Notes under the pieces: generated by a model | Databases searched by the model: none | Told to the model about the DNA's origin: nothing | What the model saw: only the letters and a program-made list of their open reading frames with translations | Made by a program: the position numbers and the translations under genes | Source of the DNA: Escherichia phage Baret | Reading direction: 5' to 3' (one strand) | Sequence record: OR896834.1 | DNA: 64,000 nt | Part shown: positions 1 to 64,000 of the stretch, piece after piece | How the letters are laid out: each line of letters starts with the position of its first letter | Position numbering within the stretch: position 1 is the stretch's first letter

Positions 1-668
1 TTTAATGTTCCAGATAGCCCAATCTTATAGCGAGCACATGATATTTCTAGGAAGTTAGTGAAAGTTGTAGCCACACAATGGTGAACTTCATCAACTATAA
101 CAGTACCGAATACTTTAGAAAGATTATTCGCATGTTTATTCACTGTTTGAATATTACTGACCACAATTGGTGGATCAATATTGTATTTCCCAGAACCTAT
201 TATACCGGGTTCAAACCCAAACCATTTACGAACTTCTGCTGCCCACATCTCACGAATAGATGTATTTGTACAGATTACCAAAGTTTTCTGGCCAAATTTA
301 TACGCAAGTGCAAGGGCTAGGATAGTTTTACCAAATCCAGGTTTACCATTAATAATACAGGTATCGTCACATTCTTCATATATTGGAAGCTGATCTTCTT
401 CACGCAGCTTGAACTTAGGTTCTGGTATAGCTACCGGAGCTAATGTGCGTTTATCTACTAATTCGTATTTTACTCCTTTAGCATCTAGTAAGTCCAGACG
501 CGTAATAGGAATCCACTTAATCTCTTTGGCAACAACACCACTATTCTTGTACATAATAGGGTATTTACTAGTCATTGTCTCTATGTGATAAGTGGTTTGC
601 TTGCTACAATAATCCCAAAGTTCATCATCGGGCTTGAAATAGGCTTTATTAGATATAACAACTTTCAT
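1..668 (-). CDS. SF2 DNA helicase, N-terminal portion (gene continues beyond window start)
   Basis: Minus-strand ORF open to position 1; ATG at 668-666; Walker A NGKPGFGKT and DEVH box (IVDEVHH) in translation; ATGA start/stop overlap with upstream ORF. Confidence 0.7.
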   Translation of the reverse strand, partial: MKVVISNKAYFKPDDELWDYCSKQTTYHIETMTSKYPIMYKNSGVVAKEIKWIPITRLDLLDAKGVKYELVDKRTLAPVAIPEPKFKLREEDQLPIYEECDDTCIINGKPGFGKTILALALAYKFGQKTLVICTNTSIREMWAAEVRKWFGFEPGIIGSGKYNIDPPIVVSNIQTVNKHANNLSKVFGTVIVDEVHHCVATTFTNFLEISCARYKIGLSGTL

Positions 669-1165
669 AATTTTATTCTAAGTCTAGGAATTTCAGGCTC
701 CTCTTGATGGACTTGATAAATAACAGGGCTATTATTTACCAGAATATAGCTTATATAAGCTGGAACATAGGATAATACAAATGGATATGGAACTTTAGCC
801 ACATAGCATTGGTATTTTCCATTATAAATTCTAGCTGAATGCAAAACTTTAGAGGTGACAACATCATAGAACGTAGTTTTCTTCCAATTAATAAGATTTC
901 CATCAGAATCTATAAATTGGTTACGCTTTGACCCCACTAATTGAGACAACATTGATATTCTACCCCTAATAGGATAGAGCTTGTATGGTAATTCTTTCCG
1001 TTTCTCAAATAGAATAAGCCTACGTTGAGAAAACGTGCCAGGCAACTTCCTGTTATCTAGCACATATTTATTATATCTTGTTGTAATTACGGAATAATCA
1101 CCTTCTTGCTCAATTGATACAAATGCCCGTAACGCATAGACGGGCAATTTGAAATTAAGCACCAA
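665..1165 (-). CDS. hypothetical protein (166 aa) between polymerase and helicase
   Basis: Track ORF; overlaps polymerase stop and helicase start (translational coupling); no recognisable motif. Confidence 0.5.
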   Translation of the reverse strand: MVLNFKLPVYALRAFVSIEQEGDYSVITTRYNKYVLDNRKLPGTFSQRRLILFEKRKELPYKLYPIRGRISMLSQLVGSKRNQFIDSDGNLINWKKTTFYDVVTSKVLHSARIYNGKYQCYVAKVPYPFVLSYVPAYISYILVNNSPVIYQVHQEEPEIPRLRIKL

Positions 1166-3722
1166 GAATCCTTTTCACGTTATCCAGATCTTTACATACA
1201 GCAATAAACTTATCATCCTTGTACTTGCTATGATCTGGATGCTCTTTATCCATTGCAGCTAGTTTCTTATACTCGAACTCTGCATCAAGTAATACACCCT
1301 TGACATAACGAGTATATTCATCATCATCAATACAAGCGATTGATGGATGCTGTTTCTTCATCTTACCACAGGAGTAGTCACGAGAACCCCCAGCCTCAGA
1401 ATCAGAATCAATACCAATCGGACAGCCAGGGATACTGATACCACGGTCTTTCTGAATATTACGAATCAGGATTTCATTGTATTGGTCGATCAAATCCTCA
1501 CGAACAATAGCAACTACGGAGTCATGAACCAGCATAACAATCTTCATCTCTTGTTCTAGGCCAAGAGAAATGATCTCATTATCTGCATCTACCGCACCTA
1601 AAAGGAGGCTATCAGAAGAAGCAGACTGAATGATTGCGTTAAATCCAGAACGGATTTCTTCACCCTGAACACCACGGTCTTCGGAGTGGATATTATGCAG
1701 ACGACGTTTACGACCAAAGTGACTATAGATAAATCCATGATTCTTGATCTGATCGTGGCACTTATCAATCCAACGCTTAAGCTGCGGGAACTGACCGAAG
1801 TAAGTTTCAATGTACTCTTTAGCATCTGCAACAGTACACTCTACAAACGGTTCGCCTGTCTTAGCAGCCTGTTCCAGAAGAGCTTCGTTAACAGAATGAG
1901 CTACTTTAGCTGGGCCAGAACCATACAGAATACCAAAGGTGATTGCTTTAGCTGCTTGACGCAGAGCTGGGAATAACTTTTTAACATCACGAGGTTCGCA
2001 TTGGAGCTTAAATACCATGTGTGCGATGTTAGAGTGGAAGTCAGGGTATTTATCAGGTTCATTTCTCATGTTGATAAATACCTGTTGCATATTTCTATCA
2101 CCAGATAGAACAGCAGCATAATAAACTTCCGCAGTTGTTAAGTCCCATGCGATTACACGGTATCCAGGTGGTGCAACCACACAACCCTTGATAATAGATT
2201 CATCACGAGGTAACTGTTGCAGGTTCAGTTTACCAGAAGAACTCAGACGACCAGAAGTAGTCATGTGTTCGTGGAAGCCAGTACGAATGCAACCATCAGC
2301 ATCAATGCTCAGAAGAATCTTCTCAACGTAAGTAGAGATCAGCTTAGTCAGCTTACGAATCTCTAGTAGAGTCTTAGCAATTGGATGCTGCGTAGCCAGT
2401 TCATTCAGAGCTTCTGCATCTGTAGAGTCTGCCCCAGTATCCGTCAATTTACCTGTTGGAGTTAAGCCAACATAATCAAACAGAAGAACACGCAGTTGCT
2501 TAACAGAGTTTGGGTTAAACGCCTCGTTCTGGTCTTTTTCTAGCTGAACGACTTCTGGATAAGTATACAGTTTCTCACGAGCCTTATTCAGATTATGGGT
2601 TAACTGGTACTGAGCTTCTTTTAAACGATCAATAGAAATAGGTACACCACGATCCTCAACACGCTGGAGAAATACACAACCAGGCATTAGGACATCATAA
2701 TACAGACTGCAAAGTTTTTCATTCTTCTCAATTTTTGGTAAGAAGAAGTTGTGCAAACGTATGGTGGCATCGGTATCTTTTGCAGCGTAAGGCCACATAA
2801 TATCAAACGGAATTAAATCATAGGTGAAATCTTCTTTCTTGATTTTATGTGCTTTGCAGTAATCCTCCTTGAACTTATCTAGTTCAAAGTCATAGTCGCC
2901 CATATCGGTATACTTCATTGCTAGAGATTTCAAGCCATGAGTACCACGACGCTCATCTAGAACATAATGCTGCAACATGGTATCATGGAGCCTGCGTTCT
3001 TTATGTGCTTTATCAAAAGTAAGTCCCAGATGGTACTTATAAAAGTGCATATCAAACTTCAAGTTGTGAAAAACAATAGTGTGGTTTTCACTATCCAGAA
3101 TTTTCTGGAGATAATATACTGCAACCTCTGTGAGACAATCAGAATCGATATATACACCCTGATACTCTTGGTGAGACATAGAAACACCAAGCAGATAACC
3201 ATCTCGACAGTATAGTGCTGAGGTTTCGGAGTCGAATGCGACAGGTCCGATAACCATATTATACACCATCTTGATATATTCTTCCGCCTCGTCAGGGTCA
3301 GTAATAGGACGGTAATCACCAGCTTTTGCAATCTTCTCACGACCATTGATAATATCGTGGATATTCTCTACTGTTGCATCGAAAACTGGTTTCATTTCAG
3401 GCTTAAAGTGTAACTGGGCTGGGCTGATACTCGCAATCCAGTTAGCATATCCATTATACTCTACACGTTTACCAGTATAGTCACCAATGCCTTTCTTACC
3501 TGCAAAGTACAGGAAAGGCTCGGCACCTACCAGTATAACAAAATCATAATCATTCGGGTCAAATGGGTTTTCCGGAGTCCCGATAGTAATATGCTTTTTG
3601 AGCAAACGACCGGATAACTTCTCGTTACACATATGGAATACATCAACTTCCTCGCCGTATAGCTGGAAATGTTTATCATAACGAGTGTTATTTAGAGCTT
3701 TATCAACTACTGCTATTTTCAA
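1155..3722 (-). CDS. DNA polymerase, family A with 3'-5' exonuclease domain (855 aa)
   Basis: Exo motifs FDSETSALY, HNLKFD, YAAKDTD; pol motifs DLTTAEV, RQAAKAITFGILYG, LVHDS; AGGAG RBS upstream of ATG at 3722; length matches T5 polymerase. Confidence 0.93.
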   Translation of the reverse strand: MKIAVVDKALNNTRYDKHFQLYGEEVDVFHMCNEKLSGRLLKKHITIGTPENPFDPNDYDFVILVGAEPFLYFAGKKGIGDYTGKRVEYNGYANWIASISPAQLHFKPEMKPVFDATVENIHDIINGREKIAKAGDYRPITDPDEAEEYIKMVYNMVIGPVAFDSETSALYCRDGYLLGVSMSHQEYQGVYIDSDCLTEVAVYYLQKILDSENHTIVFHNLKFDMHFYKYHLGLTFDKAHKERRLHDTMLQHYVLDERRGTHGLKSLAMKYTDMGDYDFELDKFKEDYCKAHKIKKEDFTYDLIPFDIMWPYAAKDTDATIRLHNFFLPKIEKNEKLCSLYYDVLMPGCVFLQRVEDRGVPISIDRLKEAQYQLTHNLNKAREKLYTYPEVVQLEKDQNEAFNPNSVKQLRVLLFDYVGLTPTGKLTDTGADSTDAEALNELATQHPIAKTLLEIRKLTKLISTYVEKILLSIDADGCIRTGFHEHMTTSGRLSSSGKLNLQQLPRDESIIKGCVVAPPGYRVIAWDLTTAEVYYAAVLSGDRNMQQVFINMRNEPDKYPDFHSNIAHMVFKLQCEPRDVKKLFPALRQAAKAITFGILYGSGPAKVAHSVNEALLEQAAKTGEPFVECTVADAKEYIETYFGQFPQLKRWIDKCHDQIKNHGFIYSHFGRKRRLHNIHSEDRGVQGEEIRSGFNAIIQSASSDSLLLGAVDADNEIISLGLEQEMKIVMLVHDSVVAIVREDLIDQYNEILIRNIQKDRGISIPGCPIGIDSDSEAGGSRDYSCGKMKKQHPSIACIDDDEYTRYVKGVLLDAEFEYKKLAAMDKEHPDHSKYKDDKFIAVCKDLDNVKRILGA

Positions 3723-3784
3723 ATTTAATCTCCTCTTGGTAAGTAAGTATAACTTCAGTGTTTCTTCTCTAACTTACCAATATA

Positions 3785-4675
3785 TTATACCAAATCTTTA
3801 AGCGATTCAGCAACTAAAATTTCAATACGTTTTGCTAACATATCAATTTCATCTTTGTTTAAATCACCCGGATCTTTGCCTTCAGGCAGGAGAAAGTTAG
3901 CAACTACAGGTGTTAGACGCGTTTTTGTACGAATTAGCTTAGCCAATGCTTGTGCAGCTTTATTACCAGAAGCATCATTATCTAGTAAGATAACAACAAC
4001 TTTTACACCAGCAATAATATAAGGACTGAACTTATCTGCAATGTTATCTGAAGTGAACTGATGTGTACCAAAGCAGCAAGAAGCATAATCTATACCATTA
4101 TCCTCTAGGTTCAGCATATCAAAGATACCTTCAACTAGAATAAGAACTGGAGTATTATATCGTACAGGGAAAATCGGTGGTGAAACTTGTTTTGGTTTTA
4201 CTAAGTATTTAGGAGGGGCAGAACTGTTTATAGAACGACCCAAAAATAGGATATTGCGTCCAACAGCATCTGTGATTGGGAATACAATTCTGCCTTCCCA
4301 GTTCTCTTGGTGTTGGAAAGCAAAATATTTCTTCAAGGTCTTAGAACTGATACCTCGGAAATCACCTTCAAAAAGAAAGGCAGATTCTGGGATTGCAAGA
4401 TTCGTAGATCCATTTCTAATCTCAGAAATTTTTTTACGTACTTGGGATAGTCTTGGAGATTGTCTATATTGAGTCTCATTAAAATAATGATAAATACTAG
4501 GTATACCTTTGCCAAAACCGCAACTCAAGCAGTGCATAATCCCGGTTTCAGGATCAATACGCAAACTTGGGTGTTTATCCTCGTGTTCAGGATTAAGACA
4601 ACAGATTAAAATATCCCCACCAGTATCTTTATACTCAATTCCTTTAAGATCAAGTAATTCTGTTATTCTACTCAT
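3785..4675 (-). CDS. DNA primase (DnaG-like: CHC2 zinc finger + TOPRIM)
   Basis: CCLNPEHEDKHPSLRIDPETGIMHCLSCG zinc finger; TOPRIM LVEGIFDM...LLDNDASG...DPGD. Confidence 0.85.
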   Translation of the reverse strand: MSRITELLDLKGIEYKDTGGDILICCLNPEHEDKHPSLRIDPETGIMHCLSCGFGKGIPSIYHYFNETQYRQSPRLSQVRKKISEIRNGSTNLAIPESAFLFEGDFRGISSKTLKKYFAFQHQENWEGRIVFPITDAVGRNILFLGRSINSSAPPKYLVKPKQVSPPIFPVRYNTPVLILVEGIFDMLNLEDNGIDYASCCFGTHQFTSDNIADKFSPYIIAGVKVVVILLDNDASGNKAAQALAKLIRTKTRLTPVVANFLLPEGKDPGDLNKDEIDMLAKRIEILVAESLKDLV

Positions 4676-5205
4676 GAATTTATCTCCTCTAATGCAGGAT
4701 AATTAGACGGGTCGAATATTTCTTGAATAGCATTTTCCCCATGAAATTGTAATCGTAGCTTATTAATCTTATCTACTGCTGATTCTAAATTCTGGTACTC
4801 AAAATATCCACCGAATACTTTCTTTTTATTGGTATCTCTTAGTTGAACTTGCCATTTTTGCCGTTGTTTATTCCAACTAACTCCTATATACCCTGATTTA
4901 CTTTTAGCTGCTTTATTCCTACTATTCTCTTGGTGAGAAGAATCTTTAAGATTAACCCAACGATTATCACTTCGTATACGGTTTATATGGTCTACTTCTT
5001 CAGGTAAATAACCTTCCATATAGAGAAAAGCTAGTTGATGCGCATAGTAAGGCTTTCCATCTACCCATATACATATATAACCGTCTTTTCTTAAAGAGCC
5101 AGCTATACTACCAGCTTTCTGATTGCCTCTAGATACTTTTCTAGTAAACTCCCCAGTTTCTGGGGAGTAATCAAATAACTCTTTTAGCCTTTTCTGTGTT
5201 ATCAT
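4672..5205 (-). CDS. HNH homing endonuclease with AP2 DNA-binding domain
   Basis: HNH core HQLAFLYMEGYLPEEVDHINRIRSDNRWVNL; AP2-like SGYIGVSWNKQRQKWQVQLRDTNKKKVFGGYFEYQNLESA; overlaps both neighbours by 4 nt. Confidence 0.8.
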   Translation of the reverse strand: MITQKRLKELFDYSPETGEFTRKVSRGNQKAGSIAGSLRKDGYICIWVDGKPYYAHQLAFLYMEGYLPEEVDHINRIRSDNRWVNLKDSSHQENSRNKAAKSKSGYIGVSWNKQRQKWQVQLRDTNKKKVFGGYFEYQNLESAVDKINKLRLQFHGENAIQEIFDPSNYPALEEINS

Positions 5206-6674
5206 ATATCGCTGGCCTGTTCACCTGTTGAATTTTCAGCTTTGTCTTTCTTAGCACGTTTAGATTGAGCCGGCTTATCCTTCTCAATAGGGATAACGAA
5301 CTCAGCTTCCATTTGAGATATATCTTCCATTGCTAGGTTGGTAGTGTTATCCATCCGCAGGGTTTCCCAGTTCATTTTAGGCATAAACTTCACGCTATCA
5401 GAAGAACGAGTCTTAACGAAGTCAAACATAATAGCACCTTGACCATTATCAGCTTTTGCAGCATTAAGATTAGCAGCCATGTCTGCGGAATCAAGAATCC
5501 CCTTTGACATACGTGTTCTACCATCTTGATCGATCTGGTAAGGAGCTACACCAGCTACGTTATGTTTCTGGCAGATAGATTTGAAAGACGAGCTAACAAC
5601 CATCTGTTCTTTCCAGTCATACATATCAATGGTTTTAGAGTCTGGGAGTCGGGTTTGGTTAATATAGTCCAGTAAAGCTACTGTAACTTTATCACCATAT
5701 CTAGCAACTAATTTATTTAATTCTACGTCAACTGTTGTAATGGACAGTTCAGGGTCATAAACGATAATCATAGGAGTATGTAGTTCATACCCTTCTATTA
5801 GTTTACTCTCCATATCGTAGAAATCACTCATCTTAGCCATTGTGTACTGTTTAACGAAGTTATCGAAAAGCTCTTCACCGCCATTAAACATCCTAGCTCT
5901 AGTTCTGGCTAATCTCAACAGAGCTGCACCTTCTAGAGTATTATTACGCATTGCTAGTGCTGATACACCAGCTAACATGGCTAGATTACGTCTAAATACT
6001 TCATGTTCTTTCATCTCAATTGAGAAGTATGGAGCAATATCTCCATTCAAATATTGCTGAACCTGTATGTTTGAACAGATAATGGATTTACCAGTACCAC
6101 GCCAACCACCAAGCAGTAACGTTTCTGTGCGAGCTAAACCAATTTGAGCGTCGAACTCATTACAAATACCAAGAGCGATTAAGTTCAGTTTGGTATCTTC
6201 TTCTCTCTGGAAAATACGCATGTTATCTGCGTTGAATACTTTTCCAGTATTCGTTACTTTCTCTTCTAATTTTAAGTGAAGGGAGGCAACTCGGTTGAGA
6301 ATTTCTCCCTGATCCAGCATTGTTAAATCTTGAAGCACGTCTGTTTCTAGAAGCTTCAGGAATAAATCCTGTGTATATTCAGCCTCTAGGACTTCAAGTG
6401 CCTGTTCCATGCTAACTTCTGGAATTTGAGTGTTAGCTAAAACGACTAGAGCTTGAGAAAGGCGGGCGTTCCTATTAGCCTCAAGCATCAGTGCGTCAAT
6501 GGACGGCATTGTGTTATATTTTTTATAATAATTCTGGACGGCTTGGTAAATTGAGGAGAAAGCGTCATTAAAATGATCTTTATGCAGTTTTGAGAATGTT
6601 TCCAATGCTATTTGCTTCTGTTCGGAAGCTAGAAGCATCTTCAACACTACAGCTTGCACGTTAAACAAGGTCAT
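5202..6674 (-). CDS. DnaB-like replicative helicase / P-loop ATPase
   Basis: Walker A GGWRGTGKS; start moved to internal ATG (MTLFNV) preceded by AAGGAG; track's longer ORF (to 6725) would overlap an upstream terminator hairpin. Confidence 0.7.
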   Translation of the reverse strand: MTLFNVQAVVLKMLLASEQKQIALETFSKLHKDHFNDAFSSIYQAVQNYYKKYNTMPSIDALMLEANRNARLSQALVVLANTQIPEVSMEQALEVLEAEYTQDLFLKLLETDVLQDLTMLDQGEILNRVASLHLKLEEKVTNTGKVFNADNMRIFQREEDTKLNLIALGICNEFDAQIGLARTETLLLGGWRGTGKSIICSNIQVQQYLNGDIAPYFSIEMKEHEVFRRNLAMLAGVSALAMRNNTLEGAALLRLARTRARMFNGGEELFDNFVKQYTMAKMSDFYDMESKLIEGYELHTPMIIVYDPELSITTVDVELNKLVARYGDKVTVALLDYINQTRLPDSKTIDMYDWKEQMVVSSSFKSICQKHNVAGVAPYQIDQDGRTRMSKGILDSADMAANLNAAKADNGQGAIMFDFVKTRSSDSVKFMPKMNWETLRMDNTTNLAMEDISQMEAEFVIPIEKDKPAQSKRAKKDKAENSTGEQASDI

Positions 6675-6707
6675 TCTCCTTTGCACGCTTTCGTGCCTTC
6701 TAAATGC

Positions 6708-6739
6708 AAAAAGGGGAAGGAGCATAGCCCCCTCCCCTT
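6708..6739 (-). terminator. Rho-independent terminator-like hairpin
   Basis: AAGGGGA/TCCCCTT stem with T-rich tract on minus strand, directly downstream of the 6757 stop. Confidence 0.45.
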
Positions 6740-6756
6740 AGGTTTAATTTACCAGA

Positions 6757-7524
6757 TTATTCAGCAGCCGCAGCTTTTGCATCCAGTTTAGCACGCTTAG
6801 CGGCACCATCATAGTCCTTAGCAACCAGACCACGACGAGACAACATAGATTTAACACCACGCTCAGACTTACCAGTTTTCTCAGCGATCTCAGCAACGGT
6901 CATGTTAACCAGATCCAGACCTTCTAGCAGATCTTCACGAGTTTTAGCACTTGAAGTTTCCTGTACCGGCATAGCAGCGATACGACCTTCACGAAGCAGG
7001 CTCAGAGCTTTACCACGGATCTGCTTGATATTACGACCGAAGTGAGCAGCGATAGCTTCAATAGTAGCTCCAGCAACAACCTGATTAACAAAATCGGTTT
7101 CTTCATCAGGAGTGAAGGAACGAACAGCAGCAGCTTTTTCAGTTGGTTTAACAGAGGCGGTCATTTCCAGACTCAGGATCTTACCCTGTACCTGCTTAGC
7201 ACCAAATTGACCACCAGCTACAGCAGCAGCGATTTCAGCATAAGTATACTGACCAGCATGAGCGTTCAGGAAATCAACCAGTTCAGCTTCCTGCTCAGGA
7301 GTCCATGGGGATTTCTGTACTTCGTTAGCTTTCTGTACTTCAAAACCTTCTTTACGCAGTTTAGAGCCAACAGAGCGAGCAGTAACATCTTTGCCAGTTT
7401 CAGCAGCCAGTTCAGCAGCAATAGCAGCTACTTGTTCTTGAGAGATTACAGAAACACCCAGAGCGGTGGCTTTTGCTTTCAGAGACTCGGTTACACCTTC
7501 TACGTTCCAGTTCAGTTTAGACAT
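6757..7524 (-). CDS. Ala-rich putative dsDNA-binding protein (possibly T5 D5-like)
   Basis: 255 aa, Ala/Gly/Lys rich, repeated helix-turn-helix-like segments; GC-rich codon usage unlike neighbours; position between ligase and helicase. Confidence 0.35.
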   Translation of the reverse strand: MSKLNWNVEGVTESLKAKATALGVSVISQEQVAAIAAELAAETGKDVTARSVGSKLRKEGFEVQKANEVQKSPWTPEQEAELVDFLNAHAGQYTYAEIAAAVAGGQFGAKQVQGKILSLEMTASVKPTEKAAAVRSFTPDEETDFVNQVVAGATIEAIAAHFGRNIKQIRGKALSLLREGRIAAMPVQETSSAKTREDLLEGLDLVNMTVAEIAEKTGKSERGVKSMLSRRGLVAKDYDGAAKRAKLDAKAAAAE

Positions 7525-8290
7525 TATTATTTTTCTCCAATAGTTCTTTAATCGACAGGATTTCTATCCCATTCGTTTCGGCTTTCTTATAAGATGAGGA
7601 AGAACGCTTCGATTCATCCTCACAGATTAGGTATTTGACGTCTTTGGTAACGGATTTCTTAACCGTGTATCCTAGACCTTCTAAATAGTTTGTTGCATCC
7701 GTTCGGTTTGCAAAGTCTTGCAAAGATCCGGTAATACATACCGCGATTCCATTTGGCTGGGCAACTAAATCATCAGTAACGACGGTTTTAGCTTTAGCAC
7801 CAGTTGAGAATTTCCACGGTAATTCGATAACATCCTTGCCTTGTGGGGAATTTAGCCAGGCTTTATAGTTTTCTCCAGCCTTGCCGTCAGCCTTCACATC
7901 GTGAAAGCCAGTGCAATTTTGGGATAATTTCTTTGCTGCAACCTCTCCAATTAGAGGGATTCCTAAAGAACCGAGAACTGAACCAAAGTCAATGTCTCCG
8001 CGAACTTTAGTATTTAATTCGCTAATTAACTTAGCGGCAACCTTGCTACCCACGGCTCTAACCAAATCTTCTTCGGTTAGGTAAAATAGTTCTGAAATCT
8101 TCGTCAGCTCCAGCTTCTCAATAGTTTTCGGGCCAAAGCCCTTTAACTTCATTTTTGTACAGAAGTTCTCAATTAACTTACTTGATTGCGCTGGACAGTT
8201 GGACTTATTCCGACAGAATAATTGTCCGTTGACAAGATCTAGCTTAGAACCACAAGAGGGACATTGTGTTGGAATTTCGATTTTCATCAA
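7517..8290 (-). CDS. NAD-dependent DNA ligase, C-terminal half (Zn finger, HhH, BRCT)
   Basis: CPSCGSKL...CRNKSNC zinc finger; BRCT-like CITGSL...YLICED; separate ORF from the adenylation half. Confidence 0.8.
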   Translation of the reverse strand: MMKIEIPTQCPSCGSKLDLVNGQLFCRNKSNCPAQSSKLIENFCTKMKLKGFGPKTIEKLELTKISELFYLTEEDLVRAVGSKVAAKLISELNTKVRGDIDFGSVLGSLGIPLIGEVAAKKLSQNCTGFHDVKADGKAGENYKAWLNSPQGKDVIELPWKFSTGAKAKTVVTDDLVAQPNGIAVCITGSLQDFANRTDATNYLEGLGYTVKKSVTKDVKYLICEDESKRSSSSYKKAETNGIEILSIKELLEKNNNV

Positions 8291-8317
8291 ATTTCTTCCT
8301 TATCAATTTATATAAAT

Positions 8318-8346
8318 ATTATAGCAAGTATTTAAGCATTTAGCAA
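8318..8346 (-). promoter_or_regulatory. sigma70 promoter (TTGCTA-17-TATAAT) for ligase C-terminal gene
   Basis: Minus strand reads ttgcta...17 nt...tataat followed by atttatataaattgataagg and ATG. Confidence 0.7.
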
Positions 8347-8489
8347 CTACAATTTTAACTAACTTTGCTTACCCTCGCCATAACTTTCTATCCCTCAACT
8401 GAATGATAATAGTATATACCTAAGCGGCGAAAATGTCAATAACCACTTTATAATTCCGATATGGTAGATGGGTAGCAAAGGGTTATGTA

Positions 8490-9461
8490 TTAATCATATA
8501 CTCGCTCTACTATGCACGGGATTACACCACCAGCACGAATCACTCGAATCTGGCAACCGATCTCTAGATCAAGAGAGTTAATATAATCAACGTTATTAAG
8601 AGTCGCTTTAACAATTGTAGCATCATCAATAATTACCGGTTCGAAATAACCAACTGGAGTTACTTTACCAGAGGCCCCTACCTGCCACTCAACTTTAGTA
8701 AGAGTAGTAATCTCACCTTCTTCATCCTCTTTAATAGCGAATGCTCCACGAGGGAATTTATTAGTCCAGCCTTCTCGGAAGAATTTGTTGTTGTCATTAA
8801 TACGAACAACTTTACCATCCGTTGGAATCCACTTAAAGAAGGAACGCACATTAACAACTGTTAAGAAATCTTCATTCTCTAGCCAAAGCATATCTTTTAA
8901 ATACGTTTCTGTAATACCTACAGATTCAGCAGAACACTGGATACCATATGCAACGAAGATTAAACCACCTTCCCCTATACGTTGTACGAAATCATCGCTA
9001 TCTTTGAGGTTAATAGCACCAGAGGCAAAGTTACGTTTATTTTCTACTTCTTTTGTAATTAGAACTTCACCAGTGATTTGAGTAGGTACTTTTTGGGAAA
9101 TCTTTTGAGGGATGTTCAGCAATCTTACGTTGCTTGTGACATCATTCCCTAGAATACCATTACCACGAGTTAGTGCTTGAACAAATTCGCCATTAATATA
9201 TAACAGAGAAATCGCACAACCATCTAACTTATCAGTTTCTACCTGACCTAATGGGTTAAACGGAGGTTTATCTCCACGATTATAATAAACTTTCTGTAAA
9301 GAATACATACGATACAGATGTGGAATATCGCCCTTAGGCCCGATCTCTTCTTCTAACGGAAATCTTTTAATCAGACGATCATATTCTTCGTCAGAGATTA
9401 AAGACATTCCCTGGTAATATGCTTCTTGGCAACGTTTAATAAAGTCTTTTACATTAGTCAT
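8490..9461 (-). CDS. NAD-dependent DNA ligase, N-terminal adenylation + OB-fold half
   Basis: KxDG adenylation motif (ETDKLDGCAIS); domain order matches LigA N-terminus. Confidence 0.8.
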   Translation of the reverse strand: MTNVKDFIKRCQEAYYQGMSLISDEEYDRLIKRFPLEEEIGPKGDIPHLYRMYSLQKVYYNRGDKPPFNPLGQVETDKLDGCAISLLYINGEFVQALTRGNGILGNDVTSNVRLLNIPQKISQKVPTQITGEVLITKEVENKRNFASGAINLKDSDDFVQRIGEGGLIFVAYGIQCSAESVGITETYLKDMLWLENEDFLTVVNVRSFFKWIPTDGKVVRINDNNKFFREGWTNKFPRGAFAIKEDEEGEITTLTKVEWQVGASGKVTPVGYFEPVIIDDATIVKATLNNVDYINSLDLEIGCQIRVIRAGGVIPCIVERVYD

Positions 9462-9492
9462 TTATTTGTATCTCTCATTAATTTATATAAAT

Positions 9493-9521
9493 ATTATATA
9501 ACAAAACTGAGTTGAAAGCAA
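9493..9521 (-). promoter_or_regulatory. sigma70 promoter (TTGCTT-17-TATAAT)
   Basis: Minus strand ttgctttcaactcagttttgttatataatatttatataaatt. Confidence 0.65.
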
Positions 9522-9548
9522 ATACATTTATAAAGAAAAAGCCAAGAA

Positions 9549-9857
9549 CTAGGCATTCTTGGCTTTGAGTTCTTCAGCTCGTTTCTGTACTTCATGTAAA
9601 ACCTCAGATTCGCTAAGAATCTGTGTAAACGCATAGAAAAGCTGCGATGTTGTTTCTAGGGTGTAAGGAAAAGAGAAGCCAGATTTCGTTGGAAACCATT
9701 CATCATTAATATCAAGAAGCCAGTAACGAATACCCATGTATAGATTCCCACGAAATTCAGATACTGTTAATCTTACTTGTTCTCCCTCCTTCTCCCAGAG
9801 TATGATGGACTGGTCATCAACGTGTCCTTCATAGTTTTGATTTACCTGTTCGCTCAT
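9549..9857 (-). CDS. PC4/Sub1-like ssDNA-binding protein
   Basis: VRLTVSEFRGNLYMGIRYWLLDINDEWFPTKSGFSF matches the PC4 fold signature (SEF-G-Y-DIR...P-KKG-S); a PC4 homologue is known in T5. Confidence 0.6.
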   Translation of the reverse strand: MSEQVNQNYEGHVDDQSIILWEKEGEQVRLTVSEFRGNLYMGIRYWLLDINDEWFPTKSGFSFPYTLETTSQLFYAFTQILSESEVLHEVQKRAEELKAKNA

Positions 9858-9873
9858 TTACATATCCCAAATA

Positions 9874-9897
9874 CACAAAAAGCCCCATATAGGGGCT
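9874..9897 (-). terminator. Rho-independent terminator
   Basis: AGCCCC-atata-GGGGCT hairpin followed by TTTTTGT on minus strand. Confidence 0.6.
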
Positions 9898-9907
9898 AAT
9901 TGGTTTC

Positions 9908-10204
9908 TTATCGGCCTACTGGAGAAGCACGATCTAACTCTGATTGGAGGCTAGTCACACGACGGACTTTCTCGACAGGAATAAAACGGAAGCTATCATT
10001 AGTACGAGAGAAGACAAGGATCTCATCATCTTTCGCTTTACGAATACGTTCACGTTTAATACGCTCAGCCAGATATTTATCTTGGGCTGGATCAAATTCC
10101 ATCGTACCCTGAAGGTACGTGGTTCCTTTCTGACGAAGTTTCTCGTAATGAAGATAAAACTCACCAAATTTTTCACATTGTGCGATAATTTCAGCTTTGG
10201 TCAT
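9908..10204 (-). CDS. hypothetical protein (98 aa)
   Basis: Track ORF, terminator immediately downstream. Confidence 0.5.
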   Translation of the reverse strand: MTKAEIIAQCEKFGEFYLHYEKLRQKGTTYLQGTMEFDPAQDKYLAERIKRERIRKAKDDEILVFSRTNDSFRFIPVEKVRRVTSLQSELDRASPVGR

Positions 10205-10240
10205 AACTGTGTTCCTTTTGTTGGTGGATTTATCTAAAAA

Positions 10241-10651
10241 TTACTTAGTGATAGCTCGGATTGCTTCTGCCAGATGAGCAGCCGCTTTACCAGTCAGTTT
10301 GTCGATAATTGCATCATCCAGAAAATCTGGTGCTAAGCCAGCATCAGAGAATGCTGAACGAAGATCGGCATGAGCTTGGGCTTTGGAAGTACGAGAACCA
10401 CCAGAAGCTTTTTCTCCAGTAGATGCGCTAGATTTAGAAGCAGAGCCAGCAGCTTTCTTGATATACACACCTGCTTTAGTTAGCTTCATACGAAAACCGT
10501 TCGGAGTTACACCATTTTCCTGGGCAATTTCGCTAACAATTTCCATGCTAACACCCGGACGTTCATCCTCTGGGAATTGCTCCATACGAGCAACGTATTC
10601 GGAAGACATTTTTTCGAACAGTTCATCAGTCCACTGAGTTGGAGTAGTCAT
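10241..10651 (-). CDS. hypothetical Ala/Gly/Ser-rich protein (136 aa)
   Basis: Track ORF; own promoter upstream. Confidence 0.5.
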   Translation of the reverse strand: MTTPTQWTDELFEKMSSEYVARMEQFPEDERPGVSMEIVSEIAQENGVTPNGFRMKLTKAGVYIKKAAGSASKSSASTGEKASGGSRTSKAQAHADLRSAFSDAGLAPDFLDDAIIDKLTGKAAAHLAEAIRAITK

Positions 10652-10708
10652 ATTTTATATTTCCTTAATTAATAATTAAACAGAATAGTTCTTTCAAACT
10701 ATGAGAAT

Positions 10709-10737
10709 ATTATACCAAGAATTATAGGATTAAGCAA
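10709..10737 (-). promoter_or_regulatory. sigma70 promoter (TTGCTT-17-TATAAT)
   Basis: Minus strand ttgcttaatcctataattcttggtataat. Confidence 0.65.
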
Positions 10738-10757
10738 CTGAAATTTTTCTGTAATTG

Positions 10758-11045
10758 CTACACATCTAGCTCAACGATCTCCCAATCATCCGCCAGAGCT
10801 TCTTCTAGGGTTAGGGAGGAGGTTTTCCATGTTGCGTCTTTTATATCGAACTTGGTATACCCATCTTCATTGGGCCACCAGGTAAACTCGACAATATCAT
10901 TATTATCAACATCTACTTTTATAATGGTAGAGTAATAAGTACGAGCGTCCCAATTACCCCAGCTATCCCGCTGGAGATATTTTACATCTCCATCTTTAAG
11001 CAAATCTGTTAGCTTACTCACGGCGTTTTCCTTTTTCTTTATCAA
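10758..11045 (-). CDS. hypothetical protein (95 aa)
   Basis: Track ORF; overlaps upstream gene end. Confidence 0.45.
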   Translation of the reverse strand: MIKKKENAVSKLTDLLKDGDVKYLQRDSWGNWDARTYYSTIIKVDVDNNDIVEFTWWPNEDGYTKFDIKDATWKTSSLTLEEALADDWEIVELDV

Positions 11046-11718
11046 GCTTCAGGGCGGCCTTAACAGCTTCGTTAATCAACGTAATAATTTCTTCACGAGT
11101 CCACTTGTACCCTAGAGATTTTACGTCAACCCCTAACTTTTCTAGATGCTTAACAGAGGCCAACTCGTAATTCATATAATGGACGTTCTGTTGTTTGCCT
11201 TCCGATAGAAGCCATACACGGTAACAACCAACAGGATTATCCATTGCTTTTTTGATTTCACCGATACACTGGTATCCAGGAACCCAAACAAGCTCACCAA
11301 CTGCAAATTCTTCTGCTACAGCATCATCAGGAATAATTGGAGGATTCAATGGATCTACAATATCGTTCAAACGAAGTAGAGCACCATATCGTTCCAGAAC
11401 AGATTTAACCATTGCTACAGAGCGGTAATTACGATCGGCAATTTCTTCAAAAGAATCACCAGATAAATACTGCTCAATAACGTTAGCTAACTCAATGCCT
11501 TCAATGAGTGTGCCACGTTTCTTTTTCTTCATTTCGGCAACTTGAATCTGGCGGTCTTGCCATTCTTCAATCATTCTTTCCATAGTTGGATTAGATGATA
11601 CGCCGAGCATTTCACACGCTGCTTTCTTAGTACCACCGTTCTCCAGATGCTCTATAACCTTTTTAAAGACTTCATCCGGGATTTCATGGATATGTTTCTT
11701 TCTACGAGAACCAGCCAT
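11014..11718 (-). CDS. HTH-containing early protein driven by PN25-like promoter
   Basis: Starts MAGSRRKK; HTH-like TKKAACEMLGVSSNPTMERMI; preceded by GAGAGGAG RBS. Confidence 0.6.
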   Translation of the reverse strand: MAGSRRKKHIHEIPDEVFKKVIEHLENGGTKKAACEMLGVSSNPTMERMIEEWQDRQIQVAEMKKKKRGTLIEGIELANVIEQYLSGDSFEEIADRNYRSVAMVKSVLERYGALLRLNDIVDPLNPPIIPDDAVAEEFAVGELVWVPGYQCIGEIKKAMDNPVGCYRVWLLSEGKQQNVHYMNYELASVKHLEKLGVDVKSLGYKWTREEIITLINEAVKAALKLDKEKGKRRE

Positions 11719-11749
11719 ATTTAAACTCCTCTCTCAAATTTATGAATCT

Positions 11750-11778
11750 ATTATACAGAAATTTTTTGCACTATGCAA
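11750..11778 (-). promoter_or_regulatory. PN25-like strong early sigma70 promoter
   Basis: Minus strand aaaaatttatttgcatagtgcaaaaaatttctgtataatagattcataaatttgagagaggagtttaaatATG; closely resembles the classical T5 PN25 promoter. Confidence 0.8.
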
Positions 11779-11786
11779 ATAAATTT

Positions 11787-12029
11787 TTACGATTCCTTGA
11801 GCAAAGAAGCAAGTTCAGCATAGACTTTATCTAATTCAAAGCCGATGCGAAGAGACACGTTTGTTTTCCGTTGTTTAAGTAACCACTCGGATATGTTAGG
11901 GATGCCAGCTAATCTAGCAGGAACCACCCTACATAGCTTTTCCGAAGTATCGTAAACAGGAACTTTACGCTCTTTTACTGGGAACTTCCTTGTTTCCCAT
12001 TTTTTATTCTTCACTGTCATTTCTAGCAC
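11787..12029 (-). CDS. hypothetical protein (80 aa)
   Basis: Track ORF. Confidence 0.45.
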   Translation of the reverse strand: MLEMTVKNKKWETRKFPVKERKVPVYDTSEKLCRVVPARLAGIPNISEWLLKQRKTNVSLRIGFELDKVYAELASLLKES

Positions 12030-14793
12030 CTAGCTCTGCCATTGCTTCATCATGCATATGTTTCTCCTCATCAGGCATAAACTTATAAGGAATTGGCATA
12101 CACTCGATTTTACAATAGGTTCTGTACCAGTCTACAATATTTTCAGTGTTCATATCCTTACCAATACCCATCATACCAAGATACATTCTAGCATATTTTG
12201 GGTTAGCACTCTGACCTGTTTTAAGGAAGAAGTCCTTCTTCTTACCTTTCAGAGCTTCTATGAATGGTTTGATAGTGACGTTTGAACACTTCTTAATATC
12301 TTCCCAAAACATCTCGTGCATTTTATGGAAGAATGCCGCTCGATCATTAGGTTTATCCTTGATATATTGTTCAACATGCTCAACTGTTACATCTTTAATA
12401 GACTCAAGATGATAATAGCGAACAAGAAGTAGTTTAGCTTCATACGCATCCGCATGACGTGGAGCACAATAATCAGGAGTTGAATGTAGAATAGCTTTGA
12501 TTCGCTCTTCCATATATTCTTTCCCTGCACCTTCAATAGTTCCCCAGCTTTCGCTGAAAATATCAATAGTTGCACCCTGATCAAGCAAGTAATAACGTAA
12601 AGTACTAGTATAATTTCTAGATTCCAGCTCTCTACGACGTGCATATAATTGCTGTGCTAACTCCAGCCAGCCCTCATCAATATTATATTGTTCAGAACCT
12701 GCAGAGAATCCACTCGTAGATTTATCAATAAAATAATAGATATTCTGAGCACCACGGTCGCGCCTGATTGCTTGAAAACGCATGTTTGGCGCTTGGTTAC
12801 TGGTTCTAGTAATAACGAATACGTTATCAAAATAGTTGAAGTCAACCCCACTCGTTACGGATGGACTACATAATAAGCAATCAATTTGTTGATCAATCAG
12901 CTCATTAGTTGTGTAATCCAGAATACGTCTAATATCCACATCAGACGTAGAATTTGAGTGGATTTCCTTAACTAACGCACCCGTATTACGACGTAATGCC
13001 ATACCCTTCTCATTCAGCTCATCAGGGGCACAATCAGATACCAGAATAGATTTCTCACCCATCTCTAGAGAAGTCTGAAGTGCAACCCAAATACTGGATT
13101 CATCAGGAAACTCATAAGCATGAGCTTTTGACAGCATTTTACGGTGATGATTATAAAATGCAACCGGTTTATCAAACTCGATCAAAGAACCATATGCTTC
13201 AATTGTTTCTGCACTAATATCACCATCTGATAATATAATGATTTTTGCAGTTGCAAGAATATCCCGAAGAACCTGAATACATTCACGACGTTGTTTAACA
13301 ACCGGGGCGAATAGTAGGTCATTCATTACTGCATCACATTCATCTATAAAGATTGCATCAATTTGACCAATAAAACTCTTGAACTTATGCAAAGAGTGAA
13401 TAGTTGTGGACATACGGTCAATAGCACCACGCTTAAAATTAAGCATATCTACAGACTTATCATATTGTCCTGCACTAAATTTCTTAGCATTGGAAGATAC
13501 CAGTGCTCGAGTATTGGTAATTGCTAAGAAATTACCTTTAATAACTCTTGAATCTAACCAACGCACAACCGCTGTAGTTTTACCTGTACCTAGACTCGCT
13601 TTTACAAAAGTCATATAACCTTCTGGTGGCACAGTATTTAATTTCAAGAAGTTATCAGTCTCTAAAGAGTTAGTTTCTAGCTTTTTGAGTGGAATACCTT
13701 TTAAAACATCCGGTATATCACGTTTAGAATTATTAACAAATGCTTTTAGAGCCTGTTTACGACCATTATTAAAGTAGTCTTGAATATTACGACTATTATC
13801 TTTAGTTGCAATATATTCTGATAAGGCTGGACGGATTTCTTTTTCTAGCCATGCAAAATCAACACCATCCTCTAAAGCCCTGTGATAGAGTTTAGGAATA
13901 ATACGTAGATACACTCCATCCTCAGCTTCTTCTAGTTCGCTGATGGTTTCTTCTACTTTATCAGAGGCAGCTTTTTTACCCTTAATTTGGTCGAGTAAAG
14001 AGTAGAACTCTTCTTTAAACTCACCTCTAGTTGTTTCATAGTCAACCAGATTATTGGGTAAATTTACTTTAGAACCCTTAACAAATACCAGACGTGAAGC
14101 ACCCTCCGCTTTAAACGGATCTACTATACCATCGGTAAATAACGGATCTGCAAAATAATGGAGCTGTACGGAAGAGTAATAAGCTAAGTCGGCAATATCA
14201 AAGCCATACTTTTGTCTACTACTTTCGTTGATAGATGTAAATAAGAATTTGATTTGACCCTGAGTTACTTTAACATTAGATTCTAGTATTAAGTGCATTC
14301 GGATACCTGGTTTTAGCCCAGCCGAAGATGATGCATGAGCGATAAACCCTGCATCAAGAGGAAACATATCCTCACTAATACTATTTAACATTCTAATAAT
14401 ATGTCGAGCCATGCCAACAAGATCAAACTTGTTACAACCACCTGTATCTACAATACCATCCACGTCCATTGCAATTATATGACTTGGGTTAGATACATTA
14501 AAGTTGCCCTTCTTACGTCGCACATTATTTTTAGGTGCAAGACATCGACCTCGTACCGCAACGATATGAGGGTCAGACGTTAAACGTCTCATAAGAGGAA
14601 GCATTTCTACTAGGGTTTGAGGATCAACTTCGTCAATTACATCAAACTTGAAGGGCATTGAAGCTGGTTTACCTTCAGGATGCTTTGAGGAAAATCTTTT
14701 AGCAAAAAGATAATCTTCTGCTTTAACTTCTCGCCAATTGCCTGTGGCTAAATCGCGATGAAATCCTGCATGACCTTGTAGGATTGAAAACAC
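12004..14793 (-). CDS. large P-loop/SF2-type ATPase, replication origin-binding-protein-like
   Basis: Walker A FVKASLGTGKTT and DEAD-like IFIDECDAV; start set at GTG preceded by AGGAG (track TTG start at 14871 lacks RBS); start uncertain. Confidence 0.55.
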   Translation of the reverse strand: MFSILQGHAGFHRDLATGNWREVKAEDYLFAKRFSSKHPEGKPASMPFKFDVIDEVDPQTLVEMLPLMRRLTSDPHIVAVRGRCLAPKNNVRRKKGNFNVSNPSHIIAMDVDGIVDTGGCNKFDLVGMARHIIRMLNSISEDMFPLDAGFIAHASSSAGLKPGIRMHLILESNVKVTQGQIKFLFTSINESSRQKYGFDIADLAYYSSVQLHYFADPLFTDGIVDPFKAEGASRLVFVKGSKVNLPNNLVDYETTRGEFKEEFYSLLDQIKGKKAASDKVEETISELEEAEDGVYLRIIPKLYHRALEDGVDFAWLEKEIRPALSEYIATKDNSRNIQDYFNNGRKQALKAFVNNSKRDIPDVLKGIPLKKLETNSLETDNFLKLNTVPPEGYMTFVKASLGTGKTTAVVRWLDSRVIKGNFLAITNTRALVSSNAKKFSAGQYDKSVDMLNFKRGAIDRMSTTIHSLHKFKSFIGQIDAIFIDECDAVMNDLLFAPVVKQRRECIQVLRDILATAKIIILSDGDISAETIEAYGSLIEFDKPVAFYNHHRKMLSKAHAYEFPDESSIWVALQTSLEMGEKSILVSDCAPDELNEKGMALRRNTGALVKEIHSNSTSDVDIRRILDYTTNELIDQQIDCLLCSPSVTSGVDFNYFDNVFVITRTSNQAPNMRFQAIRRDRGAQNIYYFIDKSTSGFSAGSEQYNIDEGWLELAQQLYARRRELESRNYTSTLRYYLLDQGATIDIFSESWGTIEGAGKEYMEERIKAILHSTPDYCAPRHADAYEAKLLLVRYYHLESIKDVTVEHVEQYIKDKPNDRAAFFHKMHEMFWEDIKKCSNVTIKPFIEALKGKKKDFFLKTGQSANPKYARMYLGMMGIGKDMNTENIVDWYRTYCKIECMPIPYKFMPDEEKHMHDEAMAELGARNDSEE

Positions 14794-14894
14794 AACAATA
14801 CTCCTGTGTTGAAAATGAAATAAGTTTTCTTTAGGACTATTCAGAAAGAATAGAACAACTGTTACTGTCAATTTCTCAACAAATTAATCGCAAA

Positions 14895-15290
14895 TACTGA
14901 AGGGGGGTGGCAACTTCCCCTTTCACGCTACACTGCCGCTTCACTATACCGCACAAATCCTTGAGGATGGCCGCTAAGCCAGATTTGCTCACCTAATGCT
15001 TCATGTACTAGCTCATACTAGATGCAGTATACCTTACGTCATCACTTCTCAGAGTTTTTCACTCTTCCCGTCTCACTTCACAACCACCTCACACTAGGTT
15101 GCTTCGAGGCCTTACCAGGGTTCCTACGGGATGTAGATCGCTAAGTATTCTATTAACTATTTGTTTAAAAACTAACACGTAACAGTTAAAACAACCCTTA
15201 ATGGGGCAGCCTAACTGTTCCGTATCGCGGATTGTAAACAAGAAAAATTAGCAAAATCAATTTTTACTAATGTCTCTCAATTCAATATAA
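14895..15290 (-). other. ORF-free promoter-to-hairpin unit (candidate ~370-nt noncoding RNA or long leader)
   Basis: Promoter at 15293-15321 fires into ~400 nt with no ORF over 10 codons; GC hairpin AAGGGG...CCCCTT at about 14893-14918. Confidence 0.3.
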
Positions 15291-15292
15291 AT

Positions 15293-15321
15293 ATTATATC
15301 AAGATTTTGGGCATCCTGCAA
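15293..15321 (-). promoter_or_regulatory. sigma70 promoter (TTGCAG-17-TATAAT)
   Basis: Minus strand acttgcaggatgcccaaaatcttgatataatatttatattgaattgagag. Confidence 0.6.
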
Positions 15322-15363
15322 GTAAAATTTTCCGGATGGTGCTATCATTGGTCTTGAGTACGG

Positions 15364-15390
15364 ATAAAACCGAGCCAAAATGACTCGGTT
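15364..15390 (-). terminator. Rho-independent terminator
   Basis: CCGAG...CTCGG hairpin followed by TTTTAT on minus strand. Confidence 0.5.
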
Positions 15391-15397
15391 ATGTGGA

Positions 15398-15595
15398 TTA
15401 GACGCTTAAAATACTTCTAATCTCTTCTATATACTTACCTACTTTTTTAGCATCTACTTTACTTAGTTTTCCTATATCAAAATCAGGATCAGTAAACATT
15501 CTAGCTATCTCTATCTCTAGAGACTTACTAATTTTCCCGGTAGTATTCCACTTAGAAATCTTACCTTTTATTTTCCAAAATTCCTTATTCATCAT
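15398..15595 (-). CDS. hypothetical protein (65 aa)
   Basis: Track ORF. Confidence 0.4.
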   Translation of the reverse strand: MMNKEFWKIKGKISKWNTTGKISKSLEIEIARMFTDPDFDIGKLSKVDAKKVGKYIEEIRSILSV

Positions 15596-15977
15596 TTAGG
15601 CCTGGAACATAAATCCCAACACGGTTTAATTGTTCTTTAGCTTCTTTGAGAATATCTGGAGTGTACTCCCAAATATCATCTTCTACCTGTAAAAGATGGG
15701 GCGAACAACCGTCATCAGGCACACGACATATGGCCAAACCACGTGGATGGAATATAGAGAAGTTTAGGGCAACAATTAAACCCATAGCAGACAATTCATT
15801 CCAATCCAATTCCCATTCCCTAGCGTAGCCTGATAGGAAAACACCAACACAGGGATCATCTATTTGCTGCTCTGGAAAAGTGAAGGAGGCTTGTCTTACC
15901 CCCAACCAACGTTGTAGCAGCTTCTCAGCACGCTTCACCAAACTAGGATCAATCTGACGCCAATATACTTGTTCCAT
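15585..15977 (-). CDS. hypothetical protein, tandem paralogue A
   Basis: Shares W-x-ELD-x-MGL-x-ALN...PGL pattern with adjacent ORF 15987-16415. Confidence 0.55.
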   Translation of the reverse strand: MEQVYWRQIDPSLVKRAEKLLQRWLGVRQASFTFPEQQIDDPCVGVFLSGYAREWELDWNELSAMGLIVALNFSIFHPRGLAICRVPDDGCSPHLLQVEDDIWEYTPDILKEAKEQLNRVGIYVPGLNDE

Positions 15978-15986
15978 TCTGCCTCC

Positions 15987-16415
15987 TTAAGCAGTTAAAC
16001 CTGGGATCATATACCCGAAATGGCGAAGTTTCTGAATCCCCTCATTCACTTCTTCCGGTGAGTAAGACCAACCATAACGTTCATTAACCTGAAAACCAGG
16101 AGATTCACTAGTTTTATAGTTAACAACTAGGCGATGCTTAGCAGGCATAAACAGCTTATAGTTTAACGCAAAAACTAAGCCCATTTCGTCTAACTCTTTC
16201 CAGCCCACAATCTCTTCAAGACCATCCTCTACCTGCACAATTAAACCAATACAGGGGGCCTCATCAATATCATCCTTAAAAGCAAAGGAGATTTCGTTAT
16301 TCTCACACCATATTTTCAAAGAGTTAATAGCCTCATTATACAGGCTAGCTGGGAGAGTACGCCAAAAGTTAACCAAAATTGGGTTAGCTTCTTTAGAGAA
16401 TACATTATTGAACAT
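15987..16415 (-). CDS. hypothetical protein, tandem paralogue B
   Basis: GWKELDEMGLVFALN...GYMIPGL aligns with the neighbour's WNELSAMGLIVALN...GIYVPGL. Confidence 0.55.
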   Translation of the reverse strand: MFNNVFSKEANPILVNFWRTLPASLYNEAINSLKIWCENNEISFAFKDDIDEAPCIGLIVQVEDGLEEIVGWKELDEMGLVFALNYKLFMPAKHRLVVNYKTSESPGFQVNERYGWSYSPEEVNEGIQKLRHFGYMIPGLTA

Positions 16416-16417
16416 AT

Positions 16418-16924
16418 TTACACCTTAAATTGTTGTAAGGATTTACACATTTCAATATCTGGGCTAAATTCTAGCATATAGCTAACAGCTTTTAAATCTT
16501 GAAGATTTATCCCAGTCCTACCGTTGACTATAACCGTTGGATACTGATACATCATAGCACCAGCATCATCAAGCACACACCAATGTTTGAGCTTATGCTT
16601 TTCAACGAAACGGAGAACAGAATTACCTCTAGATAGCCCACCCCCAGTAAAATCAGTTGTACCAAGAAAACGATCGATAAGACCTAATCCGGTCATAATC
16701 TGAACGTTCTCCATCTCATTCCTGACAGAGAACCATGAGGATACTCCAACAATCATTATCGGAGAAGGACGAATAAAATCCTGAAAAGCCTTGAGAAGCG
16801 GTTTGAAAACCCAGTCACTTCCAAAGAAAATCTTTTCATTATCAGGTGCATGATGATGGGAGATGCTCGAATTGAGCACCCCATCAATGTCTAGAAAAAT
16901 AATTGGAGTATTACTTATTTCCAT
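16418..16924 (-). CDS. HAD-superfamily phosphatase
   Basis: Motif I IIFLDIDGVLN (DxDG); later VLDDAG. Confidence 0.6.
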   Translation of the reverse strand: MEISNTPIIFLDIDGVLNSSISHHHAPDNEKIFFGSDWVFKPLLKAFQDFIRPSPIMIVGVSSWFSVRNEMENVQIMTGLGLIDRFLGTTDFTGGGLSRGNSVLRFVEKHKLKHWCVLDDAGAMMYQYPTVIVNGRTGINLQDLKAVSYMLEFSPDIEMCKSLQQFKV

Positions 16925-17093
16925 TTTTGTTCCTTTCTAAGAACGTATCATACTCAACCGTATCAACATATATAACACCATAGTCATCAGATTTATAGTC
17001 CATTTCCCACAGCTCACAACGATAGCACCAACTACCGTCCGCCCATACAAATATATCATCAGGGTGTGTATACACAGATTTAATTATGGACAT
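16911..17093 (-). CDS. hypothetical protein (60 aa)
   Basis: Track ORF, overlaps neighbours. Confidence 0.35.
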   Translation of the reverse strand: MSIIKSVYTHPDDIFVWADGSWCYRCELWEMDYKSDDYGVIYVDTVEYDTFLERNKNGNK

Positions 17094-17938
17094 ATTTGTT
17101 TCCCCGGCACATAAGGTCTACCCTCTAAATGGGCTTCTACACGAGCGATAAAATCAGGGTCATTGAAAGCATCTACCGCACCTTTACTCCAGTAAGAGAT
17201 ACCACGTTCTTCCAGCTGGTACATCTCACTACGAGTCATACCTTGATAGCCAGGTTCCGCTGCGAGGGCACTATCATAGTAGTTAACAACCATAAGTTTC
17301 GCAGCAGTCAAATTAAGAACAGGAAATAATTCCCAGTAGAAGTTAATTACTTGGTTAGAGCAACCAACCACAATGATCATATCTTGACTGGTAATACCAT
17401 CAAAAATATTGTACATTTCTGCATACGCTGGAGCATGCTCCCCAAAGAAGATTACATTAGGTTTAACCCATTTATAATCATCTGGATCAATAGAAGTGTA
17501 CCCTACATCAATAATCCGTTTATTGCTACTATTGTAGCTATCAGCTACAACAACCTCTTTTAAATATCCGTGAATGTGCAGAATGTCACTATGTGGAACG
17601 CCAGCACGCTCAATAAGGTCATCAACGTTGGTAGTCAAGTTTACTACCTGACCTGGATATTGTTTATACCATTCACCAATACGCAAATGTGCAAGATTGG
17701 GTTCAACAGTTTTTAGCTCTTCACGACGTTTGTTGTAAAACATATGGGTTTTATGGTAAAAATTACCACGAAAGGCATGAATATTACATACTTCTTCTAG
17801 ATCATAATCATCCCACAGTGCTTTACCACTAGCAGTATCAGTACGAAAAGCTCGTACACCACTTTCAACACTCAAACCCGCACCGCTAATAATAATTAAT
17901 CTACGCATTTTCCACCTGTTCTCTGAAGTTTTGCCCAA
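17084..17938 (-). CDS. Sir2-like NAD-dependent deacylase/ADP-ribosyltransferase family protein
   Basis: GAGLSVESGVRAFR, TTNVDDL and HIHG resemble sirtuin GAGIS-ESG-FR, TQNID-L and H-G motifs; no zinc-ribbon cysteines. Confidence 0.55.
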   Translation of the reverse strand: MGKTSENRWKMRRLIIISGAGLSVESGVRAFRTDTASGKALWDDYDLEEVCNIHAFRGNFYHKTHMFYNKRREELKTVEPNLAHLRIGEWYKQYPGQVVNLTTNVDDLIERAGVPHSDILHIHGYLKEVVVADSYNSSNKRIIDVGYTSIDPDDYKWVKPNVIFFGEHAPAYAEMYNIFDGITSQDMIIVVGCSNQVINFYWELFPVLNLTAAKLMVVNYYDSALAAEPGYQGMTRSEMYQLEERGISYWSKGAVDAFNDPDFIARVEAHLEGRPYVPGKQICP

Positions 17939-18122
17939 TACTGTCTAATAGCTCAGCTAATTCTTTATTGCCTTTCTCCATTAAGGTATTAGCAATAACT
18001 TCTAGCATATTAGCGCAGGATTCAACACCATCCTTATAGCCAGTTTCCCAATACTGCATTAATGCGTTTTCCAAAGCGGCATTTAAACCCTTATCTGGTA
18101 GCATCGGCTTCGAGAATGCCAT
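17901..18122 (-). CDS. hypothetical protein (73 aa)
   Basis: Track ORF. Confidence 0.4.
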   Translation of the reverse strand: MAFSKPMLPDKGLNAALENALMQYWETGYKDGVESCANMLEVIANTLMEKGNKELAELLDSIGQNFREQVENA

Positions 18123-18315
18123 AAAGTTTCTCCTCTAGTTCCATAACACGATTTTCATAAGAAGCACGCAACTTTTCAATTGCCAGCGCACGCACTGTAA
18201 CCTCATTAGAATTAATAGCTAACTGGGCTAGGTCTTCTGTTTCCATACGTCCGTTGTAAATTAAGCGATATTTAAGGTGTTTCACATTCTTAGTCATTAT
18301 TAAACTCCACTGCAA
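18091..18315 (-). CDS. hypothetical protein (74 aa)
   Basis: Track ORF. Confidence 0.4.
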   Translation of the reverse strand: MQWSLIMTKNVKHLKYRLIYNGRMETEDLAQLAINSNEVTVRALAIEKLRASYENRVMELEEKLYGILEADATR

Positions 18316-18670
18316 CTGTTTCTAGGTCTTCATCAGAAAAACTAGAGTATACATCTTTAAGATATTGTTTAATACTCCAAGTAATATCTTCGTACCCATG
18401 GGGGCTACGTTGGTACACTTTTAGCACTCTATTATACACAAATTCAAGATTACATTTTACTTCATCTCTGTCTTCATCAAACAAGCAATATGGATTATAA
18501 GGTGATACATCTAGATTTGTTCCCACCCAATCGCCAATAATTGATGAATATCCAATACCCTCTAGATGGGAATAATCTCCAGTAGATGCAAAAATAGCTT
18601 CTCTAAGATCGTCTACGCCAAGATGGAAACTACCACATGTAGACTCAACTATATAGGGCTTTAATTCCAT
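18290..18670 (-). CDS. hypothetical protein (126 aa)
   Basis: Track ORF; promoter upstream. Confidence 0.45.
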   Translation of the reverse strand: MELKPYIVESTCGSFHLGVDDLREAIFASTGDYSHLEGIGYSSIIGDWVGTNLDVSPYNPYCLFDEDRDEVKCNLEFVYNRVLKVYQRSPHGYEDITWSIKQYLKDVYSSFSDEDLETVAVEFNND

Positions 18671-18698
18671 ACCTTTCTCCTATCAAATTTATAAATCT

Positions 18699-18727
18699 AT
18701 TATATATAAATTTTTGGCTGAAAGCAA
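18699..18727 (-). promoter_or_regulatory. sigma70 promoter (TTGCTT-17-TATAAT)
   Basis: Minus strand ttgctttcagccaaaaatttatatataatagatttataaatttgatagg. Confidence 0.6.
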
Positions 18728-18769
18728 ATAAAATAAAAGCCAGGTCGACTAGCAACCCGGCTGATTAGC

Positions 18770-20644
18770 TTACTTAGCTCGAATATCCTGATGCTTCACC
18801 CTGCCCATCACCTCGTGCTGTTTGCCAGGGTTAAATGGACGAGCACCCGGATTTCCAAGATACCCACAAACCCGACGAGTTACTTCAAGAGTTTCAGGGT
18901 CATGATTACCACAGATAGGGCACTTGAATCCATCTTCGGATGCTACTGTTTCACCTAAGAATCCACATTTACCACAAGAATCCACTGGAGTATTAATACC
19001 AAAGTAATGAACCTTACTAGCAGCATAATTAATAACCCATTCCAGTGCATCTGGGAATCGTTTCATATCCGGTAGTTCTACATAGGAAATGCACCCACCA
19101 GAAGCAATCGGAGTAAAGTTAGATTCATAATCAAATTTGACGTTAGGAGCAACTTTACGTTCCACATCAAGGTGGTGAGAGTTAGTGTAGTAACCTTTGG
19201 ACAGAATATCTTCATGCTCCGGGAAATATTCACGGTCTAGACGACAAAAGCGATCACATAGGGACTCTGATGGTGTAGCATACAGACTATAGCCTAACTG
19301 AGTCTCTTCCTTCTTCTGATCGACTCTATCTCGCATGTACTGCAATACACGCTGAACAAACTTGATGCAGGTCTCGGACATTGTATCTACATCTTTGCCA
19401 AACATGAACTGTAGCATTTCATGGCAACCAATATACCCTAGAGATACAGAAGCACGGTTATAGAAATGATCGAATACATATTCATCAGGCCCCAAGCGTA
19501 ACCCAAAGGCTCCTGACATATAGAGGATGGGTGCAGCTTTAGCTTGAATGTATTTTAAGCGATCAACTCTCCACTCCAACGCTTTTAATGCTGTATCCAC
19601 ACGTAGCTCAAGCAAATCAAAGAATAGATCAATATTTCCTTCAGCTTCGATAGCAATTCTAGGCAAGTTTACAGAAACAACACCTAAGTTATTACGACCG
19701 GCAGTTTCACCATCTTCTGTAGCAGCTAGGAATGAACGGCAGCCCATAGAAACTTTGTAGTCTCCAGTAACCTCTACAACTTTGTCATAGCTGATATAAT
19801 CTGGATACATACGTTCAGCAGTACATTTCATAGATAACTTCTTGATGTCATAATTAACATCTCCTGGTTTCATATTAACGCCATCACGAAGTACAAATAC
19901 CAGTTTCGGGAAGATAGCTGTACGTTTATTGATACCTAAACCATCCATGCGTACTTTCAGTATTGCCCTCTGTACTAGACGTGCTTCCCAAGAAGTTCCT
20001 AGACCAAAACCAAAGGTAATAAATGGGCTCTGACCATTAGAGTTGAACATGGTATTGATTTCATATTCTAAACCCTGACAAGCGTCATAGACTTCTTTTT
20101 CAGTCATCTCCGTAGCCATTACGGATGCTTTGGCTTCATCCTTAGTCCAACGTTTTGCAAACGCATGATTTTTATCATAGGATTTACGAACATAAGGTGC
20201 TAATACTTCATCAAGGCGATCTACAGAAGTACCACCATACTGATGGGAGCTAACTTGAGTGATAATCTGAGCAGTGATAGCCGCCGCAGTAGTGATAGAG
20301 TTTGGAGTGCTAATTTCAGCATTACCAACCTTCATACCATTCTTCAACATATCTTCCAGAGCTACCAGGCAACAGTTAGTCATGCCTAATGCAGCATAAT
20401 CAGCATCATGGAAATGAATATCCCCAATCATATGAGCATTTCGAATCTGAATTGGCATTTCTTCTAGAATCAGATACTTACTCAATTCACCTGCAAGCAT
20501 ATCCCTTTGTGTAGGGAAACGTTCTGAGGGTTTATTGGCATTATTAAACAGCAGCTCTTCATCTGCTGACCCTTCGATAATCTCTTTGCAGTTTCTAATT
20601 AACGCCTGCATTTCTTTATACTTTAGTTCTTCATTGCGATTCAT
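18770..20644 (-). CDS. nrdD: anaerobic ribonucleoside-triphosphate reductase (class III)
   Basis: C-terminal zinc ribbon CGKCG...CPICG and glycyl-radical motif RRVCGYLG; AGGAGAG RBS. Confidence 0.85.
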   Translation of the reverse strand: MNRNEELKYKEMQALIRNCKEIIEGSADEELLFNNANKPSERFPTQRDMLAGELSKYLILEEMPIQIRNAHMIGDIHFHDADYAALGMTNCCLVALEDMLKNGMKVGNAEISTPNSITTAAAITAQIITQVSSHQYGGTSVDRLDEVLAPYVRKSYDKNHAFAKRWTKDEAKASVMATEMTEKEVYDACQGLEYEINTMFNSNGQSPFITFGFGLGTSWEARLVQRAILKVRMDGLGINKRTAIFPKLVFVLRDGVNMKPGDVNYDIKKLSMKCTAERMYPDYISYDKVVEVTGDYKVSMGCRSFLAATEDGETAGRNNLGVVSVNLPRIAIEAEGNIDLFFDLLELRVDTALKALEWRVDRLKYIQAKAAPILYMSGAFGLRLGPDEYVFDHFYNRASVSLGYIGCHEMLQFMFGKDVDTMSETCIKFVQRVLQYMRDRVDQKKEETQLGYSLYATPSESLCDRFCRLDREYFPEHEDILSKGYYTNSHHLDVERKVAPNVKFDYESNFTPIASGGCISYVELPDMKRFPDALEWVINYAASKVHYFGINTPVDSCGKCGFLGETVASEDGFKCPICGNHDPETLEVTRRVCGYLGNPGARPFNPGKQHEVMGRVKHQDIRAK

Positions 20645-20673
20645 TATACTCTCCTTCTCTAACTAAGACTACT

Positions 20674-20702
20674 ATTATAACTCATTCGAGGGCGGATGTC
20701 AA
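20674..20702 (-). promoter_or_regulatory. sigma70 promoter (TTGACA-17-TATAAT) for nrdD
   Basis: Minus strand ttgacatccgccctcgaatgagttataat. Confidence 0.65.
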
Positions 20703-20753
20703 CAATATTTTACTATAAAGTTCTGTAACATGATCTGAGTCAAAAAATTTTAT

Positions 20754-20782
20754 TTGCCAATCTCTATTAAAAATTGTATAAT
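20754..20782 (+). promoter_or_regulatory. sigma70 promoter (TTGCCA-17-TATAAT)
   Basis: ttgccaatctctattaaaaattgtataat. Confidence 0.6.
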
Positions 20783-20894
20783 CACGCACTCGTACACGCG
20801 ATATAAAATGATTATCTAGTATCACACATCTCACGTTAAAAGCAAGCAAATTTTTTATTTAAATGCAATATCATAGGCTTATTTAAAATTGTAG

Positions 20895-20923
20895 TTGCTT
20901 TTTACTGTATATATTGGTATAAT
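20895..20923 (+). promoter_or_regulatory. sigma70 promoter (TTGCTT-17-TATAAT) for phoH-like gene
   Basis: ttgctttttactgtatatattggtataat. Confidence 0.65.
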
Positions 20924-20996
20924 ATATTTGTAAGTTGATAAACAAGATCTTTTTGTTGATCCTCTGTTAGCGAAGTACACTATAGGAGTGTTATTT

Positions 20997-21749
20997 ATGG
21001 GAAAAGCACGTCAAAAAAGAGAGAACCGCAATGGTTCAAGAAAGCGTGGCAACAAATATGAGAATAACGTAATTCAGGCTGATTTTTCTAATGATTACGC
21101 TAACCCAGTTGCTAAATCCCTAGTAGGTAAAAACCGCGAGCAAAAATCATATATCAATATGATCAAGAACAACACAGTGACTGTGGGTATCGGTGAGCCA
21201 GGTACTGGTAAAACCTTTATTCCGTCCGTTCTTGCAGCTCAGGAACTCGTAGACATTCACTCAGATATTGAGCAAGTGATTCTCGTACGTCCTAATGAAC
21301 CTCTAGGTAAGTCTCTTGGTATGCTTCCTGGTGATCTGGCGGAAAAGCTAGAGCCTTGGTTAGAGCCAATAGCTGATGGTATGAAATGGGCCATCGGCGA
21401 TCATGCCTATAAGGGATATGTCGAACGTCAGAAAATTAAATTTTTGGCTGTCGAACATGCTCGTGGCAGAACTTTCAACAACTCCTATGTAATTGTCGAT
21501 GAAGCTCAGAATATTTCCGTTGAGGCAATGATTTGTCTCCTAACTCGTGTAGGGCAAGACTGCCGTTTAATTATCTGTGGAGATATAGCTCAGAAAGACA
21601 TTAAAGGTGACTCAGGTCTAGCACTCCTTATGGAAGTCTATGAGAAATATGAAAATGCCCCATTCTCAATGATCGAATTGATTGATAACGTTCGTTCTGT
21701 TGAGTCTAAAGCATTCTATGATATTTTTAAAGATATGGGAAAGGTGTAA
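20997..21749 (+). CDS. phoH: PhoH-like ATPase
   Basis: Walker A GEPGTGKTF, Walker B VIVDEAQN; TAGGAG RBS 8 nt before ATG at 20997. Confidence 0.8.
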   Translation: MGKARQKRENRNGSRKRGNKYENNVIQADFSNDYANPVAKSLVGKNREQKSYINMIKNNTVTVGIGEPGTGKTFIPSVLAAQELVDIHSDIEQVILVRPNEPLGKSLGMLPGDLAEKLEPWLEPIADGMKWAIGDHAYKGYVERQKIKFLAVEHARGRTFNNSYVIVDEAQNISVEAMICLLTRVGQDCRLIICGDIAQKDIKGDSGLALLMEVYEKYENAPFSMIELIDNVRSVESKAFYDIFKDMGKV

Positions 21750-21750
21750 T

Positions 21751-21993
21751 ATGGGAAACGTCGTTCATCTGAGCCGTAAAACTAAAATACATCGTACTTC
21801 ACTGAGTGCTGCTAATATGATTACACGTAAGGAAGGGGAAGAAAGTCCTAAGACAACCCTAGCGTGGAAAATTGTAACCTCAAATCCAAATAAACCATTC
21901 AATTATAACGAGCTGAGCACCTCTATAGATATTCTATTAAAAGAAGTAGCTAGAGCTAAAGTAATTGAACAAGCTAAAAAGCTAGACTGGTAA
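21751..21993 (+). CDS. hypothetical protein (80 aa)
   Basis: ATG overlapping phoH stop (TAATATG), AAGGTG RBS. Confidence 0.45.
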   Translation: MGNVVHLSRKTKIHRTSLSAANMITRKEGEESPKTTLAWKIVTSNPNKPFNYNELSTSIDILLKEVARAKVIEQAKKLDW

Positions 21994-21999
21994 TATACA

Positions 22000-22030
22000 G
22001 GGCCTGGGTATGAAAATACTCGGGCCTTTT
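22000..22030 (+). terminator. terminator-like hairpin
   Basis: GGGCC...GGGCC imperfect hairpin followed by TTTTC. Confidence 0.35.
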
Positions 22031-22047
22031 CTATCAGAAAATTTTAT

Positions 22048-22076
22048 TTGCCTAATGACAGATAATAAAGTAGAAT
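22048..22076 (+). promoter_or_regulatory. sigma70 promoter (TTGCCT-17-TAGAAT) for nrdA
   Basis: ttgcctaatgacagataataaagtagaat. Confidence 0.55.
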
Positions 22077-22114
22077 ATTCCTTAAATCCTGATAACTATA
22101 AAAAGGAAAGCCAA

Positions 22115-24445
22115 ATGAGCCATCGCATTGAAAAAGTAATTAAACGTGACGGTACTGTAGAAGACTTTGCTCCTGAAAAACTCAATGGTTGGGCAGAGTA
22201 TGGTTGCAAAACAGTTGATGTAAGTTGGTCAGCCATTACTATGGCTGCTCAAAAAACTCTGCCTAAGGGGGTTGTAGATTCCGACACTCTGATGGACGCA
22301 TTAATTAAAGCTGCTGAAAGTCTTATCAAAGATAACCCAGCATACGATGTGCCAGCAAAGGAATTACGTCTTGCGCAAATGCGTAAACGCCTTTACGACT
22401 CTTTCGAACCACCTTCTCTACGCTTCTTCCATGACCATATGGTTAGCGTAGGTGCATGGGAAGACATGAGTGCATGGATTACCGATGAGCAGTTCGAAGC
22501 TCTGAATCAGGTTATCGACCATGATCGTGACCGTCTTTTTACTAGTGGTGGACTGAAACAGTTCTTTGATAAGTATTCCCGTCGTAACATAGCCACTGGT
22601 GAAATTTATGAAACTCCGCAGTTTGCCTACATGGGTATGGCAATGGCGATGTTATCTCAACCTAGCTGGACAATTCTAGATGCAATCGACCTCTACAACG
22701 CAATGTCACTCCACAAAATCAACGTTCCTACGCCGCCACTGGTTGGTCTGCGCTCTAGTGACCGTGGATTTGCTAGTTGCTGCCTCGTGGATTCCACTGA
22801 CACGTTGGATTCAATCGACACCGCCGAGCACATCGTCTTCAAAATGGTCGCAGCCAGAGCGGGAATCGGGTATCATCTTGAAAGCCGATCAATTGCTGAT
22901 CCGGTGCGAAATGGGGCATTCCCGCATTCCGGAAAACTGCCATATTATCGACACATTGACCGCTCAGTAAAGGCCAATACTCAGCAAACTCGTGGTGGTT
23001 CTGCCACAGTGTCTTATCCGTACTTCGACCCTGAAATCATTCAATTGATGCAGGTTAAGCAACAACGTGCTACAGATGAGAATAAAATCGATAAGATGGA
23101 TTATTCTCTGAGCTTTAACAATCTTTTGTTAAAACGTTATCTTAAAAACGAAGATATTACGCTAATGTCATACTTCTATGCTCCAGAAGTTCATGAAGCG
23201 TTTTATAGTGATGACGAGGCTAAATTTGAAGAAATCTACGTGGCAGCGGAGAAACGTGTGGCATCTCTTACAAAGATCGACCACGAAGGAAAAACAGTTC
23301 CAGCAGCTCCTAAAGTCTCTGCAAAAGAAATCCTAGATACTTGGCTACGTATCCGAATGGAAACAGGACGTATGTATGCGCATCACATCGGGGAATCTAA
23401 TCGTCACGGTAATTTCCTTGATCCGATCCGTATGACAAACCTTTGTGTTGAGATTACTCAGCCTACACGCCCGTTCCACCATATCACGGAACTGTATAAA
23501 ACAAAAGAACAACTTGATCAAATGAAGCCGGAGGATATTGGTGAAGTATCTCTGTGTAACTTAGGTGGTGTTGTACTTGGACGCATGGAATCTCTGGCTG
23601 AGTGGGAAAAAACTTGCTACATCCTCCTGAAATTCGTTGATACAATTATTGAAATCCAGGATTATCCGTTCCCAACTATGGAATATACGGCTAAGAAACG
23701 TCGTAATGTTGGTATTGGACTGATGAACGCAGCAGGTGCAATGGCAGCAGAAGGTCTGGCTTATGAAGGTATTGAAGCCCGTAACTGGATTCACCGTGAG
23801 GCTGAAAAACTGTCTTACTTCCTGCATAAAGCCTCTGTACGCCTAGCTAAAGAACAGGGTGCATGTGAGTGGTTTGATCGTACTAAACCATCTAAAGGAA
23901 TTCTGGTAATCGACACGTACAAGAAAACTGTTGATGAGCTGGTATCCGTAGGTCTAGAAATGGATTGGGAGTCTCTACGTGCAGATATTCTGAAATATGG
24001 TATGCGTAACTCTGTTCTGACTGCTCAGATGCCGGGAGAAAGTTCTTCTGTTCTGTTAGGTGTTACTAACTCTATTGAACCACCTCGTAAGATTGTATCT
24101 ATCAAGGGTAGTGCAGTAAATAAAGTAATTGCAATTGCTCCAGGTGCAACCGATTGGGAAACGTTAATGAGCTATAAACTGGCCTATGATGTAGATCGTA
24201 TCGAGTGGATCAAGTGGGTAGCAACTATGCAGAAATTCTTCAGTCAGTCTATCAGTACTAATATGTACTATGACTACACCAAGTTTGAGAATGAAATCAT
24301 TCCTGGCCCAGTAGTAGTTCGTGATTTCATGACTGCTGTTAAGTATGGGTGGAAAACTTGGTATTATGCTAACTTCAATACCGCAAATGGTGGAGGTGCT
24401 GGAGAAGAAGCAGCCGGTTGTGCATCCGGTGGTTGTACTATTTAA
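22115..24445 (+). CDS. nrdA: ribonucleoside-diphosphate reductase large subunit (class Ia)
   Basis: 776 aa from ATG with AAGGAAAG RBS; ATP-cone N-terminus and C-terminal Cys pair CASGGC typical of NrdA. Confidence 0.88.
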   Translation: MSHRIEKVIKRDGTVEDFAPEKLNGWAEYGCKTVDVSWSAITMAAQKTLPKGVVDSDTLMDALIKAAESLIKDNPAYDVPAKELRLAQMRKRLYDSFEPPSLRFFHDHMVSVGAWEDMSAWITDEQFEALNQVIDHDRDRLFTSGGLKQFFDKYSRRNIATGEIYETPQFAYMGMAMAMLSQPSWTILDAIDLYNAMSLHKINVPTPPLVGLRSSDRGFASCCLVDSTDTLDSIDTAEHIVFKMVAARAGIGYHLESRSIADPVRNGAFPHSGKLPYYRHIDRSVKANTQQTRGGSATVSYPYFDPEIIQLMQVKQQRATDENKIDKMDYSLSFNNLLLKRYLKNEDITLMSYFYAPEVHEAFYSDDEAKFEEIYVAAEKRVASLTKIDHEGKTVPAAPKVSAKEILDTWLRIRMETGRMYAHHIGESNRHGNFLDPIRMTNLCVEITQPTRPFHHITELYKTKEQLDQMKPEDIGEVSLCNLGGVVLGRMESLAEWEKTCYILLKFVDTIIEIQDYPFPTMEYTAKKRRNVGIGLMNAAGAMAAEGLAYEGIEARNWIHREAEKLSYFLHKASVRLAKEQGACEWFDRTKPSKGILVIDTYKKTVDELVSVGLEMDWESLRADILKYGMRNSVLTAQMPGESSSVLLGVTNSIEPPRKIVSIKGSAVNKVIAIAPGATDWETLMSYKLAYDVDRIEWIKWVATMQKFFSQSISTNMYYDYTKFENEIIPGPVVVRDFMTAVKYGWKTWYYANFNTANGGGAGEEAAGCASGGCTI

Positions 24446-24454
24446 TAAAAACAA

Positions 24455-24478
24455 GGAGATCTTCGGGTCTCCTTTTTC
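24455..24478 (+). terminator. Rho-independent terminator
   Basis: GGAGATC-ttcg-GGTCTCC hairpin followed by TTTTTC. Confidence 0.65.
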
Positions 24479-24491
24479 TTTGAAATTTTAC

Positions 24492-24520
24492 TTGCTAATC
24501 GCTACCAGATTTGCTATAAT
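24492..24520 (+). promoter_or_regulatory. sigma70 promoter (TTGCTA-17-TATAAT) for nrdB
   Basis: ttgctaatcgctaccagatttgctataat. Confidence 0.65.
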
Positions 24521-24551
24521 ATTCCTGAAATAGTGAGAAAGAGGAAAATCA

Positions 24552-25697
24552 ATGACTACTTTACTAAACCTGAATTGGGATCATACTAACGCTGACCTTT
24601 TCCTGGGAGATTCTCTCGGTATCGCAGATTATGTACGTGTAGCACATCCAGAACTAGAACGTCTGGCACTTCTGCAACGCTCTCAATTTTGGACTGAAAC
24701 TGAAATTAGTCTGGAAGCAGATAAGAAACAGTGGCCTAATCTCCCGCGTGAAATTCAGGAAATTACACTCCTGAACTTAGCATGGCAGACTCAAACAGAT
24801 TCCTTTATCAGTCGTGCCCCTGAAGCAGCTATTATGCCGCTTGTAAGTCGTCCAGAGTTGGAAGGTATGCTCAAGCAGTGGAGCTACTTCGAAGATCTGC
24901 ATAGCCGTGCATATAGTAATATTATTCGTAATGTGCTGACTGATCCAGCAGAATTTATTGATTCTGTAACCAAAAACCAAGAAGCATTCGCACGCATCGC
25001 TGATTCTGTTGAACTATTCGATGAACTGTACCAGTTAGGTCAGTATTTCATCGCAGTACGCGATCATCGTGGCGACAATACATATCCAGAAACTGAGTTC
25101 CCTGAAGTTAAACGTGAAACTCAGGCTAAGCTATTAGATGCTTACTTTGCGATCTATGGTCTGGAAGCAATGCAGTTTTACGCATCCTTTGCATGTACCT
25201 TTGCATTAGCAGAGAACGATATTCTGCAAGGTATTGCTAAAAATCTGCAATTAATCGCTAAAGATGAAGCTCTGCACACTCAGATGTCCAAAGCAATCAT
25301 CCAGATTATGTTTCAACAATTTGACAAAGATCTGGTAGATGAAGCAGTGGCTAAAGCACCAGCACAGCTCCTGAAAACTCTGAAAACTGAAATTGAATGG
25401 GGTCATTTCATTTTCAAAGGTCGTAGTCTGATTGGTTTGAACGCAGAACTTCTAGAAGAGTATCTATATTTTGTGGGGCGTAATGCGTTTATGCACATTG
25501 GTGTAGAATGGCCTAGTCATTTACCAGTAATCACCAAAAACCCTATTCCGTGGATCATGAACTGGTTGGATACCACTTCTTTACAGCCTGCTCCACAAGA
25601 AATCCAGATTGGTGCAGCCTACCGTGTGGGTCAGGTAACTGAGACCTCTACTGATACTCTGAAAGATCTGGGTAATGAATTTGGAGATTTCTTATGA
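24552..25697 (+). CDS. nrdB: ribonucleoside-diphosphate reductase small subunit
   Basis: 381 aa, di-iron ligand pattern (E...EALH...E...H), follows nrdA. Confidence 0.85.
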   Translation: MTTLLNLNWDHTNADLFLGDSLGIADYVRVAHPELERLALLQRSQFWTETEISLEADKKQWPNLPREIQEITLLNLAWQTQTDSFISRAPEAAIMPLVSRPELEGMLKQWSYFEDLHSRAYSNIIRNVLTDPAEFIDSVTKNQEAFARIADSVELFDELYQLGQYFIAVRDHRGDNTYPETEFPEVKRETQAKLLDAYFAIYGLEAMQFYASFACTFALAENDILQGIAKNLQLIAKDEALHTQMSKAIIQIMFQQFDKDLVDEAVAKAPAQLLKTLKTEIEWGHFIFKGRSLIGLNAELLEEYLYFVGRNAFMHIGVEWPSHLPVITKNPIPWIMNWLDTTSLQPAPQEIQIGAAYRVGQVTETSTDTLKDLGNEFGDFL

Positions 25698-26227
25698 TAA
25701 CGGCATTATATGCAGTTGGGCCGAATGGGGAGTTCGGCCTCCGAGGTAAACTCCCTTGGGGTTCCTTCAAAGAAGAACTAGATGCTTTCTACTCTCAACT
25801 GGACGTGTTGAACCCAGATAACATCATCATTGGTGCGGGTACTTATTTAGCACTTCCAGAAGTTATTCGGCAACGTATGATTGGAGAATCTGACCTCTTT
25901 ATTCGTGCGGATCGTCCTCTGCCTGATGATATTAAACATGGTATCTATACCCCAATTTCTAAGATTGGGGATACATTACCTACGTTCTTAAAAGATCAGC
26001 AAACAGTAGTTCTAGGCGGAGCTAATCTTCTCCTAGAAATGTATCAGCATGGACATATAGAAAGTGCTTTTGTATCTACAATCTTTAGCGAGCAGAAGCT
26101 AGAGGCGGATATACACCTAGATAGTATGATACTGGATTATAACTACGAATCCACTCGATTAGTCTATGCAGTTGGCGCAAACAGTGATAACAGCCTGCGA
26201 TTTGTACAGGAATTGGTTACTTATTAA
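25694..26227 (+). CDS. dihydrofolate reductase
   Basis: N-terminal ALYAVGPNGEFGLRGKLPW matches DHFR M-PW signature; precedes thyA. Confidence 0.7.
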   Translation: MITALYAVGPNGEFGLRGKLPWGSFKEELDAFYSQLDVLNPDNIIIGAGTYLALPEVIRQRMIGESDLFIRADRPLPDDIKHGIYTPISKIGDTLPTFLKDQQTVVLGGANLLLEMYQHGHIESAFVSTIFSEQKLEADIHLDSMILDYNYESTRLVYAVGANSDNSLRFVQELVTY

Positions 26228-27066
26228 TGCAACAATACTTAAAAATTTTGACAGATGTAATTTTACTAGGTGAACCCCGTAATGACCGTACAGGAACAGG
26301 CACAGTTTCAATTTTTGATTCCTATGCTAAATTCGACCTACGTGAGGGGTTTCCGGCTGTAACTACCAAACGTCTAGCTTGGAAATCCGTAGTAGGAGAA
26401 CTCTTATGGTTCTTGTCTGGTTCCACAAATCTCCATGATCTACGTGTATTCACATTTGGTCGTGACGAAGGACAGTGGACCATCTGGACTCCAAATTATG
26501 AAGATCAAGCTATAAGTATGGGGTATGATAAGGGTAATCTAGGACCGGTATATGGTAAACAGTGGCGTAACTTTGGTGGGCGAGATCAGATTCTAGAACT
26601 TATTGAAGGACTCAAGAATAATCCTCATGGCCGCAGACATCTAGTTTCTGCGTGGAACGTAGCTGAACTTGATAAAATGGCATTACCACCTTGTCACTAC
26701 GGCTTCCAGTGCTATGTAAGTAACGATGGATACCTAGATCTTAAATGGACACAACGCTCTGTGGATTGTTTCCTCGGTTTACCTTTCAATATTGCTAGTT
26801 ATGCTTTATTAACACATATCCTGGCAAAACTGACTGGATTAAAACCTCGCTACCTTATCTTTAGTGGCGGTGATACTCATATCTATAATGACCATATGGA
26901 ACAGGTAGAAGAACAGGTAAAACGTAAACCTCGTTCTTTACCAACTCTAGTAATGCCAGAATTTGTAGATCTCTACGATTTACTGGAGAATAATACTGCA
27001 GCTTGGTCATTCCATTTAGAGGGGTACGATCCTCACCCAGCTCTTAAAGCTAAGATGTCTTCTTAA
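26227..27066 (+). CDS. thyA: thymidylate synthase
   Basis: 279 aa; RTGTGT and active-site region LPPCH, DLKWTQRSVD. Confidence 0.85.
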   Translation: MQQYLKILTDVILLGEPRNDRTGTGTVSIFDSYAKFDLREGFPAVTTKRLAWKSVVGELLWFLSGSTNLHDLRVFTFGRDEGQWTIWTPNYEDQAISMGYDKGNLGPVYGKQWRNFGGRDQILELIEGLKNNPHGRRHLVSAWNVAELDKMALPPCHYGFQCYVSNDGYLDLKWTQRSVDCFLGLPFNIASYALLTHILAKLTGLKPRYLIFSGGDTHIYNDHMEQVEEQVKRKPRSLPTLVMPEFVDLYDLLENNTAAWSFHLEGYDPHPALKAKMSS

Positions 27067-27071
27067 CTCAA

Positions 27072-27098
27072 ATAGCCCTTCGGGGCTATTATATTTAA
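27072..27098 (+). terminator. Rho-independent terminator
   Basis: ATAGCCC-ttcg-GGGCTAT hairpin followed by TATATTT. Confidence 0.7.
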
Positions 27099-27105
27099 AT
27101 TTCAT

Positions 27106-27134
27106 TTGCTTACTGAGTGAAATTTAGATATAAT
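27106..27134 (+). promoter_or_regulatory. sigma70 promoter (TTGCTT-17-TATAAT)
   Basis: ttgcttactgagtgaaatttagatataat. Confidence 0.65.
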
Positions 27135-27158
27135 ATATTTTATAAATCGGAGACAACT

Positions 27159-27413
27159 ATGGGACTATTTAAAAAGAAAGTTTATTTAACACAAAGTCAA
27201 GAACGTAGGTTCTTAGCTCTGTCTCAGTATTATCACTTACCTTTCGATCATTTTGTAGAACGGGCGTTAGAACAATTCATAGAAAAGGAATTAAAGGCAA
27301 TTAGACCTGAACCGCCAAGAGTACTAAATGATGCACAGAGAGGTCAACCATGTATTCCTCCTATGCCGCCAATTCCTCCAGCGACTAGGGTAATTATAGA
27401 AGGCGAAAACTAA
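27159..27413 (+). CDS. hypothetical protein, possible ribbon-helix-helix DNA binder
   Basis: ATG at 27159 after CGGAGA RBS (track start 27117 lies inside the promoter); C-terminal proline-rich tail. Confidence 0.45.
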   Translation: MGLFKKKVYLTQSQERRFLALSQYYHLPFDHFVERALEQFIEKELKAIRPEPPRVLNDAQRGQPCIPPMPPIPPATRVIIEGEN

Positions 27414-27682
27414 TGTCTATTCTTTTATCTGCTTTAGAAGCAAAACAAAATACTATTGCTGTTATTAAACAGGAAGTACTTAATCTAGAGTCACTTATTG
27501 CCGTAGAGATTGATAAAGCAATCAAAGAAAAAGAATTTAACTGCCATATTCAGGGATTAACTGAATATTCAGAAAACGCCAGAAACAGCGTTATGCAACG
27601 ACTCACTAAACTAGGCTACGTCGTAGAAGCTAAGTATGAGCAGCGTGAAGGTTTTTGGCTTGAAATTGACTGGAGCAAATAA
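27413..27682 (+). CDS. hypothetical protein (89 aa)
   Basis: Track ORF, start overlaps upstream stop. Confidence 0.45.
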   Translation: MSILLSALEAKQNTIAVIKQEVLNLESLIAVEIDKAIKEKEFNCHIQGLTEYSENARNSVMQRLTKLGYVVEAKYEQREGFWLEIDWSK

Positions 27683-28158
27683 TGTCGGTTTTCCACATTT
27701 ACACAGATGGTGCTTGTAAGTCTAACCCAGGTCCAGGTGCTTGGGGATTTATTGTCTATGATGATAACGATGATCGTTTAGGTTCTAAATCTGGATATAG
27801 TCCTAAAACTACAAATAATGAGATGGAACTCACGGCTATTGTAGAGGCTCTACGTTGGTCAGTTAAAAAAGATAATAGACCAATTGTTATCTATACTGAT
27901 TCTGCTTATTGCAAAAATGGTATGGAAAGTTGGATGTTTTCTTGGCAAAGGAAAGGCTGGAAGAAAGCAGATGGTGAAGTTCCTCTTAATCTAGAACTTT
28001 GGCAGGAAGCATTTAAATTAACACAGCAGTATATCAACTTTCATAATACTAACCCTACCTTTATTAAGGTTAAAGGACATTCTGGTATTAGTGGTAATGA
28101 AGCTGTAGACGCCTTATGTAACACAGTTATTACTGAAGCTGAAATGGCTGAGATGTGA
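27682..28158 (+). CDS. rnhA: ribonuclease HI
   Basis: IYTDGACKSNPGPGAWGFIV...ELTAI...IYTDS...VKGHSG; DEDD catalytic pattern of RNase H. Confidence 0.85.
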   Translation: MSVFHIYTDGACKSNPGPGAWGFIVYDDNDDRLGSKSGYSPKTTNNEMELTAIVEALRWSVKKDNRPIVIYTDSAYCKNGMESWMFSWQRKGWKKADGEVPLNLELWQEAFKLTQQYINFHNTNPTFIKVKGHSGISGNEAVDALCNTVITEAEMAEM

Positions 28159-28179
28159 TAAATAAATTAAAAAATTTTC

Positions 28180-28208
28180 TTGCTTAAAGCCCTCTAATTT
28201 AGTATAAT
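28180..28208 (+). promoter_or_regulatory. sigma70 promoter (TTGCTT-17-TATAAT)
   Basis: ttgcttaaagccctctaatttagtataat. Confidence 0.65.
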
Positions 28209-28235
28209 ATTCGTATTGAAAGTGAGGAGGGCTTT

Positions 28236-28514
28236 ATGAGAATTTATAACTCAAATTCATTAGGATTTAAACCGTTGAGAAAACGTGCACAATCACCTCG
28301 TCAAATAAGAAAGGCTAATATTGGTGAGCCAGAAACACGTCTTCCACCTCCTCCGGAACAACGTTTAGTTTATCTGGATGAAGAATTAGCTGAACGCGAA
28401 AGAAAAGCTCAAGAAGAGATTGAGCGTAAGAAAATGTGTACTGCTCCAGCATATAATAAAGGAGCGTATCAATATGTTTCCGATGCAGAACAAGCCAAGA
28501 TGGTTGGTAGATAA
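28236..28514 (+). CDS. hypothetical protein (92 aa)
   Basis: Track ORF, GAGGAGG RBS. Confidence 0.5.
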   Translation: MRIYNSNSLGFKPLRKRAQSPRQIRKANIGEPETRLPPPPEQRLVYLDEELAERERKAQEEIERKKMCTAPAYNKGAYQYVSDAEQAKMVGR

Positions 28515-28531
28515 TTTTTAAAAAATTCATT

Positions 28532-28560
28532 TGCTAAACGCTTCAAATTCTCGTATAATA
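28532..28560 (+). promoter_or_regulatory. sigma70 promoter (TTGCTA-17-TATAAT)
   Basis: aaaaaattcatttgctaaacgcttcaaattctcgtataat. Confidence 0.7.
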
Positions 28561-28597
28561 TACTTCATAAATTGATAAACAAAAAGGAAAATAAATA

Positions 28598-29113
28598 ATG
28601 GCTAAGCAGAAAAACGCAAAAACTCAAGCAGCCCCGGCAGTTAAAACTTTCCCTCAGACTGAGGCTAACCGCAAAGCTCGTCTGGAACGCCACCTGCGCA
28701 AGCACCCTACTGATGCTCAAGCTGCACAGGCACTGAATCGTCCGGCTCCGATTCGTCAAAAGCCGAAGGCTAAGAATACCACTCGTTCTGTAGCCCGCCT
28801 TGTGACCTATGTACAGGGTTATGGTCACAAATCTGTTCCAGTAGCACTGAGTTTCAATGCTGGAGCAGAATTGTTCCCTCGTAATGGCATGGCCATGAAA
28901 GATTACGAGAAAGCAGTTAACCAGAAACGCAAACCAACGGCAGATGTATTGCGTGATACTCGTGGACAGTTTGGTTCTGTTAAGCCAAATATCTTCGGTG
29001 TAGGGTATAGCAAAGATAATGTTCGTGCTCTATGTTACGGTGTAGGCATTAAGTTCACGGGTGATTCTGCTCGTAAATCTGCTAAACCAGCTCGTAAACG
29101 TAAAGCGAAGTAA
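28598..29113 (+). CDS. highly basic protein, possible nucleic-acid binder (171 aa)
   Basis: Track ORF; Lys/Arg-rich termini. Confidence 0.5.
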   Translation: MAKQKNAKTQAAPAVKTFPQTEANRKARLERHLRKHPTDAQAAQALNRPAPIRQKPKAKNTTRSVARLVTYVQGYGHKSVPVALSFNAGAELFPRNGMAMKDYEKAVNQKRKPTADVLRDTRGQFGSVKPNIFGVGYSKDNVRALCYGVGIKFTGDSARKSAKPARKRKAK

Positions 29114-29176
29114 TAGATAAATAGGGGCAGAAGCCCCTACAATCTACTAATTCTCTAACTAATCAAGGATATTTTT

Positions 29177-29392
29177 ATGTTCTCTAAGAAACCACGTTCC
29201 GTTACTGAAATCGTTGCTTCCTTTACCACTATCACTGATGAGCTTCAAGCTCGTATTGAGGCTGATCAAAAAATTGCGGCGGATATTCAGAAACAGCAGG
29301 AAGAACTCGCTTTAAAGTTGGCTGAAACCAACAAGAGTGAAAAATCTGCCCAAACTATTATGGAAAATATCCTTAAACTGCTGGGCAAGTGA
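29177..29392 (+). CDS. hypothetical protein (71 aa)
   Basis: Track ORF. Confidence 0.45.
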   Translation: MFSKKPRSVTEIVASFTTITDELQARIEADQKIAADIQKQQEELALKLAETNKSEKSAQTIMENILKLLGK

Positions 29393-29401
29393 TTTAAATC
29401 A

Positions 29402-29424
29402 GGGGGCGAAAGCCCCTCTTATTT
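29402..29424 (+). terminator. Rho-independent terminator-like hairpin
   Basis: GGGGC-gaaa-GCCCC followed by TCTTATTT. Confidence 0.5.
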
Positions 29425-29433
29425 GGAGAAACT

Positions 29434-29670
29434 ATGCGTAATTTTGTAGCAAAGAATGATTTTAACCGTGCTAGCACTCATAAGTCCGCTAGAGATTATA
29501 CACGACTTTCTAGTCATGAGGTAATGGACACCTGTTATGAAGAGCTGGAAGGTAGCTGGAATGAATGGCCCGACTTCTCTATGGAAGAGAACTGGGATGT
29601 CAGTGAGGATATGCTTCCTGGCTTTAAAGACCCCAAGAAGTGGGAGTCTATTAAAGAGACAGCTCTTTAA
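29434..29670 (+). CDS. hypothetical protein (78 aa)
   Basis: Track ORF. Confidence 0.45.
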   Translation: MRNFVAKNDFNRASTHKSARDYTRLSSHEVMDTCYEELEGSWNEWPDFSMEENWDVSEDMLPGFKDPKKWESIKETAL

Positions 29671-29698
29671 TAGTTTTCTACACAGTAAAGGATAAGTT

Positions 29699-30400
29699 AT
29701 GAAAGTAAAACCATTTGGTATGCTAGATATTGAATCTCTAGGAACTCCAGGAGATTGTGGTACTACTCATATCGTAATGCCTTCTTTCGCTTTTGTGGCT
29801 ATGCATGGGGTTGATAAAGACCCTGATCTAGTATTTGTTACTTTGGATGTGCAGGATCAGCTTAATTCTGGTGCCAAAGTTACAGCATCTACTCTAGCAT
29901 TCTGGATGGATCAAGCTAAAAATAGCCCCTCTGCTATCCACATTATGGAAGCTATGAAGGAACGTAATACAAAACTGATTGCCTTCCAAAATGGTAAACA
30001 TCATTGCACTAATAAATTAGGCTCAAACTATGCTGCCTTCTCTATGGCTCAAAATATTATGGAGTTGGCTCTAGGCGAAAATGCTTTGTATTATGGCAAT
30101 GGCCCAGAGTTTGATATGACTATCTACTCTGCAAACACGTTCCATGCTGGAACCAATGAAGAGGTAGTTCCATGGAAATTCTGGAATTTGGGTAATGTTC
30201 GATCTCTTCGTAATCTCTGGATGCAAGCTGGATACAGTTATAAGGCTCTAGAGACCGAAGGTATTAGCTGGGCAATAGCTAAAATGGAGAAGATGGACAC
30301 CATTCGTTATGGGATCTATCCGGTTAAGCACGACCCAGCATTCGATGCCCTAGTTGAGAGTTATTGTGTTGCAGCTATGATCGAAAAAATGAAAATTTGA
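29699..30400 (+). CDS. DEDDh-type 3'-5' exonuclease (DnaQ/RNase T-like)
   Basis: Exo I FGMLDIESLG; Exo III H-x4-D in YPVKHDPAFDAL. Confidence 0.55.
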   Translation: MKVKPFGMLDIESLGTPGDCGTTHIVMPSFAFVAMHGVDKDPDLVFVTLDVQDQLNSGAKVTASTLAFWMDQAKNSPSAIHIMEAMKERNTKLIAFQNGKHHCTNKLGSNYAAFSMAQNIMELALGENALYYGNGPEFDMTIYSANTFHAGTNEEVVPWKFWNLGNVRSLRNLWMQAGYSYKALETEGISWAIAKMEKMDTIRYGIYPVKHDPAFDALVESYCVAAMIEKMKI

Positions 30401-30401
30401 T

Positions 30402-30430
30402 TTGCTTCCGGCTCCAAAATTCTGTATAAT
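30402..30430 (+). promoter_or_regulatory. sigma70 promoter (TTGCTT-17-TATAAT)
   Basis: ttgcttccggctccaaaattctgtataat, within the 3' end of the upstream CDS. Confidence 0.65.
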
Positions 30431-30470
30431 ATATTCATAAATTTGAGAAAACAATAAAAGGAAAACAAAT

Positions 30471-30653
30471 ATGCCAGTATCTAAAAATGTTCGTAAAAAT
30501 GGTAAGAAAGCTACTCGTAATCTGGGTATCCGTCGTATGGCTGAACGTCAATCAGGTATCCAGAAAATCTTTGATCTGCTAAATCGTGCTAATCCTAAAA
30601 TTGATAACAGTAATGATACTGTTCTGCGCACTCTGCTGGCAATTGGTCTGTAA
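30471..30653 (+). CDS. small basic protein (60 aa)
   Basis: Track ORF. Confidence 0.45.
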   Translation: MPVSKNVRKNGKKATRNLGIRRMAERQSGIQKIFDLLNRANPKIDNSNDTVLRTLLAIGL

Positions 30654-30706
30654 TAGACCAAATTTAAACAAATTCAAATCTCAAACTTCATATAAGGAAG
30701 CAAATA

Positions 30707-31345
30707 ATGACTACTCGTATCTCTAAAACTCGCGCTCTAGCAACTATCAAATCTCTGGAAGCTAAAATCCGTAAAGCTACTGAACAACAGCTTCTGATCG
30801 CTGTTGGTGAAGGTAAGGATAAAAATAAGGTTGTAGTTGGCGCTGCAATCGAAGTAGATGATTTATCTGAGCGTATTAAGACAGATTTCCAGTCTCTGCT
30901 GGATATGATGTCTCAGCGTGATCGTATCAAAGCTGCTCTGATTAAGAGCAATGCGGAAACAGTAGTTGAGATTGGCTCTCGTAAGATGACTGTTGCGGAA
31001 GCAATTGAAGCTAAGCGTTCTATGGAGCTTAAAGCTCAACTGCTGGCTAACATGCGTAAGCAGTTCCATGCCGCTACGGTTAAATTTAATACGCAGAAAG
31101 CACAGTTTGATGCTAAATATGAGCGTTTGCAGGATAGCATGGCTACCCGCGATAAGAAAACTTCCGAAGATGAAGTTAAAATGCAGCTCAACCTGCTGGA
31201 ACTCAAGAATACTCCATTCTTGATTGATCCGCTGGAACTGGAGAAGCTGATTAAGCAGCATGACGAGGAATACCAGGACTTTGCAACAAATGTTGACTTT
31301 GTTCTGTCCGAGTCTAACGCCTCTACCTTCATTGAAGTAGAGTAA
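30707..31345 (+). CDS. hypothetical coiled-coil protein (212 aa)
   Basis: Track ORF, AAGGAAG RBS. Confidence 0.55.
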   Translation: MTTRISKTRALATIKSLEAKIRKATEQQLLIAVGEGKDKNKVVVGAAIEVDDLSERIKTDFQSLLDMMSQRDRIKAALIKSNAETVVEIGSRKMTVAEAIEAKRSMELKAQLLANMRKQFHAATVKFNTQKAQFDAKYERLQDSMATRDKKTSEDEVKMQLNLLELKNTPFLIDPLELEKLIKQHDEEYQDFATNVDFVLSESNASTFIEVE

Positions 31346-31728
31346 TAATTTAAAAGCTAGTAAATCGGTAGACGAAAGCCCAAGCATCTTACCTCGCAGC
31401 AGCGGTTGAAATACGAGGTTAAATAAGACCGCTGACCATACTATAAAGTATAATCTATTGGAGATTATGTTTATTACACCAGCCTTTTAAGCTGACACGT
31501 AAGAACAAAGCGTCGTTGATATTACCGACACAACTTCAAAGATCAACATTTAAGTATGAAAGCTGAAAAGTTTAAAGAACTCAAACTTCTAAACTTCTAA
31601 AGCTAAAAGATGCAAAGTATTCGTTGATGATTCAAACCCTAGATCAAAGGTACATGGCTCATAAGATATGGCCTGTGGCGCCTCTAGGCTGTTTATCGGT
31701 TTACTAGTTTCACAATTTAAAAATGTAT

Positions 31729-31757
31729 TTGCTAATCCACTAAATTATATGTATAAT
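31729..31757 (+). promoter_or_regulatory. sigma70 promoter (TTGCTA-17-TATAAT)
   Basis: ttgctaatccactaaattatatgtataat. Confidence 0.65.
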
Positions 31758-31787
31758 ATATTTTTAAATTGATGAAACGAGGCTATT

Positions 31788-32105
31788 ATGACTTTTCATA
31801 TTTTGATTGATGATGTGCGTAATCTTCATGGAATGGACATTATCATTCGAACCCCAGAAGCCGCTGTAGAGTTTCTGAATAAAACTGATACCACAGGCCA
31901 TTTCGTTTATATGGATAATGACTTGGCTGTAGATGGTATGGAAGGTTATCAAATTCTTCGTTTACTCTTAGAATTTGGGCAGAGACCAAAGAAAGTGGTA
32001 CTAGTAACCTCGAACCCAGTAGCTAAGCAAAATATGCGTAATGATTTGCTTGACTTAGGGTATAAAGAAAATCCCAATCGTGTTGAATATGATTGGCAGG
32101 AGTAA
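31788..32105 (+). CDS. hypothetical protein, receiver-domain-like (105 aa)
   Basis: Track ORF; HILIDD...YMDNDLAVDGMEGYQIL loosely resembles a CheY-like acidic pocket. Confidence 0.4.
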   Translation: MTFHILIDDVRNLHGMDIIIRTPEAAVEFLNKTDTTGHFVYMDNDLAVDGMEGYQILRLLLEFGQRPKKVVLVTSNPVAKQNMRNDLLDLGYKENPNRVEYDWQE

Positions 32106-32110
32106 AAAGA

Positions 32111-32560
32111 ATGAAGGCAGCTTTGCTTTTAGTAGCTGCCCTTACCTTCAGCTTTAGTAGTCAGGCATCGCACGATGCAAAAGAAATAGATTGCATTGCT
32201 AAAAATATCTATTTCGAAAGTCGTGGTGAGGGCATAAAGGGAATGACGGCGATTGCACATGTTACTAAAAACCGTGTAAACTCCGGTAAATTCCCAGATT
32301 CCTACTGTAAAGTAGTATATCAGTCTAACCAGTTCTCTTGGGTATCTAAGAGACCAAAAGTTGATAAAACTGATGAGGCTTGGCAAACCGCCAAGAATTT
32401 AGCTAGAGTGATATACTACGTTGATTTACCACAAGATCCTACACATGGAGCACTATACTTCCATAGTGGTAAAGATAAACCTTACTGGACAAAGAAGTTT
32501 AAGAAAACAACTAAGATTAAGGGACATACGTTTTATAAACCTGTTGTCACTAAAACTTAA
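32111..32560 (+). CDS. secreted cell-wall hydrolase, SleB/CwlJ (Hydrolase_2) family
   Basis: Signal peptide MKAALLLVAALTFSFSSQA; core IYFESRGEG...AIAHVTKNRV...FP...VVYQSNQFSW. Confidence 0.65.
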   Translation: MKAALLLVAALTFSFSSQASHDAKEIDCIAKNIYFESRGEGIKGMTAIAHVTKNRVNSGKFPDSYCKVVYQSNQFSWVSKRPKVDKTDEAWQTAKNLARVIYYVDLPQDPTHGALYFHSGKDKPYWTKKFKKTTKIKGHTFYKPVVTKT

Positions 32561-32568
32561 AAATTTAC

Positions 32569-32597
32569 TTGCTTAAATACTTAAATTTCCGTATAAT
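32569..32597 (+). promoter_or_regulatory. sigma70 promoter (TTGCTT-17-TATAAT)
   Basis: ttgcttaaatacttaaatttccgtataat. Confidence 0.65.
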
Positions 32598-32628
32598 ACT
32601 TCCATAAATTAATGAGAGGAAGCGAAAT

Positions 32629-32799
32629 ATGAAATCAGTTGTAATTATTGGTGTTAACACTCGCGGTATTCGTACTACGAAAACTGTTAAAACTTCTAAC
32701 GTTGCTGAGATCACTACGAACCCTAAAAAGTTTGATTTCGCCAAAGTCTCAGCAGTTATGACAGAACGATCTTTTAACCAAGCGTTAGGAATGAAATAA
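32629..32799 (+). CDS. hypothetical micro-protein (56 aa), not in ORF track
   Basis: ATG 8 nt after GAGAGGA RBS and downstream of promoter; stop overlaps next ATG (ATGAAATAATGG). Confidence 0.45.
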   Translation: MKSVVIIGVNTRGIRTTKTVKTSNVAEITTNPKKFDFAKVSAVMTERSFNQALGMK

Positions 32800-33242
32800 T
32801 GGAAGAGAATATTTTAGATGTTTTGCGTAGAGCTTTGCAGGATTCTAAGTTTAATGGTTCTGATAAAGAAGTCGCTAAAAGCTATCAGACCATAATCGGG
32901 GATCTTCAGCGTATTAATAAAGATTTCATCACTTCTGAACAATTTGTGTCTTATCTCAAAGCTCAACTAAAAAGCATTAACCAGATGAAAGCTAAACTTC
33001 ATGGTCAAGATCTTGATAGTTATAGCTTGCAGTCCGCTCAGTATGAATACATTCTAAATAAGTGGTTGCAGGAGTATCTGCCTCCTCAGTTATCTGATAC
33101 TGAGATTCGTAAATACTTTGCAGAATTAGTTAAGCTAAACCCTGGAATTACAAAAGGTATGCTAATGAAAGCGATTAAGGAAGAATTTCCTGGGCGTTAT
33201 GATGGTGGTACTGCTGCTCAGATTGCTGGCGAATTTAATTAA
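32799..33242 (+). CDS. hypothetical protein (147 aa)
   Basis: Track ORF. Confidence 0.5.
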   Translation: MEENILDVLRRALQDSKFNGSDKEVAKSYQTIIGDLQRINKDFITSEQFVSYLKAQLKSINQMKAKLHGQDLDSYSLQSAQYEYILNKWLQEYLPPQLSDTEIRKYFAELVKLNPGITKGMLMKAIKEEFPGRYDGGTAAQIAGEFN

Positions 33243-33250
33243 AAATTTAT

Positions 33251-33279
33251 TTGCTAAATGCTTATAAATTCTGTATAAT
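33251..33279 (+). promoter_or_regulatory. sigma70 promoter (TTGCTA-17-TATAAT) driving an ORF-free RNA region
   Basis: aaaaatttatttgctaaatgcttataaattctgtataat; no ORF downstream for ~800 nt. Confidence 0.65.
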
Positions 33280-33299
33280 ATATTCATAAATTAGAGAAC

Positions 33300-34090
33300 A
33301 GCGAGCCGATTACGCTGAACTTGTCTTAATGTAAGATGCGTCAAGCACTAAGATTCGTTGAATAGAGTCGGTGGGTTAGTTGTAAAACTAGTACACAGGG
33401 GGCGGCAATCCCGGTTAGTGGCTAGAACGTGTAAAATGAGGCGTCTGAAACCTCTCCCCTAAACTCTTCTCTAATTTATAAATAGTGGGGTGTGGAAATC
33501 ACTTATGTAGTAACACTGCCGTCCTAGTATAATTGGTATTATCAAGCCGTAACTGGTGGAAGATGTAGGTTCGAATCCTACGGTCGGTAAGAACTGGATA
33601 ACTGATGCTTTTAACGTAAAAGCTTCCGAGGTTAGTTGCGCACTGCCTAAACCACGCGGTAGTTGGTTCCAGACTAACCAACCAGTCTGCTGAATAGTTT
33701 TATTACGATTTAACTATGCCCAGGCTAAAGAAGAACTTTAGAAGGTATTCTAGGGTAGTGAAGTTCTTTCTCCATATCGGAGTAGTTTTTCAAGCTATCC
33801 ACAAAGTGGGAAATGCTGACATGAGAGATGTCACTAATGGTGCACAATAGCACAGGTAATTCGCGATAACTCCTGTTGAGTAGCAGCAAAAGGTGGGAAG
33901 TCATGACCCCAAGCCTAACCGAGTCCTCAATATACCGCAGGACATAACCACTAAGTCACCCTGACTTAAACTGGAAAATAATAGACGTTACCGTATTTTG
34001 TCTTGAAATACTTAATGAGTGAGACTTATGACTCTCCCGGTATCGTCTGTATTTTTAAGAGTTTTTACGAGAGTTCTTAAAAATACTTAA
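33300..34090 (+). other. ORF-free structured region (candidate noncoding RNAs) upstream of tRNA-Arg
   Basis: No ORF of 60 aa or more; stacked hairpins (GTTGGTT/AACCAAC, AAGAACTT/AAGTTCTT, TTTTTAAGA/TCTTAAAAA); DnaA-box-like CTATCCACA. Confidence 0.3.
33518..33589 (+). pseudogene. tRNA-like element (degenerate)
   Basis: Canonical T-arm GTAGG-TTCGAAT-CCTAC and 6/7 acceptor pairing, but no convincing anticodon arm. Confidence 0.25.
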
Positions 34091-34091
34091 A

Positions 34092-34166
34092 CGGGGTGTA
34101 GTCTAAGGGATAGGCAGGAGTCTTCTAAATTCCTTTATGCAGGTTCGAATCCTGTCACCTCGGCCA
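34092..34166 (+). tRNA. tRNA-Arg (anticodon UCU), CCA encoded
   Basis: Acceptor CGGGGTG/CACCTCG, D-stem GTCT/AGGC, anticodon loop CTTCTAA, T-loop TTCGAAT, 3' GCCA. Confidence 0.8.
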
Positions 34167-34200
34167 ATTTTATTAACTGTAACTAAAACAAAGGAAATAT

Positions 34201-35148
34201 ATGTTTAATACTAAAAATATGAAAGAACTAACTTCTGAGCAGAAAGTAATTCGTACTATTAAACGTTGGGGGATTGGTGCTGTAGTTGGTTTAGCAGGTT
34301 TAATCCTAGCTTTTAATTCATATACTATTGTTTCTGATGGTACGGTTAAAACCCAAACATTTCTTGGTAAAGTAGATCCTAACCCAGTATTACCTGGTTT
34401 CCATCCTGTAAACCCATTTGCATCTTTCGATACTTTTAGTACAAAAGATATTGCTGTAAAATTAGATAAACTTCAGGTTCCTAGCCAGGATAAGTTTAAA
34501 TCCACTGTTGACCTGACTGTTATGTTGCAGTTTGATGGTTCTAAGGCACCGATTAACCGTATTAATGCAGGTACTCAGGATCAAGCATTAGACAAATATG
34601 TAACTGAAAAATTACTGTCTACTATTCGTGAGTTTGGTAAGTCTGTACCTAAAGCACAAGATTTATTTGATGCTAAAATTCAGGCTCAATTGCAAACTGC
34701 AATTCAACAGGAAGTTGAAGAGTATGCACGCCCATATGGCTACACAGTTAAGCAGGTGTTTCTTCAGGATATTACTTTGCCACCAGTAATCATGGAACAG
34801 GTACAGAATACCAAAGTTCGTGAAGAGCAAGTTAATGCTGCAAAAGCTGAACTGGCTCGCGTTGAACAAGAAGCTCAGCAGAAAGTTAAACAAGCAGAAG
34901 CAGACCGTGAAGCTCGTAATAACCAAGCTATTGCTAACGAACGCGACGCAGATGCTAAACTGTATGCAGCTAAGAAAGAAGCTGAAGCTAACGCCGCGCT
35001 GCAACGTACCATTACTCCTGAGATGATTCGCTGGAAGCAACTAGAAGTTGAAATGATTCGTGCTCAGAAGTATCAAGGTGGTGTACCGCAGACTGTGGTT
35101 GGCACTGGTTACGATGGCCAGATGATTATGGATATGCGTAATAAGTAA
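34201..35148 (+). CDS. SPFH/band-7 domain membrane protein (HflC/prohibitin-like)
   Basis: N-terminal TM helix IGAVVGLAGLILAF; SPFH-like core; C-terminal Ala/Glu/Gln-rich coiled coil. Confidence 0.55.
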   Translation: MFNTKNMKELTSEQKVIRTIKRWGIGAVVGLAGLILAFNSYTIVSDGTVKTQTFLGKVDPNPVLPGFHPVNPFASFDTFSTKDIAVKLDKLQVPSQDKFKSTVDLTVMLQFDGSKAPINRINAGTQDQALDKYVTEKLLSTIREFGKSVPKAQDLFDAKIQAQLQTAIQQEVEEYARPYGYTVKQVFLQDITLPPVIMEQVQNTKVREEQVNAAKAELARVEQEAQQKVKQAEADREARNNQAIANERDADAKLYAAKKEAEANAALQRTITPEMIRWKQLEVEMIRAQKYQGGVPQTVVGTGYDGQMIMDMRNK

Positions 35149-35171
35149 TATCCACGCGTAATATTCGAAGT

Positions 35172-35206
35172 AAGCCCTGTGTTTCCTGGAGAGCGCAGGG
35201 CTTTTC
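35172..35206 (+). terminator. Rho-independent terminator
   Basis: AGCCCTG...CAGGGCT hairpin followed by TTTTCTG. Confidence 0.6.
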
Positions 35207-35245
35207 TGTATAATGTATTTATACAACTAACTAGGGGATCAAATA

Positions 35246-35764
35246 ATGACTGTTGATGAACTAACAGAACATCTCTTATCTAGAGGGTTTGATACAGATA
35301 AATATCACTGCTGGCTAAGCCCAGAAGGATGGCTAACAGTCCCATTGTATGACTTCTCTGGGATGTTGAGAGGCTATCAGACTTATAATCCTTCTGCTCC
35401 AAAAGGTCATGGTAAATGCCCCTTTGAAGCTAGATATTTTACTTATTCTACTACACAGTGTGTATGGGGACTAGAAACTCTCAATGGAGACGAAAAAGTA
35501 GTATTGATTGCTGAATCTGTATTTAAGGCAGTTGCGTTACATAACGCTGGTTATCCAGCCCTGGCAATGTTGGGTTCTTCCCCCGGAAAAGCGTTGTTAA
35601 AGCAATTGAAATTACTACCTTTTAAATTGGTAGCTGTTGGGGATAATGATCCTGCTGGTGAAAAATTTGCTAGACAATTAAATGGATTTGTTTCTCCTGT
35701 AGATGTGGATGAGATGTCTACCGAAAACTTGAAAAATTTTCTTGCTATGAAGCTAAATTTCTAA
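35246..35764 (+). CDS. TOPRIM-domain protein (172 aa)
   Basis: VVLIAESVFKAV (E) ... LVAVGDNDPAGEKFA (DxD) fits TOPRIM; promoter TTGCTA embedded in its 3' end. Confidence 0.5.
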   Translation: MTVDELTEHLLSRGFDTDKYHCWLSPEGWLTVPLYDFSGMLRGYQTYNPSAPKGHGKCPFEARYFTYSTTQCVWGLETLNGDEKVVLIAESVFKAVALHNAGYPALAMLGSSPGKALLKQLKLLPFKLVAVGDNDPAGEKFARQLNGFVSPVDVDEMSTENLKNFLAMKLNF

Positions 35765-35770
35765 TATAAT
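35742..35770 (+). promoter_or_regulatory. sigma70 promoter (TTGCTA-17-TATAAT) for tRNA transcription unit
   Basis: ttgctatgaagctaaatttctaatataat. Confidence 0.6.
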
Positions 35771-35784
35771 ATATTTATAAATTC

Positions 35785-35873
35785 GGAAGAATAGCATAAC
35801 GGTATTGCAGCAGATTGCTAATCTGTCGGTTTGAAATATAGCCTTGTGGGTTCGATTCCCACTTCTTCCGCCA
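35785..35873 (+). tRNA. tRNA-Ser (anticodon GCU), type II, CCA encoded
   Basis: Acceptor GGAAGAA/TTCTTCC, anticodon arm GCAGA-TTGCTAA-TCTGT, long variable arm, T-arm GTGGG-TTCGATT-CCCAC. Confidence 0.8.
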
Positions 35874-35879
35874 AATTCT

Positions 35880-35957
35880 GGTTCTCAAGCTCATATGGTA
35901 TGAGCACCCGGCTCATAACCGGAAGGTACGTAGGTTCGAATCCTCGGGGAGCCACCA
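35880..35957 (+). tRNA. tRNA with CAU anticodon (Met/Ile2-type), CCA encoded
   Basis: Acceptor GGTTCTC/GGGAGCC, D-arm GCTC...GAGC, anticodon loop CTCATAA; T-stem has mismatches. Confidence 0.5.
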
Positions 35958-35977
35958 ACTTAATTAGGGGATTACAA

Positions 35978-36166
35978 GTGGAATTATACATAGTTTATGT
36001 TGTGTTTATTCAAGATAGAGAATACCCTGATGAATATAAAAAAGGATATAGGTTAGCCAGAGCTACTTCTGAAGCCCAAGCTATGGATAAAGTGGCAGAT
36101 TATATGCTTACAGTAGAAAACGTACACTACATCGACTACCTTGAAGCCTCAAAAGTAATTGACTAA
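35978..36166 (+). CDS. hypothetical protein (62 aa, GTG start)
   Basis: Track ORF trimmed to exclude tRNAs; GTG after AGGGGA. Confidence 0.35.
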   Translation: MELYIVYVVFIQDREYPDEYKKGYRLARATSEAQAMDKVADYMLTVENVHYIDYLEASKVID

Positions 36167-36173
36167 ACTACAC

Positions 36174-36250
36174 GGGGGTGTAATCGAATTGGCATAGGTA
36201 CTGGACTTAAAATTCAGGTTTTGTGGGTTCGAATCCCACCACCCCTACCA
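36174..36250 (+). tRNA. tRNA with UAA anticodon (Leu by anticodon), type I length, CCA encoded
   Basis: Acceptor GGGGGTG/CACCCCT, anticodon arm CTGGA-CTTAAAA-TTCAG, T-arm GTGGG-TTCGAAT-CCCAC; D region GAATTGGCATA lacks a clear stem. Confidence 0.55.
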
Positions 36251-36265
36251 AATTAAGGAAATAAG

Positions 36266-36433
36266 ATGTATAGACACCCACCTCCGCCAACACGTCGTTC
36301 TAGAGAAGTTATCCTCATGGAATTGACTAAAAACTTCAAGGCAACTCTTGAGGATAGAGATTTAGGCACGGATGAAGACATTGATTTTATTTGTAGACTA
36401 TTAAAGATGAAACTGGAGAAACAACATGGCTAA
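36266..36433 (+). CDS. hypothetical micro-protein (55 aa), not in ORF track
   Basis: ATG after AAGGAA RBS; overlaps next ORF start. Confidence 0.35.
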   Translation: MYRHPPPPTRRSREVILMELTKNFKATLEDRDLGTDEDIDFICRLLKMKLEKQHG

Positions 36434-36632
36434 TCCTGAAATTACCATGCAACGATTCATGGCTAAAGGCATGATAGCTGAGGCAGGCATTGAACAAGAA
36501 GTAAAAAGTTATTACGAACAGATTAAGGGTATTGTAGACTCGGCTAAAAACACCGGAGAAAAAGAACATGGTGCGGCAATTATGGCTATAACTCTTATTA
36601 GTCTAGACTTGGCCGAAGAATCTGGAGTTTAG
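36426..36632 (+). CDS. hypothetical protein (68 aa)
   Basis: Track ORF, GGAG RBS. Confidence 0.45.
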   Translation: MANPEITMQRFMAKGMIAEAGIEQEVKSYYEQIKGIVDSAKNTGEKEHGAAIMAITLISLDLAEESGV

Positions 36633-36662
36633 CTCCTCCAAACAGAATTTTTAAAAATGTAC

Positions 36663-36692
36663 TTGCCTTTTGCCTTAAATTTCTGATATAAT
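36663..36692 (+). promoter_or_regulatory. sigma70 promoter (TTGCCT-18-TATAAT)
   Basis: acttgccttttgccttaaatttctgatataat. Confidence 0.6.
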
Positions 36693-36722
36693 AATTATAT
36701 AAATTGATGGAGGAGTTAACGA

Positions 36723-36998
36723 ATGCAAAATCGTGTTGTAGCAACTGGTATTGAAAGTGCAATCTGTAAATCCTGGGAAGGCTGGGAAGGTGAGATTGAA
36801 TGGCTTTATTTCTATGATGTAGAACTTCTACCGGAAGTTAAAGCTAAATGTATTGAAGCTGGCATGGCTCCAGATGCAAAAGCTGATATTGATATTTTAA
36901 TGTCTGAACTTAAAGGTCGTGTAGTTACCGTTAGTAATGAGGGCGAAGAAGTTTTCGAACTTCCATTTTCCTTAACTGTCACTCCTAAGTTCGACTAA
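36723..36998 (+). CDS. hypothetical protein (91 aa)
   Basis: Track ORF, GGAGGAG RBS. Confidence 0.5.
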   Translation: MQNRVVATGIESAICKSWEGWEGEIEWLYFYDVELLPEVKAKCIEAGMAPDAKADIDILMSELKGRVVTVSNEGEEVFELPFSLTVTPKFD

Positions 36999-37006
36999 CT
37001 AATACA

Positions 37007-37045
37007 GCACTGAGCAAGTTCTTTAAAATTTGACTTGCTCAGTGC
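37007..37045. repeat. 12-bp perfect inverted repeat enclosing the -35 of the next promoter
   Basis: GCACTGAGCAAG (37007-18) and CTTGCTCAGTGC (37034-45). Confidence 0.6.
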
Positions 37046-37063
37046 CTTAAAACTTGATATAAT
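37035..37063 (+). promoter_or_regulatory. sigma70 promoter (TTGCTC-17-TATAAT) for tRNA unit
   Basis: ttgctcagtgccttaaaacttgatataat. Confidence 0.6.
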
Positions 37064-37079
37064 AGTTATCTAATTCGGA

Positions 37080-37129
37080 AACATATTTAAAAGTGTTTAA
37101 ACTAGTATTTGAATACTTTTAAATATGTT
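37080..37129. repeat. 15-bp perfect inverted repeat (leader hairpin) abutting tRNA-Tyr 5' end
   Basis: AACATATTTAAAAGT (37080-94) and ACTTTTAAATATGTT (37115-29), 20-nt spacer containing GTTTAAAC. Confidence 0.7.
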
Positions 37130-37217
37130 GGATTAGTATCGTAGAGGTAGCGAAGCAGACTGTAAATCTGCCGACTCGGAAGGGTCTCGGGTGGTTCGAC
37201 TCCATCATCCAACACCA
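37127..37217 (+). tRNA. tRNA-Tyr (anticodon GUA), type II, CCA encoded
   Basis: Acceptor GTTGGAT/ATCCAAC, anticodon arm GCAGA-CTGTAAA-TCTGC, long variable arm, T-arm GGTGG-TTCGACT-CCATC. Confidence 0.8.
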
Positions 37218-37224
37218 AATTTAA

Positions 37225-37301
37225 GTCCTGTTAGACAAACTGGTAAAGTCACTACCCTTTCAAGGTAGGGTTTGCGGGTTCGATCCCCGCACAGGACGCC
37301 A
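37225..37301 (+). tRNA. tRNA-Glu (anticodon UUC), CCA encoded
   Basis: Acceptor GTCCTGT/ACAGGAC, anticodon arm CTACC-CTTTCAA-GGTAG, T-arm GCGGG-TTCGATC-CCCGC. Confidence 0.8.
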
Positions 37302-37310
37302 ATTAATAAT

Positions 37311-37381
37311 TGGGGTACGCATAGGTTGCAAATGGGCCTCCAAAACCCATGAAAAGGTTTCGAATACCTTTACCCCTGCCA
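37311..37381 (+). tRNA. tRNA, probable Trp (anticodon CCA), CCA encoded
   Basis: T-arm AAGGT-TTCGAAT-ACCTT, acceptor TGGGGTA/TACCCCT (1:72 mismatch), anticodon loop CTCCAAA with 4-bp stem. Confidence 0.45.
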
Positions 37382-37387
37382 AAATTT

Positions 37388-37462
37388 GCACCTTTAGCTG
37401 AGATGGATTAGCGCTTGCCTGAAGAGCTTGAGAGGTTCGTTCGATACGAACAGGGTGCACCA
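37388..37462 (+). tRNA. tRNA, possibly Phe (anticodon GAA), CCA encoded
   Basis: Acceptor GCACCTT/AGGGTGC, D-arm GCT...AGC, T-arm GTTCG-TTCGATA-CGAAC; loop CTGAAGA but anticodon stem has U-U mismatches. Confidence 0.45.
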
Positions 37463-37478
37463 AATTGAAGGAGATGCT

Positions 37479-37749
37479 GATGCATCCTGAAAACTTCTTT
37501 ATTTACTGCGCGGATAAGTTGCTGAAACGTAGAATTAACAAAGTCTATCATTATCGTGTTAGTCAACAGCCTTATGTATACGCTTTTGACGGTGATCACA
37601 TTTCATTAGAACAATTATCTTGTGATTACATGATATTGAAGAACTTTGACGAGACGAAGATCTCAAGCGTTCACAATCGACAGAATCCATTAACGTGGAA
37701 ATATAAGAAAAAGAAAGGCATCAAATTCTTAAAAAATGTAGTTGCTTAG
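37479..37749 (+). CDS. hypothetical protein (90 aa)
   Basis: ATG 6 nt after AAGGAG; track start adjusted. Confidence 0.45.
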
Positions 37750-37770
37750 TTTCCAAAAGTTCTGTATAAT
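37742..37770 (+). promoter_or_regulatory. sigma70 promoter (TTGCTT-17-TATAAT)
   Basis: ttgcttagtttccaaaagttctgtataat. Confidence 0.6.
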
Positions 37771-37799
37771 AAATACATAAATTGAACTGGAGAAGCAAC

Positions 37800-38018
37800 A
37801 TGACAGAACAAGAATTGAATGAACGTAAGCTAGTAATGCTTCGCTTACTAAATATTTTCTCTGGTATGGACGGTGGTGGTGATTTCTTAAGACTTAAGGT
37901 ATTTACAGAAACTGCCGAAGGTGATGCAATCTCTAGAGTTATTAGGAACATGGGAAGCCTGCTAGATGTGGCTGGAGTAGCTACTCAATACACCTTAGAT
38001 AATCCTACTGGAGAATAA
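37800..38018 (+). CDS. hypothetical protein (72 aa)
   Basis: ATG after GGAGAAG RBS. Confidence 0.45.
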   Translation: MTEQELNERKLVMLRLLNIFSGMDGGGDFLRLKVFTETAEGDAISRVIRNMGSLLDVAGVATQYTLDNPTGE

Positions 38019-38210
38019 ATGAGAAGATTAGTTAGATTTAAGTGTTGTAGTTCTGAACATATTTTCACACATCTTCGTGAATTTAAAATGTGTGATTGTG
38101 GTAAATCAGGCTATGACTCTGGAAATGGGTTCTACACCCGTACTCTAGGGAACTTCAATGATTTAGAATTTGAAGATCTCGAAAAACAAGATAAACCGAC
38201 CGTTGGCTGA
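38019..38210 (+). CDS. hypothetical Cys-rich micro-protein (63 aa)
   Basis: C-C...C-x-C pattern; start overlaps upstream stop. Confidence 0.4.
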   Translation: MRRLVRFKCCSSEHIFTHLREFKMCDCGKSGYDSGNGFYTRTLGNFNDLEFEDLEKQDKPTVG

Positions 38211-38272
38211 ATGGCTTAGGCGAAGGATTGCAAATCCTTTTTATGTGAGTTCAAATCTCATGCGGTCGTCCA
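38197..38272 (+). tRNA. tRNA-Cys (anticodon GCA), CCA encoded
   Basis: Acceptor CGACCGT/GCGGTCG, anticodon arm AAGGA-TTGCAAA-TCCTT, T-arm GTGAG-TTCAAAT-CTCAT. Confidence 0.75.
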
Positions 38273-38293
38273 AATTACTAAAGGAAAGAAGTA

Positions 38294-38812
38294 GTGCATA
38301 CAAAAGTTTTTGATAGTTTGGTAAAGAAAGGCGTTGTTACTAACGAGCCCTTCTATATAACCGCAGAACTAATCCAGAGATTTATGGAAGAATATATAAA
38401 TCTTTCAGGAACCAATGGTAATACCAAAAAGAATACAAATACTATGTATTCGAGAAAACTTGCTGCACTTTCCTTTATAAAGTTTAAGCAGGAAAATAAA
38501 CTTCCTATTTCTGAAGGTTTTGTATACTGTATTAGTAATCCTGCATGGAAAAATCAGTATAAAATAGGTATGAGTCAAAATCCAAAAGAGAGATTAGCTC
38601 AATATCAGACTTATTCCCCTTATAGGGATTATAAGTTAGAGCATTGGTCTTTTTGGTTTGACAAACGAAAAGGTGAAAAACTAATTCACCAGTATTTCAA
38701 AGATTTAAAAGAACATGAGTGGTTTAGTATAAATTCTAGGGATCTTAGTAAATATCTAGAACGTATTAACTCTAGTTCTGACTTATATGGTTCCTTAGCT
38801 CTAATTGGTTAG
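38294..38812 (+). CDS. T5orf172/GIY-YIG-like domain protein (172 aa, GTG start)
   Basis: GFVYCISNPAWKNQYKIGMSQNPKERLAQYQT matches the T5orf172 (MUG113) signature; 3' end overlaps tRNA-Asn by ~24 nt. Confidence 0.55.
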   Translation: MHTKVFDSLVKKGVVTNEPFYITAELIQRFMEEYINLSGTNGNTKKNTNTMYSRKLAALSFIKFKQENKLPISEGFVYCISNPAWKNQYKIGMSQNPKERLAQYQTYSPYRDYKLEHWSFWFDKRKGEKLIHQYFKDLKEHEWFSINSRDLSKYLERINSSSDLYGSLALIG

Positions 38813-38866
38813 AGCGGCATCTTGTTAAGTTGAGGGTTGCTGGTTCGAATCCAACAGGAACCGCCA
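38789..38866 (+). tRNA. tRNA-Asn (anticodon GUU), CCA encoded
   Basis: Acceptor GGTTCCT/AGGAACC, D-arm GCTC...GAGC, anticodon loop TTGTTAA (stem with mismatches), T-loop TTCGAAT. Confidence 0.6.
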
Positions 38867-38968
38867 AATTCTGTGTAGAGTTAAGTAAACCGGTAGCCAA
38901 CCAGCTATCATTGCTGACATCGAATTCAGCCATAGATACCATTTTCGTTAATAACTGAGGAAACAAGC

Positions 38969-39154
38969 ATGTCCAAGAATGTAATTGCGCAGCTAGAAGT
39001 TCATCGTGATAGCACTATCAACAATATTGAAGTTGAGAAGAAATACATAGAAGAACTTAAACATGATATACTGGTAAGTCTCAACCGTCTTAATGTACGA
39101 AAAGAGTTTCTTAAAGAACTTAATGCAGCTATTGAAAAACTCAAAGCTGAGTAA
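38969..39154 (+). CDS. hypothetical coiled-coil micro-protein (61 aa)
   Basis: Track ORF. Confidence 0.4.
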   Translation: MSKNVIAQLEVHRDSTINNIEVEKKYIEELKHDILVSLNRLNVRKEFLKELNAAIEKLKAE

Positions 39155-39163
39155 ATGAATTAT

Positions 39164-39240
39164 GCGACCGGGGCTGGCTTGGTAATGGTACTCCCCTGTC
39201 ACGGGAGAGAATGTGGGTTCAAATCCCATCGGTCGCGCCA
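39164..39240 (+). tRNA. tRNA-Asp (anticodon GUC), CCA encoded
   Basis: Acceptor GCGACCG/CGGTCGC, anticodon arm CTCCC-CTGTCAC-GGGAG, T-arm GTGGG-TTCAAAT-CCCAT. Confidence 0.8.
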
Positions 39241-39257
39241 AATAAGGTAGGTTAGCT

Positions 39258-39416
39258 ATGGAACGTAGGGAGTTTACTCCAGAAGAGATAGAGCAGATAA
39301 AAGAATCTGCTATGAAAAATGCTAGAATATCTCTGTCACTGGAAGGTATCATTATTAGTGATGTAAACTTTGAAAAAATCAAAGCCATAGCTGATGAACT
39401 GGAAAAAGTAATTTAA
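39258..39416 (+). CDS. VbhA/FicA-antitoxin-like micro-protein (52 aa), not in ORF track
   Basis: AAGGTAGG RBS; sequence NARISLSLEG contains the (S/T)xxxE(G/N) inhibitory motif of Fic antitoxins. Confidence 0.45.
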   Translation: MERREFTPEEIEQIKESAMKNARISLSLEGIIISDVNFEKIKAIADELEKVI

Positions 39417-39417
39417 T

Positions 39418-39493
39418 ACATCCATAGCTCAATGGTTAGAGCTACCGCCTCTTAAGCGGAGGGTTCTAGGTTCAAGTCCTAGTGGGTGTACCA
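39418..39493 (+). tRNA. tRNA-Lys (anticodon CUU), CCA encoded
   Basis: Acceptor ACATCCA/TGGGTGT, D-arm GCTC...GAGC, anticodon loop CTCTTAA, T-arm CTAGG-TTCAAGT-CCTAG. Confidence 0.75.
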
Positions 39494-39519
39494 AATTAAA
39501 CTAGCACGAGAAATATGCT

Positions 39520-39867
39520 ATGATTAATGCTAAAGAAGAATTGTTACTTGCCCTAAAGAATACTAATTCTGAAGTTAAGTGTATTAAGATAGAATTCGGT
39601 TATTATGGGGATAAAGAAGTTTGGGTATTACCCGTAGGTTATACAGAAAAAGATATTGAAGATTTTCTAGATAATCTAGACTTTAAATATGATTCTGGTT
39701 TCGGCGGACAATTGCTTTATGGTAACGTATGGTTTACCGATGGAACTTGGTTAGAACGTGGTGAATATGATGGTTCTGAATGGTGGGAATATAAGACTAC
39801 ACCAGCAATCCCAGAAGAATGCCGAACAATTAATGGTGAAGTAGATCGTACTTTACTATTAAATTAA
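39520..39867 (+). CDS. hypothetical protein (115 aa)
   Basis: Track ORF. Confidence 0.5.
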   Translation: MINAKEELLLALKNTNSEVKCIKIEFGYYGDKEVWVLPVGYTEKDIEDFLDNLDFKYDSGFGGQLLYGNVWFTDGTWLERGEYDGSEWWEYKTTPAIPEECRTINGEVDRTLLLN

Positions 39868-39869
39868 CA

Positions 39870-40250
39870 AAATTTCAGTGCAGAACACGGAGCTAGCAAT
39901 TCGGAAGTGCTGACTCATGATAAGCTGCCTATGTACTTGCGAAGCGGTCGTGTCCAAGACTCGGACTCTTGCACTGAAAACAATCAAACATTCTAGCGTG
40001 GTTGATGGGGAAACCAGCTTGGCGAGGGCAGAAGCTCGTTCGATTCGAGTGAAAGAATGGTTCTCGTAAGTCCGCACAAGTGATAACAGGTTCGAGTCCT
40101 GTCTAGAATGACACTATAAAGTTTACTTATTATGTAGGTTCCGATAGACCGGCGGGTCTATTCTGGCATTTAAGAGAGGTCTCGCAAACTTCTTTGTCAG
40201 CCGTGGGGTTGGTAGCCTCCAGGTGGCCTACACAATAAGTAAATTTATTA
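39870..40250 (+). other. ORF-free structured region with tRNA-like modules
   Basis: T-arm-like hairpins CTCG-TTCGATT-CGAG and ACAGG-TTCGAGT-CCTGT; 7-nt pairing ATTCTAG (39990-96) with CTAGAAT (40103-09) spanning ~120 nt. Confidence 0.3.
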
Positions 40251-40259
40251 AAAATTCAT

Positions 40260-40288
40260 TTGCTATTCTGCTTTATTATCTGTATAAT
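40260..40288 (+). promoter_or_regulatory. sigma70 promoter (TTGCTA-17-TATAAT)
   Basis: aaaaattcatttgctattctgctttattatctgtataat. Confidence 0.65.
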
Positions 40289-40320
40289 ATATTTTATAAA
40301 GTGAAGAGAAGGAAAGCAAA

Positions 40321-40479
40321 ATGAAACACAAGATAGCTCAAGTTTTTATGGCATTATGGTGTATACCAATAGCTATAACAGCATTTAATCTAGATACTTT
40401 TACTATAGAAGAAAAATGTATCGGATTAGTTAGCGGTTTTAGTATGCTGGGCTTATCTTTGCTGTGGTTAAAGAAATAA
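40321..40479 (+). CDS. small hydrophobic membrane protein (52 aa), not in ORF track
   Basis: ATG after GAGAAGGAAAG RBS; two predicted TM segments. Confidence 0.45.
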   Translation: MKHKIAQVFMALWCIPIAITAFNLDTFTIEEKCIGLVSGFSMLGLSLLWLKK

Positions 40480-40483
40480 TATT

Positions 40484-40561
40484 CTCCGTGTAGCTCAGTT
40501 TGGCCAGAGCGTTTCGTTTGGGGCGATAGGGTCGGGGGTTCAAATCCTCCCACGGAGACCA
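40484..40561 (+). tRNA. tRNA-Pro (anticodon UGG), CCA encoded
   Basis: Acceptor CTCCGTG/CACGGAG, D-arm GCTC-AGTTTGGCCA-GAGC, anticodon loop TTTGGGG, T-loop TTCAAAT. Confidence 0.7.
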
Positions 40562-40567
40562 AACAAT

Positions 40568-40645
40568 TGCGGGTTAGATCTCTGGTAGAGATCGCTAGTC
40601 TCATAAGCTAGAAAGAGGTAGGTTCGATTCCTGCACCCGCTTCCA
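40568..40645 (+). tRNA. tRNA-Met (anticodon CAU; could be initiator or Ile2), CCA encoded
   Basis: Acceptor TGCGGGT/ACCCGCT (1:72 mismatch), D-arm GATC...GATC, anticodon arm CTAGT-CTCATAA-GCTAG. Confidence 0.7.
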
Positions 40646-40665
40646 CTTTAATAGAGGATTTCGAA

Positions 40666-40833
40666 ATGAAAGTATTTCGATTAGTAGTAAGTGACAAACG
40701 TTTAGGTAAGAATACCTCAAAATCCTTACTTGCTCATTATGGAAAAGATGAGAAAGAAGTAATGGCGGAGTTTGGGATTAATCACCCTTACTTGAAAGTT
40801 CACTCTATTAAAGAAGTATATAATGGTTACTAA
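40666..40833 (+). CDS. hypothetical micro-protein (55 aa), not in ORF track
   Basis: ATG 8 nt after AGAGGA RBS. Confidence 0.4.
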   Translation: MKVFRLVVSDKRLGKNTSKSLLAHYGKDEKEVMAEFGINHPYLKVHSIKEVYNGY

Positions 40834-40834
40834 T

Positions 40835-40913
40835 AGATCGCTAGCTCAATAGGTTTAGTAGCATCCGACTTTTAATCGGAAGGTTCTGGGTTCGAGTCCC
40901 AGGCGATCTACCA
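40835..40913 (+). tRNA. tRNA-Lys (anticodon UUU), CCA encoded
   Basis: Acceptor AGATCGC/GCGATCT, anticodon arm TCCGA-CTTTTAA-TCGGA, T-arm CTGGG-TTCGAGT-CCCAG. Confidence 0.8.
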
Positions 40914-40931
40914 ATTTCAAGAAAAACGCAG

Positions 40932-40960
40932 TTGCTTGATGCTTAATTTCTTGTTATAAT
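40932..40960 (+). promoter_or_regulatory. sigma70 promoter (TTGCTT-17-TATAAT) for RNA-only unit
   Basis: ttgcttgatgcttaatttcttgttataat. Confidence 0.65.
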
Positions 40961-40972
40961 ATTTATATAAAT

Positions 40973-40994
40973 TGATGAGGATTTCTCCTCATCA
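40973..40994. repeat. perfect 9-bp hairpin at transcript 5' end
   Basis: TGATGAGGA-tttc-TCCTCATCA; the 5' arm is the conserved leader box that elsewhere provides the RBS. Confidence 0.6.
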
Positions 40995-41198
40995 TAGTTC
41001 ACTAAGGTATTAGCTCGACCTAGGACTGGCTGCCAAAAAGCACGATCCCTACGATTCGGGAGGAGTTCTAGATTAGTCCACTAGATTCAGCGGCAACTGA
41101 ATAGTGTATTGGGTTTGCGAGATGACGCGGTTCCTTCCGCTCGAAGCGAAGGTGCTGTAGTTACGCCGAGCTAATAGCCTTAGTAAACTAAAGAATTT

Positions 41199-41277
41199 GG
41201 GGGATGGGTCTGCTAGGGGTGGACACCTCGCTTGCACCGAGGACATCAGAACGATTCGAATTCGTTATCCTCCACCA
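41199..41277 (+). tRNA. tRNA-Ala (anticodon UGC), CCA encoded
   Basis: Acceptor GGGGGAT/ATCCTCC, anticodon arm CCTCG-CTTGCAC-CGAGG, T-arm AACGA-TTCGAAT-TCGTT. Confidence 0.8.
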
Positions 41278-41282
41278 AATAC

Positions 41283-41359
41283 GCGTGATTGATGGAATTG
41301 GCATACATACCGTCCTTAGAAGTCGGGTTTTGAGGGTTCGAATCCCTTGTCACGCACCA
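41283..41359 (+). tRNA. tRNA with UAG anticodon (Leu by anticodon), type I length, CCA encoded
   Basis: Acceptor GCGTGAT/GTCACGC, anticodon loop CTTAGAA, T-arm GAGGG-TTCGAAT-CCCTT; D region GAATTGGCATA shared with tRNA at 36174. Confidence 0.55.
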
Positions 41360-41484
41360 AATTTGATGGTCAGAGTAAATTAAACCTACTATCTCGGTTG
41401 AGCTGTTTTAATGGGTTCGAATCCCAGCGAGGCGTAACTGCCTGGTGTGATAGAGGCATCATTCCACTAACATTGGAAAAACTA

Positions 41485-41715
41485 ATGAAACGAAAATTAA
41501 AAAAGTCTTATATAATTAAGATAAATAAGCTACGAAGTAGGGCAAAAGGATGGCCACTTCGAATATTAATTGCGGATAACCATACTAGATACCATGCGGA
41601 ACAACGTCATTACAAACAGTGGGAGTCATACTGCCGCTCAAAAGCAGGTCGTTTAGATGGATCTTATGAGTTTCTATTTGGTAAGAAGCCTACTAGAGTA
41701 GCTTTAGGTAATTAA
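41485..41715 (+). CDS. hypothetical basic micro-protein (76 aa)
   Basis: Track ORF trimmed to ATG at 41485; upstream part of track ORF overlaps a tRNA-like T-arm. Confidence 0.35.
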   Translation: MKRKLKKSYIIKINKLRSRAKGWPLRILIADNHTRYHAEQRHYKQWESYCRSKAGRLDGSYEFLFGKKPTRVALGN

Positions 41716-41720
41716 TACTT

Positions 41721-41811
41721 GGAAGAGCAAATCGAATTGGCGACGAAAACCGCTTGGAAAGTGGCTGACTGGTAAAACGGCTTGAGAGTTCAAATCTCTC
41801 CTCTTCCGCCA
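41721..41811 (+). tRNA. tRNA-Ser (anticodon GGA), type II, CCA encoded
   Basis: Acceptor GGAAGAG/CTCTTCC, D-stem TCG/CGA, anticodon loop TTGGAAA, long variable arm, T-arm GAGAG-TTCAAAT-CTCTC. Confidence 0.65.
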
Positions 41812-41823
41812 AACAATTTATAT

Positions 41824-41918
41824 GGTAGGTCAATCCAACGGCTGGCGCTGGACTCCGACTTGAAATCGGTTGATCGTAGTGATACGGTGTAAGGGTTCGA
41901 TCCCCTTACCTACCTCCA
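41824..41918 (+). tRNA. tRNA-Ser (anticodon UGA), type II, CCA encoded
   Basis: Acceptor GGTAGGT/ACCTACC, anticodon loop CTTGAAA, long variable arm, T-arm AAGGG-TTCGATC-CCCTT. Confidence 0.7.
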
Positions 41919-41923
41919 AATCT

Positions 41924-42054
41924 TGGAATATGCCGGAATTGGTAGACGGGACTGCCGAATAGGTTTACTAGGAACATCCACTCCTAGAAATATACCTTAA
42001 AAGCGGTTGAGTTAAATGGTCTAACTCATGAAGGTTCAAGCCCTTCTATTCCTT
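41924..42054 (+). other. oversized tRNA-like element (~131 nt; alternative 85-nt fold from 41970)
   Basis: T-arm GAAGG-TTCAAGC-CCTTC; 3' TATTCCT pairs with TGGAATA (41924) or AGGAACA (41970); D-like GCCGGAATTGGTAGACGG; 7-bp internal hairpin TGAGTTA/TAACTCA; no CCA. Confidence 0.3.
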
Positions 42055-42283
42055 GATACATCAATGGCTCAAAGTGTAACGGTGCTATTTGATGCTCTTG
42101 GAAAGACTTTCCCGACATGCGTTCGGGGGTAAGCTTCTGAGGCTAGAATAGAAGAGTTTCTGAGAGCCGCCACAATTGAAAATTCGTACTCGTCTTGAGC
42201 TGCGTGCAATAGGAGATAACTTGATTAGTATTCTAGAACATGCTAATTGAGGATGGTTTCGCTAACCCTGCGAGTTTTCAATT

Positions 42284-42357
42284 GTGGCTATATCATAATT
42301 GGTTAATGATCCTGATTGTGAATCAGGCCTATGTGGATTCGAATTCCACTAGCCACC
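42284..42357 (+). tRNA. tRNA-His (anticodon GUG)
   Basis: Acceptor GTGGCTA/TAGCCAC, D-arm TCAT...ATGA, anticodon arm CCTGA-TTGTGAA-TCAGG, T-arm GTGGA-TTCGAAT-TCCAC. Confidence 0.75.
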
Positions 42358-42386
42358 CCCAAATTAACTTAAATAGGAAATAAAAT

Positions 42387-42581
42387 ATGGCTGATTTCTG
42401 CAAACAATGCTCCATTGATATGTGGGGCAGAGATACTGGTGATCTTTCTGGGCTGATTACAGAAGCCGAAGTCAAAGAAGGTTATGGTGCAGTTGTGGTT
42501 TGTGAAGGATGCGGAGTCATTCGAGTAGATCATGAGGGTAAGCGCCTTGAAGAATCTGAGCCAGTTACCCTATTTCCCTAA
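42387..42581 (+). CDS. zinc-ribbon micro-protein (64 aa)
   Basis: CKQC...CEGC pattern; AGGAAA RBS. Confidence 0.45.
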   Translation: MADFCKQCSIDMWGRDTGDLSGLITEAEVKEGYGAVVVCEGCGVIRVDHEGKRLEESEPVTLFP

Positions 42582-42594
42582 AGTAAAGAATTAT

Positions 42595-42670
42595 TGGGAT
42601 GTAGATCAATTGGCAGATCGTCGGCCTCTGACTCCGAAGGTTCCACGTTCGATCCGTGGCATCCCAGCCA
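42595..42670 (+). tRNA. tRNA-Gln (anticodon CUG), CCA encoded
   Basis: Acceptor TGGGATG/CATCCCA, D-arm GATC...GATC, anticodon loop CTCTGAC, T-arm CCACG-TTCGATC-CGTGG. Confidence 0.75.
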
Positions 42671-42676
42671 AATACT

Positions 42677-42752
42677 TGGAGAGTAGTGTAACGGTTAGCA
42701 CAACGGCCTTTGACTCCGTTAATGGTAGGTTCGATTCCTCCTTCTCCAGCCA
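42677..42752 (+). tRNA. tRNA-Gln (anticodon UUG), CCA encoded
   Basis: Acceptor TGGAGAG/TTCTCCA, anticodon loop CTTTGAC, T-loop TTCGATT. Confidence 0.7.
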
Positions 42753-42759
42753 AATTAAT

Positions 42760-42834
42760 GCGTGATTAGTTCAGTGGCTAGAATAACTGGCTTCCAACCA
42801 GTAGACACGAGTTCGACTCTCGTATCCCGCACCA
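42760..42834 (+). tRNA. tRNA-Gly (anticodon UCC), CCA encoded
   Basis: Acceptor GCGTGAT/ATCCCGC, anticodon arm ACTGG-CTTCCAA-CCAGT, T-arm ACGAG-TTCGACT-CTCGT. Confidence 0.75.
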
Positions 42835-42848
42835 AATAAGGAAACACT

Positions 42849-43100
42849 ATGCACGTTTTTGAGTTTCGTAATAAAAGTACTGATAAGCGAGTTATCATTA
42901 TTGGAGAAACATATCGAGCATATGAACAAACTGATGGCTCTGTTATCTTGAATGATGAGAAAGGAGGTTTTAGCTTTTATCCAGAAGAACCTTATGAAGA
43001 GTTTCGAAAACAATTTAACCTAGACTGGAGAAAGCATTTAAACACTGTTGCTTCATCTGTAGTATTGCCAACTACCAGTACTGTACTCTCTAATGGCTGA
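42849..43100 (+). CDS. hypothetical protein (83 aa)
   Basis: Track ORF, AAGGAAA RBS. Confidence 0.45.
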   Translation: MHVFEFRNKSTDKRVIIIGETYRAYEQTDGSVILNDEKGGFSFYPEEPYEEFRKQFNLDWRKHLNTVASSVVLPTTSTVLSNG

Positions 43101-43257
43101 CAACCTAAAAGTAAAGATTGATAAACAAAAGAAACGTGTAGAAGTAGAGATTGGTGAAGAACGTGTTGCCTTTACTTTTGAATTTCTACAGCAAATGGCA
43201 ATGGCAGTTATGACTGATAAGTCTCCTGTTATTGAAAAAGAAATCCCGTTGAAATAA
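43093..43257 (+). CDS. hypothetical micro-protein (54 aa), not in ORF track
   Basis: ATG overlapping upstream stop (ATGGCTGA). Confidence 0.35.
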   Translation: MADNLKVKIDKQKKRVEVEIGEERVAFTFEFLQQMAMAVMTDKSPVIEKEIPLK

Positions 43258-43267
43258 CGGGATCATC

Positions 43268-43342
43268 GCTCCTAAAGCATTGCTGGCGATGCAGTTGCCT
43301 TGTAAGCATCTGAACCGGGTTCGATTCCTGGTGGGAGCACCA
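43268..43342 (+). tRNA. tRNA-Thr (anticodon UGU), CCA encoded
   Basis: Acceptor GCTCCTA/TGGGAGC, D-arm GCAT...ATGC, anticodon loop CTTGTAA, T-arm CCGGG-TTCGATT-CCTGG. Confidence 0.7.
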
Positions 43343-43357
43343 AATTTAAAAATTCAT

Positions 43358-43386
43358 TTGCCTTCTCTCTTATTTATTGTTATAAT
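43358..43386 (+). promoter_or_regulatory. sigma70 promoter (TTGCCT-17-TATAAT)
   Basis: aaaaattcatttgccttctctcttatttattgttataat. Confidence 0.65.
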
Positions 43387-43416
43387 ATTCATATAAATTA
43401 ATGAGAGGGAAACCAA

Positions 43417-43707
43417 ATGAAACGTTATCTTTCTATTGTATTCCAAACTGGTGGTCAAAGATATACCTATGAATTTCCATCTTCTTGGAAAATCAAAGAA
43501 GGTGATCAAGTAGTAGTGTTAACACCGCGTGAAGGGTATAAAGTAGTAATGGTTAAACAAGTATTCCCAAAAGATCATGAACCAGCTAAAGGCATTCGCT
43601 ATAAGATGATTCATGGTGTGGTCCGTCAAGTACCACGAACTGAGGTAGAAGTAGATAAGACTGGAGAAACTAAATTCCATTATACTTCTTACTTAGATAG
43701 TGTGTGA
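43417..43707 (+). CDS. hypothetical protein (96 aa)
   Basis: Track ORF, GAGAGGG RBS. Confidence 0.5.
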   Translation: MKRYLSIVFQTGGQRYTYEFPSSWKIKEGDQVVVLTPREGYKVVMVKQVFPKDHEPAKGIRYKMIHGVVRQVPRTEVEVDKTGETKFHYTSYLDSV

Positions 43708-43722
43708 TGTAAATATTCTAAT

Positions 43723-43799
43723 ACTTCGGTAGCTTAGCGATCTAAAGCACCCGGCTGATAACCGAGAGATCGGGGGTTTAAATCCCTCCCGGAGTACCA
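43723..43799 (+). tRNA. tRNA-Ile (anticodon GAU), CCA encoded
   Basis: Acceptor ACTTCGG/CCGGAGT, D-arm GCTT...AAGC, anticodon loop CTGATAA, T-arm GGGGG-TTTAAAT-CCCTC. Confidence 0.7.
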
Positions 43800-43895
43800 A
43801 ATTTAGGAATTAAGACTATGCGTCCAGGAAAGTTTAAAAAAGCTAATTGGTCTAAAGAGTATAAAGAATACTTACTTAGTCTAGTAAAACATAAC

Positions 43896-43971
43896 AGTTA
43901 GTTGGCAGAGTGGTTATGCACCTCCTTCATACGGAGCGACTACAGTGGTTCAAATCCACTACTAACTACCA
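43896..43971 (+). tRNA. tRNA with CAU anticodon (third CAU tRNA; Met/fMet/Ile2), CCA encoded
   Basis: Acceptor AGTTAGT/ACTAACT, D-arm GCA...TGC, anticodon loop TTCATAC, T-arm AGTGG-TTCAAAT-CCACT. Confidence 0.7.
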
Positions 43972-44008
43972 TTAAAATAGCTAGAGATAGCTAAATTTAG
44001 GAGCAGCT

Positions 44009-44203
44009 ATGTTAACAATTAAAATAATGTCAGCCAAGAATGGTGAACATATCCATACAGGCAAAAGCGTAAGCTTTAATCCTAGAAATAAGAGATTGGC
44101 TATAGTTGGAGTAGATCAAGCCATCTTTTTAAAAGAAGATGAAGTAGCATACGTCATGAACCAAACTGGTAAGACAGTTTCCGTATACTATGGAAAAGTA
44201 TAA
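44009..44203 (+). CDS. hypothetical protein (64 aa)
   Basis: Track ORF, AGGAG RBS. Confidence 0.45.
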   Translation: MLTIKIMSAKNGEHIHTGKSVSFNPRNKRLAIVGVDQAIFLKEDEVAYVMNQTGKTVSVYYGKV

Positions 44204-44245
44204 AGAATAAAGAGCTGAGCCAAATTCTAGCATCGTGGAGATCTA

Positions 44246-44614
44246 ATGAAAGCATATCAAAATCTTAAGTCTGGCGTAATTAATCTTGTTCATGATAATC
44301 AGATTATTCAACTGTACTCTAAAAATGGCGAACTTAAACAAAAAGTTCTGGTTGAGGATCTAGAGGGTATTACACCCCATTTTGACCCCGAGTCCTTTCG
44401 TGAAGTCAAGGTGGAAGTCGCCCCTCAAATTGAAGGTGGTCAGCACCTAAATGTCAATGTGTTAAGTCGTGATCAGCTTTTGGATGCACAGAAACATCCT
44501 GAAAAATACCCTCAATTAACTATCCGTGTTTCAGGGTACGCTGTGCGTTTTAACGCACTGACGCGTGAACAGCAGAACGACGTTATTAGTCGTACATTTA
44601 CTCAGGCGATGTAA
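44246..44614 (+). CDS. grcA: autonomous glycyl-radical cofactor, GrcA/YfiD homologue
   Basis: C-terminus [60 protein letters not shown] is near-identical in pattern to enterobacterial GrcA, including glycyl-radical motif RVSGYAV. Confidence 0.85.
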
Positions 44615-44695
44615 TGGGGCTTGGATACGGTTTCTACGAACTACGTAAGGTAGTCGAGCAAACTCCATTTATCTCCCAAGTTTTAGGAGAAATGT

Positions 44696-45010
44696 GTGGA
44701 TCGAGCATTAAGACGTCATCACCGGCAACGTGTAAAGAACAACCGCAAGAAGTATTGGACAGTCTTCCCACATGAAGAAAGCCCTAAACGGTTAGGTATT
44801 ATCACTACTACTCCTTGTATCTGTTCTTGTTGGATGTGCGGGAATCCTCGCAAATACTTTAAGAATAGTAAAGCAGGGATGAAAACCTCGGAGATTAGGA
44901 AAATGGAAGCAATGATTACGGATATTTCAAATGATGAATTTGATGGCTTTGTAGGATTCGGAGAAGGAATTAGCTCAGGCTGTTTCGAAGATGTACGCCC
45001 CGATTTGTAA
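44696..45010 (+). CDS. hypothetical basic Cys-containing protein (104 aa, GTG start)
   Basis: GTG 6 nt after AGGAG. Confidence 0.45.
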   Translation: MDRALRRHHRQRVKNNRKKYWTVFPHEESPKRLGIITTTPCICSCWMCGNPRKYFKNSKAGMKTSEIRKMEAMITDISNDEFDGFVGFGEGISSGCFEDVRPDL

Positions 45011-45018
45011 TTAATAAC

Positions 45019-45055
45019 AAACCCCAGCTATTGAATAGGTAGTCTGGGGTTTTTC
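45019..45055 (+). terminator. Rho-independent terminator
   Basis: ACCCCAG...CTGGGGT hairpin followed by TTTTTCTG. Confidence 0.7.
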
Positions 45056-45131
45056 TGTATACAGGTAGATAATTTATGTATAATAAAATTCATCCACATT
45101 AGGTTAATTTAAAAAACTTAATGGAGGTAAT

Positions 45132-45479
45132 ATGAGCCGTACTTATCGTAAACAATCTGGTGATCAGTGGTGGAAGTCTAAAGAACAATTCTCTCAAGAA
45201 TATTCTTTCATCAAAGAAAATGGCTACTGGATTCGTGTTATTTATGCCAAATCTTGGGACGACATCAAAAAAGAAATGAAGGAAGCAACCATTCGTAATG
45301 AGAAAAAGGATGGTTATAACTGGAATTCTGTTAGTAAGAATGTTAAGTGGCATTCTAATAAAATGGTTCGTCAAGGGAATCGTCAAGAACTCCACCGCGT
45401 GATGAAAGATCCAGAAAATTACGACTATAATCGCGATCATGACATGCGTAAGCGTGGATTATGGTGGTGCTATGACTAA
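45132..45479 (+). CDS. hypothetical protein (115 aa)
   Basis: Track ORF, GGAGG RBS; extended -10 TGTATAAT at ~45076-84. Confidence 0.5.
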   Translation: MSRTYRKQSGDQWWKSKEQFSQEYSFIKENGYWIRVIYAKSWDDIKKEMKEATIRNEKKDGYNWNSVSKNVKWHSNKMVRQGNRQELHRVMKDPENYDYNRDHDMRKRGLWWCYD

Positions 45480-45496
45480 ATTCTGAAATAATTCAT

Positions 45497-45525
45497 TTGC
45501 TAAACCTCTCTTTTCTTGCTATAAT
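45497..45525 (+). promoter_or_regulatory. sigma70 promoter (TTGCTA-17-TATAAT)
   Basis: attcatttgctaaacctctcttttcttgctataat. Confidence 0.65.
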
Positions 45526-45555
45526 ATATTTATAAATTGATGAGAGAGGTTTGAA

Positions 45556-45837
45556 ATGAAAAATCGCCTAGACTGTGCCATTCATGTTCTTGAACATGAT
45601 GTTGTGGGAACCTGTATGTCTTACCACGAAGCAGGTCCTTTAATTAAAGAACGTGTGGCAGATGTGTGTGGATTGAAGATTACTGCTGAGGAAGCTGATG
45701 ATCTTTTAGGTCAAGCACTGGAAAAAACCGAAATGTTCCTATGCGATTCTTGTTCTTGGTGGTGTGAAGCTCACGAACGTTCTTTCAACGATTATGATGT
45801 ATGTCGTGATTGTAGTGGGGAGGATGAAGATGAATAA
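45556..45837 (+). CDS. hypothetical Cys-rich acidic protein (93 aa)
   Basis: Track ORF; CDSCSWWC...CRDCSG. Confidence 0.5.
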   Translation: MKNRLDCAIHVLEHDVVGTCMSYHEAGPLIKERVADVCGLKITAEEADDLLGQALEKTEMFLCDSCSWWCEAHERSFNDYDVCRDCSGEDEDE

Positions 45838-46129
45838 GTTTATTATTGCACTGATGATCTCCGCAGTTAGTTTCGGTTCTCTGGCATCTACCAAAGTTTC
45901 TATGAAAAACGGTAATGTTAAAGTCCAACAAAACGGCATCATTACTGAATATGGTAAAGTGCGTGATGTTAAGGAACGTAATGGCAAAGTAGAAATATAT
46001 ACTAATAAAAACTTCTCTACTCCGGCTGTTACTGTTAGCAAACGTGGTGAGATAACTACTCAACGTACTAATAGCTCTAGTTCTTTTACTTGTCGTTATG
46101 ATTGCGACTTTGAAGGTGAAGATGAATAA
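45830..46129 (+). CDS. secreted small protein with signal peptide (99 aa)
   Basis: ATG overlapping upstream stop; MNKFIIALMISAVSFGSLAST signal peptide. Confidence 0.5.
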   Translation: MNKFIIALMISAVSFGSLASTKVSMKNGNVKVQQNGIITEYGKVRDVKERNGKVEIYTNKNFSTPAVTVSKRGEITTQRTNSSSSFTCRYDCDFEGEDE

Positions 46130-46514
46130 TTTAGATCCTAGAATTAAATTTGCAATTACAGAAATCCAAGATCAAATTGATGAAGACTTCACTATTTGGT
46201 CAAGATCTGGTAATGGGGAATACTGCCAGCTTTACAGCATGAAAATGGGTATCTCAATTGAGCTTAATATCAACTCTGAAGGTAGGGTAGAAGCCCAACC
46301 CATGTTCAGTGTTCCAGGCTTCTCTGGGTTTGTTGCGGGTATGAAATTATGCCTACCAAATAACCATCTTCATCGAGTTATTTGTCAGCTAGAGACTATT
46401 AAGCATTTCTTGCCAGAAGATAATATTAATGACTACTACCATGAAGTTGTAGCAGCTCATATGATGAAAGAATGCAAACGTCGGAGAGAAGAACGTGAAA
46501 AGACTAAATATTAA
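46122..46514 (+). CDS. hypothetical protein (130 aa)
   Basis: ATG after AAGGTGAAG, overlapping upstream stop. Confidence 0.5.
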   Translation: MNNLDPRIKFAITEIQDQIDEDFTIWSRSGNGEYCQLYSMKMGISIELNINSEGRVEAQPMFSVPGFSGFVAGMKLCLPNNHLHRVICQLETIKHFLPEDNINDYYHEVVAAHMMKECKRRREEREKTKY

Positions 46515-46791
46515 TAGCACAGTGCAGATCCCAGCAACTAAGGATATTTTAACATTCCTACGTAGTGAGAATGCCCAGTTTTGGCATGACTATATCCAGA
46601 AAAATAAAAATAACCCAGATGTAGTTGCCTTTGCCAAAAAACGTATCGAAGAATATAAAGATCCAGAGATTAAAGATGGGATGATCACTATGCAATTGTG
46701 GGTAGCCATGAATACGTTTGGACCTACTATGAGTCTAGGATTTACTCCGCTGTTTACAAATATTCTAATTAATGAAAAGGATCTGAAATGA
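46495..46791 (+). CDS. hypothetical protein (98 aa)
   Basis: Track ORF. Confidence 0.45.
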   Translation: MKRLNINSTVQIPATKDILTFLRSENAQFWHDYIQKNKNNPDVVAFAKKRIEEYKDPEIKDGMITMQLWVAMNTFGPTMSLGFTPLFTNILINEKDLK

Positions 46792-47072
46792 TTATCTCTC
46801 CCTTTGCTCTTTGGTTCGTCATTGGATCCATAGTAGCTATTTATAGCTTGGTTGATGATCTGTATATTTCTAAGAACAAAGATGTAATATTATATGTTAT
46901 ACATAAAACCCGACCGTTAGACCTACCACCTCTTGATGATAAAACATTACTCAGATGTGCTAGATCTGTGATATTTATTATGGATATTCTTCTAGGCCCA
47001 ACATCTGTATTTTTCTATTACCGAAAAACTCGTAATATGAAAAAATTTAAAGCAGAAATGCAGAATAATTAA
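46788..47072 (+). CDS. hypothetical membrane protein (94 aa)
   Basis: Track ORF; N-terminal TM helix. Confidence 0.45.
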   Translation: MIISPFALWFVIGSIVAIYSLVDDLYISKNKDVILYVIHKTRPLDLPPLDDKTLLRCARSVIFIMDILLGPTSVFFYYRKTRNMKKFKAEMQNN

Positions 47073-47182
47073 AGAACTCGCGTAGGACCGAGTTGCGTCA
47101 CCTGCAACTGTTACGGATAAGGGAGTCGTGCCCCTTAGTGCGGTAAGTGGTGAGGTGGCTGCTAGCCCTAACTGGAGATGAT

Positions 47183-47527
47183 ATGACTATATTACTAATT
47201 CTTGTTACTACCTGGTTTTTAATCGGTGCTGGATATGCGATAGCTATTATTAGACATTTGGACGAATATTCTGCTGAATGGTTTATTAAGTATCTACGTA
47301 TTGATGATAAAGAACAGAAGTTTAAAGATGAAAAGCAGAAAAAAGCAGTAAATAATATGACAGCCAAAGAATGCTTGTTCTACATGCGTATTGTAGGGTT
47401 CTTTGGACTATTAGTTGCTGGCCCAATTGGTTCTACCATTGCTCCATATAAAGAAACAGTTGCTGACATCAAATTGTGGAGAAATGCAGGGGTACTGCGT
47501 AAAGCTAGAGAAACCAATATTACATAA
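47183..47527 (+). CDS. hypothetical membrane protein (114 aa)
   Basis: ATG after TGGAGA; two predicted TM helices. Confidence 0.45.
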   Translation: MTILLILVTTWFLIGAGYAIAIIRHLDEYSAEWFIKYLRIDDKEQKFKDEKQKKAVNNMTAKECLFYMRIVGFFGLLVAGPIGSTIAPYKETVADIKLWRNAGVLRKARETNIT

Positions 47528-47571
47528 GATTGATACTAAATCAACTTACTAGCAAAAGCAAATAATGACAA

Positions 47572-47607
47572 AGCCCAGCCTGCACTTTTGCGACTGGGCT
47601 ATTTTTA
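47572..47607 (+). terminator. Rho-independent terminator
   Basis: AGCCCAG...CTGGGCT hairpin followed by ATTTTTAT. Confidence 0.7.
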
Positions 47608-47621
47608 TAATAAAATTTTAA

Positions 47622-47650
47622 TTGCTTAGATGCCCAAACTTTTGTATAAT
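47622..47650 (+). promoter_or_regulatory. sigma70 promoter (TTGCTT-17-TATAAT)
   Basis: ttgcttagatgcccaaacttttgtataat. Confidence 0.65.
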
Positions 47651-47681
47651 ATGTTTATAGATTGAGGCAAGAGGATTAAAT

Positions 47682-48380
47682 ATGAGGATTATTTCTAAGT
47701 TCGCCGATGTGTATGATTTGCAGAACAGTTTGTTCGACCCAGATCGTGTGTGGGAACGTAAAACTGAGGAGTTACTGGTTAAAGTAACCGATGATGCAGA
47801 AAAGAACATTGTGCATACTCGCCAGGTATTTCGTGATGGTTCGCTATCTTTCCGTGGTGATTTCGAATACTTCGTAAACCCCCTATTTGTTGCAGGTGAA
47901 GTTTACTGGTTACACGAGCTGTACTGCTGGCATCCAGCATTTAGCTTCAAAACGTTTAATCTCGACACTATGTTCGATAAAATGGAAGAGATGGGATTAC
48001 ATGCTCGCTCTTACTTAAGGGATAAGAGTCGTGGAGATGTTCGTGAAACAATGCGTGATCTGCTAGCTGAAGCAAAACCTAAAGCAGAACGTATCTTATC
48101 CGAACTGCGTGTACCGATTGCATATGTGAAAGGTATTAAAAAGAACGATAACGATGATGTTCGTAACTTCGTAATTCAGACTAACATTCGTTTCCATCAG
48201 TCCGGTATTCCGTGGCAGGAAATTGAAAGTAACTTATACCGTTTACACCAAGTTCTCGAACAGTATATCTTCGGTGTACTAGGAACTGGTGAGCCTGATA
48301 TGATTAAAGTATCAGATAAAGACAGGTTAGCAGCGCATGGATTTGATACAAAAACTTCTTTCAGGAATATGGCGCGGTAA
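47682..48380 (+). CDS. hypothetical protein (232 aa)
   Basis: Track ORF, AGAGGA RBS. Confidence 0.55.
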   Translation: MRIISKFADVYDLQNSLFDPDRVWERKTEELLVKVTDDAEKNIVHTRQVFRDGSLSFRGDFEYFVNPLFVAGEVYWLHELYCWHPAFSFKTFNLDTMFDKMEEMGLHARSYLRDKSRGDVRETMRDLLAEAKPKAERILSELRVPIAYVKGIKKNDNDDVRNFVIQTNIRFHQSGIPWQEIESNLYRLHQVLEQYIFGVLGTGEPDMIKVSDKDRLAAHGFDTKTSFRNMAR

Positions 48381-48786
48381 GTGGTATATCCTGGGAGCAG
48401 GTCTAGCGATAGGCATCGGGTTCGGTGCTTATCACTTAATAAATAAAGTGGAGACTTTGTCGGGAGATCTTGCGGTAGCTACTAAAAAGATCTCTTCTCT
48501 AGAGACTTCCCTTAACAAGGTGAAAGCTGAGAGTGAACTTCGCGAGACTCGTATGAATCAGTATTTCACAATGAATAATGTTTCCCAAGCAGATCTAGAT
48601 AAGAAAATTAGTCAGCTTGATAAAGCACTTAGTCGTCAAGACATTATAGCTGCAAAGCCTGGATTGGTAACATTAATTGCTAAAAAGCAGAGTAAGGAGT
48701 TCGAGGAAAGATTAGCATGTTTAACTGGAAACTTGGAATACTGCTCGCAGCCGCAATCACAATCACAGGCTGTGCACAAGAAATAA
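48337..48786 (+). CDS. i-spanin-like protein (N-terminal TM helix + coiled coil)
   Basis: TM WYILGAGLAIGIGFGAY followed by coiled-coil region; next ORF is embedded in its 3' end in another frame. Confidence 0.45.
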   Translation: MDLIQKLLSGIWRGKWYILGAGLAIGIGFGAYHLINKVETLSGDLAVATKKISSLETSLNKVKAESELRETRMNQYFTMNNVSQADLDKKISQLDKALSRQDIIAAKPGLVTLIAKKQSKEFEERLACLTGNLEYCSQPQSQSQAVHKK

Positions 48787-49070
48787 AGACAGAATCTACA
48801 CATGAGCTACCAACAGCTCATGTAGACTGGCCCAAAGGACTTCAACCTTGTAGCTTTGACTTTAAGTTTGAAAAGAAATTAGCTACAAATGGAGAAGATG
48901 GTGTAGTAGTTGTTGTACCATATAAAGATTGGAATATGTTGGCAAAATGCCGTGAGGCAGAATATTCATATATTTCACGACTGACAAGTATGGTTTGCTT
49001 CTATCGCCAAGATTTACAAGAAAAACGTTGCTTAGTTTACTATCCACCCATTACAAATAGGAAAGATTAA
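48717..49070 (+). CDS. o-spanin-like outer-membrane lipoprotein
   Basis: Lipobox LLAAAITITGC; Cys-rich; starts 70 nt inside the upstream ORF (Rz/Rz1-like overlap). Confidence 0.45.
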   Translation: MFNWKLGILLAAAITITGCAQEIKTESTHELPTAHVDWPKGLQPCSFDFKFEKKLATNGEDGVVVVVPYKDWNMLAKCREAEYSYISRLTSMVCFYRQDLQEKRCLVYYPPITNRKD

Positions 49071-49822
49071 TGTCAGTATTAGTCGGTTTACATGGTGAAG
49101 CTGGTTCGGGAAAAGATACCGTTGCAAAATTAATTATCGATTGGTGTAATGACACGTATCCAACGTGTTTACCCCGTCGTTATAGTTTTGCTAAGCCCGT
49201 TTATGAACTTGCATCCGTAATCCTCGGTGTAACTCCAGAGTTTCTAGGAGAGCGCAGGGGAAAAGAGGTTGACCAATGGTTTACGATCACACAATCTCAA
49301 TTGGAGCGAGCCAGAGATGTGTGGGTTAAGTATGGTATCGATAAGTTTGAAGACTTCTCGTACGTTTGGCCTATTTTTGAGGAAAAATATCTTAATCCCC
49401 AACAACTTATCTCAGAGAGTAAAGAAGATGGTCTTTATAGTTTATTTATTTCTCCGAGAAAAATGTTACAGCTCGTAGGAACAGAGCTAGGAAGGCAGCT
49501 GGTGCATGAACGCATTTGGCTCATAATTCTGGAGCAATCCATCGCTAAAGACGACCCAGACGTCGCTGTAATAACAGATGTTAGATTCCCCAATGAAGGA
49601 GAGCTACTCAGAGAAACAAACCATTTAGATATGGATTCTTTGATAGTAAATGTAGTACCAGCTGAGCAGAAGTTCACTATTAAATCAGATCATCCATCTG
49701 AAAGGGGTATTCCTGCAAAATATATTACTCACGAATTAGTTAATAAATTCGATGGTATCAATAACCTTAAACTAGAAGTTTATAACTTCTGTGACTTAGA
49801 GCTAGAACCACTAGTTGGATAA
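49070..49822 (+). CDS. P-loop kinase, probable deoxynucleoside monophosphate kinase
   Basis: Walker A GLHGEAGSGKDT; 250 aa; T5 is known to encode a dNMP kinase. Confidence 0.5.
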   Translation: MSVLVGLHGEAGSGKDTVAKLIIDWCNDTYPTCLPRRYSFAKPVYELASVILGVTPEFLGERRGKEVDQWFTITQSQLERARDVWVKYGIDKFEDFSYVWPIFEEKYLNPQQLISESKEDGLYSLFISPRKMLQLVGTELGRQLVHERIWLIILEQSIAKDDPDVAVITDVRFPNEGELLRETNHLDMDSLIVNVVPAEQKFTIKSDHPSERGIPAKYITHELVNKFDGINNLKLEVYNFCDLELEPLVG

Positions 49823-49834
49823 TCAAGGATCGCT

Positions 49835-50434
49835 ATGACTAATAAAAAAGAAGAAAAGACTAACCTGTTTCACTCCATTCGCCAATCTAATGAGTATACC
49901 TTTTTCTTTGATGAAGAACTCGGTCCGCCGGATGAATACCGTGATTTATCAATGGTACTTATGCAAGCAAATGAGGACGACGAAATTAATCTGATGATTA
50001 ATGGTCCAGGTGGTTATGTTGATACTGCTGCACAGTTATCTAACTTAATTGCTAATTGCCGTGGAACAGTTATAGGACATCTGGTTGGTCCTAGTGCTTC
50101 TGCTTACTGCACAATTTTCCTATCCTGTCATGGATGGGTAGTACATCCACATGCTACGCTAATGGGACACACGTTCTCTGGCGGATTCTGTGAGAAAGGT
50201 CAAGAAATCAAGAAAGCCTATGAATCTTACAACAAGTTCGTAGAAGATATGATGCTAGATGTCTACTATCCGTTCTTCTCAATAGATGAAATAGACGAGA
50301 TGGTAAAAGACAACAAAAATATCTATCTAGATAGCAAGGAAATCCATAAGCGTATTGAAATCTTGGCGAAATATAGATCTGAGCAATATAATAAAATGCA
50401 GTTAACTCAATCTGAGGAGCACAACGAAGAGTAA
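49835..50434 (+). CDS. ClpP-like serine protease family protein
   Basis: INGPGGYV...GPSASAY...VVHPH parallels ClpP INSPGG...AAS...MIHQP. Confidence 0.55.
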   Translation: MTNKKEEKTNLFHSIRQSNEYTFFFDEELGPPDEYRDLSMVLMQANEDDEINLMINGPGGYVDTAAQLSNLIANCRGTVIGHLVGPSASAYCTIFLSCHGWVVHPHATLMGHTFSGGFCEKGQEIKKAYESYNKFVEDMMLDVYYPFFSIDEIDEMVKDNKNIYLDSKEIHKRIEILAKYRSEQYNKMQLTQSEEHNEE

Positions 50435-50444
50435 GTAATTTTAA

Positions 50445-50470
50445 GCCAGGGTTAAGTACCCTGGCTTTTC
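50445..50470 (+). terminator. Rho-independent terminator
   Basis: GCCAGGG-ttaagta-CCCTGGC followed by TTTTCTTTT. Confidence 0.75.
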
Positions 50471-50536
50471 TTTTATCTAAAATTCTTCTTGACAACGACA
50501 TAATTTTATGCTCCAAGTGTAACATTTAAAAACCCA

Positions 50537-50565
50537 TTGAAATTTTCCTCCAAAATTAGTATAAT
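50537..50565 (+). promoter_or_regulatory. sigma70 promoter (TTGAAA-17-TATAAT) for lysis cassette
   Basis: ttgaaattttcctccaaaattagtataat. Confidence 0.6.
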
Positions 50566-50590
50566 GGTACTGGTTAGAGGAGGTTACAAA

Positions 50591-51247
50591 TTGGAAAAGT
50601 TCTTACAATTATTAACAGTACTGCTCCAAGAAGCGAAAGACCCAGCATCGCTTCTTAAACGTCTGCTAACTATCTTAGTTGCTGTCATTATTTTCTTATT
50701 TGTTAGTAATACTAGTGAAGTAATGTCATTCTTAAAGACTTTTTCCACGTCTGCAGTTTTACAGGATTTACAAACCCAGAGGATAGATAACTTCCCTAAT
50801 GTGGCGAGGGAAAAGAGCATGGTTCTCTTCTCTCAGACGGGTGCAGATGCTGTTTTTGTAGTCAAGTATAAACCAGATGCTATCAATGATTATTCCAATA
50901 TTATTGCATGGGAAAGTAATGCGCAATTAGATAGGGCTGACTTGGCCGATAAAGCGGTAAATAAAACGTCTGAATTATACAGACGTCATTTAGAGGGCTT
51001 TAACTACGCATCGGATTTAAGTGTAAGAGTAAATAAATATATGGGGTTAAATATACCTGCGTTTAAAAACGTTACTTTTAATTACATATACACTTGTCCA
51101 TACTTCAATCTAAAAAATATCTATGCTGGGTACATTGGTATTGCTTGGAAAGATAATCCGGTAGATACAGCTGATTCTGAACAGTTCAAGGAATATTTAG
51201 CAAAGCTCTGTTCCCCACAACAGAGATCTTTAGGTAGGTCAATATGA
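50591..51247 (+). CDS. holin-like membrane protein (218 aa, TTG start)
   Basis: TTG 8 nt after AGAGGAGG and downstream of promoter (track ATG at 50537 lies in the -35); single TM LLTILVAVIIFLFV; immediately upstream of endolysin. Confidence 0.5.
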   Translation: MEKFLQLLTVLLQEAKDPASLLKRLLTILVAVIIFLFVSNTSEVMSFLKTFSTSAVLQDLQTQRIDNFPNVAREKSMVLFSQTGADAVFVVKYKPDAINDYSNIIAWESNAQLDRADLADKAVNKTSELYRRHLEGFNYASDLSVRVNKYMGLNIPAFKNVTFNYIYTCPYFNLKNIYAGYIGIAWKDNPVDTADSEQFKEYLAKLCSPQQRSLGRSI

Positions 51248-51657
51248 GTTTTAAATTTGGTAAAAATAGCGAAAAACAATTAGCTACCGTTAAGCCCGAG
51301 CTACAAAAAGTAGCTCGTAGGGCTTTAGAATTATCTCCGTATGATTTCACAATCGTGCAAGGTATTCGTACAGTAGCACAAAGTGCCCAGAACATTGCTA
51401 ATGGTACTTCATTTCTAAAAGATCCTAGTAAAAGCAAACATATTACTGGGGATGCTATTGATTTTGCTCCATATATTAATGGCAAAATTGATTGGAATGA
51501 CTTAGAAGCATTTTGGGCGGTTAAAAAGGCTTTTGAACAAGCTGGTAAAGAACTAGGCATTAAACTTCGTTTTGGTGCTGATTGGAATGCTTCAGGAGAC
51601 TATCACGATGAAATAAAACGTGGTACCTATGATGGCGGTCATGTCGAACTAGTTTAA
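51244..51657 (+). CDS. endolysin, L-alanyl-D-glutamate peptidase (M15-type zinc peptidase)
   Basis: 137 aa; zinc ligand pattern HITGDAIDF...GGHVE; length matches T5 endolysin. Confidence 0.8.
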   Translation: MSFKFGKNSEKQLATVKPELQKVARRALELSPYDFTIVQGIRTVAQSAQNIANGTSFLKDPSKSKHITGDAIDFAPYINGKIDWNDLEAFWAVKKAFEQAGKELGIKLRFGADWNASGDYHDEIKRGTYDGGHVELV

Positions 51658-51667
51658 TTAATAACTG

Positions 51668-51692
51668 AGGCGGGAATATTCCCGCCTTTTTA
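51668..51692 (+). terminator. Rho-independent terminator
   Basis: AGGCGGG-aatatt-CCCGCCT followed by TTTTT. Confidence 0.8.
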
Positions 51693-51735
51693 GGCAAAGG
51701 GGGCTTTAATAATTTTTTGAAGATAGGAGAAAGCC

Positions 51736-52152
51736 ATGTTTGCAGAGCTATTCACTATGATGCTGCTAGGTATCTGGAAAATAAGTCTAGTAGTATTCGT
51801 TTTAATGATAGTCTTTACTATCATTGCATTAACTACCCGAAATAGCTTATTAATAAAGGTTATTCACGGACTAGAGTATATAATTATGGGTTCATTCGGC
51901 GTTTGTAAATGCAATTGCCATAGAGATACGAAATATTGTTGGTTATGGATGGAACTAGAGAATCCCATATCCATAGCTTTGGCTGTTTCATTCGGTATGA
52001 TTCTTATGGCCCTTACTCTAGCATTAATACCTTTAATGTTAGCTGGGGGAGTTACAGCGTATTTCACCCTTTTCTCCCCGATACTTATGTACTCAATTTA
52101 CCCAATAACTATGTATCTAGTTAGGAAAAGATTTATACATGCAGTAGATTAA
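51736..52152 (+). CDS. polytopic membrane protein (138 aa)
   Basis: Track ORF; 3-4 hydrophobic helices; AGGAGAAAG RBS. Confidence 0.5.
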   Translation: MFAELFTMMLLGIWKISLVVFVLMIVFTIIALTTRNSLLIKVIHGLEYIIMGSFGVCKCNCHRDTKYCWLWMELENPISIALAVSFGMILMALTLALIPLMLAGGVTAYFTLFSPILMYSIYPITMYLVRKRFIHAVD

Positions 52153-52165
52153 TATAAAAAAGTAG

Positions 52166-52194
52166 TTGACTTTTAGCCCTAGTTATTATATAAT
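52166..52194 (+). promoter_or_regulatory. sigma70 promoter (TTGACT-17-TATAAT)
   Basis: ttgacttttagccctagttattatataat. Confidence 0.65.
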
Positions 52195-52227
52195 ATATAC
52201 ATAAATTAGTTAAGAGAGGTATATATT

Positions 52228-52659
52228 ATGTCTGATCGTTTCTACACTCAAATGGCGGAACATTTTCGTATACCACATTACGAGCTAAACATTGCACTCC
52301 GTGATCATGACTCTCCTGAGTACAAAAAGCTCGAAAAGAAAGCGGAAAAATCTATTGATACAAAGGTAGGTGCATCTATGTCTAAGGGCAAAAAGTTAAC
52401 TCGTCTTGATCTTAATAAAATTTTAACTGAACTTTTGGGTACTGATATTGAAGGTGCTAAATTACCACTTCTTGTACTAGAGACTATGATTAAAAAGGTC
52501 AAAAATAAAGAATATAAGAAGGTAGAAGTCCCAGAGGGCAGATTAAAGGCTCCTTATCAGGAAGCATTAACCGAGTGTTTGGGTGTAAATCTTGATCTGA
52601 GCACCGCAACCGTAAAAACTATGAAAAACTTCTTAGAGGCCATTAATAACTATGAGTAA
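52228..52659 (+). CDS. hypothetical protein (143 aa)
   Basis: Track ORF, AGAGAGG RBS. Confidence 0.5.
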   Translation: MSDRFYTQMAEHFRIPHYELNIALRDHDSPEYKKLEKKAEKSIDTKVGASMSKGKKLTRLDLNKILTELLGTDIEGAKLPLLVLETMIKKVKNKEYKKVEVPEGRLKAPYQEALTECLGVNLDLSTATVKTMKNFLEAINNYE

Positions 52660-52942
52660 ATTAGTATATCTATTAAAAGGTTCTACTTGCAATCCTTGCA
52701 AAATGTTTGAGCCAGTATTTGATAAAGTAGTCAATGAATATAATTTGGAAGTCCATAAAGAGACTGATAATGCAGAATTAATGCAGAAATTTGGTGTGCG
52801 CCAAGTACCTGTAGTAGTTCTGGCGGATCGCTTACCTAATGGTCGAGTAGAAGCTAATCATATTTTGATTGGACGTCAGCTTCGTAAAGAAACTATGCAC
52901 GAAGCTATTAAAAATTTCCTGGATGATAATCCAGAGGATTAA
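52652..52942 (+). CDS. thioredoxin/glutaredoxin-fold protein (possible RNR reductant)
   Basis: CxxC active site STCNPC near N-terminus, cis-Pro-like VPVVVL; 96 aa. Confidence 0.5.
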   Translation: MSKLVYLLKGSTCNPCKMFEPVFDKVVNEYNLEVHKETDNAELMQKFGVRQVPVVVLADRLPNGRVEANHILIGRQLRKETMHEAIKNFLDDNPED

Positions 52943-52948
52943 TAAACC

Positions 52949-52980
52949 AAGCCTGATCTTAGCGGATCAGGCTTTTATTT
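52949..52980 (+). terminator. Rho-independent terminator
   Basis: AGCCTGATC-ttagcg-GATCAGGCT followed by TTTTATTTT. Confidence 0.8.
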
Positions 52981-52983
52981 TAC

Positions 52984-53012
52984 TTGCTTTTTGCTAAAAA
53001 TTTTGGTATAAT
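52984..53012 (+). promoter_or_regulatory. sigma70 promoter (TTGCTT-17-TATAAT)
   Basis: ttgctttttgctaaaaattttggtataat. Confidence 0.65.
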
Positions 53013-53069
53013 ACTTATATAAATTGATGAGAAGGCTATCTACGCACTACAAGAAATAGGGGTATTCCA

Positions 53070-53447
53070 ATGAACTATGCATATCTAATTATTAATAATA
53101 ACGTAGTTTGTGGTACTCGCGCTGTTGAGATGGGTATTACAGAAGAAAAGTATAAGTCACTTCCAGAAAAGGAACAACAATATTATGTTGAAGAAGCTGC
53201 TTGGGAGTATGCTGAGGTTTATCCCGAAGAACGTGAAGATCGTCTTACTCTTGTTGTGTCTCTGGGTTTGGTTGGCTGTGATACCGAAGTTGATACAGAC
53301 TTAGAGACTTTGGAAGAGTGGGAAGAGTTAGATATCTCAGCTAAAAACTCCTTAATCCGTGAAGCCTTTTGGGAAGCTGTAGATTGCCACGTAGTATTTG
53401 AGCCTAATGATGAAGAGGCTGAAAAACATACCAACCATTGGAGATAA
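53070..53447 (+). CDS. hypothetical acidic protein (125 aa)
   Basis: Track ORF. Confidence 0.5.
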   Translation: MNYAYLIINNNVVCGTRAVEMGITEEKYKSLPEKEQQYYVEEAAWEYAEVYPEEREDRLTLVVSLGLVGCDTEVDTDLETLEEWEELDISAKNSLIREAFWEAVDCHVVFEPNDEEAEKHTNHWR

Positions 53448-53451
53448 TTAA

Positions 53452-53697
53452 ATGTTAGCGGAACAAGCAAAACGTTTAGCTAGGATAAATAGAGCCGCGT
53501 CCCTTAAGAGCCGAAAGAAAACGTATAGATGGGTTAAGCGGAGGATAGTATCTTCTGTAGAGATTGGAGGTTCTTTTGTACAGCTTAATCGTGACGAAAT
53601 TAGTTATGAAGCTATAAAAGCCCTCAATAAAGAGGGTTATACTCTAAAACTATCAAATAATTATGGTACAACTATTTTAAATGTTATTTGGGAATAA
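53452..53697 (+). CDS. hypothetical protein (81 aa)
   Basis: Track ORF. Confidence 0.45.
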   Translation: MLAEQAKRLARINRAASLKSRKKTYRWVKRRIVSSVEIGGSFVQLNRDEISYEAIKALNKEGYTLKLSNNYGTTILNVIWE

Positions 53698-53699
53698 TT

Positions 53700-54563
53700 A
53701 TGAAAAAAGAATTTAATGTGCATAAAACACTAGTAGTACCTGATGATGTTAACTTATTCTTTGTTGGTGATATTCATGGATGCAACGATTTGCTAGAAGA
53801 TGCACTACAATTAGCTGGCTATAACGGCAAGAAAGATTGCGTTGTATGCGTGGGAGATTTAATTGATCGAGGCACACAGAATCTGCAAGTTTTAGCCAAA
53901 TTCCTGTATAATCCACGCTTTATCAGTGTCCGTGGTAATCATGACCAATTTATGATTGTGGGAGATTGGGCTAACTGGATGTATAACGGTGGTATGTGGG
54001 CTATGAATGAACTAGATGCAGATACCATTAAAAATATTGCCGAAGACATGGCTGAAAAAATGCCAGTATTCCTAACTGTTAAACATCGTGGCAAGAAGTA
54101 TGGTGTTGTTCATGGTGGTGTACCTTTTACGTACAAAGAATGTGGTAACGAAGTAGAAACCCCAGTGTGGGATAACCTTATTGCACAAGTAGAAGCAGCT
54201 AAGGAAGACCCACATGACCACCCCGGATACCATGTTGAACCATACTTATGGGATCGAGATGTAATCCAAGAAATAGGTTTTCACTTAGCTAAAAATGGTG
54301 AAGAACACTCACATTTCCAGCGTTATGCAGGGTTTAAAGAGAAATACATGGTAGAAGTACCTCCGGTTAATGGAGTAGACTTTGTATTTCATGGGCATAC
54401 CGGAGTACCTTACCCGATTTTATACCAGAACCGTGTTTACCTAGATACTGGCGGTGTTTTCAACGGGCAGTTGACGGTTGCGCAGGTTAACGATGAAACT
54501 GGCAAAATCACCACATTTACCACAGACAAAAATGATAGCTGCGGTGTACAGAGGATCCTTTAA
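53700..54563 (+). CDS. Ser/Thr protein phosphatase (PPP-family metallophosphatase)
   Basis: GDIHG, GDLIDRG, GNHD motifs in order; ATG at 53700. Confidence 0.75.
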   Translation: MKKEFNVHKTLVVPDDVNLFFVGDIHGCNDLLEDALQLAGYNGKKDCVVCVGDLIDRGTQNLQVLAKFLYNPRFISVRGNHDQFMIVGDWANWMYNGGMWAMNELDADTIKNIAEDMAEKMPVFLTVKHRGKKYGVVHGGVPFTYKECGNEVETPVWDNLIAQVEAAKEDPHDHPGYHVEPYLWDRDVIQEIGFHLAKNGEEHSHFQRYAGFKEKYMVEVPPVNGVDFVFHGHTGVPYPILYQNRVYLDTGGVFNGQLTVAQVNDETGKITTFTTDKNDSCGVQRIL

Positions 54564-54850
54564 TGAATGATAGAATGAAAGAAGTACAAGAAGAATTACG
54601 AGCAATGCGTATTGATGCCCTTCGTTGGAGGGCATTAGCTAATGCTTTCGTCAAAGGAGATACCGGAGTAATATATTCTGGAATAGCAGTCAATTTTTGT
54701 TTTAATTCTCCTGCTGAAATAGAGATAGAAACAAGGCTTACTACCTACCTTAATGAGGTAGACCTTAAGGAAGGAGAGACTCCAAAGGAGTTTAAAACTA
54801 GAGTATTAACTACCTGGGTTGATAATTTAATACAAAAAAGGAGTAAGTGA
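54563..54850 (+). CDS. hypothetical protein (95 aa)
   Basis: Track ORF. Confidence 0.45.
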   Translation: MNDRMKEVQEELRAMRIDALRWRALANAFVKGDTGVIYSGIAVNFCFNSPAEIEIETRLTTYLNEVDLKEGETPKEFKTRVLTTWVDNLIQKRSK

Positions 54851-55440
54851 TGAAGGTTAAATTCTGGTCAGACTTGCACTTAGACCACCCTGGAGCACTA
54901 CGTTTCCGTCCGTGGTTTAAGAACATGAAAGAGCACGATGAGTATATTCTAGATACTTTGTCCAAGCATATTGGTAAACGAACAAAACTTATTTTGCTAG
55001 GAGATATTGCAGTAGGTCGTGAAGGTCTGGCCAAGTTAAAGTCGGTTATCCACAATGTCCCTAATCAACTCATTATGGGTAATCATGATGCGGAGCGTCA
55101 AGGACTGAGTATTAGGGACTTAGCGGAAGTTTATGACGATATTCAAGCTCTAGGCAAACAGACTGGAGGTGGCAAAAAGTTTTGGCTATCTCACTGCCCT
55201 TTGCATCCCAATGAACTTCGTGGCAAACTAAATATTCACGGACATGTACATACTACTTCTTTACGTGACCCACGTTATATTAATGTCTCATTTGAAATGA
55301 GTAGAACTCCAATTCCACTAGAGGATATTGTGTCTGGTAAGTTTACTAGTTACGATAGAGTGGTTAATTGTACTACCGGCGAGGTATTACAAATAGGAGA
55401 AGACGTAGCTGCTGTATTGCGTGGCGATATAAATGTCTAA
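54850..55440 (+). CDS. calcineurin-like metallophosphoesterase
   Basis: DLHLD, GDIAVG, GNHD, GHVH motifs; AAGGAG RBS. Confidence 0.65.
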   Translation: MKVKFWSDLHLDHPGALRFRPWFKNMKEHDEYILDTLSKHIGKRTKLILLGDIAVGREGLAKLKSVIHNVPNQLIMGNHDAERQGLSIRDLAEVYDDIQALGKQTGGGKKFWLSHCPLHPNELRGKLNIHGHVHTTSLRDPRYINVSFEMSRTPIPLEDIVSGKFTSYDRVVNCTTGEVLQIGEDVAAVLRGDINV

Positions 55441-55555
55441 GTATATAGCTGAGGTTATTATTAAACGAATCATACAGGCGATAGCAATACTTATAATCAT
55501 TTGTATTGCTGTTGGCACAGGATTAGGCATTTTAATTAAAAGTTTTATTTGCTAA
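55433..55555 (+). CDS. possible 40-aa hydrophobic micro-protein
   Basis: ATG overlapping upstream stop; strongly hydrophobic; 3' end overlaps next promoter -35. Confidence 0.25.
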   Translation: MSKYIAEVIIKRIIQAIAILIIICIAVGTGLGILIKSFIC

Positions 55556-55577
55556 AATGCTTAAGTTTCTGTATAAT
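55549..55577 (+). promoter_or_regulatory. sigma70 promoter (TTGCTA-17-TATAAT)
   Basis: ttatttgctaaaatgcttaagtttctgtataat. Confidence 0.65.
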
Positions 55578-55607
55578 TACTGTATAAATTGATGAGAAGG
55601 AATCAAA

Positions 55608-56039
55608 ATGAACAAAGTTGATAAAGCTCTAGTTTTTGCAGCAGCAGATAAGTTTGAACAAGTTAAAGCTACTTTCAGAACCCTGTTTCAGTCCTACGTT
55701 CAGGATAAGTCTAATCCTATTTCTGAACGCTTGATGGTTTGGGAGTGTCATGCTTGTAATGCCCTGCTAATTGCTGATTACCGTAGTGATATAGATAAAG
55801 ATCTTTGTGAAATCCTTATCCCCGAGGAAGCAGAACGTTATCAGTTAATCTCTTTTCAAGATTTAGCAGAACACATCATCCCAGATGATCTTTGGGACAA
55901 GTATTATGGTGATCCTGAAGACGAAGGAATGGCTCCAGAAGCATGTATTGAGTTAATCTGTAAAGATCATCCTGAAATTGCAGAAAAATTTGAAAAAGTT
56001 TTTGCTTCTGAGTTCTCAGGTTTCGTTAACGATTGGTAA
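55608..56039 (+). CDS. hypothetical protein (143 aa)
   Basis: Track ORF, GAGAAGG RBS. Confidence 0.5.
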   Translation: MNKVDKALVFAAADKFEQVKATFRTLFQSYVQDKSNPISERLMVWECHACNALLIADYRSDIDKDLCEILIPEEAERYQLISFQDLAEHIIPDDLWDKYYGDPEDEGMAPEACIELICKDHPEIAEKFEKVFASEFSGFVNDW

Positions 56040-56056
56040 GTAATTAAAAAATTCAG

Positions 56057-56085
56057 TTGCTTTAAGCCTTAAAATTCTGTATAAT
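56057..56085 (+). promoter_or_regulatory. sigma70 promoter (TTGCTT-17-TATAAT)
   Basis: ttgctttaagccttaaaattctgtataat. Confidence 0.65.
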
Positions 56086-56117
56086 AAGTTCATAAATTAA
56101 TGAGAGAGGAAATTCTA

Positions 56118-56369
56118 ATGGAAAACATGACTAAAAATGAAATGGCTAACGTTCTGGCAATTCTCCTCGACATGCAAGGATTTGAGGGGCAACTGATGAA
56201 AATGTCTATTCCGGCGATGAAGAAGATGTATGATTCCCTGAATAAGAATGCTATGGCATTCAACCTTGCAAAACAAGAAGCACGTTTTGCTAAAGAGCAT
56301 CAGGCAACTGCCGAACGTCGTGCAGCATCTTTTGAGCGTGAAGTTAAGCAACTGAAAGGTAAGAAATAA
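56118..56369 (+). CDS. hypothetical protein (83 aa)
   Basis: ATG 8 nt after AGAGAGG. Confidence 0.5.
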   Translation: MENMTKNEMANVLAILLDMQGFEGQLMKMSIPAMKKMYDSLNKNAMAFNLAKQEARFAKEHQATAERRAASFEREVKQLKGKK

Positions 56370-56533
56370 TGGAAAGAATATCCATTTTTATGCTATCACT
56401 CCTTTTAGGAGTGTTAATATATAGTATAGTTTCTCTTCACATACGTTTAGCAGAACTAGACAATTCTATCCACGAGTTAAATGTGGAGATGTGTAAACTA
56501 GTTCCAAACAATGAAAAATGTAAGGATATTTAA
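56369..56533 (+). CDS. hypothetical membrane micro-protein (54 aa), not in ORF track
   Basis: ATG overlapping upstream stop; N-terminal TM helix. Confidence 0.35.
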   Translation: MERISIFMLSLLLGVLIYSIVSLHIRLAELDNSIHELNVEMCKLVPNNEKCKDI

Positions 56534-56814
56534 TGTTGGTTGAAATTCTTATTGGGTTACTAATTCTTACTACGCTAGTAGCGATTGGTGGAGTTATTGG
56601 AGTTGTAAACGCACGAAAAAACATGGAAAGTATGCTCATTACTAATGATGGGCTACACCACCGTTTGCTAGAGCAAGAGCAAGATATTGAAATAGCCCAA
56701 AGACGCTCGGATATTCTTAAGGAAAAATTAAATAATATAGAAGCAATAGTTGGGAATAATAAATTACCTGCTAAAGTAATGCGTACACAGATAATCACGG
56801 AGATTAAAAAATGA
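56533..56814 (+). CDS. hypothetical membrane-anchored protein (93 aa)
   Basis: Track ORF. Confidence 0.45.
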   Translation: MLVEILIGLLILTTLVAIGGVIGVVNARKNMESMLITNDGLHHRLLEQEQDIEIAQRRSDILKEKLNNIEAIVGNNKLPAKVMRTQIITEIKK

Positions 56815-57056
56815 TGATGTTTATTCTAGCATTTTATCTAATCGTGGTGGGAGTTCTAGTTACTAAGTACCATACATGGGCACCAAAGAATGTAGTTAAG
56901 GTAGCACTATTTGTTATCCCAGTTCCACTTATTATACTTTCTATGTTACTGGTGATGTTAATCGGTAAAGTAACAAAAACAGATGTTAAGCGCATTGCTG
57001 ACGAATTGCAACAGTCCTGTGATATGATTGAGGATATTCTTAAAGATGAAACTTAA
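56811..57056 (+). CDS. hypothetical membrane protein (81 aa)
   Basis: Track ORF. Confidence 0.45.
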   Translation: MMMFILAFYLIVVGVLVTKYHTWAPKNVVKVALFVIPVPLIILSMLLVMLIGKVTKTDVKRIADELQQSCDMIEDILKDET

Positions 57057-57372
57057 TTTTAACGAATTAAATACTTTGCATGAGCTGTTACAGTTTGTAA
57101 ATAATAATATTAGTATTCCAGATGACACACTAGAAGTTCTCATGGTAATCGAGAAAAAGGTAGGAAATGAAATTGAGGACTCTTGGAAACCGCTCTCTGA
57201 ACTGACACCTCTCAAAATGAAGGTGGTTGTTAAAAATATTGAAACTGGAGAAGAACGTGAGATGGTTCGTACAGAACTGGCGAATAGTTACTCTCCAACG
57301 TCTGTAGTGATGCAACATGATGATGTTTCCGAAGTTCTACAGACAGCTAATTACGTATGGCGTCTCCCATGA
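57046..57372 (+). CDS. hypothetical protein (108 aa)
   Basis: ATG at 57046. Confidence 0.45.
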   Translation: MKLNFNELNTLHELLQFVNNNISIPDDTLEVLMVIEKKVGNEIEDSWKPLSELTPLKMKVVVKNIETGEEREMVRTELANSYSPTSVVMQHDDVSEVLQTANYVWRLP

Positions 57373-57471
57373 TTGATTTAGTACCAATTACTGCGTGGCT
57401 AATAGCACTATTAGTGCTCGCAGTTTTCATTATTGTGGAGCAGGCCAAAGTAATAAGGAGACTTAAAAACA

Positions 57472-57672
57472 ATGATAAAACGTCTTGTTTATCAGGCACC
57501 AAAGATTGTAACTGAGTATTTTGTATTACTGCCTAAGATTGTATTTCTAACAGCATTATTTAATATACTTTTTCGACATCTAGGAATAACGGAAAATATC
57601 TTCTACACTTCTGGACTACTTCCTTTTATGTACGAAGGCATCATCGTGGCAATTAACGGAGTTCGTAAATGA
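57472..57672 (+). CDS. hypothetical membrane protein (66 aa)
   Basis: Track ORF; an alternative overlapping small ORF from 57369 exists. Confidence 0.35.
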   Translation: MIKRLVYQAPKIVTEYFVLLPKIVFLTALFNILFRHLGITENIFYTSGLLPFMYEGIIVAINGVRK

Positions 57673-58130
57673 CAGCACTACAACAACTACAGAATTACTG
57701 GTTTGATAACCAATTTAATGATCTCTTCATCCAGTTGTTTGTCGAAACGAACGGACGCTTCAACTACCGATTCTTTAATAAGTTTCACGAAACAAAATTC
57801 TCGCATACAGAAATTAATGCAGCGATCCAAGACCTAACTGGTTCTAAAGTAGTTCAATATCGTGAAGTAGACTTTACACCAGATTGTTTTGGATTTGAAT
57901 TGTTTAAGAAAGCGTATAAATTTGGTAAGTTTGAAGACGCTCGTCAATGGGTTCACGATTTTTGGTATAACACCGATATTGTCCCTAGTCGCGTGCTGAT
58001 TCTTAACTGGATTGCTAAGCAACATCCACCTAAAACGCAATCATCCTTCTTACCGACTGACACAGGAAACCTCTACCATGACAGAAAAGAAAAATCCATT
58101 ATTGGAGCAGATGAAGGAGTGGGAGAGTAA
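57669..58130 (+). CDS. hypothetical protein (153 aa)
   Basis: Track ORF. Confidence 0.5.
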   Translation: MTALQQLQNYWFDNQFNDLFIQLFVETNGRFNYRFFNKFHETKFSHTEINAAIQDLTGSKVVQYREVDFTPDCFGFELFKKAYKFGKFEDARQWVHDFWYNTDIVPSRVLILNWIAKQHPPKTQSSFLPTDTGNLYHDRKEKSIIGADEGVGE

Positions 58131-58449
58131 TATTGAAACTGGTCTAATAGACGGTGAAGATATTGTCAACTCCATGCTAGAAGTAACAGTAGATAATATT
58201 AATCCTATTTTGGCTGGAGAAACCTCAGATCTTATAGGACTCTCTAGCACATTTGATTCTTTGGCTAAATTAGCTTTAGACGATGAAGAGATAACCAAAG
58301 AAGATCTCGCTACAGCTATGAATATGGCTATTAATGCTTACATCGGTAAACGTACTGATGAACTTGGTAAACAGATCAATAAGCGTGATGCTACGCTAGG
58401 TCTTATGGAAACGGCCACTATGTTAAGAAGTGGTAAACAACTTCATTAA
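58078..58449 (+). CDS. hypothetical protein (123 aa)
   Basis: ATG (MTEKKNPLL) after AGGAAA; overlaps upstream gene. Confidence 0.45.
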   Translation: MTEKKNPLLEQMKEWESNIETGLIDGEDIVNSMLEVTVDNINPILAGETSDLIGLSSTFDSLAKLALDDEEITKEDLATAMNMAINAYIGKRTDELGKQINKRDATLGLMETATMLRSGKQLH

Positions 58450-58457
58450 TTTTAGGA

Positions 58458-58486
58458 GGCCAGGACTTAATTGTTCTGGCCTTTTA
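58458..58486 (+). terminator. Rho-independent terminator
   Basis: GGCCAG...CTGGCC hairpin followed by TTTTATGTTTT. Confidence 0.65.
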
Positions 58487-58505
58487 TGTTTTCAAGGAAT
58501 ATAAT

Positions 58506-58703
58506 ATGAAAGCACTAGATAATTACTTAAAGGCTAAATATAGTCCTACAGAAGATCAATCTGCTGTAACTTGTGAAATAAGTCGAAATAATACAGTACG
58601 ATTGGCTCAAAAAGGCGGGGGAACATCTGCCAGTATTATTTGGCTATCCGAAGAACAAGCAAAAGACTTGTACCATAAACTAGACAAGTTATTTAACAGG
58701 TAG
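58506..58703 (+). CDS. hypothetical protein (65 aa)
   Basis: Track ORF. Confidence 0.45.
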   Translation: MKALDNYLKAKYSPTEDQSAVTCEISRNNTVRLAQKGGGTSASIIWLSEEQAKDLYHKLDKLFNR

Positions 58704-58704
58704 T

Positions 58705-59151
58705 ATGAGAGAAAAAGTAAATGAATTATTAATCGAGGAAGCTAACAACTTTCCAATAAATAGGTTCATCAAATCGGATGGATCTATTAATAGAACTAAA
58801 ATTAAACAGCTACATCCCGACTTCCAACAAGAAGCACTAAACCTTATATTTATCAAGAAAGCTGTTGCAGCTCATGGAGCTTTCTTCGGGTATGAGCGTG
58901 TAAATTATAAGACAATGCAACAGCAAGTTGAGATCTATTGTCCAGATCACGATGGTTATTACTGGCAGACTGCTAGATCTCATTTAGAAGGGCATGGTTG
59001 CCGACTGTGTGCACACAAGGTTGTGCAGCGTGTCACGGATTATGGAACTTATACCGTACCAGCATGTTACCATAAATTTGTAATTGACGATAATCATATA
59101 GTTTGGTATAATAAGTTTTCAAAGCTAAGAATGGAGATAAGTAGTGAGTAG
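58705..59151 (+). CDS. hypothetical protein with Cys/His-rich domain; paralogue of N-terminus of 61160-61888
   Basis: LHPDFQQEALNLIFI...YERVNYKT...QTARSHLEGHGC-x2-CA shared with downstream gene. Confidence 0.5.
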   Translation: MREKVNELLIEEANNFPINRFIKSDGSINRTKIKQLHPDFQQEALNLIFIKKAVAAHGAFFGYERVNYKTMQQQVEIYCPDHDGYYWQTARSHLEGHGCRLCAHKVVQRVTDYGTYTVPACYHKFVIDDNHIVWYNKFSKLRMEISSE

Positions 59152-59434
59152 CTATATTGTATGGTCAAACCCACTAGCAGCACTTAGTAACAAACTATTT
59201 AAAACAACGTGGGGATATAATGAAATAGACTTAGGTAGTCGCCCAATACCAAACAAACACCCCTTAGTTCCAGAGCTGTATAGGGTAGGGATAAATGGCA
59301 CGGAGTATTTGGTTGATAAATTTGACAGAAAACGTCTACTAGAGGGTATCTACGATAATTCTACATCGATAAATGAATTAGTAGAACATGCCCAAATATA
59401 TGATAAAAGCTGGATGTTAATATGGAGATCATAG
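59144..59434 (+). CDS. hypothetical protein (96 aa)
   Basis: Track ORF. Confidence 0.45.
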   Translation: MSSYIVWSNPLAALSNKLFKTTWGYNEIDLGSRPIPNKHPLVPELYRVGINGTEYLVDKFDRKRLLEGIYDNSTSINELVEHAQIYDKSWMLIWRS

Positions 59435-59646
59435 TAATTATTTTAGCAGTTATGTTATTTATTGTAACATTTGCTATTATGCGCAGAGCTAGAGAACTAG
59501 CGGAAGATATAACAAAATTACGTGGTGAGTTGGCTGCTCTTAAATTACAGCGAGAGGCTTTAAAGTTGTTTGTGGTTCAGGGTAGCGTAGAGCATACAGC
59601 AGAAGACTTCATCATATATCTCAAACGTTACATGGGAGTTAAATAA
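59422..59646 (+). CDS. hypothetical membrane protein (74 aa)
   Basis: Track ORF. Confidence 0.4.
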   Translation: MEIIVIILAVMLFIVTFAIMRRARELAEDITKLRGELAALKLQREALKLFVVQGSVEHTAEDFIIYLKRYMGVK

Positions 59647-59831
59647 TGGAAACTCTTTTTCTTTTAATGCTCGTAGGTTCCTTGCTAGTTATATTAGCAC
59701 TTCTACTGATCTGCAATATTCTTAATAATAAGAATCTAGAGCTAAAGTGTGAAAACCAAATCCTTAATCGTGAACTTAAACAATATAACATAGCAGCGCA
59801 CAAGCTACTAGACAAATTGGAGAATAAGTAA
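59646..59831 (+). CDS. hypothetical membrane protein (61 aa)
   Basis: Track ORF. Confidence 0.4.
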   Translation: METLFLLMLVGSLLVILALLLICNILNNKNLELKCENQILNRELKQYNIAAHKLLDKLENK

Positions 59832-60442
59832 TGACTTTATATGCACAACAACCTGTTCAAGTAGTACCAGACCATGAATTAAATACATGGGATTATGATT
59901 TTAAAGACTTAACTGCCACTGTACAGTTCAAATCTATGAAGCTAACCTTTGCGCACACTAATATTAAAGCATGTAAAGATTTTGAAGGTAGGCTCAACAA
60001 CGCTCGTAAGATTTTTGGCAAGGCTCGCATCCCAGCTGATAATCTAATTAATACACTAATCGATGCTGGTTATAAACTTGTAAAGACTGAGGTTAACCGT
60101 CCTAGTACTCCTGTGACTATTCGAGATCCGTGGCAGTCAGGGCCAATTACAATGTGGAACAGCCCTAAAATAACGTCGGATTTGCACAATGTTCCATGCG
60201 GTGGCGTTATAGAAAATAATTCCTCATATCGAGTTGGTGAAGATTATGGACCTTCTGCACAATTGAAACATACTCAAGAAGCTTTTGAATCTGATATGAA
60301 AAGCGTAGCGCCTGTGGATACTGAAGGTTTTAGAAGTCCCATCTATGTTACTCACTTTAATAATCTTAGGCCTGGGGGTATAAATGATACTATCCTTGAA
60401 GCGTTGGGAGCTGCTATTAATGAAGATAAGAGGGGTAATTAA
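59831..60442 (+). CDS. hypothetical protein (203 aa)
   Basis: Track ORF. Confidence 0.5.
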   Translation: MTLYAQQPVQVVPDHELNTWDYDFKDLTATVQFKSMKLTFAHTNIKACKDFEGRLNNARKIFGKARIPADNLINTLIDAGYKLVKTEVNRPSTPVTIRDPWQSGPITMWNSPKITSDLHNVPCGGVIENNSSYRVGEDYGPSAQLKHTQEAFESDMKSVAPVDTEGFRSPIYVTHFNNLRPGGINDTILEALGAAINEDKRGN

Positions 60443-61167
60443 TGAGTATAAAAAAGAATTTAGCAGAGATTATTAAGTTAGCTAGAGCTTGTAATGGAAA
60501 ATGTGTTTCTCAGCTTAATGAACTAGAGGCACATGCAGTAGCGTTTTGTGCAGAGTTTTACCCTGCATATATTAACGCTAGTGGACAGCCGAAATATAAT
60601 AAGGATGCCGAAGAAGTTACGTTAGCTCCTTCATATATTAGCTTGCGTCGTTTAATTCAAACCGTTGATCCTACTATTAAAGGATTCTCAGCAGATTCAT
60701 TCCACGTCTTTGCAGATAAAGAACTCCCGTATTTTAAAGAAGGAAATGCAAAGTCATGTTTAGAATGTTATCCTAATATACTGATGATTCCTCAAAAGCA
60801 ATGTAAATACGATCATCTTCCTAGACTTACAAAGAAAGTAGCACCACCTTATTCTTCTCTATCTGAATTAAAGCTAGGAATTGTATCTACACTTGCGCAG
60901 ATTCATCTAAGTATAGTTGACGACTCAACAACATCTAACCCTATTCTAGACGCTGCTCACTTTGAAATTTTACGTGATCCTGAACAAGCTAGAAAAGTTG
61001 CTAAGTCTGTTAAGTTTGATATATCAACAATTCTTGACACTAAACAAGAAACTAGACCTAGAGGAAGTGTAGATTATTCTGCGCTAAATTCCGAGTCATC
61101 TTACTTAGCAACATTCCTTTTCATGGCGTCAAAAGGGGTTATTCTAAAGGTTAATAAAGATGGATGA
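60442..61167 (+). CDS. hypothetical protein (241 aa)
   Basis: Track ORF. Confidence 0.5.
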   Translation: MSIKKNLAEIIKLARACNGKCVSQLNELEAHAVAFCAEFYPAYINASGQPKYNKDAEEVTLAPSYISLRRLIQTVDPTIKGFSADSFHVFADKELPYFKEGNAKSCLECYPNILMIPQKQCKYDHLPRLTKKVAPPYSSLSELKLGIVSTLAQIHLSIVDDSTTSNPILDAAHFEILRDPEQARKVAKSVKFDISTILDTKQETRPRGSVDYSALNSESSYLATFLFMASKGVILKVNKDG

Positions 61168-61888
61168 TTTACGTGCTGAAATTAATAAAAAGTTACGAGA
61201 GGAAGCCCGGAGGTTTCCTCTTAAAAACTTTTTGAAGTCAAATGGCTCTACTAATATAACGAAGATTAGGCAACTTCACCCTGACTTCCAACAAGAGGCC
61301 TTAAACCTTATCTTTATTAGGAAAGCTTTAAAAGTCCAGAAAGAAGAGTATGGGTATGAAAGAGTTAATTATAAGACAGCCAATCAGTTAGTAGAGATAT
61401 GGTGCTATAAACATAAAGGATACTTTATGCAAACTGCTAGATCTCACCTAGATGGGCACGGTTGTTTACAATGTGCTAGGGAAAGCAACCTAAATACACC
61501 TATCGAGAAACCGGAGGTAGAAGAAGATGTTCAGTCCCCCACATATCTCTATATCTTCTCTAATAAAGATCAGTCTAGGAAGAAATTAAAGACAAAGATT
61601 GGGGTTTCTAGAGAGCCACATCAAAGGTTTAAGAATCTAGAGTATGATAAATTGCGTGTGCCGGGTTTTGAAGATATGGAAGTATTTGGTATCTACCAGT
61701 ATAAGAAAGGATCGAAAGAACTCGCTTACAAAATAGAACACCAAGCACATAAATTTTTCGAGAATAAATTTGCTAACCATTATAAATTCGATGGAGCAAA
61801 AGAGATATTCAACATTAAAGCTGTAGAGGCAGAAGAATATCTATTAAGTCAAGGTTGCATAAAAATTTACCCAACTCCAAACTCATGA
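61160..61888 (+). CDS. two-domain protein: Cys/His-rich N-domain (paralogue of 58705) + T5orf172/GIY-YIG-like C-domain; possible homing-endonuclease-like
   Basis: N-domain shared with 58705-59151; C-domain TYLYIFSNKDQSRKKLKTKIGVSREPHQRFKNL resembles the T5orf172 signature also seen at 38294. Confidence 0.5.
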   Translation: MDDLRAEINKKLREEARRFPLKNFLKSNGSTNITKIRQLHPDFQQEALNLIFIRKALKVQKEEYGYERVNYKTANQLVEIWCYKHKGYFMQTARSHLDGHGCLQCARESNLNTPIEKPEVEEDVQSPTYLYIFSNKDQSRKKLKTKIGVSREPHQRFKNLEYDKLRVPGFEDMEVFGIYQYKKGSKELAYKIEHQAHKFFENKFANHYKFDGAKEIFNIKAVEAEEYLLSQGCIKIYPTPNS

Positions 61889-61915
61889 CAAAAATTTAAA
61901 AGTAACGAAATCTGC

Positions 61916-61945
61916 TTGACATTCGTGAGAATAATGTGTTATAAT
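61916..61945 (+). promoter_or_regulatory. consensus sigma70 promoter (TTGACA-18-TATAAT) firing into the repeat region
   Basis: ttgacattcgtgagaataatgtgttataat; no ORF with RBS downstream. Confidence 0.6.
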
Positions 61946-62353
61946 AATCTCATAGATTAAAAACATCAACTTGTTTTTACCTCTAGGCCGTAGATTTACA
62001 TCATTCCTCGTAGGAAAACACTTGATGACGGTTCTGTTCGCAGGTTCTCGTCAATTGTTCTTCCACACCGAGACTTAGGAGGATGTATCAAATCGCACGC
62101 GCCTAGAGGGACTAACTCTCATGAAATGGGGGTATATTTACTTTTAAATAACTAAAAAATATTTAAAGGCAATATCTGTGTTCAAGATGATACACCTGTT
62201 GCCGCTCATCTGCTAGGATGGCACAACACTTTCTTCTAGACTCCTAAGTTTCTAGGAATAGTTGAGCACTAACTCTAGAGTTTACATTAAACTTTAAATC
62301 TGCTTCTCTAGTTAACTCAGGCGGTTTTCATATTCCTAGAAACTCCAGCAATA

Positions 62354-62390
62354 GGCGGTTAATACAGGGCGGTTATAGGGAGGGCGGTTA
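62354..62390. repeat. three direct copies of GGCGGTTA
   Basis: taGGCGGTTAatacagGGCGGTTAtagggagGGCGGTTAttt. Confidence 0.6.
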
Positions 62391-62433
62391 TTTCTAAGAG
62401 ACATTTTTTGAAAACACATTTCCAGAAATTACT

Positions 62434-63034
62434 GTCGGATTTGCACATTGTGTTTCTAGAAATTTATGGTCGGATTTGCACAAACGCCTAAGTTTTTAGG
62501 AACTCTTACTCTCCTGAAAATACCAGCATTATTTCGGGCCGAAGGCCCGTGATTGCCTGAGTTTTTAGAGCCACAGAAATTTTCACTTGTCAAGCTATTT
62601 TGCCACCTTTAGCAAATAAAATCTTACTTTATCTCCACTAATCTCAAATTAACCCAAATCTTCTCAACTCTTCCCCAAAAACGCAGCAAATCAGGTGCTC
62701 CGCACCAAACATGCTGCTCCTCCAGTTTCTCCTCTTATTTTCTCTCGCTCTCTCATCTTCTCCTCAAACCTATACAATCACACACTCTCCAATCGAAGTC
62801 ACAAAAATCTTGTCGGTTTCGCACACCTCAACACATGTCGGATCTGCACATATTCTAGCTAATTCCACAGGATTCGAACGCAGTTCGTGATTGCTGGAGT
62901 TTCTAGAAAAATTCATTGTCGGATTTGCACACTATAAAAATTTTTCGGGTCGGATTTGCACACTACCAAAAATTGTCGGATTCGCACATACACGCCCACA
63001 CGTAACACCCGTGGAGCAATGTCGGATTTGCACA
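62434..63034. repeat. eight dispersed direct repeats, consensus GTCGGATTTGCACA
   Basis: Copies at ~62434, 62469, 62812, 62837, 62918, 62949, 62975, 63021 (variants GTCGGTTTCGCACA, GTCGGATCTGCACA, GTCGGATTCGCACA); irregular spacing. Confidence 0.8.
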
Positions 63035-63039
63035 AAAGC

Positions 63040-63057
63040 GCAGGGCAATTGCCCTGC
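63040..63057. repeat. 18-bp perfect palindrome
   Basis: GCAGGGCAATTGCCCTGC. Confidence 0.7.
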
Positions 63058-63063
63058 TCGCCT

Positions 63064-63267
63064 GAATGCGAATGATAATGAGAATCAATCTTATTTAAAA
63101 AGCGGAATGAGAATGATAATGATTCGCATTTAAGAAAGGGAATGAGAGCTATTCAAGAAGTGAAATGATTCTCATTTAAGAAAGGAAATGATTATCGGTT
63201 AGACAGTGGAATGCGAATGATAATGATTCGCATTTAAAAACGGAAGTGAGAAACACTGTTATTTAAG
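63064..63267. repeat. tandem array of ~30-35-bp imperfect repeats with internal palindrome
   Basis: About 7 units, consensus gGAATGaGAATGATAATGATTCGCATTTAAgaaag; inner inverted repeat AATGCGAAT...ATTCGCATT. Confidence 0.75.
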
Positions 63268-63360
63268 TTATCCACAGACTTATCAACAGCACGATTTGAC
63301 TTGACAGAATCCTAGCCATTTTGAGGCGTTATTAACAGACTTATCCACAGCTTATCCTAC
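63268..63360. promoter_or_regulatory. cluster of DnaA-box-like 9-mers
   Basis: TTATCCACA at 63268-76 and 63341-49 (exact consensus); TTATCAACA at 63280-88; TTATCCTAC at 63352-60. Confidence 0.6.
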
Positions 63361-63633
63361 TGTATAAATATACAGTATTCCTATGTAGTGAATAATTCTA
63401 ATATAGGCCTAAAACGTCCTGAATCGCATTCTAACGCGTTTAATTTTGATGGGGATACTAAAACAAGGGCAAAATTGGAGGAGGCTTAAAAATTAGTTAG
63501 CTTGCTAACGATCACACAAGGCGACATGTAACACCTTAATCATTAGCAGGCTAACCATCGCGGGCGCGGTTAAATGAGAATCACTCTCATTTGAGAATTG
63601 GGGGCACTCCCTGGTAGTTACGCCCCGTTATTA

Positions 63634-63828
63634 TTAGTCTGGTAGTCGATGCGTGATCTTTTCCTCCTCCCCGTAGGAATCCACCAAATGCTGATAATAA
63701 CCATCGGCATCATAAATAACGCTATCATATTCGCCACGCTCGACCGCTTGCCGATTCTCCGGCGTATCGGGCACGTAAAAAACATCAACCATTGTACTGA
63801 TTTTGGTTACAACAATTTTATTGTTCAT
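63634..63828 (-). CDS. hypothetical protein beyond the repeat region (64 aa from internal ATG)
   Basis: Minus-strand track ORF; start set at MNNKIVV preceded by AGGGG. Confidence 0.4.
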   Translation of the reverse strand: MNNKIVVTKISTMVDVFYVPDTPENRQAVERGEYDSVIYDADGYYQHLVDSYGEEEKITHRLPD

Positions 63829-64000
63829 AATAACCCCTAGTAAATATATTTTTGCCAATAGTGGCGAACGTTATCGCCACCAGCGGAATCATTTGCAGCC
63901 TCAACATTACCAGCGAAAATATATAATCTCATTGCGCCACCTTTCGAAACGCTGTTTCAATACTATCCGCAGTGGATTGAATATACGCGCCTTTCATTAT

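What the first reader, a model, noticed from the sequence alone, without database searches (positions are those of the whole stretch)
14880..15330. ORF-free promoter-to-hairpin unit upstream of the origin-binding-like ATPase
A well-formed promoter (15293-15321, minus) fires into ~400 nt with no ORF longer than a few codons, ending near a GC hairpin (AAGGGG...CCCCTT, ~14893-14918) just upstream of the 929-aa ATPase gene. Either a very long structured leader or an independent small RNA; being next to a putative origin-binding protein it could also be origin or primer-RNA related.
Basis: partly seen in the sequence, partly recalled or inferred. Interest (0 to 1): 0.6.

Follow-up and report, generated by a model that had tools for sequence, protein, structure and literature searches.

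The report
Large folded RNA before replication gene
The 493 bases between an early promoter and the replication-helicase gene of this T5-like phage do not code for protein but fold into a large, evolutionarily conserved RNA that matches no catalogued RNA family and whose job is unknown.

Summary
The window is a T5-like phage (Tequintavirus). The promoter, the non-coding stretch and the GC hairpin are all real. The hairpin is not an end point. It is one internal branch (P7) of a much larger fold.

The predicted 493-nt leader of the D2 (herpes UL9-like) helicase mRNA forms about 14 helices:
- a 5' hairpin (E0);
- a sequence-conserved hairpin (P0);
- a 30-39 bp long-range helix (P1) closing a roughly 260-nt multi-branched core (P2-P7);
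- a small hairpin (P8) ahead of the ribosome-binding site.

RNAalifold recovered the same architecture independently in two sequence types. I traced it by hand in T5, Epseptimavirus, Klebsiella and Pectobacterium relatives. Compensatory changes are abundant: 28 pairs against 5.7±1.8 in shuffles. Wobble pairs mark the transcribed strand. The small ORFs show no sign of coding.

The P1-enclosed core is only 57% identical between the window and T5, while the D2 gene is 86% identical.

Rfam 15 gave no match, and no paper found describes this RNA.

Function is inferred, not shown. Most likely it is a cis-acting, probably RNase III-processed leader or RNA platform. The rivals are a replication pre-primer or origin RNA, or a trans-acting RNA.

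The parts
15366..15388 (-). Intrinsic terminator of the upstream unit (CCGAGUCAUUUUGGCUCGGUUUU). It marks the 5' boundary of the locus.
   Evidence: Sequence. The homologous site is annotated as a terminator in T5 NC_005859.
15293..15321 (-). Early promoter: -35 TTGCAG (15321-15316), 17-bp spacer, TGn-extended -10 TATAAT (15298-15293). The predicted start is A 15286.
   Evidence: Annotated as a promoter in T5 and conserved in distant relatives. The start site is predicted by analogy with T5 early promoters (own knowledge), not measured.
15240..15278 (-). E0: 5'-terminal hairpin of the transcript (GAGAGAC AUUAGUAAAA ... UUUUGCUAAU U UUUCUU).
   Evidence: Predicted by MFE folding in window, Klebsiella and Pectobacterium leaders with different sequences. 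Coordinates.
15191..15235 (-). P0: irregular hairpin carrying the most conserved sequence motif, GAUACGGAACAGUUAGGCUGCCCCAU (15226-15201).
   Evidence: RNAalifold (columns 12-56). The closing stem covaries (GCAU/AUGC in L029, GUAU/AUAC in L051). The motif occurs once per T5-like genome in IMG/VR.
15143..15189 (-). P1 5' arm of the long-range helix.
   Evidence: Pairs with 14898-14856: 39 bp including 7 G.U, dG -33.9 against -11.5±2.9 for shuffled arms. Predicted independently in both sequence types.
14856..14898 (-). P1 3' arm of the long-range helix. A candidate RNase III site (inference).
   Evidence: Among window-type sequences, eight of the nine variable P1 pairs differ on one side only and still pair through wobble; one pair is broken in one sequence.
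15131..15141 (-). P2 5' strand (GCG..CUACAU). It pairs with 14933-14925 (GUGUAG CGU).
   Evidence: Two A-U to G-C double changes within the window type (pairs 111-316 and 113-314). Different sequences in 7 lineages.
15067..15130 (-). P3 domain: P3 (CCCGU/ACGGG), P3a hairpin (15119-15110), P3b hairpin (15101-15081, loop UAGUGUGAGGU).
   Evidence: P3 covaries (CCCAU/AUGGG, UUCGU/GCGAA). P3b covaries (CAAUC/GAUUG, CGGCA/UGCCG, CUAUC/GAUAG).
15043..15065 (-). P4 hairpin (AGAGU GAAAA ACUCU), followed by the conserved single-stranded GAGAAGUG.
   Evidence: Compensatory GGAGU/ACUCC. GGUC/GACC, AGGG/CCCU and CCG/CGG in other lineages.
14945..15031 (-). P4a three-way junction: P4a (UAUAC 15031-15027 / GUAUA 14949-14945), P4b (15024-15002), and P5-P6 (14988-14953) with the invariant hexaloop UUAGCG (14977-14972).
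   Evidence: All 7 P5 pairs show changes on both sides across 11 sequences. P6 variants: GGC/GCC, GAC/GUC, AGC/GCU.
14900..14922 (-). It is an internal branch, not a terminator.
   Evidence: Compensatory GUGG/CCAC (pair 327-343). Five of 7 pairs covary across lineages. No terminator call.
14837..14853 (-). P8: small hairpin directly after P1 (CUAUUC UUUCU GAAUAG).
   Evidence: invariant within tequintaviruses. A hairpin of different sequence sits at the same place in Klebsiella and Pectobacterium leaders.
12004..14805 (-). Shine-Dalgarno AGGAG (14805-14801), GTG start 14793 and the 929-aa D2 helicase gene (UL9-like 'replication origin binding').
   Evidence: Pfam Herpes_ori_bp. The cloning primer for T5 D2 in PMC3632103 matches the T5 start of this gene.

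Best explanation
Shown:
- The region is the predicted 493-nt 5' leader of the early D2 helicase mRNA. It is under selection to fold, as RNA on the transcribed (window minus) strand, into a conserved structure of about 14 helices.
- The elements are E0, P0, a 30-39 bp long-range helix P1 closing a roughly 260-nt multi-junction core (P2, P3/3a/3b, P4, P4a/4b, P5/P6, P7), then P8 and the ribosome-binding site.
- It is a new RNA family confined, in the collections searched, to T5-like phages.

Inferred mechanism:
- The leader acts in cis on D2 expression.
- P1 is long enough to be an RNase III substrate. Cleavage there would cut the core out of the transcript and leave a D2 mRNA with a short leader that starts just before P8.
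- The conserved unpaired motifs would form a binding platform for a phage or host factor that sets how much D2 is made. These motifs are the P0 motif, GAGAAGUG and the UUAGCG hexaloop.
- Whether the excised core also has a function of its own is open.
For: - **Same architecture found twice.** RNAalifold predicts it independently in 16 window-type and 15 T5-type leaders.
- **Covariation in the T5-type set.** 28 pairs changed on both sides against 5.7±1.8 in shuffles (0 of 500 shuffles reached this) and 1-6 when partners are slid. 98.6% of cells are paired, against 35-52% when slid.
- **Covariation across genera.** In the hand alignment of P5/P6/P7, 14 of 17 pairs changed on both sides.
- **Conserved order.** Eleven helices occur in the same order, with different sequences, in 11 representative leaders.
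- **P1 in every lineage.** 30-39 bp in 10 of the 11 representatives (21 bp and not above shuffled in the metagenome contig L050), far below shuffled energies in most lineages (the Klebsiella margin is small).
- **Strand.** Sense MFE is -134.1 and antisense -110.4 kcal/mol. There are 7 G.U pairs in P1. Eight of the nine variable P1 pairs within the window type still pair through wobble.
- **Not coding**.
- **Fixed position.** The motif-1-to-start-codon distance is 423-449 nt in all lineages. The promoter is conserved and there is no terminator between the RNA and D2.
- **Flanks are constrained.** The leader flanks are 98-100% identical between the window and T5, more than the D2 coding sequence at 86%.
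- **RNase III inference.** It rests on the known need of E. coli RNase III for about 20 bp or more of dsRNA (established knowledge).
Against: - No transcript data: the start site, read-through into D2 and any cleavage are all predicted.
- No expression platform was found. There is no terminator or antiterminator, and the Shine-Dalgarno sequence is not sequestered by the conserved helices.
- A core of about 260 nt with many junctions is far more elaborate than processing or a simple translational operator needs.
- The core is only 57% identical between close relatives and loses some loop motifs in the T5 type. That is odd for a binding platform with a fixed partner.
- Many of the double changes come from a few lineages (phiR2-01 and the L025 clade), so the number of independent events is smaller than the cell counts.
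- Alignment A4 was fitted by hand to the structure.
Confidence: 0.45

Rival explanations
1. Replication origin or pre-primer RNA. Transcription from the early promoter through this region activates the central T5 origin. The folded transcript forms an R-loop or is processed into a primer, as with ColE1 RNA II or T4 oriF/oriG, and D2 is loaded there. The divergent cores would be origin-specificity modules.
For: - It lies immediately upstream of the UL9-like initiator-type helicase.
- The T5 homologue lies at 59.0-59.5 kb of 121.75 kb. A preprint states that T5 origins were mapped near the centre of the molecule (10.1101/866236).
- It has a strong conserved promoter and AT-rich P1 arms.
- The 5' leader is more conserved than the neighbouring genes.
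- D2 has a variable patch (aa 361-400, 57% identity) that differs between core types.
- T5 encodes an RNase H (PMC3632103).
Against: - No direct repeats or iterons were found.
- The 12-bp inverted repeat in the conserved part is not kept in other lineages.
- The cumulative GC-skew minimum is at about 20-21 kb of the window, 5-6 kb away. A similar offset was reported for phiLLS (PMC5519627).
- No antisense promoter was found.
- The selection signal is on RNA pairing, not on DNA boxes.
- Origin mapping by electron microscopy is coarse.
Confidence: 0.2
2. Trans-acting stable RNA. The P1-enclosed core is the real product. It would be excised from the D2 leader and act elsewhere, for example as a scaffold of a ribonucleoprotein, a sponge for a host factor or an anti-defence decoy. 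On this view its link to D2 is only co-expression.
For: - The design is a structured domain pinched off by a long stem, like stable RNAs cut from precursors (established knowledge).
- The core behaves as a discrete evolutionary cassette whose boundaries lie inside P1. The base of P1 and the flanks are conserved, while the rest is 57% identical between types.
- The window core is closer to that of Pectobacterium phage DU_PP_V (64%) than to that of T5 (57%). This suggests exchange or fast divergence, as seen for arms-race elements.
- It has complex junctions and conserved loops.
Against: - The position and the spacing to the D2 start are invariant in every lineage, which fits a cis role better.
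- No second copy or free-standing copy exists anywhere.
- No partner or target has been identified.
- No evidence exists for a discrete RNA.
Confidence: 0.2
3. A riboswitch-like sensor. The core binds a metabolite, such as a nucleotide or a signalling molecule, and tunes D2 expression.
For: - 5' UTR location.
- Multi-junction fold with conserved unpaired nucleotides.
- A possible alternative pairing of the P0 motif with the P1 5' arm, 11 of 12 bases (I4).
Against: - No match to any Rfam riboswitch, even at E<10.
- No terminator or SD-sequestering platform.
- The alternative pairing is not conserved in most T5-type or Pectobacterium leaders.
- Aptamer cores are normally highly conserved, whereas this core is 57% identical between close relatives.
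Confidence: 0.07
4. Not an RNA element. Either the small ORFs (33, 50 and 38 aa) are real genes, or the inverted repeats act at the DNA level as a cruciform, a MITE-like insertion or a protein-binding palindrome.
For: - One GenBank relative annotates the three ORFs as hypothetical proteins.
- The P1 arms are a large inverted repeat at the DNA level (I1 and I9).
Against: - The ORFs start with TTG or GTG.
- Nearly all substitutions in them are non-synonymous. Stops and frames are not kept among near-identical phages, and no ORF is conserved across lineages.
- Helices keep pairing through G.U, which would be A.C mismatches on the other strand: 45 G.U and 0 A.C in the listed helices. The fold is 24 kcal/mol weaker on the antisense strand.
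- The element is single-copy.
Confidence: 0.03

Closest known systems
RNase III processing stems (E. coli rRNA operon stems flanking 16S/23S, T7 early mRNA sites, lambda N leader)
   Same: A long-range or long double-stranded stem of 20 bp or more, formed by sequences flanking a structured RNA or lying in an mRNA leader. Here it is 30-39 bp and AU-rich with G.U pairs.
   Different: Cleavage here is untested. The enclosed domain is a phage-specific RNA of unknown function, and there is no sequence similarity to the known sites.
ColE1 RNA II pre-primer, and the transcription-activated phage origins (T4 oriF/oriG, T7 primary origin)
   Same: A strong promoter firing through a non-coding region next to replication functions. 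For RNA II, also a several-hundred-nucleotide transcript whose fold matters.
   Different: No antisense RNA promoter, no identified hybrid-forming tract, no evidence of origin activity, and a GC-skew switch 5-6 kb away.
Large ornate bacterial and phage RNAs (GOLLD, ROOL, OLE, raiA; e.g. PMC12286853)
   Same: Large, multi-junction, covariation-supported RNAs of unknown biochemical function, some of them phage-encoded.
   Different: No cmscan match. This one is smaller (about 330-490 nt), always sits in the 5' UTR of one gene, and is restricted to T5-like phages.
Translational operators of phage replication genes (T4 gene 32, gene 43, regA targets)
   Same: An RNA element in the leader of a replication-protein mRNA that could bind its own product.
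   Different: Those operators are tens of nucleotides long, whereas this is a 14-helix fold. No binding data exist.
Processed immunity RNAs with allelic specificity (P1/P7 c4, P4 CI)
   Same: A structured RNA matured from a longer transcript, with closely related phages carrying divergent alleles that keep the fold.
   Different: T5-like phages are strictly lytic. No complementary target sites were found and no processing has been shown.

Membership tests
Any curated RNA family (Rfam 15: riboswitches, ribozymes, 6S, RNase P, tmRNA, introns, GOLLD/ROOL etc.) | Covariance-model match at or near the family's gathering score | tested here: not met
   The best hit in the region is a C/D-box snoRNA model at 17.4 bits, against a gathering score of 36. 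Ten diverse relatives gave nothing relevant at E<=1. ARAGORN found no tmRNA or tRNA in the region.
Independent sRNA gene (promoter-to-terminator unit) | Own promoter | tested here: met
   Conserved extended -10 promoter at 15321-15293.
Independent sRNA gene (promoter-to-terminator unit) | Intrinsic terminator (GC hairpin plus U tract) at the 3' end | tested here: not met
   No terminator-like site between 15286 and 14794. The GC hairpin P7 is enclosed by P1.
Riboswitch | Expression platform (terminator/antiterminator or SD sequestration) coupled to the aptamer | tested here: not met
   No terminator. The SD is not paired with conserved elements. The candidate alternative pairing is not conserved.
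Riboswitch | Ligand binding | not testable with these tools
   Needs in-line probing, ITC or reporter assays.
RNase III processing site | About 20 bp or more of mostly continuous dsRNA | tested here: met
   P1 is 30-39 bp in ten of 11 representative leaders (21 bp in the metagenome contig L050).
RNase III processing site | Cleavage in vivo or in vitro | not testable with these tools
   Needs a Northern blot or 5'/3'-end mapping in rnc+ and rnc- hosts.
Initiator-box or iteron origin (lambda O/ori, HSV UL9/oriS type) | Repeated initiator-binding boxes flanking an AT-rich unwinding element | tested here: not met
   Only two chance-level direct repeats of 9-10 nt. The inverted repeats present are the RNA helices themselves.
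Initiator-box or iteron origin (lambda O/ori, HSV UL9/oriS type) | Coincidence with a mapped or skew-predicted origin | tested here: inconclusive
   The locus is near the genome centre, where origins are reported (position). The GC-skew minimum is at about 20-21 kb of the window.
ColE1-type pre-primer RNA | Antisense regulator RNA, a persistent RNA-DNA hybrid, and RNase H cleavage at the origin | tested here: inconclusive
   No plus-strand promoter-like site lies inside the leader. Hybrid formation and cleavage cannot be tested here.
Small protein-coding genes | ORF conserved in frame and length, with an excess of synonymous change | tested here: not met
   nearly all changes are non-synonymous, stops are lost or shifted, and no ORF is shared between lineages.
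MITE or other mobile inverted-repeat element | Several copies per genome or in other contexts | tested here: not met
   One copy per genome. The bacterial-genome hits to the motif are at chance level and lack the 3' domain.

The most novel reading that the evidence does not exclude
The folded transcript is part of the long-sought central replication origin of T5. It would be an RNA-structure-dependent, transcription-coupled origin in which the P1-enclosed core is a pre-primer or loading platform recognised by the UL9-like D2 helicase. The two divergent core types would then be origin-specificity alleles that keep co-infecting T5-like phages from using each other's initiator.
Probability: 0.15. 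Interest if true: 0.9.

Novelty: new variant of a known kind. Interest (0 to 1): 0.7.

Why it matters
T5 is a classic model phage, yet how its replication starts and how its initiator-type helicase D2 is controlled are still unknown.

A large, covariation-supported RNA sits exactly between a conserved early promoter and D2, near the genome centre where origins were reported. This gives a concrete, testable handle on both questions.

It also adds a new family to the short list of large structured RNAs in bacteria and phages. It shows an unusual evolutionary pattern: a fold-preserving core of about 300 nt that is nearly unalignable between phages whose flanking genes are 86-98% identical.

Annotation pipelines currently place spurious 'hypothetical proteins' on it.

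Tried and rejected
- **Known RNA families.** Rfam at permissive thresholds on the window region and on ten relatives gave nothing.
- **tRNA and tmRNA.** The scan found nothing in the region.
- **Terminator.** None was found, so the promoter-to-terminator sRNA reading was dropped.
- **Small ORFs.** Rejected as coding.
- **Iterons.** No direct repeats were found.
- **Possible switch.** The P0 motif can pair with the P1 5' arm, but this is not conserved.
- **Model R1 of the 3' domain.** It found one site in the window and all close genera. It gave only a weak hit in a Providencia phage. It found nothing in Proteus, Vibrio or Aeromonas phages, so homology of their long upstream gaps is unproven.
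- **Metagenome scan.** It added few new variants.
- **Bacterial genome scan with the P0 motif.** It gave 15 hits, about the chance expectation, and none has the 3' domain.
- **Failed computations.** MAFFT Q-INS-i was unavailable. A brute-force long-range duplex scan timed out and was replaced by the repeat finder.
- **Tertiary contacts.** Kissing-loop or pseudoknot ideas (P3b loop with P7 loop) were examined by eye and were not consistent across lineages.
- **RNase P resemblance.** The ACAGAAC..CCGGCU and GGUAAGG resemblances were treated as chance, because cmscan gave no RNase P hit.
- **Literature.** Seven full-text searches found no description of this RNA. The 1976 origin-mapping paper is not held.

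Full report
**Identity of the window and the locus.**
The region matches T5-like phages. A Salmonella Tequintavirus is 99.6% identical, and 525 GenBank phage records have a match. The downstream 929-aa gene (GTG 14793 to 12004, minus strand) carries the Pfam Herpes_ori_bp domain. It is the homologue of T5.108, annotated 'replication origin binding'. The cloning primer used by Wong et al. for the T5 'D2' bipolar helicase matches the start of this T5 gene (PMC3632103; T5 sequence). T5 has the same layout: an annotated terminator, an annotated promoter, then about 470 nt without a gene before T5.108.

**Check of the observation.**
- The promoter is real. It has TTGCAG, a 17-bp spacer and TATAAT, with a TG extension and an A/T-rich upstream tract.
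- It is conserved as CTTGCa-N17-TATAAT plus the downstream TTGAGAG motif in Klebsiella, Pectobacterium and Providencia relatives.
- The simple scanner missed it, because the -35 matches the consensus at only 3 of 6 positions.
- By analogy with T5 early promoters (own knowledge), transcription should start at A 15286. This gives a 493-nt leader.
- The GC hairpin is at 14922-14900.
- Two details of the finding are wrong. Mechanical ORFs of 33, 50 and 38 aa exist. The hairpin is not the end of anything.

**The sequence is not coding.**
The ORFs start with TTG or GTG. Among near-identical phages almost every substitution changes the amino acid. Stop codons and frames are not maintained. No ORF is shared in position or frame with T5, Epseptimavirus, Klebsiella or Pectobacterium leaders. 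One GenBank record nevertheless annotates them as hypothetical proteins.

**It is a folded RNA.**
I collected 50 related loci from IMG/VR, metagenomes and GenBank. The leaders fall into a 'window type' and a 'T5 type', plus more distant versions.

RNAalifold was run separately on 16 window-type and 15 T5-type leaders. It returned the same architecture both times:
- P0, a hairpin with the motif GAUACGGAACAGUUAGGCUGCCCCAU.
- P1, a long-range helix whose arms lie about 245 nt apart.
- Inside P1: P2, then P3 with P3a and P3b, then P4 followed by GAGAAGUG.
- A three-way junction P4a/P4b/P5, with the 3-bp hairpin P6 and its invariant UUAGCG loop.
- P8 follows P1.
- E0, a 5' hairpin, appears in single-sequence folds of several lineages.

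**Covariation.**
- Within the very similar window type, five pairs show compensatory double changes, in P2 (two pairs), P3, P4 and P7. In P1, eight of the nine variable pairs differ on one side only and keep pairing through G.U wobble, and one pair is broken in one sequence.
- In the T5-type set, 28 of 142 pairs changed on both sides. Shuffles gave 5.7±1.8 (0 of 500 reached 28), and slid partners gave 1-6. 98.6% of cells are paired, against 35-52% when slid.
- Across 11 representative leaders I located all eleven helices in the same order with different sequences. The set comprises three window-type leaders, T5, an Epseptimavirus-like clade, phiR2-01, two Klebsiella phages, Pectobacterium DU_PP_V and My1, and a metagenome contig. 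There were 45 G.U and no A.C oppositions. The strands were chosen by me, so the paired fraction is not an independent test. The diversity of the sequences is the evidence.
- A hand-built alignment of P5/P6/P7 gave 14 of 17 pairs with changes on both sides. It is fitted to the structure, and N marks padding.
- P1 is 30-39 bp with dG of -27 to -38 kcal/mol in ten of the 11 representatives. In the metagenome contig L050 the best arm duplex is only 21 bp at -11.3 kcal/mol, about one standard deviation below its shuffles. Shuffled arms give about -10 to -16. The margin is small for the two Klebsiella leaders, where the best shuffle matched or came close to the real arms.
- Caveat: many of the double changes trace to a few lineages, so independent events are fewer than the cell counts.

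**Strand.**
The sense strand folds 24 kcal/mol better than the antisense strand, -134.1 against -110.4. The helices are rich in G.U pairs, which would be A.C mismatches on the other strand. Selection therefore acts on the minus-strand transcript, in the direction of the promoter.

**Evolutionary pattern.**
- The distance from the P0 motif to the start codon is 423-449 nt in all lineages.
- Between the window and T5, the first 108 nt or so of the leader are 98-100% identical and the last 75 nt are 89% identical.
- The P1-enclosed core is only 57% identical, or 24-52% per 50-nt bin. D2 itself is 86% identical.
- The window's core is closer to that of Pectobacterium phage DU_PP_V (64%) than to that of T5 (phage identity).
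- The core therefore behaves as an exchangeable or fast-diverging cassette whose boundaries lie within P1.

**Distribution.**
- The P0 motif occurs exactly once per T5-like genome in IMG/VR.
- A covariance model of the 3' domain finds one site in the 64-kb window (E about 4e-12) and all of the Tequintavirus, Epseptimavirus, Klebsiella and Pectobacterium leaders searched. It gives a weak hit in a Providencia phage. It finds nothing in Proteus, Vibrio or Aeromonas phages.
- The Providencia leader still has a UUAGCG hairpin inside a long-range inverted repeat.
- Vibrio JSF12 and Aeromonas TS3 have gaps of about 1 kb or more without annotation upstream of their homologous genes. Their homology is unproven.
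- Motif hits in bacterial genomes are at the chance level and lack the 3' domain.

**What it is not.**
- No Rfam family matches.
- There is no tmRNA or tRNA.
- There is no intrinsic terminator.
- There are no iterons.
- No plus-strand promoter lies in the leader.
- The window's cumulative GC-skew minimum lies at about 20-21 kb, where gene orientation switches. That is 5-6 kb from the leader. A T5-like genome paper reports a similar offset (PMC5519627).

**Mechanism (inferred).**
The fixed position, the conserved promoter, the absence of a terminator and the constrained flanks point to a cis-acting leader of D2. P1 is long enough for RNase III, which needs about 20 bp of dsRNA (established knowledge). 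Cleavage would excise the core and leave a short-leader D2 mRNA that begins near P8. The conserved unpaired motifs suggest a bound factor.

I put this at 0.45. The rivals are:
- an origin or pre-primer RNA, at 0.2. It is helped by the position at about 48.5% of the T5 genome and by the statement that origins map near the centre (10.1101/866236);
- a trans-acting excised RNA, at 0.2;
- a metabolite sensor, at 0.07;
- a non-RNA reading, at 0.03.

**Comparison with known systems and novelty.**
The helix-enclosed design resembles RNase III processing stems. The setting resembles transcription-activated origins and ColE1 RNA II. The size and complexity recall large ornate RNAs. None of these memberships is met where it could be tested. 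No paper among seven full-text searches describes the RNA. I rate it a new family within the known kind 'structured leader or non-coding RNA', with an unusual hypervariable but fold-preserving core.

Public RNA-seq of a Tequintavirus exists and could settle the transcript question (PMC13250531).

Noticed in passing
L011, L024, L033 and L042 (phiR2-01), about 100 nt between E0 and P0; corresponds to window ~15240: Some leaders of both core types carry an extra insertion of about 100 nt (AGTGAAGCTGACAAGGGATTTACGGCGAGAG...GAAAAAG) right after E0. It is flanked by TTTTTCTT on both sides and contains its own hairpin (UUUACGG...CCGUAAA). It may be an optional RNA module or a small insertion.
   Followed up: partly
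window 15398-15595 (-): A 65-aa ORF between the DUF7415 gene and the terminator is absent from T5, where the alignment shows a gap of about 170 nt. This is an indel polymorphism just upstream of the leader.
   Followed up: no
window ~20000-21000: The cumulative GC-skew minimum of the window coincides with the switch from minus-strand to plus-strand genes. It is the skew-predicted 'origin', 5-6 kb from the D2 leader.
   Followed up: no
window 15212-15223 and 15177-15188: The P0 motif ACGGAACAGUUA is complementary at 11 of 12 bases to the start of the P1 5' arm, UAACUGUUACGU. This is a possible co-transcriptional or alternative pairing. It is not conserved in most T5-type, DU_PP_V or My1 leaders.
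   Followed up: partly
window 15139-15145 and 14972-14978: The heptamer CUUAGCG occurs twice in the window-type RNA: at the P1/P2 junction and in the P6 loop. The first copy is UUAAGUG in T5.
   Followed up: no
window 14668-14683 versus 15311-15326: A 16-nt near-copy (88%) of the promoter's -35 region lies in inverted orientation inside the D2 coding sequence. This is probably chance (I2).
   Followed up: no
L038 (Vibrio phage JSF12) 1-1041; L041 (Aeromonas phage TS3) 1-1308: Distant Demerecviridae have unannotated, relatively GC-rich stretches of about 1 kb or more upstream of their origin-binding-protein genes. The two Vibrio leaders share motifs such as GUGACUAACC and ACGUAGAGA. These may be analogous large RNAs, but model R1 did not detect them.
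   Followed up: partly
D2 protein aa 361-400 (window ~13594-13713): A locally variable patch just before the Walker A motif is 57% identical between the window and T5, while most of the protein is 90-100% identical. It differs between phages with different RNA core types.
   Followed up: no
window 15585-16415 (-): Two tandem paralogous genes of 130 and 142 aa, each with a DUF7415 domain, lie upstream of the leader. Sir2-like genes lie further upstream in T5.
   Followed up: no
window 34092-43971 (+): A cluster of 22 tRNA genes, typical of T5-like phages.
   Followed up: no

What the first reader, a model, noticed from the sequence alone, without database searches (positions are those of the whole stretch)
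15585..17938. Sir2-like NAD enzyme adjacent to a HAD phosphatase and a tandem pair of paralogous unknowns
A Sir2-family protein lacking the usual zinc-ribbon cysteines sits beside a HAD phosphatase and two tandemly duplicated genes sharing a W-x-ELD-x-MGL-x-ALN...PGL core. Sir2 and HAD are NAD and phospho-nucleotide handling folds, so this could be an NAD salvage or anti-NADase counter-defence module rather than a deacetylase.
Basis: inference. Interest (0 to 1): 0.55.

Follow-up and report, generated by a model that had tools for sequence, protein, structure and literature searches.

The report
T5 phage sirtuin–phosphatase early operon
This is the known, conserved early operon of T5-like phages that carries a zinc-less but probably active sirtuin, a small HAD phosphatase and two copies of an unknown domain (DUF7415); published comparative genomics predicts an NAD-dependent RNA-end repair role, and nobody has tested it.

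Summary
On the minus strand, packed head to tail, lie a Sir2-family gene (17084-17938), a 60-aa ORF, a HAD phosphatase (16418-16924) and two paralogues (15987-16415 and 15585-15977; 30% identity, E=1e-18).

The window is a Tequintavirus, 95-98% identical in DNA to known T5-like phages. The genes correspond to T5.102 and T5.104-T5.107.

The sirtuin keeps every NAD-binding and catalytic residue in 35 of 35 clade members. It also keeps the class-III YxxR motif. It has no zinc-binding cysteines.

The HAD belongs to Pfam HAD_SAK_2, keeps all four HAD motifs and models as a capless phosphatase. The paralogues are Pfam DUF7415 and match no solved fold.

The sirtuin plus "Swiss-army-knife" HAD neighbourhood in T5-like phages was already described by Iyer et al. 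2022. They predicted Tpt1/KptA-like removal of RNA 2'-phosphates.

My context survey supports an RNA-repair link: related phages carry a contiguous RNA ligase, cREC, kinase and Sir2 gene string. It also shows recurrent proximity to NAD-rebuilding genes, and T5 itself has no detectable Rnl1-type RNA ligase.

The finding is already known, and its function remains untested.

The parts
17084..17938 (-). Zinc-less Sir2-family (sirtuin) gene, homologue of T5.102. The probable true start is the ATG at 17908.
   Evidence: Pfam SIR2 E=1e-24. The best solved relatives are E. coli CobB 6rxj/1s5p at E~1e-17, with GAGxS, TxNxD and HG aligned. In 35/35 clade members G19, A20, G21, S23, F31, R32, Y68, R71, N104, D106, H123, F164, F165, E167, G192, S194 and N219 are invariant, and the ribbon segment holds 0-1 Cys.
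16911..17093 (-). 60-aa ORF (p60, homologue of T5.104, phrog_5116) that overlaps both neighbours. It may be a small partner of Sir2.
   Evidence: PHROG 5116 E=6e-30. It follows Sir2 in T5-like and Sugarlandvirus-like loci and in L009, with a shared DIF..DGxWCYR motif.
16418..16924 (-). Capless HAD-superfamily phosphatase of the HAD_SAK_2 family, homologue of T5.105.
15987..16415 (-). DUF7415 paralogue A, homologue of T5.106.
15585..15977 (-). DUF7415 paralogue B, homologue of T5.107.
   Evidence: Pfam PF24187 E=9e-32. 30% identity to paralogue A, E=1e-18. The A-then-B order is kept in Sugarlandvirus-like loci at 33-37% identity.
15398..15595 (-). 65-aa ORF (phrog_29527), the last gene of the packed block. 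Not detected at the corresponding place in T5.
   Evidence: PHROG E=6.5e-40. It overlaps the end of paralogue B by 11 nt. It gave no hit in the T5 locus L002.
17901..18670 (-). Three small upstream ORFs of the same co-directional block: 18290-18670 (homologue of T5.100), 18091-18315 and 17901-18122. Functions unknown.
   Evidence: They are overlapping or abutting ORFs with PHROGs 11748, 5236 and 5827. T5 annotates a promoter before T5.100 and a terminator after T5.107.
18738..18762 (-). Terminator-like hairpin after nrdD, marking the upstream border of the block.
   Evidence: 10-bp stem with 6 GC pairs and a T-run. T5 annotates a terminator at the equivalent place.

Best explanation
This is the conserved early accessory operon of T5-like phages. 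It encodes an NAD+-consuming end-processing module for nucleic acid, most likely RNA.

Shown: the genes and their families, the intact catalytic residues, the missing zinc site, the synteny, and the gene contexts.

Inferred:
1. The zinc-less sirtuin derives from class III sirtuins. It binds NAD+ and lets an anionic oxygen of its substrate attack the ribose C1''. The invariant Tyr68/Arg71 pair holds that anion.
2. Following Iyer et al. 2022, the substrate would be an RNA 2'-phosphate left after cleavage by a metal-independent nuclease. [quoted passage not shown]
3. The capless HAD_SAK_2 phosphatase removes a terminal phosphate from the RNA end, or dephosphorylates the ADP-ribose phosphate by-product.
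4. The 60-aa protein and the two DUF7415 proteins are lineage-specific accessory subunits, possibly for substrate recognition.
5. T5 has no ligase of its own, so any sealing would fall to a host enzyme such as RtcB.
For: - Catalytic competence. All NAD-pocket and catalytic residues of the sirtuin and all HAD motifs are invariant across homologues down to about 50% and 37% identity respectively.
- Linkage survives rearrangement. T5-like loci read Sir2-p60-HAD-DUF7415-DUF7415, whereas L009 and L013 read HAD-x-Sir2.
- RNA-repair context for the same Sir2 clade (47-63% identity). In 11-13 of 59 IMG/VR loci and in Raoultella phage Ro1, Sir2 is the last gene of a contiguous, same-strand string: RNA_lig_T4_1, cREC (cyclic-phosphate-processing domain), AAA_33 kinase, SIR2. 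A Metallophos esterase lies upstream.
- More distant HAD relatives lie 2-3 kb from Rnl1/kinase/Metallophos clusters in L012, L036 and L043/L044.
- The HAD belongs to the Pfam family defined on RNA-repair proteins. It models as a capless HAD whose nearest solved relatives, MDP-1 and Scp1, have open active sites.
- The sirtuin is neither a CobB equivalog nor a defence-type NADase Sir2 (no PADLOC match).
- The same neighbourhood and the same prediction are published (PMC9503650 section 3.7.3).
Against: - Everything rests on context; no activity has been measured.
- Neither the window nor the whole T5 genome has an Rnl1-type RNA ligase or a cREC by tblastn at E<=1. A kinase query (AAA33_L170) gave only a weak 45-residue match at the dNMP kinase gene (E 0.03-0.09). 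The T5 annotation lists no RNA ligase. A self-contained heal-and-seal pathway is therefore missing exactly where the HAD and DUF7415 genes occur.
- The sirtuin keeps the full protein-deacylase signature (FGE loop, YxxR), so ordinary lysine deacylation is not excluded.
- HAD sits next to NARP1 in one lineage. Sir2 lies near PnuC and NARP1 in others. Both point as well to small-molecule NAD/ADPR chemistry.
- Twelve of the 59 Sir2 loci have no recognisable partner.
- A natural Shivani-like variant lacks Sir2, p60 and the HAD N-terminus, so the module is dispensable at least in culture.
Confidence: 0.4

Rival explanations
1. The sirtuin is an ordinary NAD+-dependent protein lysine deacylase, like CobB or SIRT5 and possibly a desuccinylase. 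It would reset acylation of host or phage proteins early in infection. The HAD and DUF7415 genes would be neighbours with unrelated or only loosely related roles.
For: - The best solved and curated relatives are CobB, Sir2Af and SIRT5 deacylases.
- The catalytic His, the N/D pair, the FGE loop and the class-III Y-x-x-R motif are invariant. By established knowledge, that motif binds the carboxylate of succinyl-lysine in SIRT5 and CobB.
Against: - The zinc module is lost in the whole clade. By established knowledge, it shapes the peptide cleft and is needed by canonical sirtuins.
- Scores are far below the deacylase equivalog cutoffs.
- Linkage to HAD, p60 and DUF7415 survives gene-order rearrangement. 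In other phages the gene sits inside an RNA-ligase operon. A general protein deacylase would not explain either.
Confidence: 0.28
2. The module handles NAD+-derived small molecules and acts as a counter-defence. The sirtuin and the HAD would convert or detoxify ADP-ribose derivatives (phosphorylated or acylated ADPR, immune signals, NADP-derived species). Alternatively they would feed ADPR into NAD+ rebuilding.
For: - HAD homologues (37-43% identity) lie immediately upstream of the Adps-like and Namat-like NARP1 pair in three related myovirus contigs.
- Mydovirus-like Sir2 loci also carry NARP1 within 6 kb upstream and PnuC 2-3 kb downstream, and NADAR in Ro1.
- L133 has NARP1 next to Sir2 with no RNA ligase, and L135 has a NAMPT-like gene next to Sir2.
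Against: - Sirtuin chemistry consumes NAD+.
- No NAD-synthesis gene is in this module, in the window or in T5.
- The HAD-NARP1 adjacency comes from one lineage, so it counts as one evolutionary event.
- The NAD islands of large myoviruses also hold the RNA-repair genes, so proximity does not discriminate.
- The NARP1 paper describes no phosphatase partner.
Confidence: 0.2
3. The genes are functionally unrelated accessory genes. They sit together only because they were inherited together in the early region of Demerecviridae genomes.
For: - Most of the co-occurrence comes from one virus family.
- Sugarlandvirus-like phages keep Sir2 and DUF7415 without HAD.
- L009 and L013 keep HAD and Sir2 without DUF7415.
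- Single-domain DUF7415 genes occur alone in T4-like phages.
Against: - HAD and Sir2 stay adjacent although their order is inverted between lineages.
- Reading frames overlap, which suggests translational coupling.
- p60 and DUF7415 follow Sir2 in lineages where Sir2 identity has fallen to about 49%.
Confidence: 0.12

Closest known systems
Phage sirtuin plus 'Swiss-army-knife' HAD neighbourhood of T5-like phages (type 3 in Iyer, Burroughs, Anantharaman and Aravind 2022, Viruses 14:1977, PMC9503650 section 3.7.3; exemplar Escherichia phage SP15)
   Same: It is the same genes in the same virus group. SP15 proteins are among the closest homologues: P0004, and H119 at 96% HAD identity. This window is another copy of that published neighbourhood.
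   Different: As far as the quoted text shows, the paper does not discuss the DUF7415 pair or the 60-aa ORF. It also does not note that T5-like phages lack an RNA ligase. Its function is a prediction only.
E. coli CobB and class III sirtuins (SIRT5-like NAD+-dependent protein deacylases)
   Same: Same Rossmann fold. GAGxS, the N/D pair, the catalytic His, the FGE loop and the Y-x-x-R motif are all kept. CobB is the best solved match at E~1e-17.
   Different: There are no zinc-binding cysteines. The conserved QN(I/V)D motif, recalled from memory, reads TTNVD here. Scores are far below the CobB equivalog cutoffs. The gene context is phage-specific.
Tpt1/KptA RNA 2'-phosphotransferase (ART fold)
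   Same: It is the proposed functional analogue. Both chemistries start with an oxygen nucleophile attacking NAD+ C1'', followed by attack of the ribose 2''-OH (PMC6097658 abstract for Tpt1; established sirtuin mechanism). Both occur beside RNA ligases in phages (PMC9503650).
   Different: The fold is unrelated and there is no sequence similarity: Pfam finds only SIR2. No such activity has been shown for any sirtuin.
T4 Pnkp plus Rnl1 heal-and-seal tRNA repair, and the Rnl1-cREC-kinase-Sir2 operons of Vequintavirinae
   Same: Both combine a HAD-type or other phosphoesterase with NAD- or ATP-dependent end processing. The same Sir2 clade closes the ligase operon in Vequintavirus and Mydovirus.
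   Different: The T5-type module has no detectable kinase, cREC or ligase. It has DUF7415 and p60 instead.
Phage NAD+ reconstitution pathways NARP1 (Adps + Namat), NARP2 and NARP3 (NadR + PnuC; PMC13464706)
   Same: All are NAD-centred accessory genes in the early regions of the same phage groups. The HAD family neighbours NARP1 in one lineage.
   Different: None of the NARP genes searched for is present here. The sirtuin consumes NAD+ rather than making it.

Membership tests
Sir2/sirtuin superfamily (Pfam PF02146) | Profile score above the gathering threshold | tested here: met
   87.8 bits against a cutoff of 24, E=1.1e-24, covering profile positions 1-178 of 180.
Sir2/sirtuin superfamily | NAD-binding GAGxS, cofactor-loop F-R, the N and D of the (Q)NxD motif, and the catalytic His-Gly | tested here: met
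   G19, A20, G21, S23, F31, R32, N104, D106, H123 and G124 are invariant in 35/35 homologues. They align to the CobB motifs.
Canonical sirtuin deacylases | Cys4 zinc ribbon in the small domain | tested here: not met
   The segment between H123 and K159 holds 0-1 Cys in all 35 sequences, and none in the window protein.
Class III sirtuins (CobB/SIRT5) | Y-x-x-R motif that binds acidic acyl groups | tested here: met
   Y68 and R71 (YNKR) are invariant in 35/35 and align to YNAR of CobB.
CobB protein deacylase equivalogs (NCBIfam NF040867, NF001753 and others) | Score above the curated equivalog or subfamily cutoff | tested here: not met
   90.4 against 320 bits, and 101 against 243 bits.
Defence-system Sir2 NADases (ThsA, DSR, SIR2-HerA and others; PADLOC models) | Match to any defence Sir2 profile | tested here: not met
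   No PADLOC family at E<=0.01.
Tpt1/KptA RNA 2'-phosphotransferase | ART-fold KptA domain | tested here: not met
   Pfam returns only SIR2 for this protein. Any likeness is functional analogy.
Tpt1/KptA-like activity | NAD+-dependent removal of RNA 2'-phosphate | not testable with these tools
   This needs biochemistry. Only gene context supports it.
HAD superfamily, HAD_SAK_2 family (PF18143) | Profile score above threshold, plus motifs I (DxD), II (S/T), III (K/R) and IV (DD) | tested here: met
DUF7415 (PF24187) | Profile score above threshold | tested here: met
   120.8 and 109.5 bits against a cutoff of 27.
NARP1 / NARP3 NAD+ reconstitution pathways | Presence of Adps and Namat, or of PnuC (with NadR) | tested here: not met
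   tblastn with Adps, Namat and PnuC queries finds nothing in the window or the full T5 genome at E<=1. NadR was not searched for directly.

The most novel reading that the evidence does not exclude
A zinc-less sirtuin clade found across several tailed-phage lineages has left protein deacylation. It would use NAD+ on a phosphate-bearing substrate that is not a protein. That substrate could be RNA 2'-phosphate ends, making this the first non-ART Tpt1 analogue. It could instead be phosphorylated ADP-ribose metabolites, which would link it through the HAD_SAK_2 phosphatase to NARP1-type NAD+ rebuilding. The DUF7415 pair and the 60-aa protein would then be new specificity subunits.
Probability: 0.3. 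Interest if true: 0.7.

Novelty: already known. Interest (0 to 1): 0.3.

Why it matters
T5-like phages are model phages and are used in therapy, yet this early operon has no assigned function. If the sirtuin really removes RNA 2'-phosphates, it would be a new enzymatic solution to a known repair step and a new way for phages to resist RNA-cutting host defences. If it instead works on ADP-ribose metabolites, it would extend the growing list of NAD-centred counter-defences. Either answer can be tested with purified proteins and deletion phages. As a genome-scan finding, it rediscovers a published gene neighbourhood.

Tried and rejected
- phmmer of the HAD against PDB sequences found nothing even at E<=10.
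- hhalign of the N-terminal against the C-terminal half of the DUF7415 proteins found no similarity. Pfam nevertheless reports two matched stretches per protein, so an internal repeat remains unproven.
- The search for related loci with the DUF7415 alignment returned only T5-like contigs. The first word-indexed DUF7415 search also gave only close relatives.
- The PhageMaP paper's Sir2 mentions concern host Sir2-HerA, not the phage gene.
- The Burroughs and Aravind 2016 paper that defines the SAK HAD is not held.
- No paper mentions DUF7415, and I found no experimental paper on a T5-type phage sirtuin.
- I rejected the record annotations 'exonuclease' and 'tail tube protein' for the DUF7415 genes, and 'Sir2' for the HAD gene. 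No profile or fold evidence supports them.
- I rejected a defence-type NADase reading, because there is no PADLOC match.
Full report
**What is there**

The window is a T5-like phage. Bases 15300-18200 match 448 phage records, the best at 95-98% DNA identity (Salmonella phage LmqsSP1, E. coli phages AZ23 and HK6, phage NBSal005), all Tequintavirus-type genomes. The window is colinear with NBSal005 and T5.

The finding's genes lie on the minus strand in one tightly packed, co-directional block between nrdD and the origin-binding protein gene:
- three small ORFs (18670-17901);
- Sir2 (17938-17084);
- a 60-aa ORF (17093-16911);
- HAD (16924-16418);
- DUF7415-A (16415-15987);
- DUF7415-B (15977-15585);
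- a 65-aa ORF (15595-15398).

Most neighbours overlap by 8-38 nt or are 2-9 nt apart. A terminator-like hairpin follows nrdD. T5's curated record places a promoter before T5.100 and a terminator after T5.107. The block is therefore very probably one early transcription unit. In T5 the genes are T5.102 (Sir2), T5.104, T5.105 (HAD, mislabelled Sir2), T5.106 and T5.107.

**Checking the observation**

Every element is confirmed.
- The 284-aa protein matches Pfam SIR2 (E=1e-24). The 168-aa protein matches HAD_SAK_2 (E=7e-20). Both paralogues match DUF7415.
- The paralogues align at 30% identity over 124 residues, E=1e-18.
- The nearest solved relative of the Sir2 is E. coli CobB (E~1e-17). That alignment shows GAGLSVESG against GAGISAESG, TTNVDDL against TQNIDNL, HIHG against HMHG and FYNKRR against FYNARR. 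CobB's CxxxC...CHCC region has no cysteine counterpart in the phage protein.
- In 35 homologues of 55-85% identity, the NAD-pocket and catalytic positions are invariant: G19, A20, G21, S23, F31, R32, Y68, R71, N104, D106, H123, F164, F165, E167, G192, S194 and N219. The ribbon segment holds at most one Cys.

By sequence, then, the enzyme is catalytically competent and zinc-free.

**The other proteins**

A profile search of 1.84 billion cluster representatives found only 59 relatives.
- The roughly 65-residue C-terminal core occurs alone in T4-like phages.
- It also occurs fused to a thymidylate-kinase-like domain (P0063) and to a DUF3850/ASCH domain (P0061).
- A tandem DUF7415 pair also occurs on the short contig L006 (67% and 49% identity) and in Sugarlandvirus-like phages (33-37% identity, same A-then-B order). 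The duplication therefore predates the split of these lineages.

**What is already known**

Iyer, Burroughs, Anantharaman and Aravind (2022, PMC9503650 section 3.7.3) describe a distinct phage sirtuin clade in three neighbourhood types. The third is 'typified by Escherichia phage SP15', a T5-like phage. [quoted passage not shown]

They propose that the sirtuin acts like KptA/Tpt1 and removes RNA 2'-phosphates. The HAD would either prepare the RNA end or process the ADP-ribose cyclic phosphate product. I found no experimental test of this.

The proven NAD+ reconstitution system of T5-like phages, NARP3, is a different gene pair, NadR plus PnuC (PMC13464706).

**New context evidence**

I fetched 59 IMG/VR loci for the Sir2 clade and 62 for the HAD family. 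I scanned them locally with component queries and profiles.

| Group of Sir2 loci | Count | Content |
|---|---|---|
| T5-like | 28 | Sir2, HAD and DUF7415 (p60 in most; a single DUF7415 in L109) |
| Sugarlandvirus-like, plus L129 | 4 | Sir2 and DUF7415, no HAD |
| Vequintavirus/Mydovirus-like | 11-13 | RNA-ligase string ending in Sir2 |
| L133, L134, L135 (one each) | 3 | NARP1 pair, a HAD relative, or a NAMPT-like gene near Sir2 |
| No recognisable partner | 12 | Sir2 alone |

- Two divergent T5-like contigs (L009, L013; not among the 59) have HAD upstream of Sir2 and lack DUF7415. The HAD-Sir2 adjacency thus survives a change of gene order, which argues for selection on the linkage.
- In the Vequintavirus/Mydovirus-like group, Sir2 is the last gene of a contiguous string: Metallophos ... 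RNA_lig_T4_1, cREC, AAA_33, SIR2. This is confirmed by Pfam for phage nom and Raoultella phage Ro1. It independently reproduces the published type-2 neighbourhood and is the strongest support for an RNA-repair role.
- Most of those same loci also carry PnuC 2-3 kb downstream. Several carry the NARP1 pair (Adps-like and Namat-like) within 6 kb upstream, and Ro1 also has NADAR.
- Locus L133 has NARP1 next to Sir2 without a ligase.
- In one lineage of about 150-kb myoviruses, the HAD family (37-43% identity) sits directly upstream of the NARP1 pair. Neither of the two papers I searched, the NARP1 preprint and the 2022 survey, mentions this adjacency.

**Weak points of the RNA-repair reading**

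- tblastn with three Rnl1, two cREC, two kinase, two Metallophos, Adps, Namat, PnuC and NADAR queries against the window and the complete T5 genome found only the Metallophos esterase (T5.034 homologue, window 54868-55335, E=2e-5) and a weak P-loop match at the dNMP kinase.
- The T5 annotation lists no RNA ligase. T5-like phages would have to rely on a host ligase, or the module does something else. Rnl2- and RtcB-type ligases were not searched for.
- A Shivani-like natural variant lacks Sir2, p60 and the first 63 HAD codons, so the module is dispensable at least in culture.

**Verdict**

The object is the known T5.100-T5.107 early operon, and the Sir2-HAD pairing with a functional prediction is already published. 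I rate the RNA-end-processing explanation at about 0.4, a plain protein deacylase at about 0.28, small-molecule NAD/ADPR counter-defence at about 0.2, and unrelated neighbours at about 0.12.

Novelty: already known. Interest is modest (0.3), because the biochemical question is open and directly testable.

Noticed in passing
window 16418-16924 (HAD); phrog_18062: PHROG 18062 is labelled 'Sir2 (NAD-dependent deacetylase)' but matches the C-terminal half of the HAD protein at E=2e-57 and the true Sir2 only weakly (E=2e-6). This probably explains why many T5-like records, including RefSeq T5 (T5.105), annotate two 'Sir2' genes. It looks like a propagated mislabel.
   Followed up: partly
L010 7001-10217; L011 7001-10569; L012 7001-10519: In roughly 150-kb myoviruses such as Serratia phage ChuuTotoro, a HAD_SAK_2 homologue (37-43% identical to the window's HAD) lies directly upstream of the NARP1 pair (PRPP-synthetase-like Adps and NAPRTase-like Namat). 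The NARP1 preprint and the 2022 NAD survey do not mention this adjacency. It hints at an ADP-ribose-phosphate substrate for this phosphatase family.
   Followed up: partly
window 15585-16415; records: The DUF7415 genes are annotated in various records as 'exonuclease', 'Phage exonuclease (ACLAME 70)' or 'tail tube protein'. No profile or fold evidence supports any of these names.
   Followed up: yes
P0063 (L007 1230-2777) and P0061: The DUF7415 core domain occurs fused to a thymidylate-kinase-like P-loop domain, and to a DUF3850/ASCH (PUA-like) domain. This points weakly to nucleotide or nucleic-acid chemistry.
   Followed up: partly
L031 (IMG/VR 2706796320, Shivani-like); H140 KP143763.1: A natural T5-like variant lacks Sir2, the 60-aa ORF and the first 63 codons of HAD, but keeps both DUF7415 genes. 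The sirtuin is therefore dispensable at least under isolation conditions.
   Followed up: partly
window about 7520-9480 (by colinearity with NBSal005 gp063/gp064): The phage carries a split NAD+-dependent DNA ligase about 6 kb from the sirtuin operon. Its replication therefore depends on host NAD+, while it also encodes an NAD+-consuming sirtuin.
   Followed up: no
window 20674-20702 (- strand): A perfect sigma-70 consensus promoter (TTGACA, 17 nt spacer, TATAAT) lies just upstream of nrdD. A near-perfect divergent one lies at 20754-20782 (+ strand), ahead of phoH.
   Followed up: no
window 17908 vs 17938: The ORF list starts Sir2 at a TTG (17938). Homologues and a near-identical RefSeq record (NBSal005) start at the ATG ten codons downstream (17908), so the protein is probably 274 aa.
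   Followed up: partly
window about 33900-47000 and beyond (by colinearity with NBSal005): The large tRNA gene cluster typical of T5-like phages lies about 16 kb from the module. It is relevant background if the module repairs cleaved tRNAs. It was not scanned here.
   Followed up: no
L169 1940-2215 (Escherichia phage ECO340P2): In phi92-like myoviruses, the Sir2 homologue has no RNA-repair or HAD partner. It lies about 4 kb from an Acb2/Tad1-hairpin (anti-CBASS/anti-Thoeris sponge-like) gene, in an apparent anti-defence region.
   Followed up: no
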